The notes below the pieces were generated by a model that searched no databases, was not told the DNA's origin, and saw nothing but the letters and a program-made list of their open reading frames with translations. Below are positions 1 to 64,000 of a stretch of DNA of 64,000 nt, piece by piece (position 1 is the first letter of the stretch; every line of letters begins with the position of its first letter). The translations under genes and the position numbers were made by a program. Source of the stretch: an uncultured Gemmatimonadaceae bacterium (GTDB lineage: Bacteria; Gemmatimonadota; Gemmatimonadetes; Gemmatimonadales; Gemmatimonadaceae); assembly GCA_963740355.1 (NCBI GenBank), contig CAVUDW010000003.1:672001-736000 (forward strand), in the 5' to 3' direction.

Positions 1-45
1 CGCATACTCCGTACGGTGTTCAATGAACCAGTCATGAGCGGTCAT
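1..45 (-). CDS. Probable anti-sigma factor (RskA-like), 5' fragment truncated by the window edge
   Basis: ATG overlaps the ECF sigma stop (ATGA) and reads MTAHDWFIEHRTEYA. The call rests on position only. Confidence 0.45.
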   Translation of the reverse strand, partial: MTAHDWFIEHRTEYA

Positions 46-680
46 GGGACCCAATCCTTCAGTGGAGCGAGTGCGGTGCGGAGCTTTCCGAATGCAAGTC
101 GGAGCCGCGTCTTCACGGTACCCAGCGGCACTCCCAGTGTCGCAGCAATCTCCGAATGCGCCAGCCCTTCGAAGTACGCCAGACGGACGGCAGCGCGCTG
201 ATCATCCGGCAGCGCACCAAGCGCCGAGTGCACCTGGGAATGGATGTGCCACCCCGGCTGCGCCGCTTCGTTGGGCTCGACCGGGGAGATGGACTCCCGC
301 TCGATTTCTGAGGGCGTGAGCGCGGTCACGAGACGCAGCTTTCGTCGCCGAGCACGCAGCCGATCGATGGCGCGCTGCCGGGTGATACGCAGCAGGAGCG
401 GCATCAGCCCCTGCCCCGGCTCGGCCGAAGGCGTGACCGATGTCCAGACCATCCGGAACGCGTCCATCACCACATCCTCGGCATCGTCGGCATCCTGCAA
501 CATCGCGTGCGCCACACCAAGCAGCCATGGCGTGGCGACCGCAATCAATTCCGCCAAAGCCTGCTCGTCGCGCGCCGCGATCCGTTCGCGAAGTGAACTC
601 TCGCGTCCGAGCGCCATGATCCCGCGTGCCGGAGGCGCCGACGTCCCGTCCAATCCCTGTCGACGCCCCGGCGTGACCAT
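42..680 (-). CDS. ECF RNA polymerase sigma-70 factor (SigK-like)
   Basis: Region 2 (DAEDVVMDAF..W, RAIDRLR) and region 4 (LPDDQRAAVRLAYFEGL..SEIA..LGVPLGTVKTRLR). The start may be ATG 617. Confidence 0.92.
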   Translation of the reverse strand: MVTPGRRQGLDGTSAPPARGIMALGRESSLRERIAARDEQALAELIAVATPWLLGVAHAMLQDADDAEDVVMDAFRMVWTSVTPSAEPGQGLMPLLLRITRQRAIDRLRARRRKLRLVTALTPSEIERESISPVEPNEAAQPGWHIHSQVHSALGALPDDQRAAVRLAYFEGLAHSEIAATLGVPLGTVKTRLRLAFGKLRTALAPLKDWVP

Positions 681-1861
681 CAGCGGACCGCGATCCCGTT
701 GGCGCCCGTCGGCAGGCCAGTCACCGTCGCGATGTTCGTGATGGCACCATCGTTACCGGTCGCGAAGACCGAGATCGAATTGGTGGCCCCGCTGCGGACG
801 TAGAGGAATCGATCGTCGCTGCTCAGACCGAGATCACCTGGTGTGCTGCCAGCACCCGTGGCACCGGCCGTGGCATTGACCAGCGTCAGCGCACCCGAGC
901 GACCAATCGAGAACGTGCTGAGCGTGCCGCTGCCAGTGTTCGCCGCGTAGGCGGTGCGCCCGTCGGACGAGACCACGACCCAACAGACCGCTGACTGCCC
1001 ATTCGCGACCGAGCCGGACACCAGCCGAAGGTTGGCATTGCGATCGATGTCATACGACGACACGCTGCTCGCGCCGGCCGCGCCGCCCGCAGCTTCCGAC
1101 ACCACCAGCGTGCCATTCTTCGCGAAGTCGAAGCCGAACGGTGTGGCACCGCTCGATTGCCGAAGCTTCGGCTCACCCGTGCGTCCATTGAGCAGGACGG
1201 GATACGTCACCACCAGGTTGGCCGCCTTCTCGGTGACTACCAACGAACGACCATCAGGCGAAAACTTGATCTCGGCGCCGTCGATCGAGCCGGCTGGCGC
1301 ACTCCGGGCTCGCGTCGAGCCAGGGATCGGGATCAGCTTGCCCCGCGCACCGAGAAAGAAGCCTGTGATGTTCGAGGTGGCGCCATCGTTGAGCACATAC
1401 ACCAGGCGGCCACGGACCGCGATACTGATGGGCTGCACGCCGCCCGACGAGACACGATCGGTTTGCGTGAGGGTCTGGCCATCGACGCGGAACGCCGATA
1501 GTTCATTGCTGCCGGCGTTCACGCCGAACAGCATGTCACCGTCGTCATCGAGCACGAGGCCATACTGATTGCCGAGTCCCCCGCCGGTGCCGCGCCCGCC
1601 GGTGGGAATACTGGCTGGCGCGCCGAGCTGGCCATCGCGACTGCGCGGATAGATGAGCACTGCGTTGGCGTTGACGTCATTCGAGAGCACGTAGACGGCG
1701 CCACCGCGATCGTTCCCCCGCCTGGCGTTCTCGGAGGCAATCGTGAGTTGCGCCGTCTGTGATGCGTCGGGCGCGGTGGTACCGGAATCCGTCGCGCAGG
1801 CGCTGAGGCCGACGGTGAGCGTGGTGAGAAGCGCAGAGGACAGAAAAGCTGTGGTACGCAC
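680..1861 (-). CDS. Lactonase-family beta-propeller lipoprotein
   Basis: Lipobox LSAC and repeated blades (FSPDGR, SSDGRTAYAAN, SSDDRFLYV). Confidence 0.8.
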   Translation of the reverse strand: MRTTAFLSSALLTTLTVGLSACATDSGTTAPDASQTAQLTIASENARRGNDRGGAVYVLSNDVNANAVLIYPRSRDGQLGAPASIPTGGRGTGGGLGNQYGLVLDDDGDMLFGVNAGSNELSAFRVDGQTLTQTDRVSSGGVQPISIAVRGRLVYVLNDGATSNITGFFLGARGKLIPIPGSTRARSAPAGSIDGAEIKFSPDGRSLVVTEKAANLVVTYPVLLNGRTGEPKLRQSSGATPFGFDFAKNGTLVVSEAAGGAAGASSVSSYDIDRNANLRLVSGSVANGQSAVCWVVVSSDGRTAYAANTGSGTLSTFSIGRSGALTLVNATAGATGAGSTPGDLGLSSDDRFLYVRSGATNSISVFATGNDGAITNIATVTGLPTGANGIAVR

Positions 1862-1916
1862 TGGATACTCCGGTCTGGGGTTGGGTCATCACGGGTGACT
1901 TGCGTGTTGCGCCCCA

Positions 1917-1942
1917 TAACGCCCCCATCCTGCCGCCGGATC
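1917..1942 (-). promoter_or_regulatory. Possible ECF-type promoter GATCC-N16-CGTTA upstream of the lactonase/sigma operon
   Basis: The spacing resembles SigK-like ECF promoters. Autoregulation is inferred only. Confidence 0.3.
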
Positions 1943-2085
1943 TCTGCACCTGATTCCAGCGGGAACGCCCCCTGCCAGCGGCACGTATTCCCTCAGTGGT
2001 CCGGCCGCAGTGGGCCCGGATCGATTGCCATCCCCCGGCCCGTCCGCGAAATTGGGACGATCCGTCTCACCTCTGGAGCCTGCGC

Positions 2086-2568
2086 ATGCCTGTCACGTTC
2101 ACGGTCAACGGCACACCCCGAACCGTTGATGTCCCCGCCGACATGCCGCTCCTCTGGGTGCTGCGTGACGTGCTCGACCTCAAAGGCACGAAGTTCGGCT
2201 GTGGCATCGCGCAATGCGGCGCCTGCACCGTGCACTTCAACGGCGAGCCGGCCCGATCCTGTCAGCTGCCAGTGACTGCCGTGCAGGGCGCGAAGATCAC
2301 GACCATCGAAGGCCTGTCGCCCGACGGCTCGCACCCGCTGCAGAAGGCGTGGAAGGAGCTGGACGTGCCGCAGTGCGGCTACTGCCAGGCCGGCCAGCTG
2401 ATGTCGGCGGCGGCCTTGCTCGCGAAGACGCCGAAACCGACCGACGCGCAGATCGACACCGCCATGAATGGCAATCTCTGTCGCTGTGCGACGTACACCC
2501 GCATTCGCGAAGGCATTCACAAGGCAGCCGGTACCACACGCAGTGGTTCACAGGTGGGAGGCCGCTGA
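2086..2568 (+). CDS. iorA: (2Fe-2S)-binding small subunit, isoquinoline 1-oxidoreductase alpha-like
   Basis: [22 protein letters not shown] and NLCRC motifs. ATG 2086 follows GGAG. Confidence 0.9.
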
Positions 2569-4781
2569 TGTCTATCTCATCCCCGATCGATCGCCGTCAA
2601 TTCCTGCGCGTCACCTCCCTCGCGGGCGGCGGACTGCTGCTCGGCGCATGGCTCGACTTCGGCAGCAACGGCGTGCTCGAAGCGCAGGCAGCCGAAGTGC
2701 ACGACGGAATGGCGGACTTCTCGCCGAATGCCTTCATTCGCATCGCACCGAATGGTGTGGTGACGATCATGGCCAAGAACCCGGAGATCGGCCAGGGCAT
2801 CAAGACGATGCTGCCGATGCTGATCGCCGAGGAACTGGATGTGGACTTCAGCGCGATCACGATCGAGCAGGCGATGCTCGACCCCACCAAGTACGGCTCG
2901 CAGGTCGCCGGTGGCAGCACCGCCACGCCCACGAATTGGGAACCGCTGCGCAAGGCCGGTGCTGCGGGACGTCAGCTGTTGGTTGCCGCGGCATCACAGG
3001 CGTGGAGTGTGCCAGCGAGCGAGTGCACGACGGCATCCGGCACGGTCTTCCACAAGGCTTCGAACCGCCAGATGTCGTACGGCGCACTAGCGACAGCCGC
3101 CGCAGCACTGCCGGCCCCGGACGTGGCCAGCGTGACGCTGAAGAATCCGAAAGACTTCAAGATCATCGGCAAGGCGATCAGCGGCGTTGACAACGACAAG
3201 GTGGTGACCGGCAAGCCACTGTTCGGCATCGATGTCACGGTGCCCGGAATGCTTTACGGTACCTTCGAGAAGTGTCCGGTGTTCGCAGGCAAGGCGGTCA
3301 GCGCGAACCTCGATGAGATCAAGGCGCTGCCTGGCGTGAAGAACGCATTCATCGTCGAAGGTGGCACGGTGTTGAACGGGCTGCTGAGTGGCGTGGCAAT
3401 TCTTGCCGACACCTGGTGGGCCGCGAAGTCTGCGCGCACAAAGCTCAAGGTCACATGGGACGAAGGCGCCACGGCGCAGCAGAGCACCGCGTCGATCAAG
3501 GCCAAGGCCACCGAACTGTTCGCGCAGGCACCGGCGCGTTCTCTTCGCGCGCAAGGTGACGTGAATGCCGCCTTTGCCAGCGCCGCCAGGACGGTCGAGG
3601 CGACGTACGAATATCCGTTCATCGCCCACGCCACGCTCGAACCGCAGAACTGCACCGCGAGCTTCAAGGACAACGCGATCGAGATCTGGGCACCCACCCA
3701 GAATCCGCAGGCGGGCCGCGTCCTGGTCGCGAAGACGCTCGGTCTCGAGGAGAAGAACGTCGCCGTGCACATCACCCGCAGCGGCGGCGGCTTCGGGCGG
3801 CGGCTGAACAACGACTACATGGTCGAAGCGGCAATGATCTCCAAGATCGCCGGCGTGCCGGTGAAGGTGCTCTGGACGCGCGAGGATGACATTCGCCATG
3901 ACTTCTATCGCCCCGCGGGCTTCCACAAGCTGAAGGGCGCGGTCGACGCCAGCGGCAAGCTCACGGCGTGGCAGAATCACTTCGTCAGCTTCTCGAACAA
4001 CGGCACCGACTTCGTGCCGAGTGCAGGCATGGAGGGGACGGAGTTCCCTGCCCTTGCCGTGGCCAACAGCAATGTCGGTGTGTCGACCATGCCGCTGGGC
4101 GTGCCGACGGGGTACCTGCGCGCGCCGGGGAGCAATGCCCTGTCGTTCGTGATGCAGTCGTTCATCGACGAACTGGCGATCGCGGCACGGAAGGACCAGG
4201 TGCAGTTCCGCCTCGATCTGCTTGCCGCGCTGCCGGCCGAGACGCCGCGTGGAACGATGGTCGCCTCACGCATGAAGGCCGTGCTGGAAGCCGTGGCGCA
4301 GAAGTCAGGTTGGGGCACGCGCAAGCTGCCGAAGGGCAGCGGCATGGGTGTGGCCTTCTACTTCTCGCATCGTGGCTACTTCGCTGAAGTGGTCGAGGTG
4401 AGCGTGACGAAGGCCGGTGCGCTGACGGTGAAGAAGGTGTGGGTGGCCGGCGATGTCGGCAGCCAGATCATCAATCCGTCGGGCGCGATCAACCAGGTGC
4501 AAGGCTCCGTGATCGATGGCATCGGCGAAGCGCTGACGCAGGAAATCACGATCGAGAACGGCCGCACGAAGCAGGGCAACTTCAACGATTTCCCGCTCAT
4601 CCGCCTCACGCAGACGCCGCAGATCGACGTCACCTTCGTGACCAGTGACAACTCGCCGACCGGCATGGGTGAACCGGCCCTGCCGCCAGTGGTACCGGCA
4701 CTCTGCAATGCGATCTTCGCCGCGACGGGGAAGCGCATTCGCTCCCTTCCGCTGTCGAAGCACGATCTGAGTTGGAGCTGA
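2568..4781 (+). CDS. iorB: Molybdopterin-binding large subunit (IorB-like, xanthine dehydrogenase family), Tat-exported
   Basis: DRRQFL Tat motif, EIGQG, GGGFGRR, LRAPG and GMGEP. TGATG overlap with the small subunit. Confidence 0.9.
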   Translation: MSISSPIDRRQFLRVTSLAGGGLLLGAWLDFGSNGVLEAQAAEVHDGMADFSPNAFIRIAPNGVVTIMAKNPEIGQGIKTMLPMLIAEELDVDFSAITIEQAMLDPTKYGSQVAGGSTATPTNWEPLRKAGAAGRQLLVAAASQAWSVPASECTTASGTVFHKASNRQMSYGALATAAAALPAPDVASVTLKNPKDFKIIGKAISGVDNDKVVTGKPLFGIDVTVPGMLYGTFEKCPVFAGKAVSANLDEIKALPGVKNAFIVEGGTVLNGLLSGVAILADTWWAAKSARTKLKVTWDEGATAQQSTASIKAKATELFAQAPARSLRAQGDVNAAFASAARTVEATYEYPFIAHATLEPQNCTASFKDNAIEIWAPTQNPQAGRVLVAKTLGLEEKNVAVHITRSGGGFGRRLNNDYMVEAAMISKIAGVPVKVLWTREDDIRHDFYRPAGFHKLKGAVDASGKLTAWQNHFVSFSNNGTDFVPSAGMEGTEFPALAVANSNVGVSTMPLGVPTGYLRAPGSNALSFVMQSFIDELAIAARKDQVQFRLDLLAALPAETPRGTMVASRMKAVLEAVAQKSGWGTRKLPKGSGMGVAFYFSHRGYFAEVVEVSVTKAGALTVKKVWVAGDVGSQIINPSGAINQVQGSVIDGIGEALTQEITIENGRTKQGNFNDFPLIRLTQTPQIDVTFVTSDNSPTGMGEPALPPVVPALCNAIFAATGKRIRSLPLSKHDLSWS

Positions 4782-4791
4782 GGACGATCGC

Positions 4792-5883
4792 GTGAAGCAG
4801 TGGCTCGAGACACGGCAGGTGTTCGACCAACTCGCAGCGTGGCACGCGGCAGGATCGCGTGCCGCGCTGGCCACTGTGGTACGCGTGAACGGCTCCGCGT
4901 ATCGGCATGAAGGGGCAAAGCTGGTCGTGATCGAGGATGGCAGCAGCGTAGGAAACGTCAGCGGCGGCTGTCTCGAAGCCGACGTACGCGAGGTGGCGCA
5001 GCGTGTGCTGCGCACCGGTGTGGCTGAACTGCGCACCTACTGCGGCGGTGCCGAAGAGATCGCGGCCTGGGATCTCGGCGTGGGATGTGACGGTGAAGTC
5101 GAAATCCTGGTCGAACCGGTGTCGTCACCGCGGTTGCATGAGCGCAACGCGTTGGCGGCTGAGACGAGCTACGTGGCCGTCACGCGACTGCGTGAATCGA
5201 AGGAGTGCGGTGAGGCGCCCCGACTGCTGATTTCGGAAGCAGGTGCGTTTGGCTCACTTGGTGACGCAGCGATGGACGCGTATGCGCGCGAGCATGCGGC
5301 GGAGTGGCGCTCGCTGGGCGAGTCACGGATCGAGACTGTGGGCGAGGTGCGATTCCTGCTCGACGTCCTGACACCGCCGCCACGGCTGGTGGTGGTGAGC
5401 GCCGGAGATGACGCGCGGATCCTGGCGCGCCTGTCGTCCGAGGTCGGCTTCCGGGTGGTGGTGGTCGACCGTCGTCCGGGGCTCCTCTCGCGCGATCGGT
5501 TTCCAGCCGCCATCACGCTGCTGGAGAGCGACGCGGCGCGCCTGAACGAATTGCTGGTGCTGGACGAGTCGAGCTTCTGCGTCGTGATGACACACGACTT
5601 CGCCGACGACGCGCATTACCTGCGTGCGCTGCTGCGTACCCCCGCGCGCTACATCGGCATGCTCGGCCCGCGCCAGCGTACCGAGCGGATCCTGACCCGC
5701 CTGCGGAGCGCGGGAGACGTCGACACCACACGCATCTATGGACCTGTAGGTCTGGATATTGGGACCGACGGCGCCGAGCAGGTGGCGCTGGCGGTGCTGG
5801 CCGAGATCCTGGCCGTTCGATCGGGGCGCCAGCCGCAATCGCTTCGCGAGCGCAGGGCGCCGATCCACGCCAGCGGTGAGTAG
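4792..5883 (+). CDS. xdhC: XdhC/CoxI family Moco insertion chaperone
   Basis: GSAYR..GAK, VSGGCLE, YIGMLGP and GPVGLDIG. Confidence 0.92.
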   Translation: MKQWLETRQVFDQLAAWHAAGSRAALATVVRVNGSAYRHEGAKLVVIEDGSSVGNVSGGCLEADVREVAQRVLRTGVAELRTYCGGAEEIAAWDLGVGCDGEVEILVEPVSSPRLHERNALAAETSYVAVTRLRESKECGEAPRLLISEAGAFGSLGDAAMDAYAREHAAEWRSLGESRIETVGEVRFLLDVLTPPPRLVVVSAGDDARILARLSSEVGFRVVVVDRRPGLLSRDRFPAAITLLESDAARLNELLVLDESSFCVVMTHDFADDAHYLRALLRTPARYIGMLGPRQRTERILTRLRSAGDVDTTRIYGPVGLDIGTDGAEQVALAVLAEILAVRSGRQPQSLRERRAPIHASGE

Positions 5884-5886
5884 CCG

Positions 5887-6489
5887 GTGAGCCAGCTGCG
5901 CGTCGCGTCGGTGATCCTCGCGGCGGGGGCGTCCACGCGCATGGGTCGCAACAAGCTGCTTCTGGACATCGATGGCGAGCCGATGGTGCGCCGCGCCGCG
6001 TTGCTGGCGACGGAAGCGGGCCTGTCGCCGGTGGTCGTGGTGGTCGGCAACGATGAAGCCCACGTGCGCGCCGCACTCGAGGGGATCGCGTGCACCTTCG
6101 CCACCAACGCCGACTTCACCGGACCCACCAGTACGTCGCTCCACGCCGGCCTCAATGCGCTCAGCGATGAGGTGGATGCGACCGTGGTGCTCCTCGCCGA
6201 CATGGTGCGCGTGAGTGCGCCGATGCTGCGCGCGCTGATCGACTCCGCCAACGCGAGCGACGCACCACTGTGCGTCTCCCGCTACGGTGACGTCCTCGCG
6301 CCACCCCTGCTCTTTCGCCGCATCCTCTGGCCCGAGCTACTTGCTTGGCACGGTGAAGGTTGCGGCAAGGCGGTCGTCCGCGCGCATCAGTCGGAAGCCA
6401 ACATCCTCGACTGGCCGTTGTCAGCGCTGCAAGACATCGACACCCCGGACGACTACTTCAGTCTCGCCGCACGCACCAAGCTCGTTTGA
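5887..6489 (+). CDS. mocA: Molybdenum cofactor cytidylyltransferase (MocA-like)
   Basis: ILAAGASTRMGRNKLLL, LADM and DIDTPDD, plus operon context. Confidence 0.85.
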   Translation: MSQLRVASVILAAGASTRMGRNKLLLDIDGEPMVRRAALLATEAGLSPVVVVVGNDEAHVRAALEGIACTFATNADFTGPTSTSLHAGLNALSDEVDATVVLLADMVRVSAPMLRALIDSANASDAPLCVSRYGDVLAPPLLFRRILWPELLAWHGEGCGKAVVRAHQSEANILDWPLSALQDIDTPDDYFSLAARTKLV

Positions 6490-6549
6490 CTGTCAGTCGC
6501 CGAGGAACAGTTCTCAGCTGATGTTGAAACGCAAAGACAGCTCGTAAGC

Positions 6550-7683
6550 GTGAAGCATGCTGATCCGCGCCTTCGCCTCGAAGCAGGAACTGCGCCACGA
6601 CGACCAACCGCACAACTATCCGACATGACAGCGATCGAGCCTTCATCCGAGGCGGGCAAGGCGCAAGTGCAGGGATGTGTTGGCAGGCCAAGTCGCCGAG
6701 AGCGCGTTGCAGTGGCACTGCTCGTCGCTGCGGTGAGTGCGGCATTCGTGGTCTGGAACCATCATCTTCTCGGCGACGGTAGCGATTTCGATCACCTCTG
6801 GTTCGCGGGCCGAGTCCTTCTCACCGGTCAGGAGCCGTACGACGCCATCGGCCCCGGACGCGCGTTCGATTTCCAGTGGCCGCTGCTCTACCCCATGCCC
6901 GCGGTCTTACTGGCCACGCCGTTCTCCGTCCTCTCGGTCTTTGCAGCCAGCACGCTGTTCTCGACTGTGTCGATGGGACTGCTCACCTATCATCTCACTC
7001 GCACGGGATACTCACGACTTCCCATACTGCTGAGTGCATCTGTCCTCGACGCGCTGCGCGCGGCACAGATGTCGCCACTGCTGGCCGCGACATGGCTCTC
7101 ACCTGCGCTGTTCTGGATGGTCGCGGTCAAACCCAATATCGGGCTCGCTTTCTGTGCGGCGACAGATTCCCGACGTGCGCTCACCATTGCCGCGATGGGC
7201 GGCGGCGCGCTAGTGGCAATTTCGTTCATCGTGAACCCGGATTGGGTGCGCCACTGGCTTTTCGCAATCAAGGCGACGGGCCACATGATACTCCCGATTC
7301 GCGCCGCAGGCGGATTTCTGCTGCTTCTCGCGTTATTTCGCTGGCGTCGACTCGATGCGCGTCTGCTACTGGCCTATGCCATGGTGCCGCATACACCGGT
7401 CGTGTACGATGTGTTACCGCTTGGCCTGATCGCACGAACGTTTCGGGAGAGCCTTGGCTTCACGGTGCTGACCTGCACCGCAATGCTCGCACAGGTCAAG
7501 TATGTCGGCACGAGTGCTCCACTCGCGGCAGGGATCCTGAACGGCTTGATCTACCTGCCATGCCTCGTCGCGATTCTGCAGCGACCAAATGAGGGTGAGG
7601 TTCCGGCGTGGCTTGGCATCATCGGCAGTCTGCGTCAACGGATCCTGGCGAAATCGTCGTTGCGCATCCGGGCAGATAGGTAG
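6550..7683 (+). CDS. Polytopic membrane protein, GT87/GT-C-like glycosyltransferase
   Basis: SDF..W..G…PY, YP.P, VKPNIG and YD motifs with many TM segments. The start may be ATG 6625. Confidence 0.55.
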   Translation: MKHADPRLRLEAGTAPRRPTAQLSDMTAIEPSSEAGKAQVQGCVGRPSRRERVAVALLVAAVSAAFVVWNHHLLGDGSDFDHLWFAGRVLLTGQEPYDAIGPGRAFDFQWPLLYPMPAVLLATPFSVLSVFAASTLFSTVSMGLLTYHLTRTGYSRLPILLSASVLDALRAAQMSPLLAATWLSPALFWMVAVKPNIGLAFCAATDSRRALTIAAMGGGALVAISFIVNPDWVRHWLFAIKATGHMILPIRAAGGFLLLLALFRWRRLDARLLLAYAMVPHTPVVYDVLPLGLIARTFRESLGFTVLTCTAMLAQVKYVGTSAPLAAGILNGLIYLPCLVAILQRPNEGEVPAWLGIIGSLRQRILAKSSLRIRADR

Positions 7684-7694
7684 CGGATCGCACC

Positions 7695-9557
7695 TTGGTC
7701 ATGGGTGACTGCAAACCGGATACTGGCGAGACGACATACGCTTGTCGTAGACTCCGCCATCATGCGCAGCTACAGGACGACTGCAGCCGGCCCAAGCAGG
7801 TTCACGCCACCGCTCCCGCTTTAGCCCACCTCGCCTTGGCCGAATCATCCTCCGCCAGTACCGCCCTCAAGCACCAAGACAGCAGCGAGTCGTCCTCCGA
7901 CGCTACAGGCGCCTGGCTGGCATGCCTGGCCGTGGCTGCGGTAGCCGGGGCTGCGCTCATGTTTGCGTTCTTCCTGCGTGAAGTGCCCGAAGCGCGGATG
8001 ATCAACGTGTTCCTCTGGTTCCAGCGTACGTTCGAGCCAGTACCCCTGATGGTAACCCTGGCCTTCGTCGTCGCACTGGCGGTGGCGCTGGTGCGCGGCC
8101 GCTCGGCGCCGCCGCACCTCCGCGCGACGGCGCTCGTGGATGCCGGCGGTGACGTCTCGCCACAGATCGCCTGGCTGCTTGGCGCCGTGGTCACGCTCGT
8201 GACCTTTGCCATCACGCACCGCGTGATGCACGCCTACGCACTCTCCGGAGACGAGTGGAGCGCGTCATTTCAGGCTCGCATCTTTGCACGTGGCATGATC
8301 GCCGCTCCGGTGCCGGTCGAATGGCGCCCATGGGCACCGGTGATGGTACCAGCGTACATCAGGTACGACGCGTCCTCCGGGACGTGGGAATCCCTGTACT
8401 TACCGGTGCACGCGCTCATCCGCTCGCTGTTCGTGCGAGCCGGCGCGGAGACGCTGGCCAACCCGTTGCTCGCGGGGCTGACGGTGGTGGGCCTGGCAGG
8501 GATTGCGCGTCGACTTTGGCCACGCGAAGGCCGGATGCAGTGGTTGGCACTGGGTGCGCTGGTGACCTCTGCACAGTTCCTGCTGATGTCGGGGACGGCG
8601 TATGCGATGCCGGCGCACCTGTGCCTCAACACTTGGTGGCTTTGGTGCTGGCTGAGACGAGAAGAGTCAAGGTGGAACGTCGGGGCCCTTCCCGTAATCG
8701 GGGTCGCGGCCCTGGGACTGCATCAGGTCGTTCCGCACGCTTTGTTCGTTGCGCCCTTTCTCGTCCGCCTGCTGCTCGAGAAGAGGTGGGAACGGACGAT
8801 AGGGGTCGGGGCGGCATACGCTTTGGGTTGCGTGGGCTGGCTTGGGTGGATGGCACGCGTTGGCGCGACTCAAGGCTACGGGTTCACAACGTTCTTCGCC
8901 TTCCCAGACGCGAAGATTCTCCACCTCGATATTCAGAACCTCGCATTGGTGGCCACCTGGCAGGCGCCACTTGTGGCAGCCACCGCCGTATGCGGTCTGC
9001 TGCGGCTGCGATACGCTCCCCCAGTGCTCCGAGACTTGGCGGCTGGGCTCATACTCACCATGGCCGTATACGCCATGTTTCGCTTCGATCAGCAGCATGG
9101 ATGGGGCTACCGGTACGCATACGCGACGCTCGGCAACGTGGTACTGGTGAGCGCCTATGGCGCGCGGTGGCTCGCGCGGTACTTGCGCGCGTCCGACGGG
9201 TGCCGCCTCTGCACTGGCAGCTTTGTCGTCGCGGTGGTGATACTGTTTCCGTTGCGCGCATGGCAGGCCGAAGGCTTCGTGCGACCGTTCGCACGCGCGG
9301 CAGCGGCGATCGAGACCAGCCGGGAGGAGGTGGTGCTAGTGAACGCGTCGTTGGTCTGGTACGGCACGGATTTCATCAGAAACGCGCCGTTCCAAGAGGC
9401 TAAGTCGCACGTAGTGAACGTCGCTGGACCTCTCGTATCAATTGGCATTACTCCGCCGTCCGCGGGAAGAAGCGTGCGCGTCATGACTCCAGACGACTTT
9501 CGCCGATTGGGCGTCCCGTACCGCGACATGCGCTTCGCGCGACCGCAGCTACCGTGA
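7695..9557 (+). CDS. Polytopic membrane protein, GT-C fold (ArnT/PMT-like) glycosyltransferase
   Basis: GDE..FQARIFA loop, YLP.H and GWGYRY motifs with many TM segments. Start uncertain. Confidence 0.6.
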   Translation: MVMGDCKPDTGETTYACRRLRHHAQLQDDCSRPKQVHATAPALAHLALAESSSASTALKHQDSSESSSDATGAWLACLAVAAVAGAALMFAFFLREVPEARMINVFLWFQRTFEPVPLMVTLAFVVALAVALVRGRSAPPHLRATALVDAGGDVSPQIAWLLGAVVTLVTFAITHRVMHAYALSGDEWSASFQARIFARGMIAAPVPVEWRPWAPVMVPAYIRYDASSGTWESLYLPVHALIRSLFVRAGAETLANPLLAGLTVVGLAGIARRLWPREGRMQWLALGALVTSAQFLLMSGTAYAMPAHLCLNTWWLWCWLRREESRWNVGALPVIGVAALGLHQVVPHALFVAPFLVRLLLEKRWERTIGVGAAYALGCVGWLGWMARVGATQGYGFTTFFAFPDAKILHLDIQNLALVATWQAPLVAATAVCGLLRLRYAPPVLRDLAAGLILTMAVYAMFRFDQQHGWGYRYAYATLGNVVLVSAYGARWLARYLRASDGCRLCTGSFVVAVVILFPLRAWQAEGFVRPFARAAAAIETSREEVVLVNASLVWYGTDFIRNAPFQEAKSHVVNVAGPLVSIGITPPSAGRSVRVMTPDDFRRLGVPYRDMRFARPQLP

Positions 9558-10114
9558 ATACTCGTCGGAGCACCTTCTGCAGAGGTGCCAACCTCGTGCC
9601 CGTTGAACGCATCGAACTCGCCGACCGCCGACGGCGGAGACGGGTTCGCGCACAGTACCTGCAGCGTTACGCGTGGGCGTGCACTCTCTCGGCGGGCAGT
9701 TGGGTACTCGACCTCGCGTGGGGATCTGGCTACGGCGCAGCGATGCCGGCTCATTCCGGGGCCACCGAGGTAGTCCGGGCTGACTTGGATATCGACGCCG
9801 TCACCGCTGCTGACGCTCCGCACTTCGAGCATGGTCTTCGGTACGTCGTGCAGGATGCGACTCACGCGGAGCCGGCCGGCGCATCCTTCGACATCATGAT
9901 GAGCTTCGAGAGCATCGAGCACATTTCCGACGACGGCGGTTACACCTCAGTGCCGCATCGGCTCCTGGGTCCAGGCGGCCTTGCTGCCTCGTCTTCAACT
10001 GGTCAGTCGAGCCGCGACGACTTTCTCCGCACTCAAGCCGAGGCCGTGCCGAATCAGGTAGCGTGTGACCTCGACGAAGGTTGTCCATCCAATAGTTCGG
10101 CGCCCCATTCATAA
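9554..10114 (+). pseudogene. Degenerate, truncated class I SAM-dependent methyltransferase (paralog of the next gene)
   Basis: VLDLAWGSGYG and SFESIEHI are present, but similarity is lost after HRLLGPGG (no STPN). Confidence 0.65.
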
Positions 10115-10892
10115 GATTCGGGATCTCGTGCCACTCCTCCAATTGAAGGACTACCTGTCGCCCGTTGAGCGCGTTGACTTTGCGTCGGGGTGGCTGCCAC
10201 GCTGGATTCGACTCCAGCATCATCTGCGCTACGAGTGGGCCGCTCGATTCGTGTGCGGCAAAGATGTCCTGGATATTGCGTGCGGCAGCGGTTACGGCAC
10301 GCGAATCCTCGCTGCTGCTGGTGCACGAACGGTACTCGGAGCTGATGTAGACGCGCCGTCAGTAGAGGCAGCATCTCGCCAATCAAATGCGGAAACGGTC
10401 AGCTTCCGCGTCGCGGACGCAACCGCTACGGGTCTGCCATCCGCGTCGTTAGACGTCATCACCAGCTTTGAGACAATTGAGCATGTGCGAGATGACATCG
10501 CTTACGTGAGAGAGATGCACCGGCTACTTCGGCCCGCTGGTGTGTTCCTCTGCTCAACGCCGAATCGCGTAGTGATGAATCCTACGCGGAGCATCCACGA
10601 CGGCTCCTTCAATCCTCACCACGTGCGGGAGTACGGGGCAGAGGAATTGCGACGCCTGCTGCGAGTGCAATTTGGGGAGGTCGAGATATTGGGCCAGGCG
10701 CCCTTTTCTCAGCGCTACGTGTATGGTCTGACTTTACTAGGTCGCGTTCATATGATGGCCGCGGTCCGCGCGCATCAGATTCGTAAGCTGATCACAAGTC
10801 CCTTGGTTGACACACGGGATCGGCACGCAGTGTCGGCGAGTTCATCGAGCGAGATGCTCCCGGAGATACTGGTGGCGCTATGCCGGCCGTGA
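10065..10892 (+). CDS. Class I SAM-dependent methyltransferase
   Basis: H.LRY, VLDIACGSGYG, SFETIEHV, STPN and NPHHVREY. Start uncertain. Confidence 0.88.
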   Translation: MTSTKVVHPIVRRPIHKIRDLVPLLQLKDYLSPVERVDFASGWLPRWIRLQHHLRYEWAARFVCGKDVLDIACGSGYGTRILAAAGARTVLGADVDAPSVEAASRQSNAETVSFRVADATATGLPSASLDVITSFETIEHVRDDIAYVREMHRLLRPAGVFLCSTPNRVVMNPTRSIHDGSFNPHHVREYGAEELRRLLRVQFGEVEILGQAPFSQRYVYGLTLLGRVHMMAAVRAHQIRKLITSPLVDTRDRHAVSASSSSEMLPEILVALCRP

Positions 10893-12031
10893 CGCAGTCG
10901 TATGGGCGCCCGAGACCGCTGCGCGTTGCGATCGTTCATCATTGGATCGTCGAGCGCGCGGGTGGGGAGAAAGTGATTGAGTCACTGCTCCGCCTCTACC
11001 CGAATGCCGACGTCTACACAAACATGTATCGCCCCCGCGAGCTGGACGGACCTCTCAGCGAGCGCGCGATCCGAACGACGCTTGTGAATCTTCTACCGTA
11101 CACGCCATCGCTGCTCCCCCTCTACGTGCCGCTCATGCCTGCGGCGTTGGCGCGCCTCGACCTCCGTGACTACGACCTAGTAATCAGCAACGAGTCTGGG
11201 CCATCGAAAGGAGTGCGTGTGGGTCCGCAGACCGTGCACGTATGCTACTGCCAGTCTCCCATGCGATACGTCTGGGATATGGAGGCTGAGTACCTTGCGG
11301 CAGCGTCGCCGCTGATTCGGCCAGCCATGCGTATTGCTGCATGGTACCTCCGAAAGTGGGATCGATCGAGCGCAAAGCGACTGGATCTGGTCATTGCGAA
11401 CTCGCGACATACTCAGGAACGAGTGCGCATCGCCTGGCAGCGGGACTCGATCATCGTCCACCCACCTGTTGAGGTGGATCGCTTCGCACCGGTCGACCCA
11501 AGGCGCGACCATTTTGTCTTCCTCGGACGCTTGGTCCCGTACAAGCGGGCGGATTTGGCGGTGAAGGCCGCGAACCATCTCGGCCGGCGCCTCGTGGTCA
11601 TCGGGGACGGCCCGGAGATGCCGCGCCTGAAGCGGCTTGCGGGAGGAACTATCGAGTTCCTCGGTCGCGCATCGCACGAGATTGTGAGCGAAGTGATGGG
11701 GAGCGCACGCGCGCTCCTTTTCCCGGGGGAAGAAGACTTCGGCATCGTACCAGTCGAGGCCATGGCGGCTGGAGTACCTGTAATCGCATTCGGTCGAGGC
11801 GGCGCGCTTGACACCGTCGTCGACGGTGTGACCGGCATACTGCACGATGAGCAGACGGTGGAGTCAATTGCGCAAGCCATCCGGCGCCTGGATGCGTCTC
11901 CCCATTCCTTCCCGGCCGAGGGGCTCCGTTTACATGCAAAGTCGTTTTCATTCGAGAACTGGGCCATCAACTTCCGAAAAGCAGTGGATGCCGCGTTGGA
12001 GAAGCGTGGTCTCGGCCCGAATTGCGCCTAA
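10880..12031 (+). CDS. Glycosyltransferase family 4
   Basis: GGEKV, GRLVPYKR and EDFGIVPVEAMAAG. Confidence 0.92.
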   Translation: MPAVTQSYGRPRPLRVAIVHHWIVERAGGEKVIESLLRLYPNADVYTNMYRPRELDGPLSERAIRTTLVNLLPYTPSLLPLYVPLMPAALARLDLRDYDLVISNESGPSKGVRVGPQTVHVCYCQSPMRYVWDMEAEYLAAASPLIRPAMRIAAWYLRKWDRSSAKRLDLVIANSRHTQERVRIAWQRDSIIVHPPVEVDRFAPVDPRRDHFVFLGRLVPYKRADLAVKAANHLGRRLVVIGDGPEMPRLKRLAGGTIEFLGRASHEIVSEVMGSARALLFPGEEDFGIVPVEAMAAGVPVIAFGRGGALDTVVDGVTGILHDEQTVESIAQAIRRLDASPHSFPAEGLRLHAKSFSFENWAINFRKAVDAALEKRGLGPNCA

Positions 12032-12329
12032 ACATCTGAGGTTGACTGTGGCAGCGAAAATTGGCGCACTTTGTCGCATCCGAAATTTTTAAGAATGCAT
12101 AGTCAGGTTAGGACGTCCTTCTCCCATGATTTGAAGCTGACCGCTGCGAAATTTCAAGACGCCGCCTTGTATTGAGGCTTGTCGCCTCTGCCGACTTTCG
12201 GCCAATCGCCTTTGGCCTCGTGACGACTCTTGCATCAACCGGGGCGGTCTGGCCGTCGCGGTGCCGCACGCTAGGCTGCATTCATTCTATTGTCCCGCTT
12301 TCCACCCGACCTCACGCAACTCAGCTACG

Positions 12330-13319
12330 ATGACGCCTGCCCACGACGCCCTCCCCCTCCCCACCCGCACCGACTGGTCGGGCGTGGCGGTCGTGGTCCC
12401 GTGCCTGAACGAAAGCGCGACCATCGAGCACGTGGTCCGCGAGTTCGCGTCCGCCCTTCCCGGCGCAACCATCGTCGTCTTCGACAACGCCAGCACCGAC
12501 GACACCGCCGCGGTCGCGCGTCGCGCGGGCGCTGTCGTGGTACTCGAGAAACGCCGCGGCAAGGGCAACGTCGTCGCCGCCATCCTCGATCGAGTGGACG
12601 CCGATTTCTACATCATGGTGGACGGTGACGGCACCTACCCCGCGGCCGCCGCCCCCGCGCTGCTGGCTCCCCTTCTTGCGGAGGGCGCGGACATGGTGGT
12701 CGCACAGCGCCTGGCCGGCTACGAAGCGGGATCCTTCCGACCGCTGCATGTCGGCGGCAACCGTCTGGTGGTCTGGCTGATCAACCGGATCTTCCGAGCA
12801 TCCCTCACCGACGTCATGTCCGGCTACCGCGCCTTCACGCGCGAGGTCGCCCTCGCCCTGCCGATCGTGGCATGGGGCTTCGACGTCGAGACGGAGATGA
12901 CGCTTCAGCTCCTGTACCGACGATTCATGATCGCCGAGATCCCCGTCCCGTACGGCGCGCGGCCGGAAGGCAGCCACTCCAAGCTGCGCACCATCCCCGA
13001 CGGTATCCGCGTGCTGGGCAAGATCCTCGGCGTGCTGAAAGCATACAAGCCGCTCACCTTCTTCGGTGGCATCGCCATTGCACTCTTCCTGGCCGGTGCC
13101 ATCGTTGGCTACTTCCCGATCCGCGAGTACGTCGAGACGCGATTCGTCGGCAGCGTCCCCAAGGCCATTCTGGCAGCCGGGCTGATGGTGCTGAGCGTGC
13201 TCGTGGCCTCGGTCGGAGTGCTGTTGCACACGCTGAACTTCCGTCTGCGCGAGGCGGAGTCACTGGCGATGCGCCGCCGCTCCGATTCGCGTGTGATCCG
13301 GGTTCGGGCTGAGCCATAG
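12330..13319 (+). CDS. GT2 polyprenol-phosphate glycosyltransferase with two C-terminal TM helices
   Basis: VPCLNE, DNASTD, GKG, DGDGTY and DVMSGYR. Confidence 0.9.
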   Translation: MTPAHDALPLPTRTDWSGVAVVVPCLNESATIEHVVREFASALPGATIVVFDNASTDDTAAVARRAGAVVVLEKRRGKGNVVAAILDRVDADFYIMVDGDGTYPAAAAPALLAPLLAEGADMVVAQRLAGYEAGSFRPLHVGGNRLVVWLINRIFRASLTDVMSGYRAFTREVALALPIVAWGFDVETEMTLQLLYRRFMIAEIPVPYGARPEGSHSKLRTIPDGIRVLGKILGVLKAYKPLTFFGGIAIALFLAGAIVGYFPIREYVETRFVGSVPKAILAAGLMVLSVLVASVGVLLHTLNFRLREAESLAMRRRSDSRVIRVRAEP

Positions 13320-13361
13320 CGAGCTGCCCTGCTTGGAACGGCGCAGAACGCTAACGGCATT

Positions 13362-13407
13362 CACGCAGAACTGAACAGCCGCGGAACTGTAACTGCGAAA
13401 CGCAGAG
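13362..13407. repeat. REP-like element, left arm (IS110 target)
   Basis: ACGCAGAACTGAACAGCCGCGGAACTGTA...AACGCAGAG, with inverted counterparts at 14714-14740 and 14777-14816. Confidence 0.7.
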
Positions 13408-13422
13408 TAGCTGTGTTGAAAG

Positions 13423-14816
<1,394 letters not shown>

Positions 14817-14859
14817 AAGCAGTTGCTCTTCTCCGTGCTCCTGCGTCCCGCCGCAGCGA

Positions 14860-15849
14860 TCAGTGATTGACCAGCACCAGCTTGCCGCGCACGTCACGGG
14901 CAGCCATGCGCGCAAAGGCGGCCTTGAGGTCCGACATCGGCAGCGTTGCATCGATGATCGGCTTGATCTTGCCCTGACCATACCATGTCATGAGCTCGAG
15001 CATCATGCCAGCCGCCGCACGCGGCTCGCGGCGAGCGTAGTCGCCCCAGAACACGCCGACGATCGACGCGCCCTTGAGCAGGGCGAGGTTGAGCGGCAGC
15101 GCGGGGATCGGCCCGGCGGCGAACCCGACGACCAGGTGCCGACCACGCCAGGCGATCGAACGGAACGCCGCCTCGGTCTGGTCGCCACCAACCGGATCGT
15201 AGATCACGTCAGGTCCCTTGCCGTCCGTGTGCGTCTTGATCGCGTCGCGCAGATTTTCCGTCGAGGTATCGATCGTCGCGTCGGCACCGATCCCCCGCGT
15301 CAGCGCACACTTTGCCGCACTGGAGGCGGCGGCGATCACGCGCGCACCAGCCGCCTTCGCGATCTGGATCGCCGCTGTGCCGACCCCACCGGCGGCGCCG
15401 AGCACCAGTACCGTCTCGCCTGACTTCAGCTGCGCACGATCGATCAACGCATGATGTGACGTGGCGTACGTCATGATGAAGGCGGCCGCGTCAGCCATCG
15501 GGAATCCGACCGGCAGCGGCACACACAACATCGCGTTCACGGACGCGTGCGTCGCGAAGGCCCCGATGTTCGAGAGGCAGGCCACATTCTGCCCGACCTT
15601 CAAGTGCTTCACACCCGCTCCGACCCCGATCACCGTGCCGGCGAACTCGGCGCCCGGGATGAACGGCAGCGGTGGCTTGAACTGGTACTTGCCCTGCACG
15701 ATCAGCAGGTCGGGGAAGTTCAGGCTGGCCGCGCGGATCTCGACCAGCACCTCCATCTCGCCCGGCACCGGTGTGGGCACGTCGACCCACTGCAGGTCGT
15801 CAACTCCGGTCGCAGTCTCGCAAAGCCAGGCGCGCATTTCGTGCTCCAC
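14860..15849 (-). CDS. NADPH:quinone oxidoreductase (MDR family)
   Basis: SLNFPD…G.YQ, PG.EFAG, GAAGGVG and YDPVGG. The start may be ATG 15837. Confidence 0.92.
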   Translation of the reverse strand: MEHEMRAWLCETATGVDDLQWVDVPTPVPGEMEVLVEIRAASLNFPDLLIVQGKYQFKPPLPFIPGAEFAGTVIGVGAGVKHLKVGQNVACLSNIGAFATHASVNAMLCVPLPVGFPMADAAAFIMTYATSHHALIDRAQLKSGETVLVLGAAGGVGTAAIQIAKAAGARVIAAASSAAKCALTRGIGADATIDTSTENLRDAIKTHTDGKGPDVIYDPVGGDQTEAAFRSIAWRGRHLVVGFAAGPIPALPLNLALLKGASIVGVFWGDYARREPRAAAGMMLELMTWYGQGKIKPIIDATLPMSDLKAAFARMAARDVRGKLVLVNH

Positions 15850-15877
15850 ACGTAAGGACGAACAGTGAGACGCTCAT

Positions 15878-17026
15878 TCAGTGCTGGCCTGAACCCGCAG
15901 TAAATCGTGCCAGCGAAAAGAGGGACGTGTCGAATCCTACTCGGCCGTCGGTCGCCATGTCGGCCAGGACTTCGCCGAGGGCGCTGGAGAACTTGAACCC
16001 GTGCCCCGAGCAGGGCGACGCGATGATCACCGCCGGACAGTCGGGGTGCACATCGATAAGGAAATGATCGTCAGGCAGGTTCGTGTACATGCAGACGCCA
16101 GTTTCGCGCAGCGCTCCCGCGGCATCCGGCATGTGTTCGCGCACCACGCCCGTGATGAACGCGATTTCGTCCGTGCCAACGGTGCGCCGCACCGTGTCCG
16201 GATCACTGACCTCACCGTAATGGTGCAGCGCCAGCTTCACACCATCGCCCGTGTCGGCGAACCCATAGAGGCAGAGCGTCGGCGTCAGCTCGTGAATGAA
16301 CACCGGAAATCGTTCGGGCGCGAAGTGTGATGGATTCTCAAGCGGTGCGAACCAGTACAGCACATTGCGCTGGACCGTGAACGGCAGCGCCAGCTCGCGA
16401 CACACCTTCCCGACCCACGCCCCCACTGTGAGGATCAACCGCGCGGCACGGTACGTCCCTTTTGTGGTCGTCACCTCGACCCCGTCGCCCGCGGCACGCC
16501 ACGACAGCATCGCTTCGTTGCTGTGAACCGTTGCCCCATGCTTGACGGCGAGATCTACGTAGGTCGCAATCGCCAACTCCGGCGCCAGCATGCCGGCACG
16601 CGGCTCCACCACCGCCACGTCCCCCTCACGAGGGCGGAAGGCTGGATAGCGGCGCCGAATCTCGTCGGCCGCGATGATCTCATGCGGCAGGCCATGCAGC
16701 TCGGCACTCAGGCGCGCACCTGACACCACCGCACTGTCGGGCGCGCCCAGCATCAAGCCGCCGGTCTGCCGGAACACTGTGACGCCACTCTCCGTCTCGA
16801 GATCGCGCCACAACTCGTACGCGCGCTGCACCAGCGGCACATACCGCGGATCTTCGAAGTACGCCTCACGGATGATGCGCGACTTGCCGTGGGACGAGCC
16901 GAGTGAGTGCGCAGGCGTGAACTGCTCGATGCCGAGGACATTCAGTCCGCGATGCGCCAGCTGATGGAGCGACGCGCTGCCCATCGCACCCAGTCCAACG
17001 ACGATGACATCAAAAGTGGTGGCCAT
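15878..17026 (-). CDS. solA: N-methyl-L-tryptophan oxidase / monomeric sarcosine oxidase
   Basis: VGLGAMGS, GSSHGKSRIIREAY, CMYT and CSGHGFKF. Confidence 0.88.
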   Translation of the reverse strand: MATTFDVIVVGLGAMGSASLHQLAHRGLNVLGIEQFTPAHSLGSSHGKSRIIREAYFEDPRYVPLVQRAYELWRDLETESGVTVFRQTGGLMLGAPDSAVVSGARLSAELHGLPHEIIAADEIRRRYPAFRPREGDVAVVEPRAGMLAPELAIATYVDLAVKHGATVHSNEAMLSWRAAGDGVEVTTTKGTYRAARLILTVGAWVGKVCRELALPFTVQRNVLYWFAPLENPSHFAPERFPVFIHELTPTLCLYGFADTGDGVKLALHHYGEVSDPDTVRRTVGTDEIAFITGVVREHMPDAAGALRETGVCMYTNLPDDHFLIDVHPDCPAVIIASPCSGHGFKFSSALGEVLADMATDGRVGFDTSLFSLARFTAGSGQH

Positions 17027-17150
17027 GGTCCGCCAACGATGCCGTCATACATCGGCCCCGTCAACGACCGCGGCGCAATCCGTTGGCGAACCTTCTTGGC
17101 GATGCTCGGGAGCAGCGTGTACGCACGCCTCGCGTGCATGCCACTGCAGG

Positions 17151-17825
17151 TTACGGCGTCGCGGTGGCGGTGATGGTGACAGGATCGATCGTCGACGCGC
17201 GCACCAGGGCGGTGTTGGTGCCGGCGATTGGTCCCATCGTCCACTTCACTGTCGCTTCACCGGAGGCGTTGGTGAGGATGCTCTGTGGCGCGATGGCGCC
17301 ACCACCCGAGGTGACCTGGAAGCTGACATTGATGCTGTCCATCGGCGTGTTGTTCGCGCCGAGCACGCGCACCACGACATTGTTGAGCAGCGCCACCGAC
17401 ACCCGTGCGCTCTGGTTGTTGCCCTGTGCAATCACGATGTCGCTGGGCAGCACGCCGGTGGCCGTCGCACGCACCGGCTCGAGGCCCGGAATGGTCGCCA
17501 GCAGTGCTTGTGCGGCTTCCGGCCCGAGGGTCCACTTCACACGTGCTTCGCCATTGTCATCCGTCTTGACGGATGCCGAGTCGACTGCGCCGCCACCCTG
17601 CACGATCACGAACGTGATGGCTGCACCGCCCACCCCCGTGCCGGCTGCGTCGGTGGCGCGAAAGACGAGGGGCGCTCGCAGCAGGCGGCTCGCCTGTCGC
17701 GTCTGCAGGTCGCCCGACACGATCGTCAGCTTATCGACCGCTTCCGGCGCGACGACCTTCTTGCAGGCGGTGAGGCTGAGCAGAACAAGGATGCCGATGG
17801 CCGGCGCAACGTGGGCTCGGAGCAT
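17151..17825 (-). CDS. Lipoprotein with two bacterial Ig-like (Big_1-like) domains
   Basis: Lipobox LTAC and two repeats of G..Q…F.V..GGG…T...GEA.VKWT.GP. Confidence 0.75.
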   Translation of the reverse strand: MLRAHVAPAIGILVLLSLTACKKVVAPEAVDKLTIVSGDLQTRQASRLLRAPLVFRATDAAGTGVGGAAITFVIVQGGGAVDSASVKTDDNGEARVKWTLGPEAAQALLATIPGLEPVRATATGVLPSDIVIAQGNNQSARVSVALLNNVVVRVLGANNTPMDSINVSFQVTSGGGAIAPQSILTNASGEATVKWTMGPIAGTNTALVRASTIDPVTITATATP

Positions 17826-18032
17826 CACTCGAAACGGAGCGCGCAGTGATGAACGAATCGAGGCTCGAGCCGCGGCAATGGTTGAGGCAGTCACGTCAGA
17901 TACGGTCGCTTCGGGAAACAGGAGGTTCCTCCCCTATTCTCGGAAGCGGCGACCGAAAACTGTGGCTGTTTCGCGCCCCTGCCTCAACCAAGGCTCACGA
18001 CCATCCGGTGGCTGGGTTCGCCAGCGATTGGC

Positions 18033-18761
18033 TCAGGCGCTCGCCAGTTTCCAGAGTAGCGCCGCCAATGACGCGCCGGCGATCGGCCCGAGGACCGGCA
18101 CCCAGCTGTAGCTCCAGTCGCTGTGACCCTTGTTCGCGATCGGGAGAAGAGCGTGGGCGATACGCGGCCCGAGGTCGCGAGCGGGATTGATGGCATAGCC
18201 GGTGGGACCACCAAGGCTGAGCCCGATGCCCCAGACGAGCGCGGCCACGAGGGCCGGACCGAGGTTCGTGGCCGGCGAGCCCCCCGCCACGCCCTTGCTG
18301 CCGATCGCATTCGCCACCAGCACCAACACGGCCGTACCGATGACTTCGCTTGCCACGTTGGCGGCTGGTTTGCGGATCGCTGGTGCCGTGCAGAAACAGG
18401 CGCGAATCGCGTCAGCGTCGCGGGTGGCAGCCCAGTGCGACGAGTAGTGCACCCACACCAGCGTCGCCCCCACCATTGCGCCCGCCAACTGGGCACCGAT
18501 GTGGAAGATCGCATCACTCATGGTGCGCGAGCCGAGCAGGACATTCGCAATCGTCCCGGCCGGATTCAGCTCGCCAGGTGCCCCCAATCCCACCGCGACC
18601 AGCACGCCAGCCAACACCGCGAAGGCCCAGCCGGCCGTGATCACCACCCACCCCGCATCCTTCGCCTTCGACTCGTTCAGCAGCACACCAGCGACGACTC
18701 CATTACCGAGCAGAATCAGGACGGCGGTACCGAGGAACTCACCAAGAGCGGTCGATGGCAT
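18033..18761 (-). CDS. glpF: MIP family aquaglyceroporin
   Basis: GEFLGT, LNPA and TGYAINPARDLGPR. Confidence 0.9.
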   Translation of the reverse strand: MPSTALGEFLGTAVLILLGNGVVAGVLLNESKAKDAGWVVITAGWAFAVLAGVLVAVGLGAPGELNPAGTIANVLLGSRTMSDAIFHIGAQLAGAMVGATLVWVHYSSHWAATRDADAIRACFCTAPAIRKPAANVASEVIGTAVLVLVANAIGSKGVAGGSPATNLGPALVAALVWGIGLSLGGPTGYAINPARDLGPRIAHALLPIANKGHSDWSYSWVPVLGPIAGASLAALLWKLASA

Positions 18762-18980
18762 GGGACACGCGGAAGAAGGTGACGGAACGGTTGGAGCGCA
18801 CGACGATACCAGGAGATTCCAATCCCAACGGTCGCGGCGCGCGCGAAACCTATGTCCATGCGCACTGAACCGTCGCGGGCCACTCTGTTGCCCCGCGCGT
18901 CTGGCAGCGGCATCTTCCACGCTCCATAGGGTACCGGAACAGGCGACGCCGCACGTCCCGCGGGCATGAGCTGAGGCTCA

Positions 18981-21167
18981 TTGCCGCGTCGCAACGGAAG
19001 TGAGACTTCCGGTTCGGTCGCATTCCACACCAATCCGTTGCGTCTCTTCGCCGCACTTCGCCGTGTCAGCCCCGCCGTCCTCCTCGCCATCGTCATTGGC
19101 GCAGGTGCCGTAGCGCTCAACGTCCTCCTCGCTCGCCAACTGGTCGAGATCGAGCAGGACGCGCACTCGATCGCGGAAAGCTGGATCGAACGCTCGGCGA
19201 CCCTGGCGAACTTCGAGGATGGGGTGCGCGAGTTCCGGCGGCACGAAGCGCTCTTCGCGCTCAGCCCGGACGGCCCCGAGCATCGCTCGCACACGGTGAT
19301 GCTCGATTCGTTGCGCGCCAGCAACGATCGGACGTTGGCTGCGTTGATCCGGCTCGATGGCGGTGCCGCCGATTCCACCGGCACGGAGTCACTCCGCCGC
19401 GAATGGTCGCGGTATCGCACGTTGCACTTCGCCGATCGCGCGCTGCCGAGTGGCAATGACAGCCCGTCGCTGAAGCGGTTTCGCGACCGTGAGCCACTGT
19501 TCCAGCAGATGATTGCACAGGCACGCGGCGCGCAAGTGGCGATGCGTGCAGGCGCGCGCGGTGTGGCCATGCGCAGCGAGCGCACCACGCAGGCGTCGCA
19601 GGGCCTGTTGATCGCGCGAACGCTGATGGTGCTGGCCGTGATCGTCCTCGTCGAACTGCTGCGCCGCAGCTGGAAGGAGCGATCCGAGGCAGAACAGCGC
19701 TGGCGTGACGTCGCCGATCAATCGGTGGGCGTGGTGTGGGAAGTCGGGCCGAACGGCCGCATCCGATTCTGCTCACGCTCGGGCTTCGAGGTGCTTGGCC
19801 GCGAGGCGAACGTCGTCGATGGTCGGCACGCGCTTCGGTTCATTCACGCCAACGATCGCCGTTGCATCCTCAGCAAGCTGAAAGCTGCCGCGCCGACCAA
19901 CGCACCGATCCGCGACCTCGAAGTCCGGGTGGTTCGTTCCGATGGCACTCTTCGATGGCTTGCCGTCAGTGCGCAGCCACTGCGCACGCGGGATGGTCGG
20001 CACGATGGGTTCCGTGGGCTGGCCGTCGACATCACGCGTCGCACGCAAGCCGAGCAGGCGCTCGCGCAAAGCCGCCGCATCGAGGCCGTCGGCACCCTGG
20101 CTGGTGGTGTCGCACACGACCTGAACAACGTGCTGGCTGCCGTCACCGGCTATGCACAATTGGCGCAGGCCGAGTTGCCGGCGACACATCCCGCGCAACA
20201 GGACATGGCTGCGATCACTGCGGCCGCCGAACGCGGAGCCGGGCTGGTGCGACGCGTGCTGCAGTTCGCGCGGCAGCGCCCAACCCAGCGGCAGCCCGTC
20301 GAGATCGCGGAACTGGTGCACGAAGTGACGCAGCTGCTGCGCCCGCAACTGCCGCCAACGGTGCGCATTCGTCTCGACCTGCCGGATGCGGAGAGCCTCG
20401 TCCTCGCCGACCCGACGGAGCTGCATCAGGTGGTGGTGAACATCGCAGCCAATGCGATCAACGCCATGCGGGACAGCGGCACGACGCTGGGATTCACGGT
20501 CGCGGCCACCGAACATGACGTGGTATTGACGATCGTGGACGACGGCGCTGGCATGTCGGCCGACGTGCTCGATCGCGCCATCGAGCCGTTCTATACCACG
20601 CGTGACGTTGGCGAAGGCACAGGGATGGGCCTGGCGGTAGCCCACGGCGTCGTCACCTCACTCGGCGGCACCTTGCACATCGCCTCGACCCTCGGCAAGG
20701 GCACGACGGTGACGGTGACACTGCCGCGCGCGGTGAGTCGGACGCAGCCGGCGACGGAGCCCGCGCAGTCGGCACCGAACGAGCGGGTGTCGCTGCGAGT
20801 GATCGTCGTCGATGACGATCCACAGGTCCGCAATGCGATCGTGCGGGTGCTCGAGCGCGCAGGCCACGCGGTGGATGCCTTTGCCGCGGCGCCGGCGGCG
20901 CTGGACGCGGTGCGCGTGGCGCCATCGCGGGCCGACGTGGTGCTCACCGACCTGACCATGCCGGGAATGAATGGCCTCGAGTTCACCGCCCTGCTGCAGG
21001 CCATCCATGGCGCACCACCGGTGGTGATGAGCAGTGGCTACCTCGACCTGGTGACCAGCGAGCAGGCCCGCGCACTCGGGATCGTGACGCTCCTCGACAA
21101 GCCGGTGGATTCGGGCACCTTGCTGAAGGCGCTTCATGACGCGGCGAGAGTGGTACGGGTGGCCTGA
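18981..21167 (+). CDS. Hybrid sensor histidine kinase (periplasmic helical sensor, PAS, HisKA, HATPase, REC)
   Basis: Two TM helices, GGVAHDLNN, YTTR..GEGTGMGL, VDDD, DLTMPGMNG and KP. Confidence 0.93.
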   Translation: MPRRNGSETSGSVAFHTNPLRLFAALRRVSPAVLLAIVIGAGAVALNVLLARQLVEIEQDAHSIAESWIERSATLANFEDGVREFRRHEALFALSPDGPEHRSHTVMLDSLRASNDRTLAALIRLDGGAADSTGTESLRREWSRYRTLHFADRALPSGNDSPSLKRFRDREPLFQQMIAQARGAQVAMRAGARGVAMRSERTTQASQGLLIARTLMVLAVIVLVELLRRSWKERSEAEQRWRDVADQSVGVVWEVGPNGRIRFCSRSGFEVLGREANVVDGRHALRFIHANDRRCILSKLKAAAPTNAPIRDLEVRVVRSDGTLRWLAVSAQPLRTRDGRHDGFRGLAVDITRRTQAEQALAQSRRIEAVGTLAGGVAHDLNNVLAAVTGYAQLAQAELPATHPAQQDMAAITAAAERGAGLVRRVLQFARQRPTQRQPVEIAELVHEVTQLLRPQLPPTVRIRLDLPDAESLVLADPTELHQVVVNIAANAINAMRDSGTTLGFTVAATEHDVVLTIVDDGAGMSADVLDRAIEPFYTTRDVGEGTGMGLAVAHGVVTSLGGTLHIASTLGKGTTVTVTLPRAVSRTQPATEPAQSAPNERVSLRVIVVDDDPQVRNAIVRVLERAGHAVDAFAAAPAALDAVRVAPSRADVVLTDLTMPGMNGLEFTALLQAIHGAPPVVMSSGYLDLVTSEQARALGIVTLLDKPVDSGTLLKALHDAARVVRVA

Positions 21168-21196
21168 TGGCTACGTGCCAAACGGGGTGCGCGCGT

Positions 21197-22320
21197 CTAC
21201 TTGATCGCGCTGACGCGGCGTCGATGATCTGCGCTTGATGCAATTCAACACCCGGCCATAACGGAAGTCGAACAAGCCGATCGCTGACGTCTTGTGACAC
21301 TGGCAGCGTGTCGTGCGCACGCCCGTAGCGCATTCCCGCTGGCGAACTGTGCAGCGGCACGTAGTGAAAGACCGCAGCCACACCAGACAGCCGCAAGCTT
21401 TCGATGAACCGCGTCCGCTGTGCCAAGTCAGGAAGGAGCAGGTAGTACATGTGAGCGTTGTGCCCGCACCACGCTGGCACGAACGGGCGCACAGCTCGCT
21501 CGGCTTCCTCCAGCCCAGCAAAGGCCTCGTGGTATCGCTGCCACGCATCGCGGCGTTGCTGATTAATAGTGTCAACTGCCTCAAGCTGCGCGCAGAGGAA
21601 GGCAGCGAGCATTTCACTGGGAAGAAACGACGACCCGATGTCCACCCACGTGTACTTGTCCACCTGTCCGCGAAAAAAGGCGCCGCGATTCGTCCCTTTT
21701 TCCCACAGAATTTCTGCCCTGTCAGCGAAGGTCCCGTCGTTCACGAGAAGTGCACCGCCCTCCCCAGAGATGATGTTCTTTGTCTCATGGAAGCTTAGCG
21801 CAGCGAGGTGGCCGAGTGATCCAAGCGCTCGACCTCGATATGTCGATCCAATTGCCTGGGCCGCGTCCTCAATGACCGTCAAGTCGTGTTCGGCGGCCAC
21901 GGCAGAAATGACATCCATGTCGCACGCCACGCCAGCGTAGTGCACAGGCACGATGGCGCGGGTACGCGGCGTAATTGCGTCTGCAATCTGTCTTTCATCG
22001 AGATTGAACGTATCCGCTCGGACGTCGACGAACACCGGAGTCGCGCCACGAAGCACGAAGGCATTTGCCGTCGAGACAAACGTGAACGACGGCATGATGA
22101 CTTCATCCCCTGCGCCGATGTTCGCCAGCATTGCGCTCATTTCGAGCGCTGCAGTGCAGGAATGCGTCAGCAGGGCTTTACCTGAGCCTGTCAGGTCTTC
22201 CAATAATTGATGGCACCGCTTCGTGAACTCGCCATTGCCGGAAAGATGACCGGCTTCCAGCGCACGGCGGATATACGCAAATTCAGGACCCACCAGCGCA
22301 GGCTTGTTGAACGGAATCAC
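21197..22320 (-). CDS. wecE: dTDP-4-amino-4,6-dideoxygalactose transaminase, with an apparent 1-bp deletion near the C-terminus
   Basis: MIPFNKP, THSCTAALEM, SFHETKN and GQVDKYTWVD.GSS. Adding one G near 21215 gives ..IIDAAVSAIK* ending at 21197. The computed ORF runs on to 20983. Confidence 0.9.
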
Positions 22321-23061
22321 GCTTTCGGTGACCAGTAGTGAAAGGTGAAGCGAGATGCGACTGGAACAAACCCGGCCTTCCCGACTGCGCGTAGCGCAGC
22401 GCTGTTTGCCAGCTGCGTCTCGTAGACGAGCGAGCCGCCGCCGCCGGATGCGATGTGGGCGACCGCAGAGTGCAGCATCGAGCCGAGGACGCCGGCGCCG
22501 CGGTTCTCTGGTGCCACCGCGGTCAGCGAAACGCTCCAGCAGCTAGCGCAACGCTCGAGCGCGAGGAATCCCACGATTTCACCGGCGCTTGATGTCGCAG
22601 ACCAGGATCGGATGATCACGATCCATCTTCGCGACGAGATCTCCGGCCCACTTCGCATAGAGCAATTCGGATTCGCGAGGAGGCAGGTTCCCATCCATGT
22701 GCCAGTGTCCAACGAAATTGCGAAAGGCATCTTCGGCGATTTCCGCCACAGCCGATGCATCATCAGGTTCGCATTGCCGAACAGGCACACCGGGCACCAT
22801 GTGCGCCGGCACTTGATCCTGCACGACGTCACGTTGGAGGGTCAGCAGGACATCGCACAGCACGCCGCCGGCGCGCTCCATCGCCTGCGCAACTCCGATC
22901 TCTGCTGCGGCAACCCGCGCGATGAGCAGCGCTCCCGGATAAGCCGCAACGTCCTGAATGGAACGCGCCACGTCATCGGCAGCACGCAACGAGACGGCAA
23001 ACACCGCGTGACCGAAATGCGTACTCTCCTGCGGACGCGGAATCAGCTGGGCGTCACTCAC
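22317..23061 (-). CDS. GNAT acetyltransferase (WecD/RffC-like), frameshifted near 22590
   Basis: AF…H.D…LY.KW in one frame continues as IVGF…AVAPENRGAG…TQLAN.AA…KAGF in another. Flanked by wecE and the GT2 gene. Confidence 0.75.
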
Positions 23062-24001
23062 GATACGTCCGCTCGCGGACCACATACAGCGGTCGCCCCT
23101 TCACCTCTTCAAACACCCTGCCGAGGTACAATCCGAGAATTCCCATGAAGGCGAGGATAACGCCGCTGAGGAAGTAGATCGAGACCATCAGGCTGGCCCA
23201 ACCGGTGACCTGAATGCCTCCAAGCAAGGCGCGAACAAAGACCACTGCCCCACCGACCAGTGCACCTGACGCCAGCAGGAATCCAAGTCGAATGGCCAGC
23301 CGCAGGGGCTTGTCCGAGTACGCAACGATGGTCTGGACTGCCAGCTCGAACAGCTTCCGCCACGTGTACGACGTTTCGCCTGCGAAGCGAGCATCGTGCT
23401 GCACCTCGATGGAGCTGACGCGAAAGCCGAGCCAGTTGACGATGCCACCGAAGAACCGCATCTGTTCCGTGAAGTCGCGGAATGAATCAGCAACCTGGCG
23501 CGAAATGATGCGGAAATTGCCGACTGAGCCGTCGTACGGCAGTTCCGTGAAGTAACGAAACGTGGCGTAGAAAGCCGCCGACGTGGTGCGCTTCCACCAC
23601 CCGTCGCGGCGGCGCTGGCGGCGCGCAAGAACGATGTCGTACCCCTCCAGCGCGGCGGCGTAGAGCCGTGCGATCTCCTCGGGCCGGTCCTGCAGATCAC
23701 AGTCCATGACCACGACCCAATCGCCCCGCGCCGCGTCAATACCAGCGGTTATTCCGCGACGTTGCCCAAAATTGCGGGAGAACTGGAGTCCACGCACCCG
23801 CGGATCTCTTCCGGCCAGAGCCTTGATGTGCAGCCACGACTGATCCGGACCACAATCCTCCACCAACACGATTTCAAAGTCGTGCACCAACGGTTCGAGT
23901 ACGGCCACGAGCCGGCCATGAAGTTCTCCCAGGCACTCCTCGCCGCGATAAACCGGGATCACGACAGAAATCACCGGATCGCCGTGCGCGGCTGCCGTCA
24001 T
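23054..24001 (-). CDS. GT2 undecaprenyl-phosphate glycosyltransferase (ArnC/GtrB-like)
   Basis: VIPVY, FSRNFGQ..GI.AG, MDCDLQD.PE, two TM helices and YLGRVFEEVKGRPLY. Confidence 0.92.
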   Translation of the reverse strand: MTAAAHGDPVISVVIPVYRGEECLGELHGRLVAVLEPLVHDFEIVLVEDCGPDQSWLHIKALAGRDPRVRGLQFSRNFGQRRGITAGIDAARGDWVVVMDCDLQDRPEEIARLYAAALEGYDIVLARRQRRRDGWWKRTTSAAFYATFRYFTELPYDGSVGNFRIISRQVADSFRDFTEQMRFFGGIVNWLGFRVSSIEVQHDARFAGETSYTWRKLFELAVQTIVAYSDKPLRLAIRLGFLLASGALVGGAVVFVRALLGGIQVTGWASLMVSIYFLSGVILAFMGILGLYLGRVFEEVKGRPLYVVRERTYRE

Positions 24002-25763
24002 GCGATACCCTGTGAGGGAGGTGAGGGGTCGGCCGAGATGGAACCGGCTGCAGGGCACCGGTACTGCTGACTCGGGGCGGCCGAGGGCGGTGCCGCAACC
24101 AAGCACATATGGTAAGATATGGTCCAGAGCGGTGACAAGCGGGCAAACTGCGTCCTGCCGAAGAACCGTCGTCCGGCCACGTCACTCGCGATTCGTTCCG
24201 CCACCGCTGCACCATCCGATAGACGTGATAGACGCGCCGACGCAACTCGCCGCTACGACAAGGCCTTCCGGCCGACGGGCCGACTTCGAGCGCACCGCCT
24301 TCTGGCTGACCGCGGTACTCGCGGCCTTCGTGCACTGGATTCCGCACTTTCCACCGCAGATCGATCTCGCGCAACACGCAGCGCAAATGCGCTTCCTGCG
24401 TGACTGGAACCAGGCGGAGTTCCCGTATCGCGACATCCTACAGTTGAATTTCTTCACGCCCTACCTTCCGGCATACTTCGTTGGAGCCGCTCTCACATTT
24501 GTGATGCCCGTTGTCGCCGCCGTGAAGACGGTCTGGACCCTCGGCGCACTCGGCACCGTGTTCGCCTCCGTAAGGCTCCGGCGGCTGGTTGGCGGAGAAG
24601 AATGCTGGGACTGGATCCTGATCCCTGGCCTCTTCGGCATCACATTCGTGTGGGGATTTCTCACCTTCCAGTTCACAATTCCGCTCGGCTTGCTCGGTCT
24701 CGAGTGCTGGATCCGCTATCTGCATCACCCAACGCCCGCACGCGGATTCCTTTTCGGAACCGGGTTGGCGGCGCTGTTCTTTTGCCACTCGCTGGTGACC
24801 GCGTGGCTAATGGCCGTCTGCGGACTGATGCTGCTCTCCGACGCCGCGCTGTGGACGGGAAATCGGCGCCGCGCCGTCGCGGTAGGCCTGCCGCTATTGA
24901 TGCCGCTCCCGGTAGCCGCGGCCTGGCTTGCCATGGCGAGCAAGGTGCCGCAGGCGCAGGCCGCGACGGTGTGGGGATCGATCGAATATCGAGTACTCGG
25001 CTTCTTCGCGCAGTCGCTTGGCGTGCCAACCGGCTACATGGCCGCATCAATCATTGGAATACTGCTCTATGCGACGCCTTTCTTGGCGGGTGCCCGAATT
25101 CGGCAGGATCCTGTATTTCGAGCACCGCTCGTCGTGACGCTCGGAATTCTGCTACTGGCCCCCGGGAATCTCATGGGGAATGCCTTTACGTACCATCGCT
25201 TCCACTCACTCCTAGCGCCCACCCTCATCATCGCGCTGTCTGCTCGCGCTCCGAACTCATTCCGACTTGCGCGCGCGCGACTTGCCGCACCAGCAATCGC
25301 AGTGTTCGCCACATTGCTACTGGCGTGGCGAATGCTCGCGTTCGACAGGGAACAACAGGACTTTCGCGATGTCACCGCGGCGATGCTCGATCGACGACAT
25401 ACCCTGTCAGTTATCCTGGATCCGTCGAGCGGGGTACTGCAGCATCCTCAGACGTATCTGCATTTTGGCGCATGGTATCAGGCCGAACGGGGCGGGCTGG
25501 TTGAGTTCAGCTTCGCCTCTTTCCTGCCGATGATCGTGCACTTCCGCACCAGCTACGCTCAAACGATTCCAGAAGCGTTCGCGCTGCGCCCGACGCTGGG
25601 TGTAGTACGGAATCACGGCGAGCAATTCGAATACGTTTTGGTTCGGACGCCGAGCAGCGACCTCTCTCCTCTTGCCGGCATGCCCTTCACTGTCCGCACG
25701 CATCGAGGGCAGTGGTGGCTTTTCTCGAGCGAAAAGGGATTCCGTGAGTTGCCGCGCGATTGA
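24000..25763 (+). CDS. Polytopic membrane protein, putative GT-C glycosyltransferase
   Basis: PPQIDLAQH, FTPY and WGFL.F, about 11 TM segments and a soluble C-terminal domain. The true start is probably near 24226. Confidence 0.55.
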   Translation: MRYPVREVRGRPRWNRLQGTGTADSGRPRAVPQPSTYGKIWSRAVTSGQTASCRRTVVRPRHSRFVPPPLHHPIDVIDAPTQLAATTRPSGRRADFERTAFWLTAVLAAFVHWIPHFPPQIDLAQHAAQMRFLRDWNQAEFPYRDILQLNFFTPYLPAYFVGAALTFVMPVVAAVKTVWTLGALGTVFASVRLRRLVGGEECWDWILIPGLFGITFVWGFLTFQFTIPLGLLGLECWIRYLHHPTPARGFLFGTGLAALFFCHSLVTAWLMAVCGLMLLSDAALWTGNRRRAVAVGLPLLMPLPVAAAWLAMASKVPQAQAATVWGSIEYRVLGFFAQSLGVPTGYMAASIIGILLYATPFLAGARIRQDPVFRAPLVVTLGILLLAPGNLMGNAFTYHRFHSLLAPTLIIALSARAPNSFRLARARLAAPAIAVFATLLLAWRMLAFDREQQDFRDVTAAMLDRRHTLSVILDPSSGVLQHPQTYLHFGAWYQAERGGLVEFSFASFLPMIVHFRTSYAQTIPEAFALRPTLGVVRNHGEQFEYVLVRTPSSDLSPLAGMPFTVRTHRGQWWLFSSEKGFRELPRD

Positions 25764-25879
25764 GAGCAGCGCCTGAACTCGCCTGTTGTCAACGAATGGC
25801 GCAGCATCCGCGTTGCCTGCTTCGGCACACCGGACTGTGCCGGTTGCGGCCCGCCCTCCCCGTTCGCACCTTGCGTCAC

Positions 25880-27619
25880 ATGCGATCCCGACTCGTTTTC
25901 CTGGCAGTGCTGCCGCTGTGGCTTGCACCACGGGCCTCCGCGCAACCCGCCGCGCCCCCCACCTTCGCGCAGTTCGTCGATCGCTACCTCGACGACTTCG
26001 CCCGCCGCCACCCCTCCATCGCCGGCGGCAACGGCCTCCACCAGCACGACGACCTGCTGGACGACTACACCGCGGCCGGCATCAAGCGCGAAATCGTGGC
26101 GCTCAAGCGCGACCGACGCCAGTTGGCCTCGTTCACGGCAGCGCAGCTCACGCCCGACGAACGCGTCGACCAGAAGATCCTCGATGGCATCATCGACGGC
26201 TGGCTGCTGGAGCAGGAGACGCTGCAGAACTGGCGCCGCAATCCGATGCTCTACGCCTCGGCGCTCTCCGACGGCGTGAGCAACCTGATGACGATGGAGA
26301 ACGCGCCGGCGCCAGTGCGGATGCGCCGCATCATCAGCAAGCTCGCGGGTGTACCGCAGCTGCTGGCGGCCGCACGGGCCAACATCACCAATCCGCCAAC
26401 ACTGTTTGCGGAACGTGGGGTGGGATTCCTCCGCGGCGCCGTGCAGATGCTGGATCACGATGTACCGCTGGCCTTCGCATCGCAGAAAGGCACGCCGCTG
26501 ATGGACTCGCTGATGCGCGCTGCCGCTGCCGCCAAGCCGCAGATCAGCGCCTACGCCGACTACCTGCAGAACGAAGTGCTGCCGAAGGCCACCGGCGACT
26601 ATCGCATCGGCGCGGTGAACGTCGCCCGGCGCTACAAGGCCGAAGAGCTGATCGACCAGCCGCTGCAGTCACTGATCGACATCGGTGAACGCGAGCTGAC
26701 CATCTACCAGACGCAGTTCCGCGCGGCCGCCGCCAGGCTGGCACCGGGACGCGATCCGCTCGACGTCTGGCGCGAGGTGCGACATGATCACCCGAAGCGC
26801 GGTGATGTGGTGTCGGCGACGCAGAAGCTGGTGGACTCGCTCACGGCTTTCATCATCCAGCGCGGCCTGGCCGACGTGCCGGCCGGCGAACGGGTGGTCG
26901 TTGCACCAGCCAAGCCGTTCGACCTCGGCTTCGCCTCGATGCATGCCTCGCCGCCGCTCGAAAACCCACCGGTGAAGAGCTTCTACTACATCACCGATGC
27001 CAGCGCCGACATGCCCGTGGCCGAACAGGAGGCATGGCTGGAGCGGTACAACTACGCCTCGTTGATCAACACCTCGGCGCATGAAGCGATGCCGGGACAC
27101 TGGCTGCACTCGACCTACATGCGCAAGACGCCGGGCAAGGTGCGCCGCATCTGGATCGGCCTCAATCCCTTCCCGCAGCCATCGTCGGGACAGGATGGGT
27201 GGGCGCACTACAGCGAACAGCTGATGGTCGAGGAGAAGTTCGGCGGCGGTGATCCACGCATCGAGCTGGCGCAGTTGAGCGATGCCCTGACGCGTGTCTG
27301 CCGCCTCCTCTCGGGGATTCGCGTGCACTCCGGCGAATGGACACTCGCGCAGGCACAGGCGTGCTTCGAGCAGCGGGCGTACGTTCCCACGTCGGCCGCC
27401 AAGCGCGAAGCCGAACGGAGCACCTACGATCCGACGTATGGCGGCTACTTTCTGGGCAAGCGCGGCATCCTCACCCTTCGTCGCGATGTCGCGGCAAAAC
27501 TCGGCACGCAGTTCAACCTGCGGGCCTTCCACGAGCGTCTCATGACCAACGGTATCGCGCCCATCTGGGCCCATCGCCAGATCTTCCTGCCCGGCGACAC
27601 CGCCCCGGTGATCCAGTAA
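25880..27619 (+). CDS. DUF885 family protein, secreted
   Basis: Signal peptide, HEAMPGH, DGWAHYSE, Y.LGK and FNLRAFHE. Confidence 0.85.
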   Translation: MRSRLVFLAVLPLWLAPRASAQPAAPPTFAQFVDRYLDDFARRHPSIAGGNGLHQHDDLLDDYTAAGIKREIVALKRDRRQLASFTAAQLTPDERVDQKILDGIIDGWLLEQETLQNWRRNPMLYASALSDGVSNLMTMENAPAPVRMRRIISKLAGVPQLLAAARANITNPPTLFAERGVGFLRGAVQMLDHDVPLAFASQKGTPLMDSLMRAAAAAKPQISAYADYLQNEVLPKATGDYRIGAVNVARRYKAEELIDQPLQSLIDIGERELTIYQTQFRAAAARLAPGRDPLDVWREVRHDHPKRGDVVSATQKLVDSLTAFIIQRGLADVPAGERVVVAPAKPFDLGFASMHASPPLENPPVKSFYYITDASADMPVAEQEAWLERYNYASLINTSAHEAMPGHWLHSTYMRKTPGKVRRIWIGLNPFPQPSSGQDGWAHYSEQLMVEEKFGGGDPRIELAQLSDALTRVCRLLSGIRVHSGEWTLAQAQACFEQRAYVPTSAAKREAERSTYDPTYGGYFLGKRGILTLRRDVAAKLGTQFNLRAFHERLMTNGIAPIWAHRQIFLPGDTAPVIQ

Positions 27620-28755
27620 TGCCGCGCACGGAGAAGGTGCGCGTCGGCGTCCTCGGTGCCGGCGCCTGGGCGAAGTTCGCCCACATCCCGGGCTACAAGC
27701 GCGATCCACGCTGCGAGCTGGTCGCGATTGCGGACCCGGTGATCGAGCGGGCGCAGGAGTTCGCCGCCGAATTCGGCATCCCGAACGTCTACGGGTCGCA
27801 CGCGGAGCTGATCGCGCGGGAGGACATCGACCTGGTGGACGTGTGCACGCCGAGCGCGACACACTTCGAGTTGAGCTGGGCGGCGCTGGAGGCGGGCAAG
27901 CATGTGCTCTGCGAGAAGCCGGTTGCCTACGACTACACCGAAACGCTCCGCGCCGCCGCGTTCGCGAAGTCAAAGGGGTTGAAGACGAAGCTCGGCTTCA
28001 CCTTCCGTTACGCGCCGTCGATGCGCTACATGAAGGAGCTGATCGACCAGGGATTCATCGGCACGCCGTTCATCTTCAACGGCTTCGAGCAGAACTCGCA
28101 GTGGCTCGATCCGCAGAATCCCCTCCGTCAGGTCGACGTCGACGCGGACCAGTCGGTGATCCAGGTGTCGTCGCTGGAAGGGTATGGCGCACCGATCATG
28201 GACATCGGCCACCTGTTCATGGGCAGCCGCTTCGAGCAGGTCGTCGGCACGATGAAGAACTTCATCCCCGAGCGCATGGTGCGTCAGACCGGGACGATGA
28301 TGCGCATGAACATCGATGATGGCGACATCTTCATCGGCGAATTCGCAAACGGTGCCATCGGCTCGATCCAGACCAGCTTCGTGACCGTCGGCAACTACCC
28401 CGGCATCGAGGCGCGCGTCTACGGCAGCAAGGGTGCGCTGATCTGCCGGCTGGTGGAAGAGAATGGCATCTGCGAAACGCTCAAGGCGGCGACGGGTGAC
28501 CAGGTGGAGTTTCGCGAGCTCGACATTCCGGAGCGCTTCTACCCGCCGGGTGGCAATCGCGAGGAGTCGTGGCGGTCGCTGTTCTATGCGAACCTCGTCA
28601 GCTCGTTCATTTCCGAGATCATCAGTGATGGTCCGGAAAACGAAGGCAGCTTCGTCGACGGTGCGCACGTGCAGGAACTGATCAACGCGGTCGAGCTCTC
28701 CTTCCGCCAGCGGAAGTGGATCTCCATTCCGCTGGCCCCTGGAGCGATCTCCTGA
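27619..28755 (+). CDS. Gfo/Idh/MocA family oxidoreductase
   Basis: VGVLGAG, DLVDVCTP..TH and GKHVLCEKP. TAATG coupling with the upstream gene. Confidence 0.9.
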   Translation: MPRTEKVRVGVLGAGAWAKFAHIPGYKRDPRCELVAIADPVIERAQEFAAEFGIPNVYGSHAELIAREDIDLVDVCTPSATHFELSWAALEAGKHVLCEKPVAYDYTETLRAAAFAKSKGLKTKLGFTFRYAPSMRYMKELIDQGFIGTPFIFNGFEQNSQWLDPQNPLRQVDVDADQSVIQVSSLEGYGAPIMDIGHLFMGSRFEQVVGTMKNFIPERMVRQTGTMMRMNIDDGDIFIGEFANGAIGSIQTSFVTVGNYPGIEARVYGSKGALICRLVEENGICETLKAATGDQVEFRELDIPERFYPPGGNREESWRSLFYANLVSSFISEIISDGPENEGSFVDGAHVQELINAVELSFRQRKWISIPLAPGAIS

Positions 28756-30440
28756 GCAAGGCATTCGAGCAGTTCCTGGCCCAGTACTACTCGCGGAACC
28801 CAGTGAACAGCACGTTCACCGGGTTGCACTCGCTCGACGATCGGCTGCCCGATTGGTCGGTGACGGGCCGTGCGATCGAGGCGGCCGAGATGCGCCGGAT
28901 TCGCAAGGCGCTCGATGACACGGCCAACCCATCGCTGTCCTCGCTGCGATCGAGCACGGTCGCGCTCGACGATGAGTTGGCGCGCGCGAACCTCGACGTG
29001 CGACTGGCCGAACACGACAGTCGCTTCTTTCACGCCCGCAATCCGGCGCTCTGGACTGGCGAAGCGATCTTCAGCGTGGTCGGCCTGATGATTCGCAATT
29101 TTGCACCGGTCGAGGAACGCCTGCGCTCCATCACGGCGCGACTGAACGCGATTCCGAAGTTCCTCGCCGCGATGCCCGCCGCGATCGCCGGACCGGTACC
29201 GACCCAGTGGGTCGCAAAGGCCGCGCGCGAGTGTGCCGCAGCGGAAGCACTGTTCGACACGGGCATGCAGGCCTGGCTGGACGAAAACGCCGTCGATGCG
29301 GAGCGTGCGGACGTTGTTCACGAGGCCGCCGAGCGTGCCCGTGCGGCCTTCGTGGTTGCTGCAGCGTCGCTCGCCGCGCTGCCGTCGTCCGACACCGGCT
29401 ACTCGGTGGGCGAAGAGGTCTACACCACGCTGCTGCAGCGCGGGCACTTCTGCCTCGAGACACCGCAGGCGCTGCTGACCCGGGCGCTGACCGAGATGCC
29501 GCTGGAGCAGCAGCGGCTCGACGCCATGGCGACCGAGCTTGCAGGATCGTGGGAGGGTGTGCAATCCGCCTTGGCCGCCGATCACCCGCCCGTGACCGAG
29601 TACTACGCCAGCTTCAAGCGCCGTTGGGACGACTGTCGCCGCATCGTCCGCGAACACGATGCGGTGACGTGGGGTGACTGGCCGATCCGCTACGTGCCGA
29701 TTCCGGCCTGGGCACAGCCGTTCGCGCCGCAGCTCTACTGGCTCTTCTATCGCTCACCGGCACCGTTCGATCCGTACGACGAGTACGAGTACGTCGTGAC
29801 GCCGATCGATGCATCGATGCCGGAAGAGGAGCAGGAGAAGAAGCTTCGCGCGTGGAACAACAGCACCATCACGCTCAACCATGTCGTGCATCATGGCGCC
29901 GTCGGGCACCATGTGCAGAACTGGCACGCGCGATACCGGGCGAAGTCGCGGATCGGCCGTATTGCGGCTGCCGACTGCGCCAGCCGCATCGCGATGTTCC
30001 TTGGCGGATCGATGGCGGAAGGCTGGGCCTGTTATGCAACGCAGCTGATGGAAGAGCTGGGGATGCTGACGCCGCTGGAGGTCGTCTCGGAGCAGCACAC
30101 GCGTGTGCGCATGCTGGCCCGCGCGATCGTCGACATCCGGCTGCACCTCGGTCTCTGTTCGTTCAGCGAGGCGGTGCAGTACTATCAGGAGAAGGTCGGC
30201 ATGTCGGTGGAGGTCGCGACGGCCGAGACGACGAAGAATTCGATGTTCCCGTGCACGGCGATCATGTACTGGCTCGGGACCAGCCGGATTCTCGCGTTGC
30301 GCGATGAGATCAAGGCTGCACGCGGCGAGGGGTTCGTGCTGCGCGAGTTCCACGACGAGTTGCTCAGCCGCGGCGCGATTCCAGTGCCGCTGGTCGCCCG
30401 ATTGATGGCCACAGCCCAGACGACGGAGTCCGACGCGTGA
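28716..30440 (+). CDS. DUF885 family protein, cytoplasmic and atypical
   Basis: G.H..D.RLPD, HHGAVGHHVQ, EGWACYA, AIVDI.LH and F.LREFHD. A CTG start at 28752 is possible (GGAG upstream, CTGA overlap). Confidence 0.82.
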   Translation: MDLHSAGPWSDLLSKAFEQFLAQYYSRNPVNSTFTGLHSLDDRLPDWSVTGRAIEAAEMRRIRKALDDTANPSLSSLRSSTVALDDELARANLDVRLAEHDSRFFHARNPALWTGEAIFSVVGLMIRNFAPVEERLRSITARLNAIPKFLAAMPAAIAGPVPTQWVAKAARECAAAEALFDTGMQAWLDENAVDAERADVVHEAAERARAAFVVAAASLAALPSSDTGYSVGEEVYTTLLQRGHFCLETPQALLTRALTEMPLEQQRLDAMATELAGSWEGVQSALAADHPPVTEYYASFKRRWDDCRRIVREHDAVTWGDWPIRYVPIPAWAQPFAPQLYWLFYRSPAPFDPYDEYEYVVTPIDASMPEEEQEKKLRAWNNSTITLNHVVHHGAVGHHVQNWHARYRAKSRIGRIAAADCASRIAMFLGGSMAEGWACYATQLMEELGMLTPLEVVSEQHTRVRMLARAIVDIRLHLGLCSFSEAVQYYQEKVGMSVEVATAETTKNSMFPCTAIMYWLGTSRILALRDEIKAARGEGFVLREFHDELLSRGAIPVPLVARLMATAQTTESDA

Positions 30441-32047
30441 AGCGGTTGCTGATCGTTGGTACCCTGCCCTGCCTGCTCGTGTTGGCAGCCTGCGGGAAGG
30501 ACACGAAGGCGAAGAAGGCCGCCGCGCCGACCGATCTGCTCACGATCGGCTACGACCGCGAGCCCGATACCATGAACCGGTACGCGACGCACATTCTCGA
30601 GGACATCGAATCGTGCGTGGTGGAGGGCCTGGTCACCAACGATGAAAAGATGAACATCGTGCCGGTGCTGGCGCTCGAGGTGCCGACGATCGAGAATGGC
30701 GGCGTGAAGCTCCTGCCGAGTGGCGGCATGGATGTGACCTGGAAGCTGCGGCCGGGCGTGAAGTGGCACGACGGCCGTTCCCACACGTCGGCCGACGTGA
30801 AGTTCACCGTCGATGCGATCAACAAGGGCGACTGGAAGCCGGAGAGCGTCGATGGATTCGATCGCATCTCGTCGGTGGATACGCCGGATTCGCTGACGGC
30901 AGTGGTGCACTACCGCGAAGTCTACGCGCCATACCGGATGCAGTTCGCACGCGGCACGCTGCCGAAGCACGTGCTGGACGGCAAGAGCATCGACGCCGCC
31001 ACCAGCTACAACCGCAATCCGCTCGGCACGGGCCCGTATCACATCGTGGAGTGGAAGACCGGCGAGTACGTGCTGCTCGAAGCGGTGCCGAACTACTGGC
31101 GCGGCGCGGAGTTTCCGAAGATCAAGCGGCTGCTGTTCAAGTTCCTGCCCAACACCACCACACGCATCAACCAGCTGAAGTCGGGTGAAGTGCAGATGGT
31201 AGCGCTGGTGCCGTGGGACAAGGTGCGCGAACTGCGGGGCATGGCCCAGATCCACCTCAACACGGTGGTGGGCAACGGCTACGAGCACGTGTCGCTGAAC
31301 GAGAAGCACTTCGCGCCATTCGCCGACGTGACCGTGCGCCGCGCGATGGCGCATGCGATCAACCGTGAGCTGATCGTGACCACGCTGCTGGACGGACTGG
31401 TGCAGGTGGTGAACGGGCCGATCCAGCCGTTGTCGAGTGCGTATGAGCCGAACGTGGCGAAGTATCCGTACGATCCGGCCCGTGCCCGCACCATGCTGGA
31501 CTCGATCGGCTGGAAGGTCGGCGCGGACGGCATCCGCGTGAAGGATGGCAAGCGCCTCTCCTTCACCATGATCACGCAGTCGGGCTTTGCCATCCGTGAG
31601 AACGTCTCGCAGGCGCTGCAGAAGCAATTCCGTGATGTGGGCATCGAGGCGAGTGTGCGACTGATCGATGGCACGTCGATCAGCAGCGTCTGGTTCAAGG
31701 GTGACTTCGACGCCATGCTGCACTGGTGGCAGTCGGGCGTCGATCCGGAGATCACGCTTTTCTTCGCCTCGGATCGCATGCCGCCGGCGGGGCGGAACGT
31801 GAACTACTTCAAGGACGATTCGCTCGACGTCATGCTCTACGCGTCCGATCGCGAAGCCGATGAAGCGAAGCGGACCGCGCTGCTGAAGGCGGCCCAACGT
31901 CGCGTGGCCTCACTGGTGCCGGAGCTGGTGCTCTACAACACCTCGAAGGTGGATGCGATTCCGGCCAACATGACGGGCTTCACCGGCAACCCGACCAATG
32001 CTGGACCGTTCTGGAACGTGTACCAGTGGCAGCTGACGGCGCCGTGA
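30437..32047 (+). CDS. Peptide/nickel ABC transporter substrate-binding lipoprotein (SBP family 5)
   Basis: LAAC lipobox, LRPGVKWHDG…DVKFT, GTGPY and VRRAM..AINR. Confidence 0.93.
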   Translation: MKRLLIVGTLPCLLVLAACGKDTKAKKAAAPTDLLTIGYDREPDTMNRYATHILEDIESCVVEGLVTNDEKMNIVPVLALEVPTIENGGVKLLPSGGMDVTWKLRPGVKWHDGRSHTSADVKFTVDAINKGDWKPESVDGFDRISSVDTPDSLTAVVHYREVYAPYRMQFARGTLPKHVLDGKSIDAATSYNRNPLGTGPYHIVEWKTGEYVLLEAVPNYWRGAEFPKIKRLLFKFLPNTTTRINQLKSGEVQMVALVPWDKVRELRGMAQIHLNTVVGNGYEHVSLNEKHFAPFADVTVRRAMAHAINRELIVTTLLDGLVQVVNGPIQPLSSAYEPNVAKYPYDPARARTMLDSIGWKVGADGIRVKDGKRLSFTMITQSGFAIRENVSQALQKQFRDVGIEASVRLIDGTSISSVWFKGDFDAMLHWWQSGVDPEITLFFASDRMPPAGRNVNYFKDDSLDVMLYASDREADEAKRTALLKAAQRRVASLVPELVLYNTSKVDAIPANMTGFTGNPTNAGPFWNVYQWQLTAP

Positions 32048-32124
32048 TCTCGGTCGCTTCGTGACGCTCGTACCATGGCGACGCCCTGTGCTCCGTCGAG
32101 GGCCACGTTGACGGCACGCCGTAA

Positions 32125-33072
32125 GTGATCCGCTTCATCGTGCGTCGGTTCGCGCAGAGCGTGCCGCTGCTGTTGGTGATCTCGCTGCTCGTCTTTGCGC
32201 TGATCCACGCCGCGCCGGGTGGGCCGCTGTCGACGTACCTCGAGAACCCGAACGTCCGGCCTGAGGACATCGAACGCCTGCGCAAGGCGATGGGCCTCGA
32301 TCGTCCACTGGGCGTGCAGTACCTCTCCTGGCTGTGGGCGTTCGTGCGCGGTGACTGGGGCTTCAGCTACGCCGATGGTCGCCCGGTGCTGGATCGATTG
32401 CTGGAGCGCATCCCGGCCACGCTCGAGCTGGTGGGTGTGGCGTGTGTGATGGCGCTGATTGCGGCCGTGCCCGCGGGCATCTTCGCCGCGATCAATCGTC
32501 GCTTCGACCGCTTCACGAATCTCTTCGCCGTCGCCGGTATTTCCCTGCCGGTGTTCTGGTTTGGCCTGCTGCTGCAGTTGGTGTTCGCCGGCGCGCTGGG
32601 GTGGCTGCCGTCGTCGGGGCGCCAGTCGTTCGACGGCGGAGATTTCGCCGACCGCGTGGTGCACCTGATCCTGCCGGCCACTGTGCTGGCAGCGGCGATG
32701 TCGGCCGCCTGGTCGCGATACCTGCGTCGTGCGATGCGCGACACCGTGGCGCGGCCCTTCATGCGCGCCGCACGCTCACGCGGGCTGAGTGAGCGCACGC
32801 TCCTGCTGCATCACGCGCTGCCGAATGCACTACCGACGTTCGTCACGGTTGTGCTGCTCGACATCTCGATGATGGCCTCAGGGGCCGTGGTGACGGAGAG
32901 CATCTTCGCCTGGCCGGGCATCGGCAGTCTCTTCACGGAAGCACTGGGCAAGCGCGACTACGCGGTGTTGATGGCATTCCTGATGTGCGGCTCGGTGGCG
33001 GTGATGGTGCTCAACCTGGTGGCCGACCTCGCCGTGCATGCGCTCGATCCTCGCACGCGGGACGCGGCATGA
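32125..33072 (+). CDS. Peptide ABC transporter permease (DppB-like)
   Basis: APGGP, GLDRPL..QY..W, ARSRGL and TESIFAWPGIG. Confidence 0.93.
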   Translation: MIRFIVRRFAQSVPLLLVISLLVFALIHAAPGGPLSTYLENPNVRPEDIERLRKAMGLDRPLGVQYLSWLWAFVRGDWGFSYADGRPVLDRLLERIPATLELVGVACVMALIAAVPAGIFAAINRRFDRFTNLFAVAGISLPVFWFGLLLQLVFAGALGWLPSSGRQSFDGGDFADRVVHLILPATVLAAAMSAAWSRYLRRAMRDTVARPFMRAARSRGLSERTLLLHHALPNALPTFVTVVLLDISMMASGAVVTESIFAWPGIGSLFTEALGKRDYAVLMAFLMCGSVAVMVLNLVADLAVHALDPRTRDAA

Positions 33073-33905
33073 GCAGCGCACCGTCGCAGACGACCGGCGG
33101 TTCGGGCAATGCTGCGTCCAACCGCGCGCCACTGGTGGCGGCAGCATTGCTGACGGTGCTGCTGATCGGTAGCGCGCTGGCTCCAGTGCTGGCGCCATAC
33201 ACGGTCGATGCGCTCGACCTCGCGAACCGGCGTGCGGCGCCCTCAGCACTGCATTGGTTCGGCACCGATGAACTGGGTCGCGACCTGCTGACTCGCGTGT
33301 TGTACGGCGCGCGCGTGTCGCTCGTGATCGGCCTCATCTCCGCGCTGGTCAGCGCTGCGATCGGCGCCGCAGTGGGTGCGATTGCAGGCTACGCGGGTCG
33401 CGTGGTCGACGACATCCTGATGCGCCTGACCGACGCGATGTTGGCGATTCCGCGGTTGCCGCTGCTGATGATCACAGCCGCCGTCCTGCAACCGAGTGTG
33501 CCGGTGCTGGTGATCCTGGTCGGCCTGGCCGGCTGGATGGAAACGGCACGCGTAGTCCGCGCCGAGGTGATGTCACTGGCCGCGCGTGACTTCGTGAGTG
33601 CCGCGCGCGCAATGGGCGCCTCGCCATTCCGCGTCGTCGTCCGTCACGTGCTCCCCGGCGTGCTCCCCGCCGCCGCCGTTGCCACGACATTGGCAGTTGG
33701 ACGTGGCATTCTGCTCGAGAGCGCCCTCAGCTTCTTTGGCGTCGGCGTGCAACCGCCCACCGCCAGCTGGGGCAACATGCTCTACCAGGCCCAGACGACG
33801 ATGACCAGCGAACCCTGGCTCGCCATCTTCCCCGGCGCGATGATCTTCCTCACCGTCCTCGCCTGCAACGCCGTCGGCGATTCCATCGGCGCGCAGAAGT
33901 CGTAA
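33069..33905 (+). CDS. Peptide ABC transporter permease (DppC-like)
   Basis: HWFGTDELGRD, GARVSL, ESALSF.G.G and SWGNML. Confidence 0.93.
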   Translation: MSSAPSQTTGGSGNAASNRAPLVAAALLTVLLIGSALAPVLAPYTVDALDLANRRAAPSALHWFGTDELGRDLLTRVLYGARVSLVIGLISALVSAAIGAAVGAIAGYAGRVVDDILMRLTDAMLAIPRLPLLMITAAVLQPSVPVLVILVGLAGWMETARVVRAEVMSLAARDFVSAARAMGASPFRVVVRHVLPGVLPAAAVATTLAVGRGILLESALSFFGVGVQPPTASWGNMLYQAQTTMTSEPWLAIFPGAMIFLTVLACNAVGDSIGAQKS

Positions 33906-33982
33906 CGCTTATCAGCGCTTACCGGCGCCTCCCAGCACTTCCCGCCGCGACGCTTCACTTTCGCCTGGGCGTCCACACTTCC

Positions 33983-34237
33983 TCACGCGGAGGCGCGGAG
34001 GACGCGGAGCCGCGGGGGTTCGCTCGCAGCAGCGGTCTGCCGTGCGGCTCGGAGGCGAACTGCAGGGGAACTGCGCTCGCGTGCTCAACGGGCGTTGCAA
34101 AAGTCGCCATCACCGAACAGCATTGCGCTGCCACGCGAAGGATCAAGGACTCTGCCCGCCCCCGCAGGCAGCCTCCGCCGCCCCAAGGCGTCCAATGCTG
34201 TTCCCCGCGGCTCCGCGTCCCCCGCGGCTCCGCGTGA
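33983..34237. repeat. REP/REPIN-like element: 35-bp inverted repeats around a ~185-bp spacer
   Basis: TCACGCGGAGGCGCGGAGGACGCGGAGCCGCGGGG at 33983-34017 and its reverse complement (2 mismatches) at 34203-34237, between convergent genes. Confidence 0.8.
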
Positions 34238-34346
34238 TTCGTGTGGACCGTCAGGCGAAAGCGCAGCGTCGCCATTAAGTGCGTTTTGTGTAGATCTTCA
34301 GGCGTAAGCGCAGCGTCGCCCATCGCCAGGAACCCTCGCGAACCGA

Positions 34347-35303
34347 CTAGTAGCCGCGTTCGCGATCGACGATCCAGCGCGGGGTTTCGCCGCTTTCGAA
34401 GGTGGCGAGGTTTTCGAGGAAGCCGTTCACGGCACCTTCGATGGTGGTGAGGCCGGAGACGTGCGGCGAGATCATCACGCGCGGGTCGTCCCAGAGCGGC
34501 GATGTCTCGGGCAGCGGCTCGACCTCGAACACGTCGAGCGCTGCGCCCTTGATCCAGCCTTCGGACAGCGCCTTCGGCAGGATCGACTCATCGATCACTG
34601 CGCCGCGGCCGGCGTTCATCAGCACGGCGCCATTGCAGGCCTTGAGCACCGACTCGTTCACCAGGCCGCGGGTCTGCGGTGTGAGCGGGAGCGTGAGGAT
34701 CACCCAGTCTGCGTCGGCGACCGTGGCCGCCAGCGCATCGGTGGCGCGAACCATCGAGAACACCGACATGTCGCCCTGCCCCGTGCGCGAGACACCCGTC
34801 ACCCGGCAGCCCAGCGCGGAGAACAGCTTCGCCACGTGGCTCCCCACGTCGCCTGTGCCCACCACCACCGCGTGGCTTCCACGCAGCATCCCGATATCGC
34901 TCGGCGCCCAGCGATGTTCGCGCTGCGCCACCGCCAGCTCGGGGATCTTCGTCACGAACGCCAGGGCCCGCGACAGCGCCCACTCGGCGATCATCGGGCC
35001 AAATGACTCAGGCGTCCGCGTGAGCACGATGTCGCGCGATAGCTCCACCGGCTCCAGCCACGAATCCACGCCGGCGCCGGTGGACTGCACCCAGCGCACG
35101 TTGCCCATCGTCGGCAGCGGCGGACGCTTGAAGCCGATGTAGGCGTCGGCCCAGGCGAGGTCATCCGCCGTGATCTGGGCGAAGGTGTTGCCCCGGATTT
35201 CCAGATCCGGCCGCGCCGCCGAGATCAGTGCCGACATCTGCGCGTGTGCGTTCTGGCCGATGACGACGTGACGGACAGGCAGAACGGAGTGGACGGAGGA
35301 CAT
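34347..35303 (-). CDS. D-2-hydroxyacid dehydrogenase
   Basis: GAGVD, VGTGDVG, LPLTPQT, NAGRG, LDVFEVEPLP and SPHVSG. Confidence 0.92.
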   Translation of the reverse strand: MSSVHSVLPVRHVVIGQNAHAQMSALISAARPDLEIRGNTFAQITADDLAWADAYIGFKRPPLPTMGNVRWVQSTGAGVDSWLEPVELSRDIVLTRTPESFGPMIAEWALSRALAFVTKIPELAVAQREHRWAPSDIGMLRGSHAVVVGTGDVGSHVAKLFSALGCRVTGVSRTGQGDMSVFSMVRATDALAATVADADWVILTLPLTPQTRGLVNESVLKACNGAVLMNAGRGAVIDESILPKALSEGWIKGAALDVFEVEPLPETSPLWDDPRVMISPHVSGLTTIEGAVNGFLENLATFESGETPRWIVDRERGY

Positions 35304-35589
35304 GGTCAGATGAAGGCGAAAGCTGATTTACAGAAGAGCTTGGCAATCCCGGAGCTCAGGCACCGGTCATTCGTGCGGAATTGCCGCTGGGGCTGATGGC
35401 AAGCTAATCCTCAGCCCAGCCTGAGCTTACACCAGACTCAACCTTACGAGAGGCGGCCTCGAAACGCTCCAGTGCGGTATCGGAAGTGTCGATACATCAG
35501 CACATGAGAAGGTCGCAACCCGGGGGCAGAGACTCCGAACGACGCGTCACGAAGGCTGGGCACCCGATGCGGTCACGCGGGTGCCTGCA

Positions 35590-37681
35590 ATGACCGCGGC
35601 CATCGCCCCCGTCCAGAGCCGAAGCAGCGCTAACACCGATCCCCTCGTGCAGCAGCTGCTGATGCGTTTCATCGGCGCGCTCAATCGTCGTCGATCCTAC
35701 GCCGCTGCCCATCCGATGGTGCTGGCCGCGGAACAACAACTGCACGAAGCCGCAGTCGCCATCCTCCTGACGCGGCCCGTCATCACCATCGGTGTCGCGA
35801 AAACCGACCTGCTCATCGACGGCGAACCCTACGTCACCAAGAGCTCGTTCGCACGCGAGCTCGCGACGCGCCTGCATCGACGCGGCGTTGGTGCCGTGAC
35901 GCTGCAAGCCGGTGTGCCGATGCTGCAGTTGCGGGAAATCCTTGCATGGTTGGCCACGGAACCTGCGGCCGATCAGCCGGCGAGCAACGACTTGCCTCCA
36001 GTGTTGAGTGGCGTCAGCGTCACCGCCGTCGCCTACGACCAGCTCAGCCTCGGCGATTCGGAGCGTGCCGCGGATGCGACCGGTGCGCAGCTCTGGCGCG
36101 CGCTGGCGCAACTCGCTGGCGAAGGTCCCGGTGACGCCGCCGCGAACAGCGGCAGCACGGAGGACCAGCACACGATCATGCAGCGCCTGCGGCAGAACGT
36201 CTCCGATCCTGACGTCGCGCGGCGTACCGCCATCGCGTTCATGGATCTCGCCGCACAAGGCACGGTCGCGCCGGTCGAGGGACGTATGCGCATCGGCGAG
36301 CAGCTGAATACCGCACTCGATACACTGGGCGAGTCGTCCATCGGCCCGATTCTGCACGCGCTTGGCGAACGATCGATGCAGCAGCGCTTCATCTCGCAAG
36401 TCGTCGACGTGTTGCCCGTGGCCGCCGTCGCCAGCTGGCTGCAGGTCGCGGCCAAGGCCCAGGAACAGCAGATGTCGCATCACATGCTGCGCCTGATGTC
36501 GAAACTCTCGACCTTCGCCGAAGTGAGCCACACCGCCGCCGTCGAGACTGAATTTCGCGGCGCAGCACAGGAGTTGGTGCGCGGCTGGTCGCTCGAAGAT
36601 CCGAACCCCGAAGAACACGCCGCGCTGCTCGATCGCATCGCCCTGCACGAACCGACCACCCCTGGGACGCACCCCACGCGCACCCACGCCGCCGACATCG
36701 AGTCCAGTCGGCTCGTCCAGATGGCGCTCGAGATCGATGTCGCGGGCGCAGATGCCGTGGCTGCGGCTGAGACGCTGGTGGATCATGGCGCAGGTGCGGC
36801 ACTGATCGAATGGCTCGACACCGTCGGCAAGACAGACGCCGCGCAAATCCTCGAGAAGGCGGTCACCAGTGAAAAGGCCATCCGCGCACTGTTGCTCACC
36901 GAGCCCGTCGACCGGCTACTCGCACGCGCGCTCCTAGAGCGACTCGATGCGTCGTATGCCGAAACGCTGCTCGACGTGCTGGAGGCGGCCGAGGCGCGCG
37001 GCACACGGATGATCGTGCGCCAGCGGCTCTCGGAATTCGGCGCAGCGATTGCGCCGCAACTGACGGCGCGGCTCGACCGAGCACCATGGTATCTCGTGCG
37101 CAACATCCTCACGCTGCTGCACGACATCTCGGAGCAGCAGGGCGGAACAGCGGCAGGCATCGATGCGATGGCGCCGCTGCTCGATCATGCGCAGGTGCAG
37201 GTGCGCACTGAGGCATTTCGCCTGCTGCTGCTCGACATCGAGGCGCGTGATTCGGCGATCCAGCATGCATTGCACGACGACAACGAACGCATGGTCGTGC
37301 TGGCATTGCAGGCGTTGACCGAGGGTCAGGACGGCCCGGCGACGATCTCCGACGCCATCGCGACGCAGCTGATGTCGATGGTCGAGGCCGAGACACACAG
37401 CGATACCGTGCGAGCCCGCATGGTGCGTTCGCTCGCCGCTCGGCCGAATACGCACACCGCGCGACTGGCTGATCAGCCTCGTGATCAAGCGGTCACGCAT
37501 CCTCCGTCGGATGACGCTCGCCGACCCGACACACACCGCCGTCGCTGCGGTGCACGTGCTGCGCCGCGTGTTTGCGAACGATGCCATCGTCGTTCCGGTG
37601 CTCGCCCTCGTCAGCAAGGAAGGCACCGATCGTCGTTGGCAGGCGCGCGATCCGGGCAGCAGCGTGGAGCACGCGACATGA
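35590..37681 (+). CDS. Large alpha-helical HEAT-repeat-like protein, copy 1 (frameshift near 37460)
   Basis: Y...HP N-terminal domain and HEAT-like LDRAPWYLVRN / H..VQVR.EA. The C-terminus RDWLISLV…WQARDPGSSVEHAT* lies in a shifted frame and matches copy 2. Confidence 0.75.
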
Positions 37682-38863
37682 CGCCAATCATCGACTTCCT
37701 GACCGCACTCGGTCAGGCGTTCGCCGCACTGACACTGTACGGCACCGAGCATCCGATGCGCCGAGCCGCGATTGCGCGGCTGCTGGCGACGATGGAGCGG
37801 GCGCTCGAGAGGCGGCGCCACACTGCGTATCTCGTTCATCGACCGCGAGGTGATCGTCGGCTCGCGGCCACTGACGGAGCTGCGCGGGTGGGATTGGGGC
37901 GCTCGACTCTCCGCGGCCGGCGTGCAGCGACTCGAGATCGACAGTCGTCCGATACCATCGGCCGATGACGTCGATGCCATGCTGGTCGCAATGCGTGCGC
38001 GCCTCGCTGCGCCGACAGAGACGGCAAAGCCTTGGACCACCGGTCCGATCAGGTTCGGTCCGCTCACCGTGACCGTCCCGCAGTCAGCCAGCGCCTCGGT
38101 GGTCGTGAACTCCGTCGTCGATGCGCTGGAGGTCTCCGGCCTCGGCGAAGAGGTCGATGCCGTCGGCTACGTGCATCAGGAAGTCGCGCTGGGGCACGAG
38201 CTGCCCATGGCGGAGGTGGAAGCCATCGTGCACGGCCTCGCGCTGACGGTGCGGCGGGAACAGGATGTCGTGCTGCCGCTGCTCGACCTGCGTAGCTACG
38301 ACGAGTACACCACGACGCATTCGTGCAACGTCGCCATGCTCTCGATCGGGCTGAGTGAGGCACTCGGCCTGTCGGACGTCGATGTCCGCGCCATCGGCAC
38401 CGCCGCGTTGCTCCATGACATCGGCAAGGTCCGCCTGCCACAGGAACTCCTCACCAAGCCGGGCAGACTGACCGACGACGAACGCCGGCTGATCGAGACG
38501 CACCCGGTGGAGGGGGCCAGGATCCTCAGTGCGCGAGGGCTCGGGAACGGCCTCGCCGCCACCGTCGCCTACGAGCATCACATCTGGTTCAATGGCCTTG
38601 GCGGTTACCCCCGGCTCGGGTTCGCGAGGACGACACATTTTGCCTCCCGGATCGTCCATGTATGCGACATCTACGATGCGCTCTGCTCGAAGCGACCCTA
38701 TCGCGACGCCTGGGCGCGGGAGAAGGCCATCACGCTGATGGAGTCGATCGCGGGTGTCGAACTCGATCCCGCCATCACCGCAACCTTCGTTGGAATGCTG
38801 CGACAAGCCACCGAACTCAGGCATGAGCTCGAGGCGGTTCCCGCTGCAGGAACGACCTCGTAA
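37678..38863 (+). CDS. HD-GYP domain protein, copy 1 (frameshift near 37810)
   Basis: ATGA overlap, DEYTTTH, LLHDIGK, HPVEG, HHIWFNGLGGYP and DIYDAL..KRPY. Confidence 0.85.
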
Positions 38864-38971
38864 ACGTTTGATTTCGTCACCGAACCTCTTCCTTCGCCGA
38901 ATCAGAGCCCTGCAAGACAACGAATGCTGATCCCGCCCACGTCGCCCTCCTCGCTTGCCGCTGCCTGACTG

Positions 38972-41082
38972 ATGGACGTCGAAACGCAGCAGCTGCTGAC
39001 CCGATTCGCAGGCACACTCAATCGCCGCCGAGCGTACTCCCCCACACACCCGATCGTGTGTGCGGCCGAGGAGCAGCTCATGGCAGCGATTTCCGATGTG
39101 CTGCGCGAGCGATCGACGCTGTCGCTCGGCATCGCGCGCAACGAGCTGATCGTGGACGGCACCGTGTGGGAAGTGAAGAACGGCGTCGCGCGCGAGTTGG
39201 CCAATCGCCTGCACCGCCGCGGTGTCGGCGCGATCGCCCTGGACGCCGGCGTGTCGCTCGACGACCTGCGCGAGTGCGCTGACCTGGCTGGCGCAGGAGC
39301 CCGGGGCCACGAATGACGCCCCGCCCAGCACTGGCGGCTTCCACATCACGCGCACCGCCTACGACCTGCTGGTTCTCGACGACGCCATCCGGGATGCGCA
39401 GTCGGCCATCGCCGGGCTCTGGCGCACGCTGGCAGAAGTGACCGGGAATCTTCGCCGAGCGCCACGAGCAGTCGTCGCGCGAAGCGGCGATGGCCGAGGA
39501 GTACGCCGGCCTGCCGCTGATGTTCGACGAAACGCCTTCCGGCGATCACGGCTTCGACACCGACGCGATCCTCGAGACACTGCGCAAGACCATCGACGAT
39601 CCGACCGTGGCACGCCGCACGGCCGTGGCGCTGCTCGAACTGACGAACCATGGCGTCGCCACCACCCGCGACGGGCGCGATCTGATCGGCGAGCAGATGC
39701 TGACCCTGCTCGAGCGGCTCGGCGAGTCGTCGTTGAGCCAGATCATCAAGGGACTTTCCGAGGGGGCGAAGCAACGGCAGTTCGTCTCGGAGGTCGTGCA
39801 GGTGTTGCCCGTGACGGAAGCCGTCACCTGGCTGGAAGCAGCCGCACAGGCCAGCGAACAGCAGATCTCGCATCAGCTGGTGCGCCTGATGTCGAAGCTC
39901 GCCACTGTCGCCGACGACAGGGGCGATGACGGCACCGACGCCGCGTTCCGGGATGCGGCCCGGGAGCTCGTCAGCAATTGGTCGCTTCATGATCCGAATC
40001 CGACGGAACATGCGGAGCTGCTCGACCGGATTGCGACCTTCGAACGGAATGCGCGGGGCACGATCCCCCGCCGCACCGATCACGACGCATCGACCATCGA
40101 GTCGTCCCGGCTCGTGCAGATGGCGCTGGAGCTCGACACGGTGGGCGAGGACACGATCGCTGCCGTCGAGGCCCTCGTCACCAGCAGTGCGAGTAAGGAG
40201 ATGATGGGGTGGATCGCCGCCGCCGGCGAACTCCCAGCGGCTCTCGAGCTGCGCGCAACCCTGCTCAGCGATCGCGTCGTGCGCCAGTTGCTGCTCACCG
40301 AACCGGTGGACCGCCTTCAGGCACGTGCACTGCTCGATGAACTCGACGTCACTGCCGCCGATACCCTCCTCGACATCCTCGGCGCCGCCGCCAGCAAGGG
40401 CACGCGCCTGCTCGTGCGTCAGCGGCTCGCGGAATTCGGTGATGCCATCACACCTCGACTCGTCGCGCGACTCACCGACGGGCCGTGGTACCTGATCCGG
40501 AACGTGCTCTCGCTGCTGGTCGACATGTCCGCCGCTGCCGGCGAAGGCAGCGACAGCATGGGTGCACTGATCTCGCTGCAATCGCACAGCCAGGTGCAGG
40601 TTCGCATCGAGGCACTGCGCGTGCTGGCCCGCATGCAAGACGACACGCGGACCGCGGCCTTCGCACGGGCACTCAGCGACGACAACGAACGCGTGGTGGT
40701 GATGGCGCTGCAGGAGTTGTCCGATTCCAGCGCCGAGCGCGGTGGTGTGCCGGAACCGCTGGTGCGCCAGCTCATGACCCTCGTCGACAGCGGGGCCCAG
40801 AGTGAGCCGGTCCGCGCGAGGGCCATTCGCACACTGCAGCACACCCGCAGCGATGCGGTGCGCGACTGGTTGATCGGCATCGTGAGTCGCAAGAGCCCGA
40901 TCCTTCGACAGCTGCGCCTGGCCGAGCCCACACAGCCCGCCGTGAGCGCGTTGCACGTCCTGACGAAGGTGTACGCCGACGATCCTGCCGCTGGCGGCGT
41001 GCGCGCCGTGGCCAGCAAGGTGTCGAACGACCCACGGTGGCAGGTGCGAGATACCGGCAGCAGTGCGGAGCGCGCGACATGA
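38972..41082 (+). CDS. Large HEAT-repeat-like protein, copy 2 (frameshifts near 39275 and 39447)
   Basis: Three partial ORFs are colinear with copy 1 (RELA.RLHRRGVGA, IESSRLVQMALE.D, LLLTEPVDRL). Confidence 0.75.
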
Positions 41083-42242
41083 AGAATGAGATGACGTTCC
41101 TCACCGCGCTTGGCCAGGCGTTCTCGGCCCAGGCGCTCTACAGCGACGATCATCCGTCGCAGAAGACGGCGCTGACACGACTGCACTCGACCCTGCGGAC
41201 GGTGCTCGCGGCAGGGCCGCTCCGCATCTCGTTCCTCGAGAACGAAGTCATCGCCGGCACTCGACCCATTACCGAGATGCGCGGCTGGGAGTGGAGCCCA
41301 AAGCTCTGGGCGGTGGGTGTCCAGCGACTGGAGGTCGCGGTCGAACCCGCCCCATCACTCGATGATGTATCAACGCTCCTGACCGCCATCCGGCAGCGAC
41401 TCGCTCAACCGGCCGGCACCGGCACGGCCTGGTCGCACCGTGGCATGCGCGTCGGTCCACTCTCGGTGCAGGTCGCCGAGAAGACCGACCGCGACGCCTC
41501 CGGTGGGGGCGACAGCGGTCTGCGGCTGATCGGGCTTGGCGCCGAGGTGGAAGCGGTGCGCTACCTGCACGCCGAGGTCGAGGCGGGGCGGAAGGTGCCG
41601 ATGGCTGAAGTCGATGGGGTGGTGCGCGCACTCGCAGTCACGATCCGTCGCGAGCAGGGGTGCCTGCTGCCGCTGCTCGACATCAAGGACTACGACGAGT
41701 ACACCACCTCGCATTGCTGCAACGTGGCGATGCTGTCCATGGGCCTGAGCGATCAACTCGGACTTTCGGACGCCGACACCCGTGCCATCGGCACCGCTGC
41801 CCTGCTCCACGACATCGGCAAGACCAGGCTGCCCCACGAGGTCCTGACCAAGCCCGGCAAGCTGACGCCAGAGGAGCGACTGATAATTCAGGCGCATCCG
41901 GTGGAGGGTGCCCGCATCCTCACGCAGCGTGGACTGGGGAACGGCCTCGCGGCCACGGTCGCCTACGAGCACCACATCTGGTTCAATGGCAAGGGCGGCT
42001 ACCCGGTGCTGAACTATCCGCGCGAGACGCACTTCGCGAGCCGGATCGTGCATGTGTCCGACATCTACGACGCCATCAGTTCCAAGCGGCCGTACCACGA
42101 GCCGTGGCCGCGTGACAAGGCCCTCGACCTGATCCGCAAGCTGGCGGGCGTCGAACTCGACCCGCACATCGCCGAGGCGTTCCTGGCCATGGCCAGCGAG
42201 GCGACCGAGGTCCGGCGCCAGGTCAGCGAACAGGCAGCCTGA
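41079..42242 (+). CDS. HD-GYP domain protein, copy 2
   Basis: ATGA overlap, DEYTTSH, LLHDIGK, HHIWFNGKGGYP and KRPY. Confidence 0.88.
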   Translation: MKNEMTFLTALGQAFSAQALYSDDHPSQKTALTRLHSTLRTVLAAGPLRISFLENEVIAGTRPITEMRGWEWSPKLWAVGVQRLEVAVEPAPSLDDVSTLLTAIRQRLAQPAGTGTAWSHRGMRVGPLSVQVAEKTDRDASGGGDSGLRLIGLGAEVEAVRYLHAEVEAGRKVPMAEVDGVVRALAVTIRREQGCLLPLLDIKDYDEYTTSHCCNVAMLSMGLSDQLGLSDADTRAIGTAALLHDIGKTRLPHEVLTKPGKLTPEERLIIQAHPVEGARILTQRGLGNGLAATVAYEHHIWFNGKGGYPVLNYPRETHFASRIVHVSDIYDAISSKRPYHEPWPRDKALDLIRKLAGVELDPHIAEAFLAMASEATEVRRQVSEQAA

Positions 42243-42376
42243 GACGTTTCGGGGTTGGCACGGGACGGGTCCCCTTGCCTGTGCACGGCGACATATTCCT
42301 GTCAGGCTGACCCGGACGGTACCGTGCCGGGCTTCATGTCGTGCAGTCCCACATGCCATCGACCAGGGAGGTCGTA

Positions 42377-44056
42377 GTGCAAGAGCCGCAGTATGATGCG
42401 ATTGTCGTCGGGTCAGGTATCTCGGGCGGTTGGGCCGCCAAGGAACTGACGGAAAAGGGCCTCAAGGTCCTGATGCTCGAGCGCGGCAAGAACATCGAGC
42501 ACATCAAGGACTACACCAACACGCAGAAAGCACCGTGGGAGTATCCGCATCGAGGTGGCCGCACCAAGGCCATGGAAGCGGAATACCCAGTGCTGAAGCG
42601 CGACTATCCCCTCAACGAGAAGAATCTCGACTGGTGGGCTAGCGACAAGGATTCGCCGTACGTCGAAACCAAGCGCTTCGACTGGTACCGCGGTTATCAC
42701 GTTGGTGGTCGATCGCTGATGTGGGGCCGCCAGAGCTATCGTCACGGCGATCTGGACTTCGAGGCGAATGCGAAGGATGGCATCGCCGTCGATTGGCCGA
42801 TTCGCTACAAGGACATCGAGCCGTGGTACACGTATGCCGAAACGTTCGCTGGCATTTCCGGCACACGAAACGGCATCGAGTCGCTGCCTGACGGCAACTA
42901 CATGCCGCCGATCGCACTCAACTGCGCCGAGGAAATGCTCTCCGGCCAGCTGAAGAAGGCGTTCGGTGGCAAGCGTCACCTGATTCCGGGTCGCGCTGCA
43001 AACATCACGCAGCCGCATCACGGCCGCGGCGCCTGCCAGTCGCGCAACGCCTGCTCACTCGGCTGTATCTACGGCGCATACTTCTCGACGCAGTCGTCCA
43101 CGCTGCCGGCCGCCATGGCGACGGGCAACCTGACGCTGATGCCGTACCAGATCGTGTCGGAGATCATCTTCGACAAGGACAAGAAGCGCGCCTCGGGTGT
43201 TCGCGTGATGGACGCGATGACCATGAAGACCCGCGACTTCAACGCGAAGATCATCTTCGTCTGCGCCTCGACGCTGAACTCGACCTGGTTGCTGATGCGT
43301 TCGGCCACCGACATCTGGCCGGGTGGTCTTGGCAGCAGCTCGGGAGAGCTGGGCCACAACCTGATGGACCATCACTTCCGCCTCGGCGCCGCCGGCGACA
43401 TCGAAGGGATGGAAGACAAGTACTACTACGGCCGCAAGCCGAACGGCTTCTACATCCCGCGCTTCCAGAACATCGGCAACGACAAGCGTGGCTACCTGCG
43501 TGGCTTCGGCTACCAGGGTGGCGCGAGCCGCGGTGAGTGGGGCCGTGCAGTCGCCGAGCTGGGTATCGGTGGTGACTACAAGGACAATGCGGCGACCGTC
43601 GGTCCGTGGAGCGTTGGCAGCACCGCCTTCGGTGAGATGCTTCCGAACCACGACAACAAGATCTCGCTCGACCCCACGAAGAAGGACAAGTGGGGCATGC
43701 CGGTGCTCAACATCGACTGCGAGATCAAGGAAAACGAGACGATGATGCGCAAGGACATGATGGCCGACATGGCGGAAATGCTGACCGCCTGTGGCGTCAA
43801 GAATGTCCGCACGTACGACGGCGGCTACTCGCCTGGCATGGGCATCCACGAAATGGGCACGGCACGCATGGGCCGCGATCCGAAGACGTCGGTGCTGAAC
43901 GGCAACAACCAGGTGTGGGACGCCCCGAACGTGTTCGTCACCGATGGCTCGTGCATGACGTCGGCCGCCTGCGTCAATCCGTCGCTCACGTACATGGCGC
44001 TGACGGCCCGTGCTGCCGATTTCGCCGTCAACGAGTTGAAGAAGAACAACCTGTGA
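42377..44056 (+). CDS. GMC oxidoreductase (glycoside 3-dehydrogenase / gluconate 2-dehydrogenase flavoprotein type)
   Basis: VGSGISGGWAAKELTEKG, VGGRSLMWGR, LGHNLMDH, HEMGTARMG and NPSLTYMALT. RBS GGAGG precedes the GTG. Confidence 0.92.
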   Translation: MQEPQYDAIVVGSGISGGWAAKELTEKGLKVLMLERGKNIEHIKDYTNTQKAPWEYPHRGGRTKAMEAEYPVLKRDYPLNEKNLDWWASDKDSPYVETKRFDWYRGYHVGGRSLMWGRQSYRHGDLDFEANAKDGIAVDWPIRYKDIEPWYTYAETFAGISGTRNGIESLPDGNYMPPIALNCAEEMLSGQLKKAFGGKRHLIPGRAANITQPHHGRGACQSRNACSLGCIYGAYFSTQSSTLPAAMATGNLTLMPYQIVSEIIFDKDKKRASGVRVMDAMTMKTRDFNAKIIFVCASTLNSTWLLMRSATDIWPGGLGSSSGELGHNLMDHHFRLGAAGDIEGMEDKYYYGRKPNGFYIPRFQNIGNDKRGYLRGFGYQGGASRGEWGRAVAELGIGGDYKDNAATVGPWSVGSTAFGEMLPNHDNKISLDPTKKDKWGMPVLNIDCEIKENETMMRKDMMADMAEMLTACGVKNVRTYDGGYSPGMGIHEMGTARMGRDPKTSVLNGNNQVWDAPNVFVTDGSCMTSAACVNPSLTYMALTARAADFAVNELKKNNL

Positions 44057-44114
44057 TGCGGTCCCGTCCACTGATTTCGTCCCTGGTGTCACGGACACCG
44101 CTTCAACACGAGGA

Positions 44115-44753
44115 TTGAGCATGCCGTCGAACAAGGAAGAGCAGGAACAGTCAACGATGGATCGCCGCGAGGCGGTGAAGCGTGTCAGCTTCATGCTCGG
44201 CGGCCTGGCATTGGTTGGCAGCAGCACTGGGCTGATCGCCGCCTGCAGCAAGCAGGATCGCGCCGTTGCGGCCGAGAAGGGCGCGGGTGCATTCACGCCC
44301 GACGACATCGCAACGCTGGATGAAGTCGCCGACACGATCCTGCCGGATACGCAGAAGTCGAAGGGTGCCAAGGCGGCCAAGACGGGAGCCTTCATCGCCC
44401 TCATGGTCACCGACACCTACACGCCGGAAGACCAGAAGGTGTTCCGCGATGGGTTGGTGGCGCTGGACGAAGCGAGCAAGAAGGCGAATGGCGGCGCGAC
44501 GTTCGCGAAGGCGACGCCGGAGCAGCGCACTGCCCTGCTGAACGCGCTCGACAAGGAGCAGTTCGATTACCAGAAGGAGCGCAAGGACAAGCCGCAGCAC
44601 TACTTCCGCATGATGAAGGAGCTGTCGATGCTCGGCTACTTCACGTCGGAAATCGGCATGACGACTGCGCTGCGGTACAAGGAGTCGCCGGGCCCGTTCC
44701 AGCCCTGCGTGCCGTACACGAAGGGTGATCCGGCGTGGGCACAGCACGCCTGA
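44115..44753 (+). CDS. Gluconate 2-dehydrogenase subunit 3 family protein (Tat)
   Basis: MDRREAVK, ADTILP.T…GA and YF.MMKEL...GYFTSEIG. Confidence 0.88.
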   Translation: MSMPSNKEEQEQSTMDRREAVKRVSFMLGGLALVGSSTGLIAACSKQDRAVAAEKGAGAFTPDDIATLDEVADTILPDTQKSKGAKAAKTGAFIALMVTDTYTPEDQKVFRDGLVALDEASKKANGGATFAKATPEQRTALLNALDKEQFDYQKERKDKPQHYFRMMKELSMLGYFTSEIGMTTALRYKESPGPFQPCVPYTKGDPAWAQHA

Positions 44754-44773
44754 ACTGAACGCAGTCCTGCTCG

Positions 44774-44820
44774 AAAAAAGTCAGGGGCCTTCACGAACGT
44801 CGTGAGGGCCCCTGATTCTT
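44774..44820. terminator. Bidirectional rho-independent terminator
   Basis: AAAAAAG-TCAGGGGCCTTCACGA-ACG-TCGTGAGGGCCCCTGA-TTCTT between convergent genes. Confidence 0.8.
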
Positions 44821-44850
44821 GTGCGCGATCTCGAGCCGCATCACCACGCG

Positions 44851-45231
44851 TCACCCCATCGAGTGCAGCCCAACCCGGTTGCCTTCCGTGTCGCGAAACA
44901 TGCCGATGAATCCCATGCCGTCACCGATCGAGGTCTTGCCGGTCAGCACCTCGCCGCCAGCGCCAGCGACACGATCGAGCACGGTGGCGAGATTGCTGCC
45001 GCCCGAGAGGTAGACCAGTGTACCGGTCATGGATGGGACGCAGCCGTCGCTCCAGACGATGGCACCGCCGACACCTTTTTCCCGGTCGTGCAGTAGGATC
45101 CCCATCTTGCCTGGCCCCATCTGCATCTCCGGCATCTCGAAGTCGAAAATGGCGTTGTAGAAGATCCTGGCGCGATTGAAATCCGTGACCGGGATCTCGA
45201 ACCAGTTGAGCGCGTTGGTGGTCATTTCCAT
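44851..45231 (-). CDS. VOC family (glyoxalase-like) protein
   Basis: NWFEIPV.DF.RA..FY and F.DTEGNRVGLHS. Confidence 0.9.
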   Translation of the reverse strand: MEMTTNALNWFEIPVTDFNRARIFYNAIFDFEMPEMQMGPGKMGILLHDREKGVGGAIVWSDGCVPSMTGTLVYLSGGSNLATVLDRVAGAGGEVLTGKTSIGDGMGFIGMFRDTEGNRVGLHSMG

Positions 45232-45339
45232 GGCAGTGCCCGGCGAAGGACGAGATGGGATGCGGCGACGTGCGCCGATTGTAGTGCGCGGGATGAATTG
45301 AGACCAGAGCCTGGAGCAGGCCACACACAAGGAGGCGTC

Positions 45340-46677
45340 ATGCACACGCCGTTGAGGCTGGATCATTGGTGCCGCGGCCGACTCCTGACGGGATGGGCCA
45401 TCGCCGGTTGCATGGCAGGGGCGCCTCTCCGAGCGCAGACGCTCGGCAATGCGTCCGACTCTGCGTCTCGCGCGCGACAGTTGGCGCGCGAAGGCACCGC
45501 GGCGTTGCGGGCCGGCGACACCAGCACGGCCCACGCACGGCTGATTTCGGCCACCACCGTCTGGCCGACGCAGCCAGCCTATCTCTGGACGCGGGCCCAA
45601 CTGGCGGCGGCACGTCGCGATACCAATGACGTCGTAGCCGCGCTGACACAGTTTGCCGCGCTGGGCATGACACGGCTGCTGGAGCACGATCGATTTCTTG
45701 CATCCTGGGCGAGCACTCCACGCATCGCGACCGTGGCTGCGGCACTGGTGGCCAACGCTTCGCCGATCGACAACAGCACGGTCCGTCGCACGCTGCGCGA
45801 TTCGACGACCTGGCCGGAAGGTGTAGCGTACAACGCGCGGACCGATCGCTTCTTCGTCGGCAGTGTGCGAAATCGGAATGTGTACGTCAGCGACGAACGC
45901 GGGTCACATCCGCTCTGGACGACGGCGCAACCGAATGTCGGCGCAGTCCTCGCGGTGGCCGTCGATCCGGATCAGGTACATCTCTGGGCGACCACGGCCG
46001 GCATTCCGCAGATGTCGGGATACACACCGGCTGATTCGGCGATTGCGGCGCTGCTGAAGATCCGCATCGGTGACGGTGCAATCGTGGCACGCTGGGATCT
46101 CCCGCCCAGCGCCGCCGGGCACACGCTGGGCGATGTTGTGGTAAGTGCAGCGGGCGACGCCTTCACCAGCGACTCACGCGAGCCAGTGCTCTACCGCCTG
46201 CGAAAGGGCAAGCAGGTGCTGGAAGCCTTTCGTGATCCGCTGTTTCGATCACTGCAAGGTGTTACGCCAGATCCTGATGGGCGACACGTGTATGTCGCCG
46301 ACTATTCCCACGGCTTGTTGCGGCTCGACGTGACGACAGGTGCAGTCACCCGGCTGGCCGACGCGCCGTCCTCGACATCGCTCGGCGTCGATGGCCTGGT
46401 CTGGTTCGAGGGATCGCTGATCGGGATACAGAATGGTGTGTCGCCGGCGCGTGTGGTGCGGTTTCGGCTGGATGCAAGCCACACGCGCGTCGTGCGACAG
46501 GAGGTCATCGACCGGAATTTTCTGGTCGCGGACGAGCCGACGATCGGTGTCATCGTCGGACGGAGCTATGTCTACGTGGCGAACAGCCAGTGGGAGAAGT
46601 TTGATGATCGCGGCGTGCGGGTCGCAGGGACAGTGCTGACGGCACCGGTGCTGCTATCGATTCCGCTGACACCGTGA
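45340..46677 (+). CDS. Secreted protein with a TPR-like N-terminus and an SMP-30/gluconolactonase-like beta-propeller
   Basis: RBS AAGGAGG, signal peptide, WPEGVAY, GDV…G..F.SDS, SLQG and GVDGL. Confidence 0.7.
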   Translation: MHTPLRLDHWCRGRLLTGWAIAGCMAGAPLRAQTLGNASDSASRARQLAREGTAALRAGDTSTAHARLISATTVWPTQPAYLWTRAQLAAARRDTNDVVAALTQFAALGMTRLLEHDRFLASWASTPRIATVAAALVANASPIDNSTVRRTLRDSTTWPEGVAYNARTDRFFVGSVRNRNVYVSDERGSHPLWTTAQPNVGAVLAVAVDPDQVHLWATTAGIPQMSGYTPADSAIAALLKIRIGDGAIVARWDLPPSAAGHTLGDVVVSAAGDAFTSDSREPVLYRLRKGKQVLEAFRDPLFRSLQGVTPDPDGRHVYVADYSHGLLRLDVTTGAVTRLADAPSSTSLGVDGLVWFEGSLIGIQNGVSPARVVRFRLDASHTRVVRQEVIDRNFLVADEPTIGVIVGRSYVYVANSQWEKFDDRGVRVAGTVLTAPVLLSIPLTP

Positions 46678-46684
46678 TTACCGC

Positions 46685-49387
46685 TCAGGGTACCGCGCGC
46701 GGATAGCTCAGCATGTTCACCAGCAACTTCGCCGCACCGGCCTGCGCGCCTTCCAGTTGCTGCGCGAGGCAGAGCGAGGTCACCATGATCGTGCCCTTCC
46801 CGACCGGTGCGATCAGCACCGAGGGCTGGACACTCCGACGCGAGTCGTCAGCTGCGACGAGCGGGATCTTCCAACCCTGGTAGATCATGCTCGACAGGCT
46901 GCAGTTTCGATCGCCACCCCACGACTCGAGATCGGTGGCGGTGACGATATTGGGACGTGTGAACAGTGGTGAGCCGGGATCGGCCAACTGGAACTCGGCA
47001 CCACGAGCTTCCTCTCCGCCAGCTGCCTCGCGCATCGCGACTCCGAACGGGAACAACGGGATTCGCGAAAGCTCCGCGCCGCCTGGCAACACGACCACCA
47101 CACCGCCGCGCTGCATGAACGCCCGCAGTGCGGGCACTGCCAGCAGCGACGACTCGCTGCGCAGGGCGCCGGCGCCGATCAGGACCGCCGTGACATTCGT
47201 GAGATCCGCCACTGGCACCAGGGCAAGGTCCAACGACTGCACGCTAAGGCGAAGCTGTTGAAATGCCGGTCGCAGGTCTTCCGTGCCGCGGATGTACGCC
47301 ACGCGAAAACGCGCCGGGAACCGCAGGTTCACACTCTCGACGCGGTCGCGCGCGAACCGCACGAAGTGTTGCGACGGGATGTGTGGGTACTCGTTCACCA
47401 CGGCGCCGAGCGTGAATTCCCGTTGCGCTGCCGCCAGTGCGCCAGCCGGCAGCACTGGAAGTGCGGCCACACTCCTCGCGCTGGCGGCAATGGCATGGGT
47501 GCCCATCGGCACAGCGCCACGCAGGCGAAAGAAGACGTTGCGCGCGCTGAACGGCGGCAGCGGGACTGTCTTCGACACCGAATCTGCGACAAGGCCGACA
47601 GGTAGTTGCAGCGAGACCGCGACGGTGTCGGCCGTCGATCGCGCATTCGAGACGTAGACGCGGAAGAGTCGGTCCACGGTCATCCCTGCTCGCTCGTACT
47701 CAGCACCGCGCTCGAAGAGCAACGATGTCTCGGGCACGCCGAATACGGGACGCCTCGCATCACCACGCAGCATTGTCGCAGTTCGCGTGACGATCGGCTG
47801 CACGATGACGGGTACTTCCACCCCTGCGAGCGACATGGTCGCCTCGAGACGACTGGCCGCGATGCGGTCTTCCCCCATCACCAGCTGACTCGCGACCGAA
47901 TTGCCGCGCGTGATCGGGTGCTTCTGCAGCAGCGTGCCTTCCACCAGTCCGTTGATCTGCCACCAGTGATACGATGGCGAAAGAAACCGCAGCTGCGTCG
48001 TGAAGCGAGTCGTGCTGCCTGGCTGCAGCATCACCATGCTGTCGGCGAACACGATTGACAGCCGACCCTGTACCGACGAGGCCAGCCGGCGCAGCCCAAT
48101 CGGAAGGCCACCGCCGTTGAACACCGTCAGCGCGACACTGACGGAATCACCGGCGGCCACCATCTCTCGTTCGGCATTGGCATCGATCACGATACCTGCG
48201 GCGTCCATCATCAGCGCCGTGGCGCGTTCGCGCAGTGTGTTCAAGGCCACCGCGAGGTCGCCCGCACCACCATCACAACTCGGCACCCCGGACAGGTCGG
48301 GACAGTCGAGCTCCAGTCGATTGGCGATGCTGAGGCGCGCGACCGCGGCCAACCGTGCGGCAAGCGTGTCGGCAGGCAGTCTCGCAGATTCTTTGGTGAG
48401 TCCGGCAATGGCTGCACGCAACGAATCGAACCCCGCAAGGAACTCCGGCTTCACGATCGCGCGGTGTCGGGCGAAGGTGGTGTCGAGCGTGCCGAGCAGT
48501 GATCCATCGCCACCGACCCGCGCGCTATCGAGTCGCAGCACGCGCTGCATTTCGCCGAGCGCCGGGACTGGGCCCACGCCCTGTGTGCGCTGGAGACGTC
48601 GGAGCTCTGCGCCCAGTTCAGCGTATGTCTGCTTCGCGCTGCGATCGTACTCGCCGATGTTGATTCGCACCAGGCGCGCTCGTGAGCCATTCGCCGTGTC
48701 ACCGGCGCTGGTGACGAGTGTGAACAGGCGCGACACTGGCCACGCTGGCAGTCGGCCCGTCGTGCGCGGCTGCAGGATACTGGTATCTGCAGCGACCTTG
48801 TACGCGATTGCCAGGAGCCGCGCGGTGTAGCGACGCGCCGCGTCCGTCTCACTGTCGGCCGACACCAACGCGATCACCACCTGTGGCCGGAATGCGCGGA
48901 TGATCGAGACCATGTCGATCAGCAGCGAGTCGCGCGGCCACGCGCGCGCAGCCAACGAATCGCTGTTGCTGTTGCCGAGGTCGAATGCACGCGTGAAGAA
49001 CTGATGCGCGCCGTCGCGCTGGCGTTCTGCCAGGAGTTCTGCCGTACGCACCACGGCCAGGGGCGCGTTGCGTTCAGCGCCGGCGACATTTCGGCCAGCC
49101 TCACCGCGAGTGAGCGAAAGAAAGGCGGTCTCGACATGGCGTCCGCCCCTGAGCCACGCGATCAGCGCATTGTCTTCATCCTCCGGGCGTGTCCCGACCA
49201 GCAGCACACGCGTCGTCGTGCCGAGGTGGGCGGCATCGTCGCGCCACTGCTGCGCTTGCAGGCATGACGGCGCACCGATGGGCACCAGACCAACCAGCAC
49301 CGTGATCGCAGCCACGACAAGGCGACGCAGCGAGCGTGACGCGACTCGTTCCAAGCGGCAGAACGGCATCAGTGTCGCGCCAACCAC
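46685..49387 (-). CDS. PIG-L/LmbE family deacetylase-like multidomain secreted protein with a degenerate active site
   Basis: RPEDED in place of HPDDE, LTRGEAG.N, VRTAELLA.R..DGA.QFFTRA.D.G and IRAFRPQV, followed by beta-sandwich domains and a GATase-like tail. Confidence 0.75.
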   Translation of the reverse strand: MVGATLMPFCRLERVASRSLRRLVVAAITVLVGLVPIGAPSCLQAQQWRDDAAHLGTTTRVLLVGTRPEDEDNALIAWLRGGRHVETAFLSLTRGEAGRNVAGAERNAPLAVVRTAELLAERQRDGAHQFFTRAFDLGNSNSDSLAARAWPRDSLLIDMVSIIRAFRPQVVIALVSADSETDAARRYTARLLAIAYKVAADTSILQPRTTGRLPAWPVSRLFTLVTSAGDTANGSRARLVRINIGEYDRSAKQTYAELGAELRRLQRTQGVGPVPALGEMQRVLRLDSARVGGDGSLLGTLDTTFARHRAIVKPEFLAGFDSLRAAIAGLTKESARLPADTLAARLAAVARLSIANRLELDCPDLSGVPSCDGGAGDLAVALNTLRERATALMMDAAGIVIDANAEREMVAAGDSVSVALTVFNGGGLPIGLRRLASSVQGRLSIVFADSMVMLQPGSTTRFTTQLRFLSPSYHWWQINGLVEGTLLQKHPITRGNSVASQLVMGEDRIAASRLEATMSLAGVEVPVIVQPIVTRTATMLRGDARRPVFGVPETSLLFERGAEYERAGMTVDRLFRVYVSNARSTADTVAVSLQLPVGLVADSVSKTVPLPPFSARNVFFRLRGAVPMGTHAIAASARSVAALPVLPAGALAAAQREFTLGAVVNEYPHIPSQHFVRFARDRVESVNLRFPARFRVAYIRGTEDLRPAFQQLRLSVQSLDLALVPVADLTNVTAVLIGAGALRSESSLLAVPALRAFMQRGGVVVVLPGGAELSRIPLFPFGVAMREAAGGEEARGAEFQLADPGSPLFTRPNIVTATDLESWGGDRNCSLSSMIYQGWKIPLVAADDSRRSVQPSVLIAPVGKGTIMVTSLCLAQQLEGAQAGAAKLLVNMLSYPRAVP

Positions 49388-49959
49388 TCCGCGAGATCGA
49401 CATGCCCCCGCTCGCGGGCGATGTCGGCAGGTGTCTTCCCGTCCGGTGTGCGTACATCCGTCCTCGCGCCGCAGGCCAACAACAACTCCGACGCGGCCTG
49501 GTCACCGCGCGATGCCGAGAGGTGCATCGGCGTGTAGCCTTGCGCATCGGCCGACGACGGATCGCTCCCTGCCGCCAGCAGCGCGGTGATCACGGACATT
49601 TCGCCGCGACCGGCCAGTGAGGCATGGAGCGGAGTGTTGCCTTGCGCGTTGTGTGATCGCGCGGAGTGGCTGGCTCCGGAGCGCAGCAGTCGCACGACGA
49701 CACTAGCGTATCCGAAGTAGCCCGCCAGATGCAATGCCGTCCAGCCATCGGGGCTGTAGACCTGTATGTCTTCTGATTGGCGCGACAGGCGCTCGGTGAT
49801 GTGCCCGAGGTCCCCGAACGCCGCCAGCTCTGGCAGTGTGAGCGGTGCGCCGGCGGCGAGTGATTTGGCCTTGTCGCGGTCACCCATGTACAGCGCCATC
49901 AGGATGTCGGATGGCGCACCGGGAGTGAGCGCGGCGGACTCCGTTGACTCAGCCATCAT
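49369..49959 (-). CDS. Ankyrin repeat protein
   Basis: DGWTALHLA, GNTPLHA, GYTPMHLSA and DGKTPADIA. Confidence 0.9.
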   Translation of the reverse strand: MMAESTESAALTPGAPSDILMALYMGDRDKAKSLAAGAPLTLPELAAFGDLGHITERLSRQSEDIQVYSPDGWTALHLAGYFGYASVVVRLLRSGASHSARSHNAQGNTPLHASLAGRGEMSVITALLAAGSDPSSADAQGYTPMHLSASRGDQAASELLLACGARTDVRTPDGKTPADIARERGHVDLAEWLARH

Positions 49960-50012
49960 TCCCCCGAGCGGAAGTCGTGGCTGCCGCGCGGGAGTCGGTC
50001 AGTCGTGGTGTG

Positions 50013-51137
50013 TCAGTCGACTGGCCAGCTCACCGCCGAGTCGTCGTCCGACGTCTCCGGCACAGCATCATTCTTGCCCGCGGACTTTTCCTCGGCAACC
50101 ACTTCGCGCCACCATGGCGTGAGATAATCAACACGTAATGGTTCGACCGGCTGGCCGAGTTTTGGCGTCAGCAACTGGATCCCTTTCGTGGGAGCGAGCT
50201 GCGCCAACGTCTCGATCGGTTGGTCCCACGCGTGCATGGCGAGGTTGAACGTGCCCCAGTGAATCGGATGCAGGATGCCGCTGCCGAGCATGGTGCGGGC
50301 TTCGAGGGCGTGTTCCGGTCCGAGGTGAATGTCGCCCCAGGCAGGGTGATAGGCACCGATCTCCAGCAGCACGAGGTCGAACTTCGGGAAGCGTTTCGCG
50401 ATCTCGAGGTATTCCGGCGTGAGTCCCGTGTCGGCGCCGTGGAAGACCGAGTGACGCGAGCCTTGCAGGTGGAATGAGGACCACGCGGTCGCATTGCGAT
50501 CGAGCAGGGTGCGTCCCGAGAAGTGTTGCGAGGGTGTTGCCGTGATCACGACACCGCTCGGCTCGAGCCACACCGTTTCCCACCAATCCAGCTCCGTGAT
50601 GCTATCCGCCGGCACGCCCCAGGCTTCGAGGTGTGTGCCGACGCCGAGCGAGGTGATGAAGCGCACGCCGCGCTTGTTGAGCGTGCGGATGGCCGCGCGA
50701 TCGAGGTGATCGTAGTGGTCGTGCGAGATCAGGACCGCGTCGATGTCAGGGAGTGCAGAGAGCGGGACTGGTGGCGCGTGGAAGCGCTTCGGTCCGGCGA
50801 ACGGCACTGGTGATGCGCGGTTGGTCCAGACCGGATCGGTGAGGATGCGCGCGCCGTCGATCTCGAACAGCATCGTCGAGTGTCCCAGCCAGGTCGTGCG
50901 CAGGCCCGTCTCTGGCGCCGTGCGCCAGGTCGCGCGCGGGTCCTCGAGCGGGATGGGAGCACCGGGCACGCGGCGTTCGCCGCCGCAGATGTACTCCTTC
51001 ATCGTCGGCAGTGCGGTGCCAGGCTTGAGGCCTGCGGAGGCGTTGTTCGTGTTGCGGAAGACGCGTCCATCGAAGCGCGGTGATGCGATCATCCGTTCGC
51101 GTCGGGCGATCTGGCTGGCGGTAGCGGCGTGCGGCAT
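50013..51137 (-). CDS. MBL-fold metallo-hydrolase (RomA/NAPE-PLD-like)
   Basis: WLGHST, TDPVW, ISHDHYDHLD, QHFSGR, ADTG and PIHWGTF. Confidence 0.92.
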   Translation of the reverse strand: MPHAATASQIARRERMIASPRFDGRVFRNTNNASAGLKPGTALPTMKEYICGGERRVPGAPIPLEDPRATWRTAPETGLRTTWLGHSTMLFEIDGARILTDPVWTNRASPVPFAGPKRFHAPPVPLSALPDIDAVLISHDHYDHLDRAAIRTLNKRGVRFITSLGVGTHLEAWGVPADSITELDWWETVWLEPSGVVITATPSQHFSGRTLLDRNATAWSSFHLQGSRHSVFHGADTGLTPEYLEIAKRFPKFDLVLLEIGAYHPAWGDIHLGPEHALEARTMLGSGILHPIHWGTFNLAMHAWDQPIETLAQLAPTKGIQLLTPKLGQPVEPLRVDYLTPWWREVVAEEKSAGKNDAVPETSDDDSAVSWPVD

Positions 51138-51510
51138 CGTCGGCGGTGTGGCGAAGGAAGCGGGGGCGGCAAGCGTAGGGGTTAAACTCGCCGCTCTGGT
51201 GCCGTGGGTCCAACCGGCCGATTGACCGGTGCGCCTTGGTCGCGAGGTTGGCGCATACGACGAACGGCCCGGAGAATGGGGGCTCCGGACCGTTCAGGTA
51301 CCGCGCGCACCTCAGAGTGACGCGTGGTATTTCAGACTCATCGTCGAGCCTGTCGTATGTGCGTGGAGCCGTGACCGCCGACCGCGGCGCCTTTGGTCTC
51401 GACTCCGATGGATAGACGACAGGGAGGCGCTGCTTTTCTCAAACCTCTATCTCAAACCTCTACGTCGACACGCGCCATCTGGATTCGGCGTGGTGCCGAA
51501 AGGCCCAGCC

Positions 51511-51981
51511 TCACGGTGCTGGGAGCGTGGCGGCGAGTGTGAAGGTCTTGGTGCCGACGTAGCGGTTGCTGGTATTGGTGAACCCGTCACCGGTGCCACG
51601 TGGATCGGCGCGGGTGATCTCGACCGTGTAGGGCTGGCCAGGCGTGAGCGGCTTGGCTGCCACGTCGGTGACGCCGCCGACGGGAATGGTGGTGCCGTAT
51701 TCGACGCCTGACTGGAGGCTGTTCTTGCCACTGGCGGCAATCGACCAGACGAGCGCGTCGCCGTAGCCCGATCCCGCCTGGGTCCCCTTGTAGACGCGCA
51801 CCAGCGCCGCGCCCTCGGGCGTCCACGCGATGCGCACCAGCGGCAGTGCGATCACGGGGGTGACGGTGATCGAGGGGACCTGCGACTTGTCGAACGAGTT
51901 ACCGCAGGCGGCAACGAGCGCGAGGCTGGCCGTCAGGAGAATGGTGCGGTTGCGGAGAACTCTGCCGAGTGGTGGGGGCAT
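51511..51981 (-). CDS. Hypothetical lipoprotein
   Basis: Lipobox VAAC, beta-rich mature part and host-like codon usage. Confidence 0.65.
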   Translation of the reverse strand: MPPPLGRVLRNRTILLTASLALVAACGNSFDKSQVPSITVTPVIALPLVRIAWTPEGAALVRVYKGTQAGSGYGDALVWSIAASGKNSLQSGVEYGTTIPVGGVTDVAAKPLTPGQPYTVEITRADPRGTGDGFTNTSNRYVGTKTFTLAATLPAP

Positions 51982-52007
51982 GGGTGGAAGGTACGACGGG
52001 GGGCGCG

Positions 52008-52308
52008 TCGGTGGGACTCTGCACGGGTACGGGCTGGCGCGGATCCGTGCGCGCGCGCAGGGGCGACCAAGCCTGCTGGGAATGCTCGGCCGGAAATTGG
52101 CGTTATGCAGCATTCTCGGACGGCCTGGTGCGGCCAGGCAATCCGACGCGAAATCGCAAGTTGTTGGTTTGTCTGGAGATACGCCGGCGTTTCGCCCGGG
52201 GAGAGTTTGATACGCCCGGATTTCGGTGACGTATAACGCTGGCGGCGCAGTGATACGAAGCTGTAGAATCAGGCAATAGGTTCTATTCTGTGCAATTAAG
52301 GGCTAGAC
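52008..52308 (+). repeat. ~300-bp integron Pc/attI-like platform, copy 1
   Basis: Diverged direct repeat of 59131-59428. Contains TAGAAT at 52264 and ends GTGCAAT-N5-GCTAGAC just before the first cassette-like ORF. Confidence 0.6.
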
Positions 52309-52323
52309 GCCCCGGAGGCATAG

Positions 52324-52653
52324 GTGCGAAAGTTGGCGCTGTACCTGGTGGGCTTTGCGATCGCGCATGTGCTGATCAACGTCGGCTTGACGATCGTGAC
52401 CTTCGGTGCAGTGATGCAGGGATTCGATGGCGGGCCAGTCGCGCCGCCACGACTGGTGTCATTCCTCATGACCGCCGTGGACGTCTTGAACTGGCCCTTG
52501 CGGTACCTGGCCCGTCCGACGATGTCAGGTCCGATGCAGTATGCGGTGCTGTTTGCCAACGGTCTGCTTTGGGCCATTGCGACCGTGTGCGTGTATGGCG
52601 CGATTCGCCACGGCCTGTCGCGCGACTTGCCTCCCGCAACTACCGCGGCGTAG
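52324..52653 (+). CDS. Hypothetical small membrane protein (cassette-like)
   Basis: RBS GGAGG plus GTG, and 2-3 hydrophobic segments. Confidence 0.6.
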   Translation: MRKLALYLVGFAIAHVLINVGLTIVTFGAVMQGFDGGPVAPPRLVSFLMTAVDVLNWPLRYLARPTMSGPMQYAVLFANGLLWAIATVCVYGAIRHGLSRDLPPATTAA

Positions 52654-52754
52654 CTGGATGGCAAACGTGGTGTTCACTCTGGCACGGTCAACTGGCGATG
52701 CACCATCGCAAGGCACGCTGACGGTGGCCCTGCCCCCAGACGTGGGCAGTCCGC

Positions 52755-52850
52755 GTCTTACCCGGGTTGCTGCTGCCAATGCGGCCGGCCATTGTTGAGC
52801 AGGATTAGGATCAGAAAGCCGCATTGCAGCAGAACCCCGTTACGTTGGCC
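52755..52850 (+). other. attC-like site
   Basis: GTCTTAC-CCGGGTTGCTGCTGCCAATGCGGC…GCCGCATTGCAGCAGAACCC-CGTTAC-GTTGGCC, an imperfect hairpin with unpaired bases. Confidence 0.65.
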
Positions 52851-52907
52851 CGAACCTAGAGGTGCGTCACATGCCATCGTATTCCAAGGCGAGCACCGTC
52901 GCGATCG

Positions 52908-53222
52908 TTGCGGCTCTCGCTGTTGACGTTCGGCGCCGTCGCGATCGTCCGGCCTGCGATGATTGGCTGGACTATGCTTATCGGGTTCGGGGGTGCAGGG
53001 CTTGTCTTTTTGCTCGGTGCGGGAGGCGTTGCGCGCCGACGTACTTCCGTGGCGTTTGGCGTGTACATGATCGTCTGCGCGGCGAAGTTTGGTACGGCAT
53101 TCGGTGGACCGGTCGCACCGCGATGGTTCGGGCGCTCGCTCACGCCACTGCTGCTCCTCGCAGTCGCGTGGTTCATTTACGAGTCGCGTCAAGACCGTGC
53201 TGGTAGCGTGCAGAGAGTTTGA
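52908..53222 (+). CDS. Hypothetical membrane protein (cassette-like, possibly 5'-damaged)
   Basis: Four hydrophobic segments, lying between attC-like sites. Confidence 0.4.
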   Translation: MRLSLLTFGAVAIVRPAMIGWTMLIGFGGAGLVFLLGAGGVARRRTSVAFGVYMIVCAAKFGTAFGGPVAPRWFGRSLTPLLLLAVAWFIYESRQDRAGSVQRV

Positions 53223-53351
53223 GCACGCCCCTTTTGGTGGCAAGGCACGCCAGCAGGTGCACCGTGGGTTGGCCGACGGTCTACCCCGATTGTCGGTTCA
53301 GGCTAACGCAGTTTCGTTAGGCCGATCCCAACCATTCATGTGAGGTGAGTC

Positions 53352-53843
53352 ATGTTGCAACCGACCGTTCGGGTTTTTGCGCTCGTGCTGTCCGTGATCA
53401 TCGTGGCTCCCGCTCGCGCGCAGCGCAGCGAGGTGCTGTCACGGGCGCCGGCGCTGCACTGGACATTTGAGCAGCCGGAACCCGCAGCGCGAAATGAGCG
53501 GTCGAAGCCGCAGAGCCCGGCTGCGGTGGATCTTCTCCCCGTGTGCGCCATGCCAACGGCAGGCGCCGCATCAGTCGAAAGCGCGCCGATGCCAATAGCA
53601 CGCAGCGACTCGGCAAGGATGGACCGCATGCCGATCGTGCCGTCGCACTGCCGGATAGCGCGGACCGAGTCTTTTGCCCCGCTGGTGTGGACAGCCTCCG
53701 CCGTCGATCCTCGGCCTGCCTGCACCATGCCCGTGGCGCAGGCCGGCGATGCCGACAATATGCCGATGCCGATCTCGCGCACCGACACGACGAGACTCGT
53801 GCCGATGCCGGTTGCGCCATCGCAGTGTCGCAACGTACCGTAG
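53352..53843 (+). CDS. Secreted protein with two Cys-bracketed Met-Pro-rich repeats
   Basis: RBS GAGG, signal peptide (ARA/Q), and CxMP…MP…MP…CR twice. Confidence 0.65.
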   Translation: MLQPTVRVFALVLSVIIVAPARAQRSEVLSRAPALHWTFEQPEPAARNERSKPQSPAAVDLLPVCAMPTAGAASVESAPMPIARSDSARMDRMPIVPSHCRIARTESFAPLVWTASAVDPRPACTMPVAQAGDADNMPMPISRTDTTRLVPMPVAPSQCRNVP

Positions 53844-54000
53844 GCGCGCACATCTACCGCGGACGTAGCGCCCAGTAAGCAAGAGTTCGGTCGGTACCCT
53901 GCATCGGCTTACGCCCTGTCTCGTTAGACCGCTCCGCTCGTCGCGCCCCGAGCACCAGAGACTGGTGAAACCCAGCCGCTGGGTTTCGTGTATCCAGACG

Positions 54001-54264
54001 ATGACTACCGTGCTGGTGGTCGCGGGGTTCCGTGTCCGCATCCTGCTCCCACCGCGGGAGCATCCGCCACCGCACGTCCACGTGACGCGCGGTGGCGCTG
54101 AGGTCGTACTCTTGCTGCCGGACGGGCGGGCCGGCGTCGTGGTGCGCACCGTCTACCGCATGCGCGATGCGGATGTCATCGCGGCCGTTCGACTGGTAGA
54201 GTCGAACGCGGACCTGCTCCTACACGCCTGGAGGACCTATCATGGCGATTCGACGACTGAGTGA
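54001..54264 (+). CDS. DUF4160 domain protein (putative TA component)
   Basis: M.TV…GFRVRI…REHPPPHVHV…W...HG. Confidence 0.85.
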   Translation: MTTVLVVAGFRVRILLPPREHPPPHVHVTRGGAEVVLLLPDGRAGVVVRTVYRMRDADVIAAVRLVESNADLLLHAWRTYHGDSTTE

Positions 54265-54712
54265 TGCAGAAATCCTGCAGCAAATTCCGCCCGCCCGTGT
54301 GGCGGAGCAGGCAGCTCGCAAGCGCGGCCACCGGGCGCGTGCCGTCCGGTTTGATCGGGCGAAGGGACGAGTCGTGCTGGAGCTCTCGAGCGGTGTGCTG
54401 TTTGCTTTCCCGATTGCCGGCATACCAGCATTGCGCCGTGCAACGCCGGCGCAACTCGCGCAAGTAGAAACGAATGCGTCGGGCAGCACGCTGCGGTGGA
54501 ATGCCATAGACGTGGACATGAGCGTCGCCGGGTTGTTGCTGGCGGCGGTTGATCCGGCGGAGCGGCGGCGATATCTCGCATCGCTCGCCGGGCACGCCAC
54601 CTCGCCCGCCAAGGCGGCGGCCGCACGGGTCAATGGTGCAAAAGGCGGCCGGCCGCGGAAGGCGGCGAGTGGCGCGTTGCCGACGCTACGGCGCAAACCG
54701 ATCGCGGGCTAA
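54242..54712 (+). CDS. DUF2442 domain protein (putative TA partner)
   Basis: L.SG…FP…P.L..AT..QL..V…G..L.W..IDVD.SV.GL and a S.AKAAAAR.NGAKGGRPRK tail. Confidence 0.85.
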   Translation: MAIRRLSDAEILQQIPPARVAEQAARKRGHRARAVRFDRAKGRVVLELSSGVLFAFPIAGIPALRRATPAQLAQVETNASGSTLRWNAIDVDMSVAGLLLAAVDPAERRRYLASLAGHATSPAKAAAARVNGAKGGRPRKAASGALPTLRRKPIAG

Positions 54713-54773
54713 CCCAGTTTCGTTCGCGGTTTCCGCCCCAGTTCCGCTTGACGCCAGCAGGTGGTCGGGTGCG

Positions 54774-54787
54774 TCTTACTCGTAAGA
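54774..54787. promoter_or_regulatory. Palindromic operator TCTTAC-TC-GTAAGA upstream of the AbrB antitoxin
   Basis: Perfect 6-bp inverted repeat overlapping a -10-like TAAGAT. Confidence 0.5.
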
Positions 54788-54805
54788 TTCACTCCCCGAG
54801 CCCGT

Positions 54806-55069
54806 ATGGCCGACGCTGCCACCACGACCCTGTCGTCCAAAGGACAGGTCGTCATCCCTGAAGAGATTCGCGCCCGGCTTGGGCTCAAGACCGGCGCTCA
54901 GTTCGTCGTGGTCGGCGACCGGGACGTGGTCATCCTCAAGGTGCTCGAGCCCCCAGCGCTGTCGGAGTTTGCCGCCCTGACGGCCACGGCGCGTCGGGCC
55001 GCCAGGAAGGCCGGGCTCACACGACGGGATGTGACGAAGGCGGTGACGAAGGTGCGGCGCGGCAAATGA
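54806..55069 (+). CDS. AbrB/MazE family antitoxin
   Basis: TTLSSKGQVVIPEEIRARLGLKTG. Confidence 0.9.
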   Translation: MADAATTTLSSKGQVVIPEEIRARLGLKTGAQFVVVGDRDVVILKVLEPPALSEFAALTATARRAARKAGLTRRDVTKAVTKVRRGK

Positions 55070-55476
55070 GAGTGGTCGTGGACACCAACGTGCTGGTGTC
55101 CGGCCTGCTCTTCGGCGGGGTGCCTGAGTAGATCCTGGTGGCGTGGACATCCGGCGCGTTCGTGCTTGTTGTGGCAAGTAGCTGTGCGCTTGCGCTCGTG
55201 CTGCTTGTCGGCGAACGCCTACTAGCCTCCGACGACGAAGTGTTTGCTATCAGCCGGAATACTTTTGCTTTCTGGATTGCGACTGGCGCCGTCGCAGTTG
55301 TCTGCGGAGTTCGCGGCGGACAGCGCCTGCTGCACACGCGGGACTCCCACGGCGATGTGAGACAGTATGCGCGTGACCGGAGACGCACCTACCGCGTTCG
55401 CGTGCGAAATGTGCCGCCGGGAGGGGGCAGTTCGAACACATTTGACCTTATTCTCCTCGACCCGCCGATTCCATGA
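55066..55476 (+). pseudogene. PIN-domain toxin pseudogene fused to unrelated sequence
   Basis: MRVVVDTNVLVSGLLFGGVPE*ILVAW, with TAG at 55129-55131. PIN similarity ends near 55170. Confidence 0.8.
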
Positions 55477-55603
55477 TTCAGCGCGACAGGCGATGGCTAG
55501 CGGTCAGGCCGGGGCGCACGCACGCGGGTTACGGGCAATGCGCTGTGCTCAGCGTCGCGCTGCAGCAGCCACCTGACTCGGCAGGCCACTTCGCTCGGTA
55601 TCT

Positions 55604-56183
55604 GATGCCTGCCTCAAACTGCCTCCGACGTCGAGCAAGTGTGCTCGCTAGCGCAGCGCTCCTTGTTTGCATGAACCTGCGCGCACAGCCCGTTGAGCGA
55701 TCAGTGGGGCTCGGCCTCACGTTGCCCGCCGGAGACTACGCGAAGTTCCGGACGATCGGTCCAGCCGTGCGCGCTGGTGTCGCGTTCGGTGATCCAGACA
55801 CACGGCACGTCCGACTGCGCCTCGAGTTCGAAGCGGCGTGGCTACTGTCCCGCGGATCGAAACCGGGATTTGCGAACTCGGACCCAGGTTCACTCACGGC
55901 GACGAGTTTCCTGGCATCCGCCGTTTTCGGTCGTCGTCCCCGCGAGGGATTTGCGCCCTACTTCATCACTGGCGTCGCGCTGCAGAGCCTGACAATACCG
56001 GGAAGGCGCAATCCGTATGGATCGACTATTGGGTTGCGCGTTGGTGCGGGCATGGAGCGCCGCGTGGCCGCTCGACACTACTTCGTCGAGATCGCGCCAC
56101 ACCTGGCTCTGACTGACTTTGGCACGGGAGGCGATTTCGGCACGGCTGCGTACGTGCCGCTCGTGGTCGGCCTGCGCTTCTAG
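55604..56183 (+). CDS. Small outer-membrane beta-barrel-like protein
   Basis: Signal-like N-terminus, alternating beta strands, APYF..G and C-terminal VPLVVGLRF. Confidence 0.65.
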
Positions 56184-56262
56184 TTTGCAACCTGCTCGCC
56201 GTGTGGTCGCAGCTCCGCTCCGGTACGTGACAAGGCAATCAAGCTGGAAACCTTAGCGCCAC

Positions 56263-58899
56263 TCAGCGCCCCAGGAACGTGCGCGCCGCAGCCGTCACTG
56301 GGTGCGTCGGGCCGTAGCCATTGGTCAACGCCGTCACCGCCCGCTCCGCAGTACGCATCGCGTCAGCCTGCGCGCCCTGAGCGCGTTGTACGCGCGCATG
56401 CAAGAAGTCCGCGTGGCCCACGATGGCGCTGCGCGTCGATGCCAGCGAGTCCACTATCGCCAGCGTCCGCACGCGTGATGCCGCGGCGTCGGCACCTTGC
56501 AGGTCACCGTCGATGAATCGCCACTCGCCGAGCGTTAGCATCGGGAAGATGAAGAACGCCCGCGGAATGGACGCATCGGGCCAGAGCGAGTCGATAGCGA
56601 CGGCGAGGCGCTTCACTGGTTGCAGGGAATCGCCGGTTTGTCGGGCGATGCGCAGGCGCACCCATTCGCGTGTGAGCCAGTGCCACGGATACAGCACTTC
56701 GGCGCGTGATGCGAGGAGGCTGGCATCCTGGACGCGACCACTTTCGAGCGCGGCCCATGCGGCGTTTACGTCGTTGGTGACCTTCGCATTCTCCCCGAGA
56801 GGACCTTGGGCGGCGAGCGCGATCCACTGGCTCGCCGAGTCCGTCAGGCCTGCTCGCAGCAGAACCTGTCCATACACGTGGGCGAGATACGGCGCCACCG
56901 GTGCAGCGCCGTTCTTGCGTTCCGCGCGCAGTACGATCGCACGATAGCTGGCAACGGCCTCCCGCATCTCCCCGAGGTCGAAGTACATCCGGGACATTGC
57001 TGCGGCGACGTTCGGTACAATCGGCGTGCCCAGATACCCCATCGATTCGGCCTCGGCGACAACACTGCGCTGCACCGCCAGTGCCTCCCTCGGGCGACCA
57101 GCCTTCTGAACGATGAGACCGAGACTGTTGAGGATGGCGAGTCGATTGAGCGATCGCTTCGACGCGCCCTCGCTGCGCTCCCCGTCGTCAAATACGACTA
57201 CGGCCTCTTTCAAGAGTGCGATGGCGCGTTCGTAGTCATTGTCCACCGCCGCCAGATCGCCTTCTGCCTGCAAGCAGAGGTGCGCATTCGCCTTCGGCCC
57301 GATCCGCGCCAGCGCTGCGCGACCTTCTGCAATGGCGGCCCGCGCCGAGTCGATCGCTCGCGTACGCATGAAATTTTCAGCGCGCGTGCACGAAATCGAC
57401 GCCGCGATGTCGAGTTCGCCCGCCGTGTAAGCGATGGCACGGGACCGGGCGAGCAGTGCAAGAGAGCCACCAACGTCGCCGTTTTCGAATAGTTGTCCCG
57501 CAAGGTCCGTCATTACGAGCGCAGCAGTGCGGGGTTCGGAGCCGAACTGTTGCTCGATCACGTCCACTGCGTGCATCAGGCGTCCGCGCGCATCGAGCGG
57601 CTTGCCGTCCACTCCAGGCGTGTCACTGGCAAGCACCTGCGCCGCCGCGAGGAAACCCTCCTGCGCGCGAAAATTTCGCTCGGCCACGCGCCGTTGCCGC
57701 TCCGCCTCCGACCGCTGGCGATAGGACACGACCGTCGCGGTGACCAGTGCAGCGCCCACCACGGCGGCGACCGCAAGTCCCACCCGATAACGCCTCGCGA
57801 ACTTCGCGGCGCGGTATCCCAAGGCATCTGGGCGGGCGGACACCGGCTCATGATTGAGCCAACGGCGCAAGTCGTCTGCCATCGCCGCAGCGGTCTCGTA
57901 GCGTTCCCCAGGCACCTTGCGCAGCGCCTTTCGCAGGATGGCATCAAGGTCGCCGAGTTCCGTGAGCGCGGGTTCCTGTTGCAACGCGCCCTGTGCGTAC
58001 TCCGCTCTGGTGGATGCGCCGCGAGCGGTTGGATGACGATTCGTGAGCAGCAGATACAGCATGACACCGGCGCTGTAGATGTCGGATGCCGGGCCAATCG
58101 CCTCGCCACGGAACTGTTCGGGCGATGCAAACGCCGGTGTCAACGCTTGATGCCCCTGCTCCGTCACGTCAGCGATGTTCCCTTCGCTGGCGATGAGGCG
58201 CGCGATCCCGAAGTCGAGCAACTTCACCGTACCATCTCGCGTGACCAACACGTTCGACGGTTTCAGGTCGCGATGCACGATCAGGTTCGCATGCGCATGT
58301 CCGACTGCGGAGAGGACCTGCAGCATAAGCTGTACGCGCTGCGCGATAGTAACGGTTGTGCGCGTGGCGTACGCATCGATCGGTTCGCCGTCGATGTATT
58401 CGAGCACGAGGAATGGCTGACGCTGATCGCTCACTCCCGCATCGAGCAGACGCGCAACATTCACGTGTGCAAGTCGAGCGAGGGCCGTCCCTTCGCGACG
58501 GAAGCGCTCGATCCCCGAGCGCCCGATCAGCGACAGGTTGAGGAGCTTGACCGCGGCCGATCCTTCAAAGCTGCCATCTGCCCGTGTTGCGAGCCACACA
58601 CTCCCCATGCCGCCGTGCCCGATGGGCCGATCGAGCATCCAGGCGCCAATCCGCATCCCGGCCAGCGACGGTTCGCGTTCGAGCATCGCTGCCAGTGAAG
58701 GCATCGCGGCGAGGGGCGCGGAACCAGCGCCCTTCCAGGTATCGCCAGACCGGAGAATCTCGCCGAGGGCCTGCACGACCGTCGCGCTTTCACGCTGCAA
58801 GTCATTCAGCCATCGGGTTCGGTCCTCCGGCGGAAGATCCAGCGCCTGATCGAGCAGTGGACTGAGTCGCGCGTACAACGATTCCGACAGCGATGACAT
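56263..58899 (-). CDS. Hanks-type Ser/Thr protein kinase with a TM helix and TPR-like C-terminus
   Basis: IGHGGMGSVW, AVK, HRDLKPSN, LLDFGIA, LTPAFASPEQ and SDIYS.G. Confidence 0.93.
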   Translation of the reverse strand: MSSLSESLYARLSPLLDQALDLPPEDRTRWLNDLQRESATVVQALGEILRSGDTWKGAGSAPLAAMPSLAAMLEREPSLAGMRIGAWMLDRPIGHGGMGSVWLATRADGSFEGSAAVKLLNLSLIGRSGIERFRREGTALARLAHVNVARLLDAGVSDQRQPFLVLEYIDGEPIDAYATRTTVTIAQRVQLMLQVLSAVGHAHANLIVHRDLKPSNVLVTRDGTVKLLDFGIARLIASEGNIADVTEQGHQALTPAFASPEQFRGEAIGPASDIYSAGVMLYLLLTNRHPTARGASTRAEYAQGALQQEPALTELGDLDAILRKALRKVPGERYETAAAMADDLRRWLNHEPVSARPDALGYRAAKFARRYRVGLAVAAVVGAALVTATVVSYRQRSEAERQRRVAERNFRAQEGFLAAAQVLASDTPGVDGKPLDARGRLMHAVDVIEQQFGSEPRTAALVMTDLAGQLFENGDVGGSLALLARSRAIAYTAGELDIAASISCTRAENFMRTRAIDSARAAIAEGRAALARIGPKANAHLCLQAEGDLAAVDNDYERAIALLKEAVVVFDDGERSEGASKRSLNRLAILNSLGLIVQKAGRPREALAVQRSVVAEAESMGYLGTPIVPNVAAAMSRMYFDLGEMREAVASYRAIVLRAERKNGAAPVAPYLAHVYGQVLLRAGLTDSASQWIALAAQGPLGENAKVTNDVNAAWAALESGRVQDASLLASRAEVLYPWHWLTREWVRLRIARQTGDSLQPVKRLAVAIDSLWPDASIPRAFFIFPMLTLGEWRFIDGDLQGADAAASRVRTLAIVDSLASTRSAIVGHADFLHARVQRAQGAQADAMRTAERAVTALTNGYGPTHPVTAAARTFLGR

Positions 58900-59130
58900 G
58901 AAAGCGGTGTTGGAGACCTGGATCGCCCAGCGGCAGAGACCAGCGTAGACATCACGGCTCACCAAGAATCACCTCGGGACCACCGTTGCCAAGTGCCCCG
59001 CGTCAGATGGCCGGGCCATCGAACCGAAGCACACACGTCTCAGGAATCGAAAGATCTGGGCCGAAGGCGACAAGACCTGCCAGTGATCGGCAGCCGCGGA
59101 GGCTCGGCGACGAATGCACTGTCACCGCAT

Positions 59131-59428
59131 TCGGTGGCACTCTGCGCGGATTACAGGGCGTTACCCTGCGCGCGTAGGGGCGACCAAGCCTGCTGGGAGT
59201 GCTCGGCCGAAAATCGGCGTTGTGCAGCAATCTCGGAGGGCGTGGTGCGGACTGGGACGGCGACGTGGAATCGCAAGTCGTTGGTTTGACTGGAGATACC
59301 TCGGCCGCTTCGTCTGGGAGGGGAGGACGATACGCCCGGATTGCGGTGACGTATGGCGCTGGCGGCGCAGTGGTGCGCAGCTATAGAATCAGGCGACTGG
59401 TTCTATTCTGTATAATTATGGATTCGGC
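59131..59428 (+). repeat. ~300-bp integron Pc/attI-like platform, copy 2
   Basis: Diverged repeat of 52008-52308. Contains TAGAAT at 59384 and ends GTATAAT-N5-ATTCGGC. Confidence 0.6.
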
Positions 59429-59588
59429 GGCGACCAACACAGCCTCCCGTTGAATGTTCCCGAGCGATACCCTCCCTCGAACTCGTAACCCTCGACGTAC
59501 ACGAGACCGTGGCTTCGTCGCGGCGGTTGGAACGTTGATGCCCAAGCGATCGTCACGCACACCGAGCGGCCGCACAACGCGCCCGGCC

Positions 59589-59961
59589 ATGGAACGGCTG
59601 GCACGTGGCTTAGCCATCGCGTCCTGCTGTGCATTCGCTGCCTGTAACGACGGCCCAACCGCAACGCCCACACCCGTCACACGCGGTGCGCCCGGCATCA
59701 CCATCTGCGCCGGTCGACTGGCCGGCGTCGCGACGCGGCAGCTTGCAAGCGGCTGGTGGGTTCACGAGGCTAGAGCTCAGCACGGTGTGGCTCCCGGCCG
59801 ATGTGCGTCCATCAGCGACACTCCAGCAGGTCGCCGCAGCGTGTCGGGCGTCCATCGACGTCGACACAGCGAAAGGCCACGGGCTTGACGTCACACTGAC
59901 GCGACATGGAGCGCAAGCGGCACTGCAGCTTCGCTTGCCGGAATGCGAGGTCCTGCAGTGA
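59589..59961 (+). pseudogene. Possible frameshifted lipoprotein cassette
   Basis: MERLARGLAIASCCAFAAC lipobox, with a plausible continuation in another frame to TGA 59961. Confidence 0.35.
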
Positions 59962-60032
59962 ACGTGGGTCGCGCTAGTCTGCGTCGGTTTGCCAGCTACT
60001 TAAGCGATACGCTGAACACGAACCTCAAATAC

Positions 60033-60707
60033 ATGATTCGCCAGCGTTCGATTGTCTCTCTTCTGCTCATCCTCGCAGCTGCTGCGCCCGCTGCAACGGC
60101 TCAGGTATCGCGTGAGGTGCGCCTACCTACGCGCACGGACACACTCGTGGCACGCTACGGCACCACGATCATCGGTCGTGGGATCACGGCGCGCGCCTAT
60201 CGCGGAGGCGAGTTGCAGCAGGCCTACGTGTGGCAGAGCGCCGCCGATGGATCGAGCACCACGGATTCGCTTTGGCTCGACACCATGTCGGTGCAACCGT
60301 GGCGCGAAGTGCGGGTTATTTCTGACACCGCAGTGCGCATCACCTTTGGGAAGGGTCGTGTAGACGTTCGTACGATAGTCGCCGGACGCGAGACCAGTCG
60401 GCGTGGCATCAGTGCCCCGACGCCGTACCACTCGTCTGCCTCACTCGAGGTGATCGCCGCCAGTATGCAGATGCAAGTGGGAGCGACGGCCGACGTGAAT
60501 GCATACTATGCGCCGCCATCCAACTTGGGGTTTCAGGTGATCCGCCTGCGCGTCGTCGCCCGCGACACGGTGCGCGGCACGGATGCCTGGCGTGTCGTTG
60601 CGAGCACGCCGACCGGTAGTACCACATTCTGGATCAGCGCAACAAGTCGTGAGGTGTTGCAGTATGACGTCCGTGAAGGAGCGGCGCTGATCACATTTCG
60701 TCGCTAG
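60033..60707 (+). CDS. Secreted beta-rich hypothetical protein (DUF3108-like)
   Basis: Signal peptide (ATA/Q), DS…D…L.P and DAWRV…TFWI. Confidence 0.65.
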   Translation: MIRQRSIVSLLLILAAAAPAATAQVSREVRLPTRTDTLVARYGTTIIGRGITARAYRGGELQQAYVWQSAADGSSTTDSLWLDTMSVQPWREVRVISDTAVRITFGKGRVDVRTIVAGRETSRRGISAPTPYHSSASLEVIAASMQMQVGATADVNAYYAPPSNLGFQVIRLRVVARDTVRGTDAWRVVASTPTGSTTFWISATSREVLQYDVREGAALITFRR

Positions 60708-60710
60708 TTC

Positions 60711-60807
60711 ATCCTACCAATCGTCGCGGCGGCCAATGCGACCCGTTGTACGTGAGTAGGAGAAGGTTTCGTGTGGTCGCGTTGCAGTCGGCGCGGTTCC
60801 GTTAGAT
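60711..60807 (+). other. attC-like site (degenerate)
   Basis: ATCCTAC…GCCAATGCGACC…GGTCGCGTTGC…GTTAGAT, starting just after a stop codon. Confidence 0.55.
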
Positions 60808-60837
60808 GCTAGTTCCACCCGAGAAGCGAGTTGTCTG

Positions 60838-61335
60838 GTGACGCGTATCCTGCGCGGGGCGATGTGTGGTCTGGCGCTCTACGCCGCAGCGTGTGCCCGC
60901 ACCGCGCCGCCGTTTATCGCCGATGCTGGATCAACCACCATCAACATCAGTGAACAGGCCGCGGCCGCTGGATTCCATCCCGACGCTTGGGTCGCATCCA
61001 TGGGCGCCGTTGCGGCGGTGGAAATCCAGAATCAACCGGTCCGCGTGGTCCATGTAGTGCCGAGCCGGCTGCGGGTGCGTCTCGGAGACACGATTGCGCC
61101 ACTCCACGTGATTCGCGTGAGCGGTCTGGATTCAGCCGGGACAAACATCCCAGGCGTGACACCGCTGTTCGGCCCGTTCCGCCCAAGGGGCGTCGTACGT
61201 CCGCTTCCAAATGGGCTGTGGCTCGCGGAGCGCGTCGGTCAATCGGACGTTGAGGTTCGCGTCCTACGGATTGCCCACGTTGTGAGCAACGACACCGCGA
61301 TGGTTCGGTCGGTGACGGTAGAAGTTGTGCCGTAG
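60838..61335 (+). CDS. Hypothetical lipoprotein (cassette-like)
   Basis: YAAAC lipobox and an Ig-like beta-rich C-terminus. Confidence 0.55.
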   Translation: MTRILRGAMCGLALYAAACARTAPPFIADAGSTTINISEQAAAAGFHPDAWVASMGAVAAVEIQNQPVRVVHVVPSRLRVRLGDTIAPLHVIRVSGLDSAGTNIPGVTPLFGPFRPRGVVRPLPNGLWLAERVGQSDVEVRVLRIAHVVSNDTAMVRSVTVEVVP

Positions 61336-61344
61336 GGCGGGCGA

Positions 61345-61442
61345 ATTCAACCCCGGGTTGCTGCTGGCGCTGCGGCCGACGTATTCTGAGCAGGAGAGCC
61401 ATTTGTCTGCCGAAGCTGCAACAAAACCCAGTGTGGTCAGAC
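61345..61442 (+). other. attC-like site
   Basis: ATTCAAC-CCCGGGTTGCTGCTG…GCTGCAACAAAACCC…GTCAGAC, the same family as the site at 52755. Confidence 0.6.
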
Positions 61443-61478
61443 CTCACGCCAATCGCATCGGCACAAGATCCCATACCC

Positions 61479-62141
61479 ATGATGAGTCGACCGTTTCGAT
61501 GGGTGCGGCAGTACGGTGTGCTCGTTGCGGTCACTGCGCTGAGCCTGTACTACCTCTACCGAGCGGTCCACTACCGGTTTGTAGTCCCGGATCGACTTGG
61601 GCCTGCCCTGTTCAACAAGCAGGTGTGGTACGTCTCGCACCTGCTATTCGCCCTACCCGTCGTCCTCGGCGCGCCATTGCAGTTCATCGCACCCCTGCGA
61701 CGACGAGCACCGCAGTGGCATCGGGCGATCGGCAAGTGCTACGTCATTGGTGCGTCCGGTGCAGCCGTCTTGGCGATATACCTCGGGGCGATTGTCGGCG
61801 AGTATGAAGGCTCGAGGCTTTCCATCGCACTCACGGGACTGCTGTGGCTGTTCTTCACGCTGGCGGCGTGGCGGTTGGCCGTGGCGAAGAACTTCGCTGC
61901 CCATCGCGAATTCATGATTCGCAGCTACACGATGGCGCTCGTGCTCGTATGGTTGCGGCTGATGTACGACTGGCAGGACCTCCTGTTCTTTTACGTTACA
62001 AATCCAGACTTACGCGACGCGACGCGCGAATGGGCATCGTGGGTTGTGCCGCTCCTCGCGGTCGAGATGTGGCTGGCCTGGTACCCGGCCATCCGCAAGG
62101 GCCGAACGGCAGGTCCAAGTCCGGGGCCGCGCCAAGTGTAA
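61479..62141 (+). CDS. DUF2306 domain membrane protein
   Basis: H…G..QF...LRRR.P.WHR.IGK.YV and HREFMIRSY. The stop TAA lies inside the attC R'' box. Confidence 0.85.
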   Translation: MMSRPFRWVRQYGVLVAVTALSLYYLYRAVHYRFVVPDRLGPALFNKQVWYVSHLLFALPVVLGAPLQFIAPLRRRAPQWHRAIGKCYVIGASGAAVLAIYLGAIVGEYEGSRLSIALTGLLWLFFTLAAWRLAVAKNFAAHREFMIRSYTMALVLVWLRLMYDWQDLLFFYVTNPDLRDATREWASWVVPLLAVEMWLAWYPAIRKGRTAGPSPGPRQV

Positions 62142-62232
62142 CCCGGGTTGCTGCAGCCATGGCGACCGAGGTATTGTGAACATTACGGCCATTAGTCGGT
62201 CGCCGTGCAGCCGCCCCCCTTTCCAGTCAGAC
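62136..62232 (+). other. attC-like site
   Basis: GTGTAAC-CCGGGTTGCTGCAGCCATGGCGACCGA…TCGGTCGCCGTGCAGC…GTCAGAC. Confidence 0.62.
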
Positions 62233-62265
62233 GGAAGCCATCCGCCACGCTCGCTCGCGGAGAAC

Positions 62266-62718
62266 ATGTACAGATTGAAGAATTGGCCGCACATGTGGCT
62301 TCTGGTCGTAGCGTTTGCGGCAGCACCGCCCGTCGTCGCGCAGCAGTCCGAGTCCATTCCGATAGGCGCGCGCGTGCTCGTCACGCTCCGCGATTCGCTA
62401 CGCCCGTGGCTGTTTTCCGCGCGAACGACATCGCTCATTGGCACCACGATTGCCACAAGTTCGGACCAACTCACACTACGTCTCGCGAGCTCGGATACGG
62501 TTCGAATCTCGCGCGCGTCCGTTCGCGCGGTGGCCATCAGCCGTGGTGCATCTCGCGGACGGAGCTCCCTGCAGCAGGCAGCGTTCGGCGCGCTGGTGGG
62601 GAGCGTGGCCTCCATAGGCAAGCAGAAGCAGTGGGTCGGTGTCATCGCTGGGGCTGGAGTCGGCGCCGTCACCGGGTTTGTCGCGCCGTACGAGCACTGG
62701 CGGCGTGTCCGCTGGTGA
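62266..62718 (+). CDS. Secreted hypothetical protein with a C-terminal glycine-zipper-like segment
   Basis: GGAG RBS, signal peptide, G.RV.V…and GAGVGAVTG…E.WRRV. Confidence 0.6.
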   Translation: MYRLKNWPHMWLLVVAFAAAPPVVAQQSESIPIGARVLVTLRDSLRPWLFSARTTSLIGTTIATSSDQLTLRLASSDTVRISRASVRAVAISRGASRGRSSLQQAAFGALVGSVASIGKQKQWVGVIAGAGVGAVTGFVAPYEHWRRVRW

Positions 62719-62878
62719 AGGCGACTGTCGTCGCGCGCGACTGCCGTCTACCCCTGCTTTTTTGGATAACTTGTGTCGGTCTGGGCGAGCCAAATCTGGA
62801 TGACCATTTACATGGGGTGCATGGGACACCGTGGCAAAGTCTGAGGCATACGCGCGGATCAAGGCCTATGGCGGAGCG

Positions 62879-63376
62879 ATGAGTTACGTACGATGCCTCT
62901 TGGATGGTCTCGAGCGAGGCCGCCTCATTCTGCTTGTAATCTTCCTTTTCGGCCACACCGCCGCCGCGGGCGCGCAGGGAGCGGTGGACCGCCCGCGCGA
63001 CATCACGCCGATCTCGGTGGTCCGAAAGTACGTGGCGGCGTTCAATGCCAAGGATCTGGACGCCATGATGAGCGTGGTCGCGAGCGACGTGGTCTGGATG
63101 AGCGTGGCTGGCGACTCACTGACCGATGTTGGGCGCGGGATCGACGCGTTTCGGCAGATGATCGCGGGATACTTTCGTGCCGTGCCGTCCGCGCGCTCGG
63201 AGCTGCGCAAGATCGACGCGACCGGGCCATGGGTGACGACGCACGAACGAACGCGCTGGGCAGCGCCGCCATCCGGCGTCGGTGGACAGACCAGCCTCGT
63301 AGTCTACGAGGTCCGCGACCGACTCATCCGGCATGCATGGTTCTATCCGTCGCTTCCGGTTCCGGGCTCCCCATAA
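62879..63376 (+). CDS. NTF2/SnoaL-like domain protein, secreted
   Basis: VV.KYVAAFNAKDLDAM, G.WV..HE and VYEVRD.LI..AWFY. The stop lies within CCATAAC. Confidence 0.8.
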   Translation: MSYVRCLLDGLERGRLILLVIFLFGHTAAAGAQGAVDRPRDITPISVVRKYVAAFNAKDLDAMMSVVASDVVWMSVAGDSLTDVGRGIDAFRQMIAGYFRAVPSARSELRKIDATGPWVTTHERTRWAAPPSGVGGQTSLVVYEVRDRLIRHAWFYPSLPVPGSP

Positions 63377-63638
63377 CGACGATTGGTGATCGATGACTGG
63401 GCCAATCAACGGACTCCAGTCGCTGCAGACACTCACCCGTCGAGTCACGACGACTCACGTGAACAGGAATGCGCGTGCGACACTCTGTGCGTGAACAGCC
63501 GGGAACACGATTGACACAGTGGTCTGAGAACATGGTCGACCGAAGCGTGTTCGCTGTTTGATGCCATCCCTTCGTCGAAGGTGACCACCTCCACCGAACG
63601 GAAGTAGATCGTACGCACGCATTTCTCCCATCCATGGC

Positions 63639-64000
63639 ATGTCCCATCTCGATCTCGTCGCACTGATTGTGCCGGATTACGATTCCGCAATCGCGTTCTT
63701 TGTGAACGTCTTGCAGTTCGACCTCGTGGAGGACATCCCCTCGCTAACGAACGACGGTCGGCCGAAACGCTGGGTGGTGGTGCGCCCAGCGGGCGGCGTC
63801 ACCGGAATCCTGCTGGCCCGCGCGGACGGCGAAGCACAGGCCGCGATCGTCGGTCAACAGTTCGCGGGGCGTGTGGGCTGCTTCTTGCGCGTCGACGATT
63901 TTGACGCGACCTACACTCGCATGGTCGCGGCGGGCGTAGTGTTCGTGACGCCCCCGCGCGCGGAGCCGTACGGGCGAGTCGCAGTCTTCCTTGACGTGGC
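63639..64000 (+). CDS. VOC family protein, 3'-truncated by the window edge
   Basis: VALIVPDYDSAIAFF…F.LVED…KRWVVVRP…VDDFD…PR.EPYG.VAVF.D. Confidence 0.9.
   Translation, partial: MSHLDLVALIVPDYDSAIAFFVNVLQFDLVEDIPSLTNDGRPKRWVVVRPAGGVTGILLARADGEAQAAIVGQQFAGRVGCFLRVDDFDATYTRMVAAGVVFVTPPRAEPYGRVAVFLDV

Follow-up and report, generated by a model that had tools for sequence, protein, structure and literature searches.

Probable orphan integron platforms at the heads of integrase-less cassette arrays in an uncultured Gemmatimonadaceae bacterium

In class 1 integrons the integrase gene intI1 is divergent and harbours Pc, and the 5′ conserved segment (attI1 and Pc) with a deleted intI1 is a platform that depends on IntI in trans, intI1 remnants being normally visible. 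In bacterial integrons of the 'inverted integrase' group, attI is located past the 3′ end of intI on the same strand. Archaeal integrons, too, have intI, attI and cassettes on one strand, attI being directly downstream of intI (Ghaly et al. 2022, PMC9668308). CALINs are attC-bounded arrays without a nearby intI, their IntI being encoded elsewhere in the genome; most are not near intI pseudogenes and 95% have no integrase remnant nearby (Cury et al. 2016, PMC4889954). Integrase-less cassettes are also produced off the integron by IntI acting in trans on attG sites, giving SALINs (Loot et al., preprint 10.1101/2022.09.11.507474). In the case of the Shewanella prophage M16-3, one genome has a complete integron together with an integrase-less array that each start with an attI (Qi et al. 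2023, PMC9892861). The origin of CALINs and their capacity for further growth are the wider questions on which this case bears. The attI sites of most integrons are unknown and have for that reason never been searched for.

The arrays described here share with known CALINs the attC boundaries, the lack of a nearby intI and the IntI encoded elsewhere in the genome, but differ from them, as CALINs are characterised in PMC4889954, by opening with a recognisable paralog of the entire intI-to-attI platform, in heads that are multi-copy across the genus. The M16-3 CALIN is presented in PMC9892861 as one case with a 28-nt attI nearly identical to the cognate attI, whereas here a module of about 260-340 nt was copied, with one to at least four integrase-less orphans per genome in 9 of the 20 genomes of the genus, and the copies studied are diverged and have altered cores. 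The attG sites, as the preprint portrays them, are many, sequence-unrelated and unlike attI, whereas the insertion points here are attI-platform paralogs. Descriptions of archaeal integrons, as far as the account in PMC9668308 goes, and of the 'inverted integrase' group cover the intI-linked site only; detached copies are the feature here. Unlike in class 1 platforms with a deleted intI1, there is no remnant here, and the intI stop codon bounds the unit that was copied. The new element is CALINs that carry their own attI, as a variant of known CALINs.

The window, a stretch of 64,000 nucleotides from the 5.4-Mb genome (G000) of an uncultured Gemmatimonadaceae bacterium, contained two of the platform copies of this genome (heads A to E), namely A and B (Table 1). 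In a MAFFT alignment these were direct non-coding copies, and all the shared blocks quoted in an earlier sequence-only reading, which had recognised two diverged repeats of about 300 bp, were present. Identity was 82% in the trimmed alignment (212 of 258 columns), and a repeat search gave one segment of 138 nt (86%) and one of 102 nt (83%). The longest exact run was 23 (permutation P=0.36 against a uniform 18% divergence); the exact blocks were not longer than uniform divergence predicts and therefore by themselves show no constraint. The best-conserved part of head A was its last approximately 75 nt. A whole-genome BLAST search with copy A, of the kind that the reading had proposed, recovered copy B (80% identity, E=9e-70), and the family exceeded the two window copies, with at least five members in the genome. 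The similarity among heads A, B and C stopped at 52308, 59428 and L049:16565, respectively, where unrelated cassettes ending in attCs came next; in A and B this was, as the reading had noticed, at a 7-N5-7 attI-like site. The first cassettes behind A, B, C and D were mutually unrelated, and the head similarity ended where true attIs align G/TTAG.

Table 1. Features of the two arrays in the window and the other platform copies of the genome. Positions are those of the window unless a contig is given.
Feature	Position	Strand	Description
Lipoprotein gene	51511..51981	-	divergent, 156 aa, lipobox LALVAAC, no Pfam match; left flank of head A, outside the integron; start codon 27 nt from head A
Head A	52008..52308	+	putative orphan intI-stop-to-attI platform copy; 232.6 and 83.2 bits in two profile searches
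attI-like simple site, head A	52290..52308	+	GTGCAAT-TAAGG-GCTAGAC; core GCT, not GTT
Cassette A1	52309..52859	+	109-aa membrane-protein ORF 52324-52653; full attC 52749-52859 (R'' GTCTTAC, R' GTTGGCC), 78.4 bits, E=3.8e-20
Cassette A2	52860..53331	+	ORF 52871-53206; collapsed attC 53294-53331 (GGCTAAC-8 nt-GTTAGGC, hairpin gone), 10.9 bits, E=0.81, weak
Cassette A3	53332..53938	+	ORF 53352-53843; degenerate attC with end CCCTGTCTCGTTAGAC (0 mismatches to the attC 3′ consensus), 12.3 bits, weak
Cassette A4	53939..54737	+	DUF4160 (53965-54264) and DUF2442 (54242-54712) pair; collapsed attC 54690-54737, 13.6 bits, E=0.1, weak
Cassette A5	54738..55595	+	MazE-type antitoxin 54761-55069; degenerate attC right arm 55507-55595, 13.0 bits, E=0.16, weak
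Ser/Thr kinase gene	56263..58965	-	900 aa with TPR repeats, Pkinase 3.6e-39; between array A and head B, divergent from B
Head B	59131..59428	+	second putative orphan platform copy; 225.7 and 79.1 bits in two profile searches
attI-like simple site, head B	59410..59428	+	GTATAAT-TATGG-ATTCGGC; core ATT, not GTT
Cassette(s) B1	59429..60816	+	lipoprotein-like ORF (59454/59589-59888); DUF3108 ORF 59943-60707; attC 60705-60816 (R' GTTAGAT), 49.7 bits
Cassette B2	60817..61451	+	ORF 60838-61335; attC 61339-61451 (R' GTCAGAC), 51.3 bits
Cassette B3	61452..62241	+	DUF2306 membrane protein, listed ORF 61431-62141; attC 62129-62241 (R' GTCAGAC), 49.4 bits
Cassette-like unit B4	62242..62869	+	ORF 62267-62719
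Cassette B5	62870..63490	+	SnoaL-like gene
Head C	G000 C2:1435561-1435830	-	third copy, full
Head D	G000 C3:839187-839393	+	fourth copy, partial (truncated)
Head E	G000 C2:1979601-1979681	-	fifth copy, degenerate

In the integrons of this genus, intI and the cassettes were on one strand with intI upstream, rather than divergent as in class 1. The one-strand order of intI, attI and cassettes was seen in G000, G006, G007, G009, G010, G013 and G016. The heads were homologous to the non-coding segment of 260-340 nt that separates the intI stop codon from the attI core (AATTCTC/GTTAG..). The cross-family statistics were moderate and the model E-values rough: among 10 intI-downstream spacers, an HMM covering the final 80 columns of heads A, B and C matched those of G009 (E=0.0014) and G006 (E=0.0043), and when the 5.4-Mb genome was searched with an HMM made from the G006, G009 and G016 spacers alone, the top two matches were heads A and D (E=0.12 and 0.14). 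Local alignments of the last 110 nt, evaluated against 500 shuffles, gave z=7.8 for A-G006 and 7.6 for A-G009, in both of which the offsets from the core matched, and z=5.7, 5.4 and 4.4 for C-G006, C-G010 and B-G010, respectively. Between the heads and the intI-adjacent platform of G000 itself no significant similarity was found (z<=1.7).

A further model, R3, was trained on the heads and the intI-adjacent copies together, and its matches alone cannot prove the link between head and platform. The platform was found beside intI in 7 of the 20 genomes, those of G000, G006, G009 and G016 being in the R3 training set and those of G013, G010 and G007 being new matches at 44.6, 42 and 34.6 bits, respectively. 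R3 also detected 11 platform copies in 7 relatives with no IntI inside 1.5 kb, and integrase-less orphan copies occurred overall in 8 genomes other than G000. For all six orphan heads of relatives that scored at least 24 bits and had no less than 500 nt of DNA visible downstream, a co-oriented attC lay 570-730 nt away. Copies of the repeat thus adjoin both intI and attC arrays, and the original proposal would have fallen had they never done so. The heads clustered by genome, the identity between the orphan and its own intI-adjacent copy being 89% in G009, 73% in G010 and 61% in G006, as compared with 80% between A and B in G000. In G009 the homology of the orphan to the intI locus of its own genome extended from 5 nt past the intI stop to the attI core (265 nt at 79%), in agreement with the suggestion that the repeat may spread as a unit.

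The genome encoded an intact intI in trans, at C3:2343147-2344193 (386 bits with TIGR02249, whose cut-off is 265), the only one above this cut-off and 1.6 Mb from the window copies. It belongs to the one true integron of the genome, the main integron with approximately 17 attCs. An attC covariance model was built from 14 main-array sites, which gave 20 predicted stem pairs, 5 of them with compensatory changes, and the consensus GCCTAAC...GTTAGGC. With this model four sites in the window scored 49-78 bits, which established that the co-oriented cassette-like ORFs behind each copy are true cassettes. The sites are imperfect palindromes of R'' (RYYYAAC) and R' (GTTRRRY) with unpaired bases and conserved structure, and the attCs of the orphan arrays are of the same type as those beside intI. 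Array B had four attC sites of at least 49 bits, two of the four reading GTC, and array A had one strong, intact site and four weak ones, collapsed or degenerate (E 0.1-0.8); the model recognised no attC behind the B4 ORF. With two or more attC sites and no integron integrase nearby the arrays are CALINs, array A by itself being borderline. All five heads of the genome preceded cassettes on their own strand, with a co-oriented attC 13-1277 nt downstream, and heads A, B and C adjoined the first cassette at its 5′ end, as attIs do. Conversely, five of the six orphan attC loci of the genome had a head, and none was found at C2:1692k. Cassette B5 and a main-integron cassette (C3:2332913-2332292) were 90% identical in DNA sequence (557/622); the similarity begins 3-4 nt from the cassette boundary, and the B5 copy has lost the last approximately 25 nt (L'-R') of its attC.

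As had been read from the sequence, both copies lacked an integrase and were preceded by a divergent unrelated gene, a lipobox protein at A and a Ser/Thr kinase with TPR repeats at B. The window copies do not adjoin intI, and no IntI remnant was detected in the window, where the best tblastn match (E=0.002) fell within an unrelated gene at 48922-49242 and none was near either copy. The kinase gene is chromosomal, and neither head nor attCs were found near its orthologs in G019 (82% at the amino acid level) and G004 (77%).

We consider it probable that the heads are orphan integron platforms heading cassette arrays which the single IntI of the genome builds in trans. Each repeat would be an orphan copy of the stop-to-attI platform used by one IntI lineage of the genus, a module of which copies may arise within the genome and insert, without intI, at new places on the chromosome. 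Its 3′ end (L-box GTNYAAT, spacer and R-box) would become a docking site at which IntI inserts circular cassettes, giving satellite arrays (CALINs), and several arrays may share a single integrase encoded elsewhere in the genome. The homology to intI-adjacent platforms, the position at the exact array head, the intact IntI elsewhere, the shared cassette and the module boundaries are directly supported, and we infer that IntI acts in trans on the heads and that cassettes enter there. Recognition of attI is usually specific to the cognate IntI, and the dissimilarity of the heads to the platform of G000 itself therefore counts against their use by the resident IntI.

A MITE-like non-autonomous element or a structured non-coding RNA gene lying near cassettes by chance would also be multi-copy, non-coding and about 300 nt long with unrelated left flanks, as the heads are, but is very improbable. 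In the list for 44000-64000, none of the 25 longest pairs was an inverted repeat linking the two ends of copy A or of copy B, and no target-site duplication was seen by eye around copy A. Rfam assigned no family (a single chance match elsewhere, E=0.59), RNAalifold found no conserved structure (covariation term +2.58) and there was no consistent stability signal on either strand, the MFE z-scores ranging from -2.6 to +0.5. There were moreover just 5 copies, all at array heads. Both alternatives had been raised in the sequence-only reading.

That reading had further described the copies as stand-alone units of Pc and attI, of which the integron platform without adjacent intI was retained and Pc was not, since no sigma-70-type promoter was predicted in three copies; the promoter consensus of the organism may differ, which makes this weak evidence against Pc. 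The same result bears on the explanation that the heads are cis-regulatory modules, promoter or leader or regulator-binding platforms, that control downstream genes, the link to cassettes being secondary in that landed cassettes get expressed. Classical integron platforms carry Pc (Cury et al. 2016, PMC4889954), an AGAAT/TAGAAT motif was conserved in many copies about 45-60 nt before the core, and a TAAT-rich box overlapped the L-box. We regard this explanation as improbable, as it leaves the intI adjacency in 7 genomes and the end of similarity at the attI core unexplained, and neither a promoter nor RNA structure nor an Rfam family was found.

The altered core GTT, noticed earlier in both copies, was confirmed, and neither GCTAGAC (A) nor ATTCGGC (B) fits the 7-bp attI core GTTRRRY. 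The head A site aligned with AATTCTC/GTTAGAC of intI-adjacent platforms, its spacer being one nucleotide longer. The core triplets of A to D were GCT, ATT, GCT and GCT, with GTT in none of the four, whereas GTT was kept in all 19 platform copies examined outside this subfamily and the canonical AATTCTC/GTTAG in all 12 orphans outside it, head E included. Against this background the altered cores are exceptional and argue for decay of the window copies, as opposed to ordinary working sites. The junctions of A, C and D all read GGG/CTA before unrelated cassettes; attI x attC insertion would be expected to restore G/TT there, and the observed junctions count against the docking-site explanation.

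Mutated cores in heads A to D and degenerate arrays A and B would also be expected of passive relics, that is, whole integrons duplicated or acquired repeatedly and later deprived of intI, with heads that never worked in trans and decay with their arrays. Multiple intI per genome are common in the genus (for example, three TIGR02249 matches in each of G001, G005 and G014 and four in G012), and integrase loss is proposed as one origin of CALINs (Cury et al. 2016, PMC4889954). We nevertheless judge this unlikely. No IntI remnant was present within 1.5 kb upstream of the 5 heads of G000 or the 11 orphan heads of relatives, and at the G009 orphan, still 79% identical to the spacer, the homology ends 5 nt past the stop where an equally old decaying intI should show. 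The canonical core of the 12 other orphans is expected under selection for function, and the cassette common to array B and the main array is a further argument against relics.

Under the preferred explanation of platforms served in trans, heads A and B are probably decaying docking sites, as judged from their non-canonical cores and partly collapsed attCs. They would be old members whose cassettes are turning into fixed chromosomal genes, and with mutated cores, the damaged attCs of A and the GTC cores of B they have probably lost their efficiency as docking sites.

A broader proposal, that of distributed integrons, in which the platform is a copyable module and one IntI lineage serves scattered docking sites with new ones seeded by IntI itself, is doubtful at present. 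Seeding might occur if a secondary site just past the intI stop recombined with a downstream attC, so that a circle of platform and cassettes could insert elsewhere. If true, CALINs would have a third origin in addition to integrase loss and attG insertion, and the number of attIs per genome would be an evolvable trait.

Genus-wide, integrase-less arrays regularly start with a paralog of the docking platform of the resident integron. The defined unit and its likeness to the platform of its own genome make the service of CALINs in trans testable with a defined DNA substrate. They also provide a recipe for orphan attIs in other lineages: the spacer from intI to the first cassette is modelled and the remaining genome searched.

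The degenerate state of arrays A and B, with collapsed attCs and a truncated one, cores reading GTC and the stump of a toxin gene, was counted against the preferred explanation. The window displays the fossilisation of arrays, from mobile cassettes to ordinary chromosomal genes, by core mutations and by hairpin-deleted and truncated attCs. In cassette A5, the partner gene of the MazE-type antitoxin was reduced to a stump of 21 codons (55066-55131).

The two-copy repeat proposed by the sequence-only reading proved real: heads A and B are direct, non-coding copies with 80% identity (BLAST, E=9e-70), 212 of 258 columns being identical in the trimmed alignment, and all the quoted shared blocks were recovered in both. 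The exact blocks, with a longest run of 23 (P=0.36), were no longer than expected under uniform divergence. As described in that reading, the similarity stops at an attI-like site, GTGCAAT-TAAGG-GCTAGAC in A and GTATAAT-TATGG-ATTCGGC in B, and the left neighbours are divergent and unrelated, a lipoprotein gene (A) and a Ser/Thr kinase gene (B). Synteny comparison placed the kinase orthologs of two relatives, G019 and G004, in neighbourhoods with neither head nor attC. A large segmental duplication was ruled out, since the two 900-aa ORFs of the window are unrelated. Coding potential was likewise rejected; the short frame common to A and B is broken by indels and carries 5 synonymous versus 12 non-synonymous differences (counted by eye). 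The alternative of a structured RNA was not borne out, as covariation was absent and the stability signal inconsistent, and a search of window 50000-62000 against Rfam returned a single chance match, located elsewhere than the heads. Head B lies between two directly repeated copies of a 10-nt sequence, ATTCGGYGGC, that differ at one position (window 59128-59140 and 59421-59434). The possibility that a head is itself a cassette was rejected, because head A is without this flanking repeat and the element end has no attC-like fold.

The complete integron of this genome (G000) is located outside the window (loci L051 and L110). Its intI, attI and cassettes are co-stranded, with intI upstream; the cassettes, about 17 in number and bounded by attCs, extend over ~15 kb. 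The intI ORF is intact (349 codons, zero stops), scored 386 bits against the integron integrase family model TIGR02249 (cut-off 265) and is the sole integron integrase gene of the genome; the remaining four TIGR02249 matches are Xer-like, with at most 87 bits. The putative attI, GTATAATTCTC-GTTAGAC, follows the intI stop codon after 278 nt. The 78-nt intergenic repeat family of the window matches a dense repeat series at C3:2327940-2341784, which is the series adjoining the sole intI. The repeats of the main array are classical attCs, with a consensus running from R'' GCCTAAC to R' GTTAGGC, an imperfect stem with unpaired bases and compensatory changes in 5 of 20 predicted pairs. An nhmmer attC profile located 17 sites within the main array, with a further 11 in other parts of G000. 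With an attC covariance model of 27 pairs, R''/R' included, whose E-values are rough by the tool's own statement, four attCs were found on the + strand of the window, and the co-oriented ORFs downstream of the heads are thus real integron cassettes, as had been suspected. Integron integrases are very common in the order: TIGR02249 matched at E<=1e-40 in 77 of 101 genomes, G000 counted, and the family cut-off was exceeded in 67 of the 101, several having 3-4 matches. The integrase count, the BLAST against 60 relatives and the search with R1, the profile of heads A, B and C, included three genomes that carry an unpublished flag (G026, G075 and G076); no claim depends on them.

Profile searches of G000 added three copies, heads C, D and E, to A and B. 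Of the six loci with orphan attCs in G000, five have a head; none was found at the sixth (C2:1692k). By simple arithmetic (11 orphan attCs, 5.4 Mb), a random point would have a co-oriented attC within 1.3 kb downstream with ~0.1% chance, and the association of heads with attCs is therefore not due to chance. No intI remnants were found upstream of the heads, where blastn and tblastx gave composition-level noise only. Array C (C2:1421389-1435560, - strand, locus L049) carries defence-type TIR, Abi_C, GmrSD_N and MAE_28990-like HEPN genes. Its attCs scored 40-75 bits, and the second has the R' GTCAGAC, as in two attCs of array B; all three thus read GTC.

Heads, attC sites and orphan copies of the platform (locations without a genome handle are in G000)
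Feature	Location	Strand	Score or remark	Nearest downstream co-oriented attC
Head A	window 52008-52308			441 nt
Head B	window 59131-59428			1277 nt
Head C	C2:1435561-1435830	-	A/B profile E=1.5e-12; R1 183 bits	~900 nt
Head D	C3:839187-839393	+	E=4e-7; R1 36.8 bits; last ~50 nt absent	13 nt
Head E	C2:1979601-1979681	-	weak: 16.4 bits, E=0.044 genome-wide, 7e-4 in locus set	~680 nt
Complete integron	C3:2327940-2344193			
attC, array A	window 52749-52859	+	covariance model 78.4 bits	
attC, array B	window 60705-60816	+	covariance model 49.7 bits	
attC, array B	window 61339-61451	+	covariance model 51.3 bits	
attC, array B	window 62129-62241	+	covariance model 49.4 bits	
Collapsed attCs, array A	window 53294-53331, 53905-53938, 54690-54737		read directly	
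Orphan copies of relatives	G009:C5, G015:C11, G005:C169, G014:C102, G014:C21		no IntI match within 1.5 kb	
Orphan copies of relatives	G010:C125, G010:C69, G010:C93, G006:C35, G006:C163		no IntI match within 1.5 kb	
Orphan copy of a relative	G008:C268		no IntI match within 1.5 kb; weak match	

The similarity between the heads and the intI-attI spacer of G000 itself was not significant, and no head similarity was detected at the intI loci of the best 30 TIGR02249 scorers among the relatives, with IntI ~46-58% identical to that of G000. The link between heads and intI spacers surfaced only with the closest IntI orthologs, which are of the same genus: G006 (75% aa identity), G009 (73%) and G016 (72%). 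Their spacers, of 340, 260 and 329 nt respectively, all end in AATTCTCGTT[AG][AG][AG], as does the 284-nt spacer of G000. A profile of the 3' module of A, B and C matched the spacers of G009 (E=0.0014) and G006 (E=0.0043) among 10 searched, and a profile made from the spacers of the three relatives alone returned heads A and D as its top two matches in the whole G000 genome. Shuffle tests gave z=7.8 for A-G006, 7.6 for A-G009, 5.7 for C-G006, 5.4 for C-G010 and 4.4 for B-G010. In the A-G006 and A-G009 alignments the paired stretches lie at equal distance from the core, ATAACGCTGGCGGCGCAGTGATA of head A aligning with ATAACACTGGCGGGGCGGTGATA of G009, and GCTGTAGAAT...TTCTGTGCAATT with GCTGTAGAAT...TTCTGTCGAATT of G006. 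Judged by these comparisons, the intI-to-attI spacers of the relatives are homologous to the heads.

A further model, R3, covers the last 134 nt and was trained on heads A-C and four intI-adjacent copies. Applied to 20 genomes of the genus, it had matches with E<=0.05 in 14. Since its training mixed both classes, it is the two profile searches and the shuffle tests that connect the heads with intI-adjacent DNA. Homologous copies do adjoin intI: new R3 copies in G013, G010 and G007 have IntI, 70-72% identical to that of G000, directly upstream on the same strand. Many assemblies of the relatives are fragmented, and a further R3 match listed with the orphans, G010:C122, is outside the examined locus set. 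The orphans of the relatives also head attC arrays, a co-oriented attC being located 570-730 nt away in 6 of 6 cases (orphans of at least 24 bits with at least 500 nt visible downstream; four others end at contig ends). Such an attC follows three of the four assessable intI-adjacent copies, the G006 copy having none at E<=0.01. The GTT core is kept in 12/12 orphans outside the A-D subfamily and in 7/7 intI-adjacent copies. Within genomes, orphan versus own intI-adjacent copy gave identities of 89% (G009), 73% (G010) and 61% (G006), and orphan versus orphan 69% (G014) and 80% (A-B of G000); on these values the heads group by genome. In G009, 265 nt of the orphan align at 79% identity with the intI locus of that genome, from 5 nt past the stop codon to the core, and the extent of this match identifies the copied unit as the stop-to-attI platform without intI. 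In G006, the orphan heads L139 (C163) and L146 (C35) are 58% identical, yet the 22 nt that follow their cores coincide; the cause is either a first cassette common to both heads or a repeat of the assembly at contig ends.

Other searches were less informative. BLAST of head A against 60 relatives gave only GC-rich chance matches of 20-49 nt. R1, which is too head-specific for detecting intI-adjacent homologs, gave 7 weak matches in 100 relatives (E 0.0014-0.0074), none adjoining an attC, and these were taken as chance. The exact 3' module pattern had 0 matches in genome-contig and metagenome-contig databases, and a 22-mer from the 5' block had 0 in metagenome contigs. A looser 3' module pattern hit 30 loci in unrelated taxa and was discarded, the similarity being confined to the pattern itself.

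In array B, the SnoaL-like cassette (window 62870-63490) shares 90% DNA identity (557/622) with a cassette of the main array (C3:2332292-2332913). The match begins 3-4 nt from the cassette boundary and stops within the attC, of which the last ~25 nt (3' arm) are missing in array B. A DUF2306 gene (window 61431-62141) forms the cassette between two attCs. An 81%-identical, syntenic ortholog is found in G019 (C252, locus L108), ~1.6 kb upstream of the orthologous kinase gene, with no attC or head detectable at that locus, which is either a fully decayed array or a gene caught during cassette gain or loss. Sequencing runs with matching DNA contained 0.16-0.28 of the sampled words, as contigs of 180-750 nt, and no RNA run was among the runs listed; the long joints 52786>61352 and 52837>62139 run from attC to attC and were dismissed as repeat artefacts.

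Passages of two reports describe cassettes of CALINs, attC arrays without a nearby integrase, as mobilisable in trans (10.1101/2025.06.18.660453; PMC9668308), and part of a third describes a CALIN with its own attI in one Shewanella prophage (PMC9892861). A literature search, partly clouded by unspecific matches, found no description of multi-copy orphan platforms. The analysis established the homology of the heads with intI-adjacent DNA, their location at the front of arrays, the intact IntI in trans, the cassette common to array B and the main array, and the module boundaries. By inference, IntI, acting in trans, would insert cassettes at the heads, and new heads would arise by within-genome copying. 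A and B look old. Their core triplets are altered as reported (GCT in A, ATT in B), and both have one additional base between AATT and the core. The proposed Pc promoter was not recovered, sigma-70 promoter prediction finding none in three copies. Heads A, C and D all read GGG-CTA before unrelated cassettes; attI x attC insertion is expected to restore G-TT. This could be due to gene conversion between the heads, to parallel mutation or to a shifted crossover. As heads A-D are not close to the platform of G000 itself, they may have had a different IntI copy, since lost, as their cognate integrase.

The covariance model gave four further matches on the + strand, all weak (E 0.1-0.8), at the boundaries between cassettes in array A. 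Three of these sites, read directly, are collapsed attCs: R' and an R''-like heptamer, GGCTAAC or GGCTTAC, are retained with 8-10 nt between them, the whole hairpin being missing. The hairpin may have been lost between the AACCC repeats at both its ends, and such collapse looks like a route to cassette immobility. Among the genes of array A are a DUF4160/DUF2442 pair and one for a MazE-type antitoxin, whose partner gene persists downstream as a 21-codon stump. This short ORF (window 55066-55131; MRVVVDTNVLVSGLLFGGVPE, then stop) overlaps the stop codon of the MazE-type gene and has no Pfam match; from its motif, we take it to resemble the N-terminus of a PIN-type toxin.
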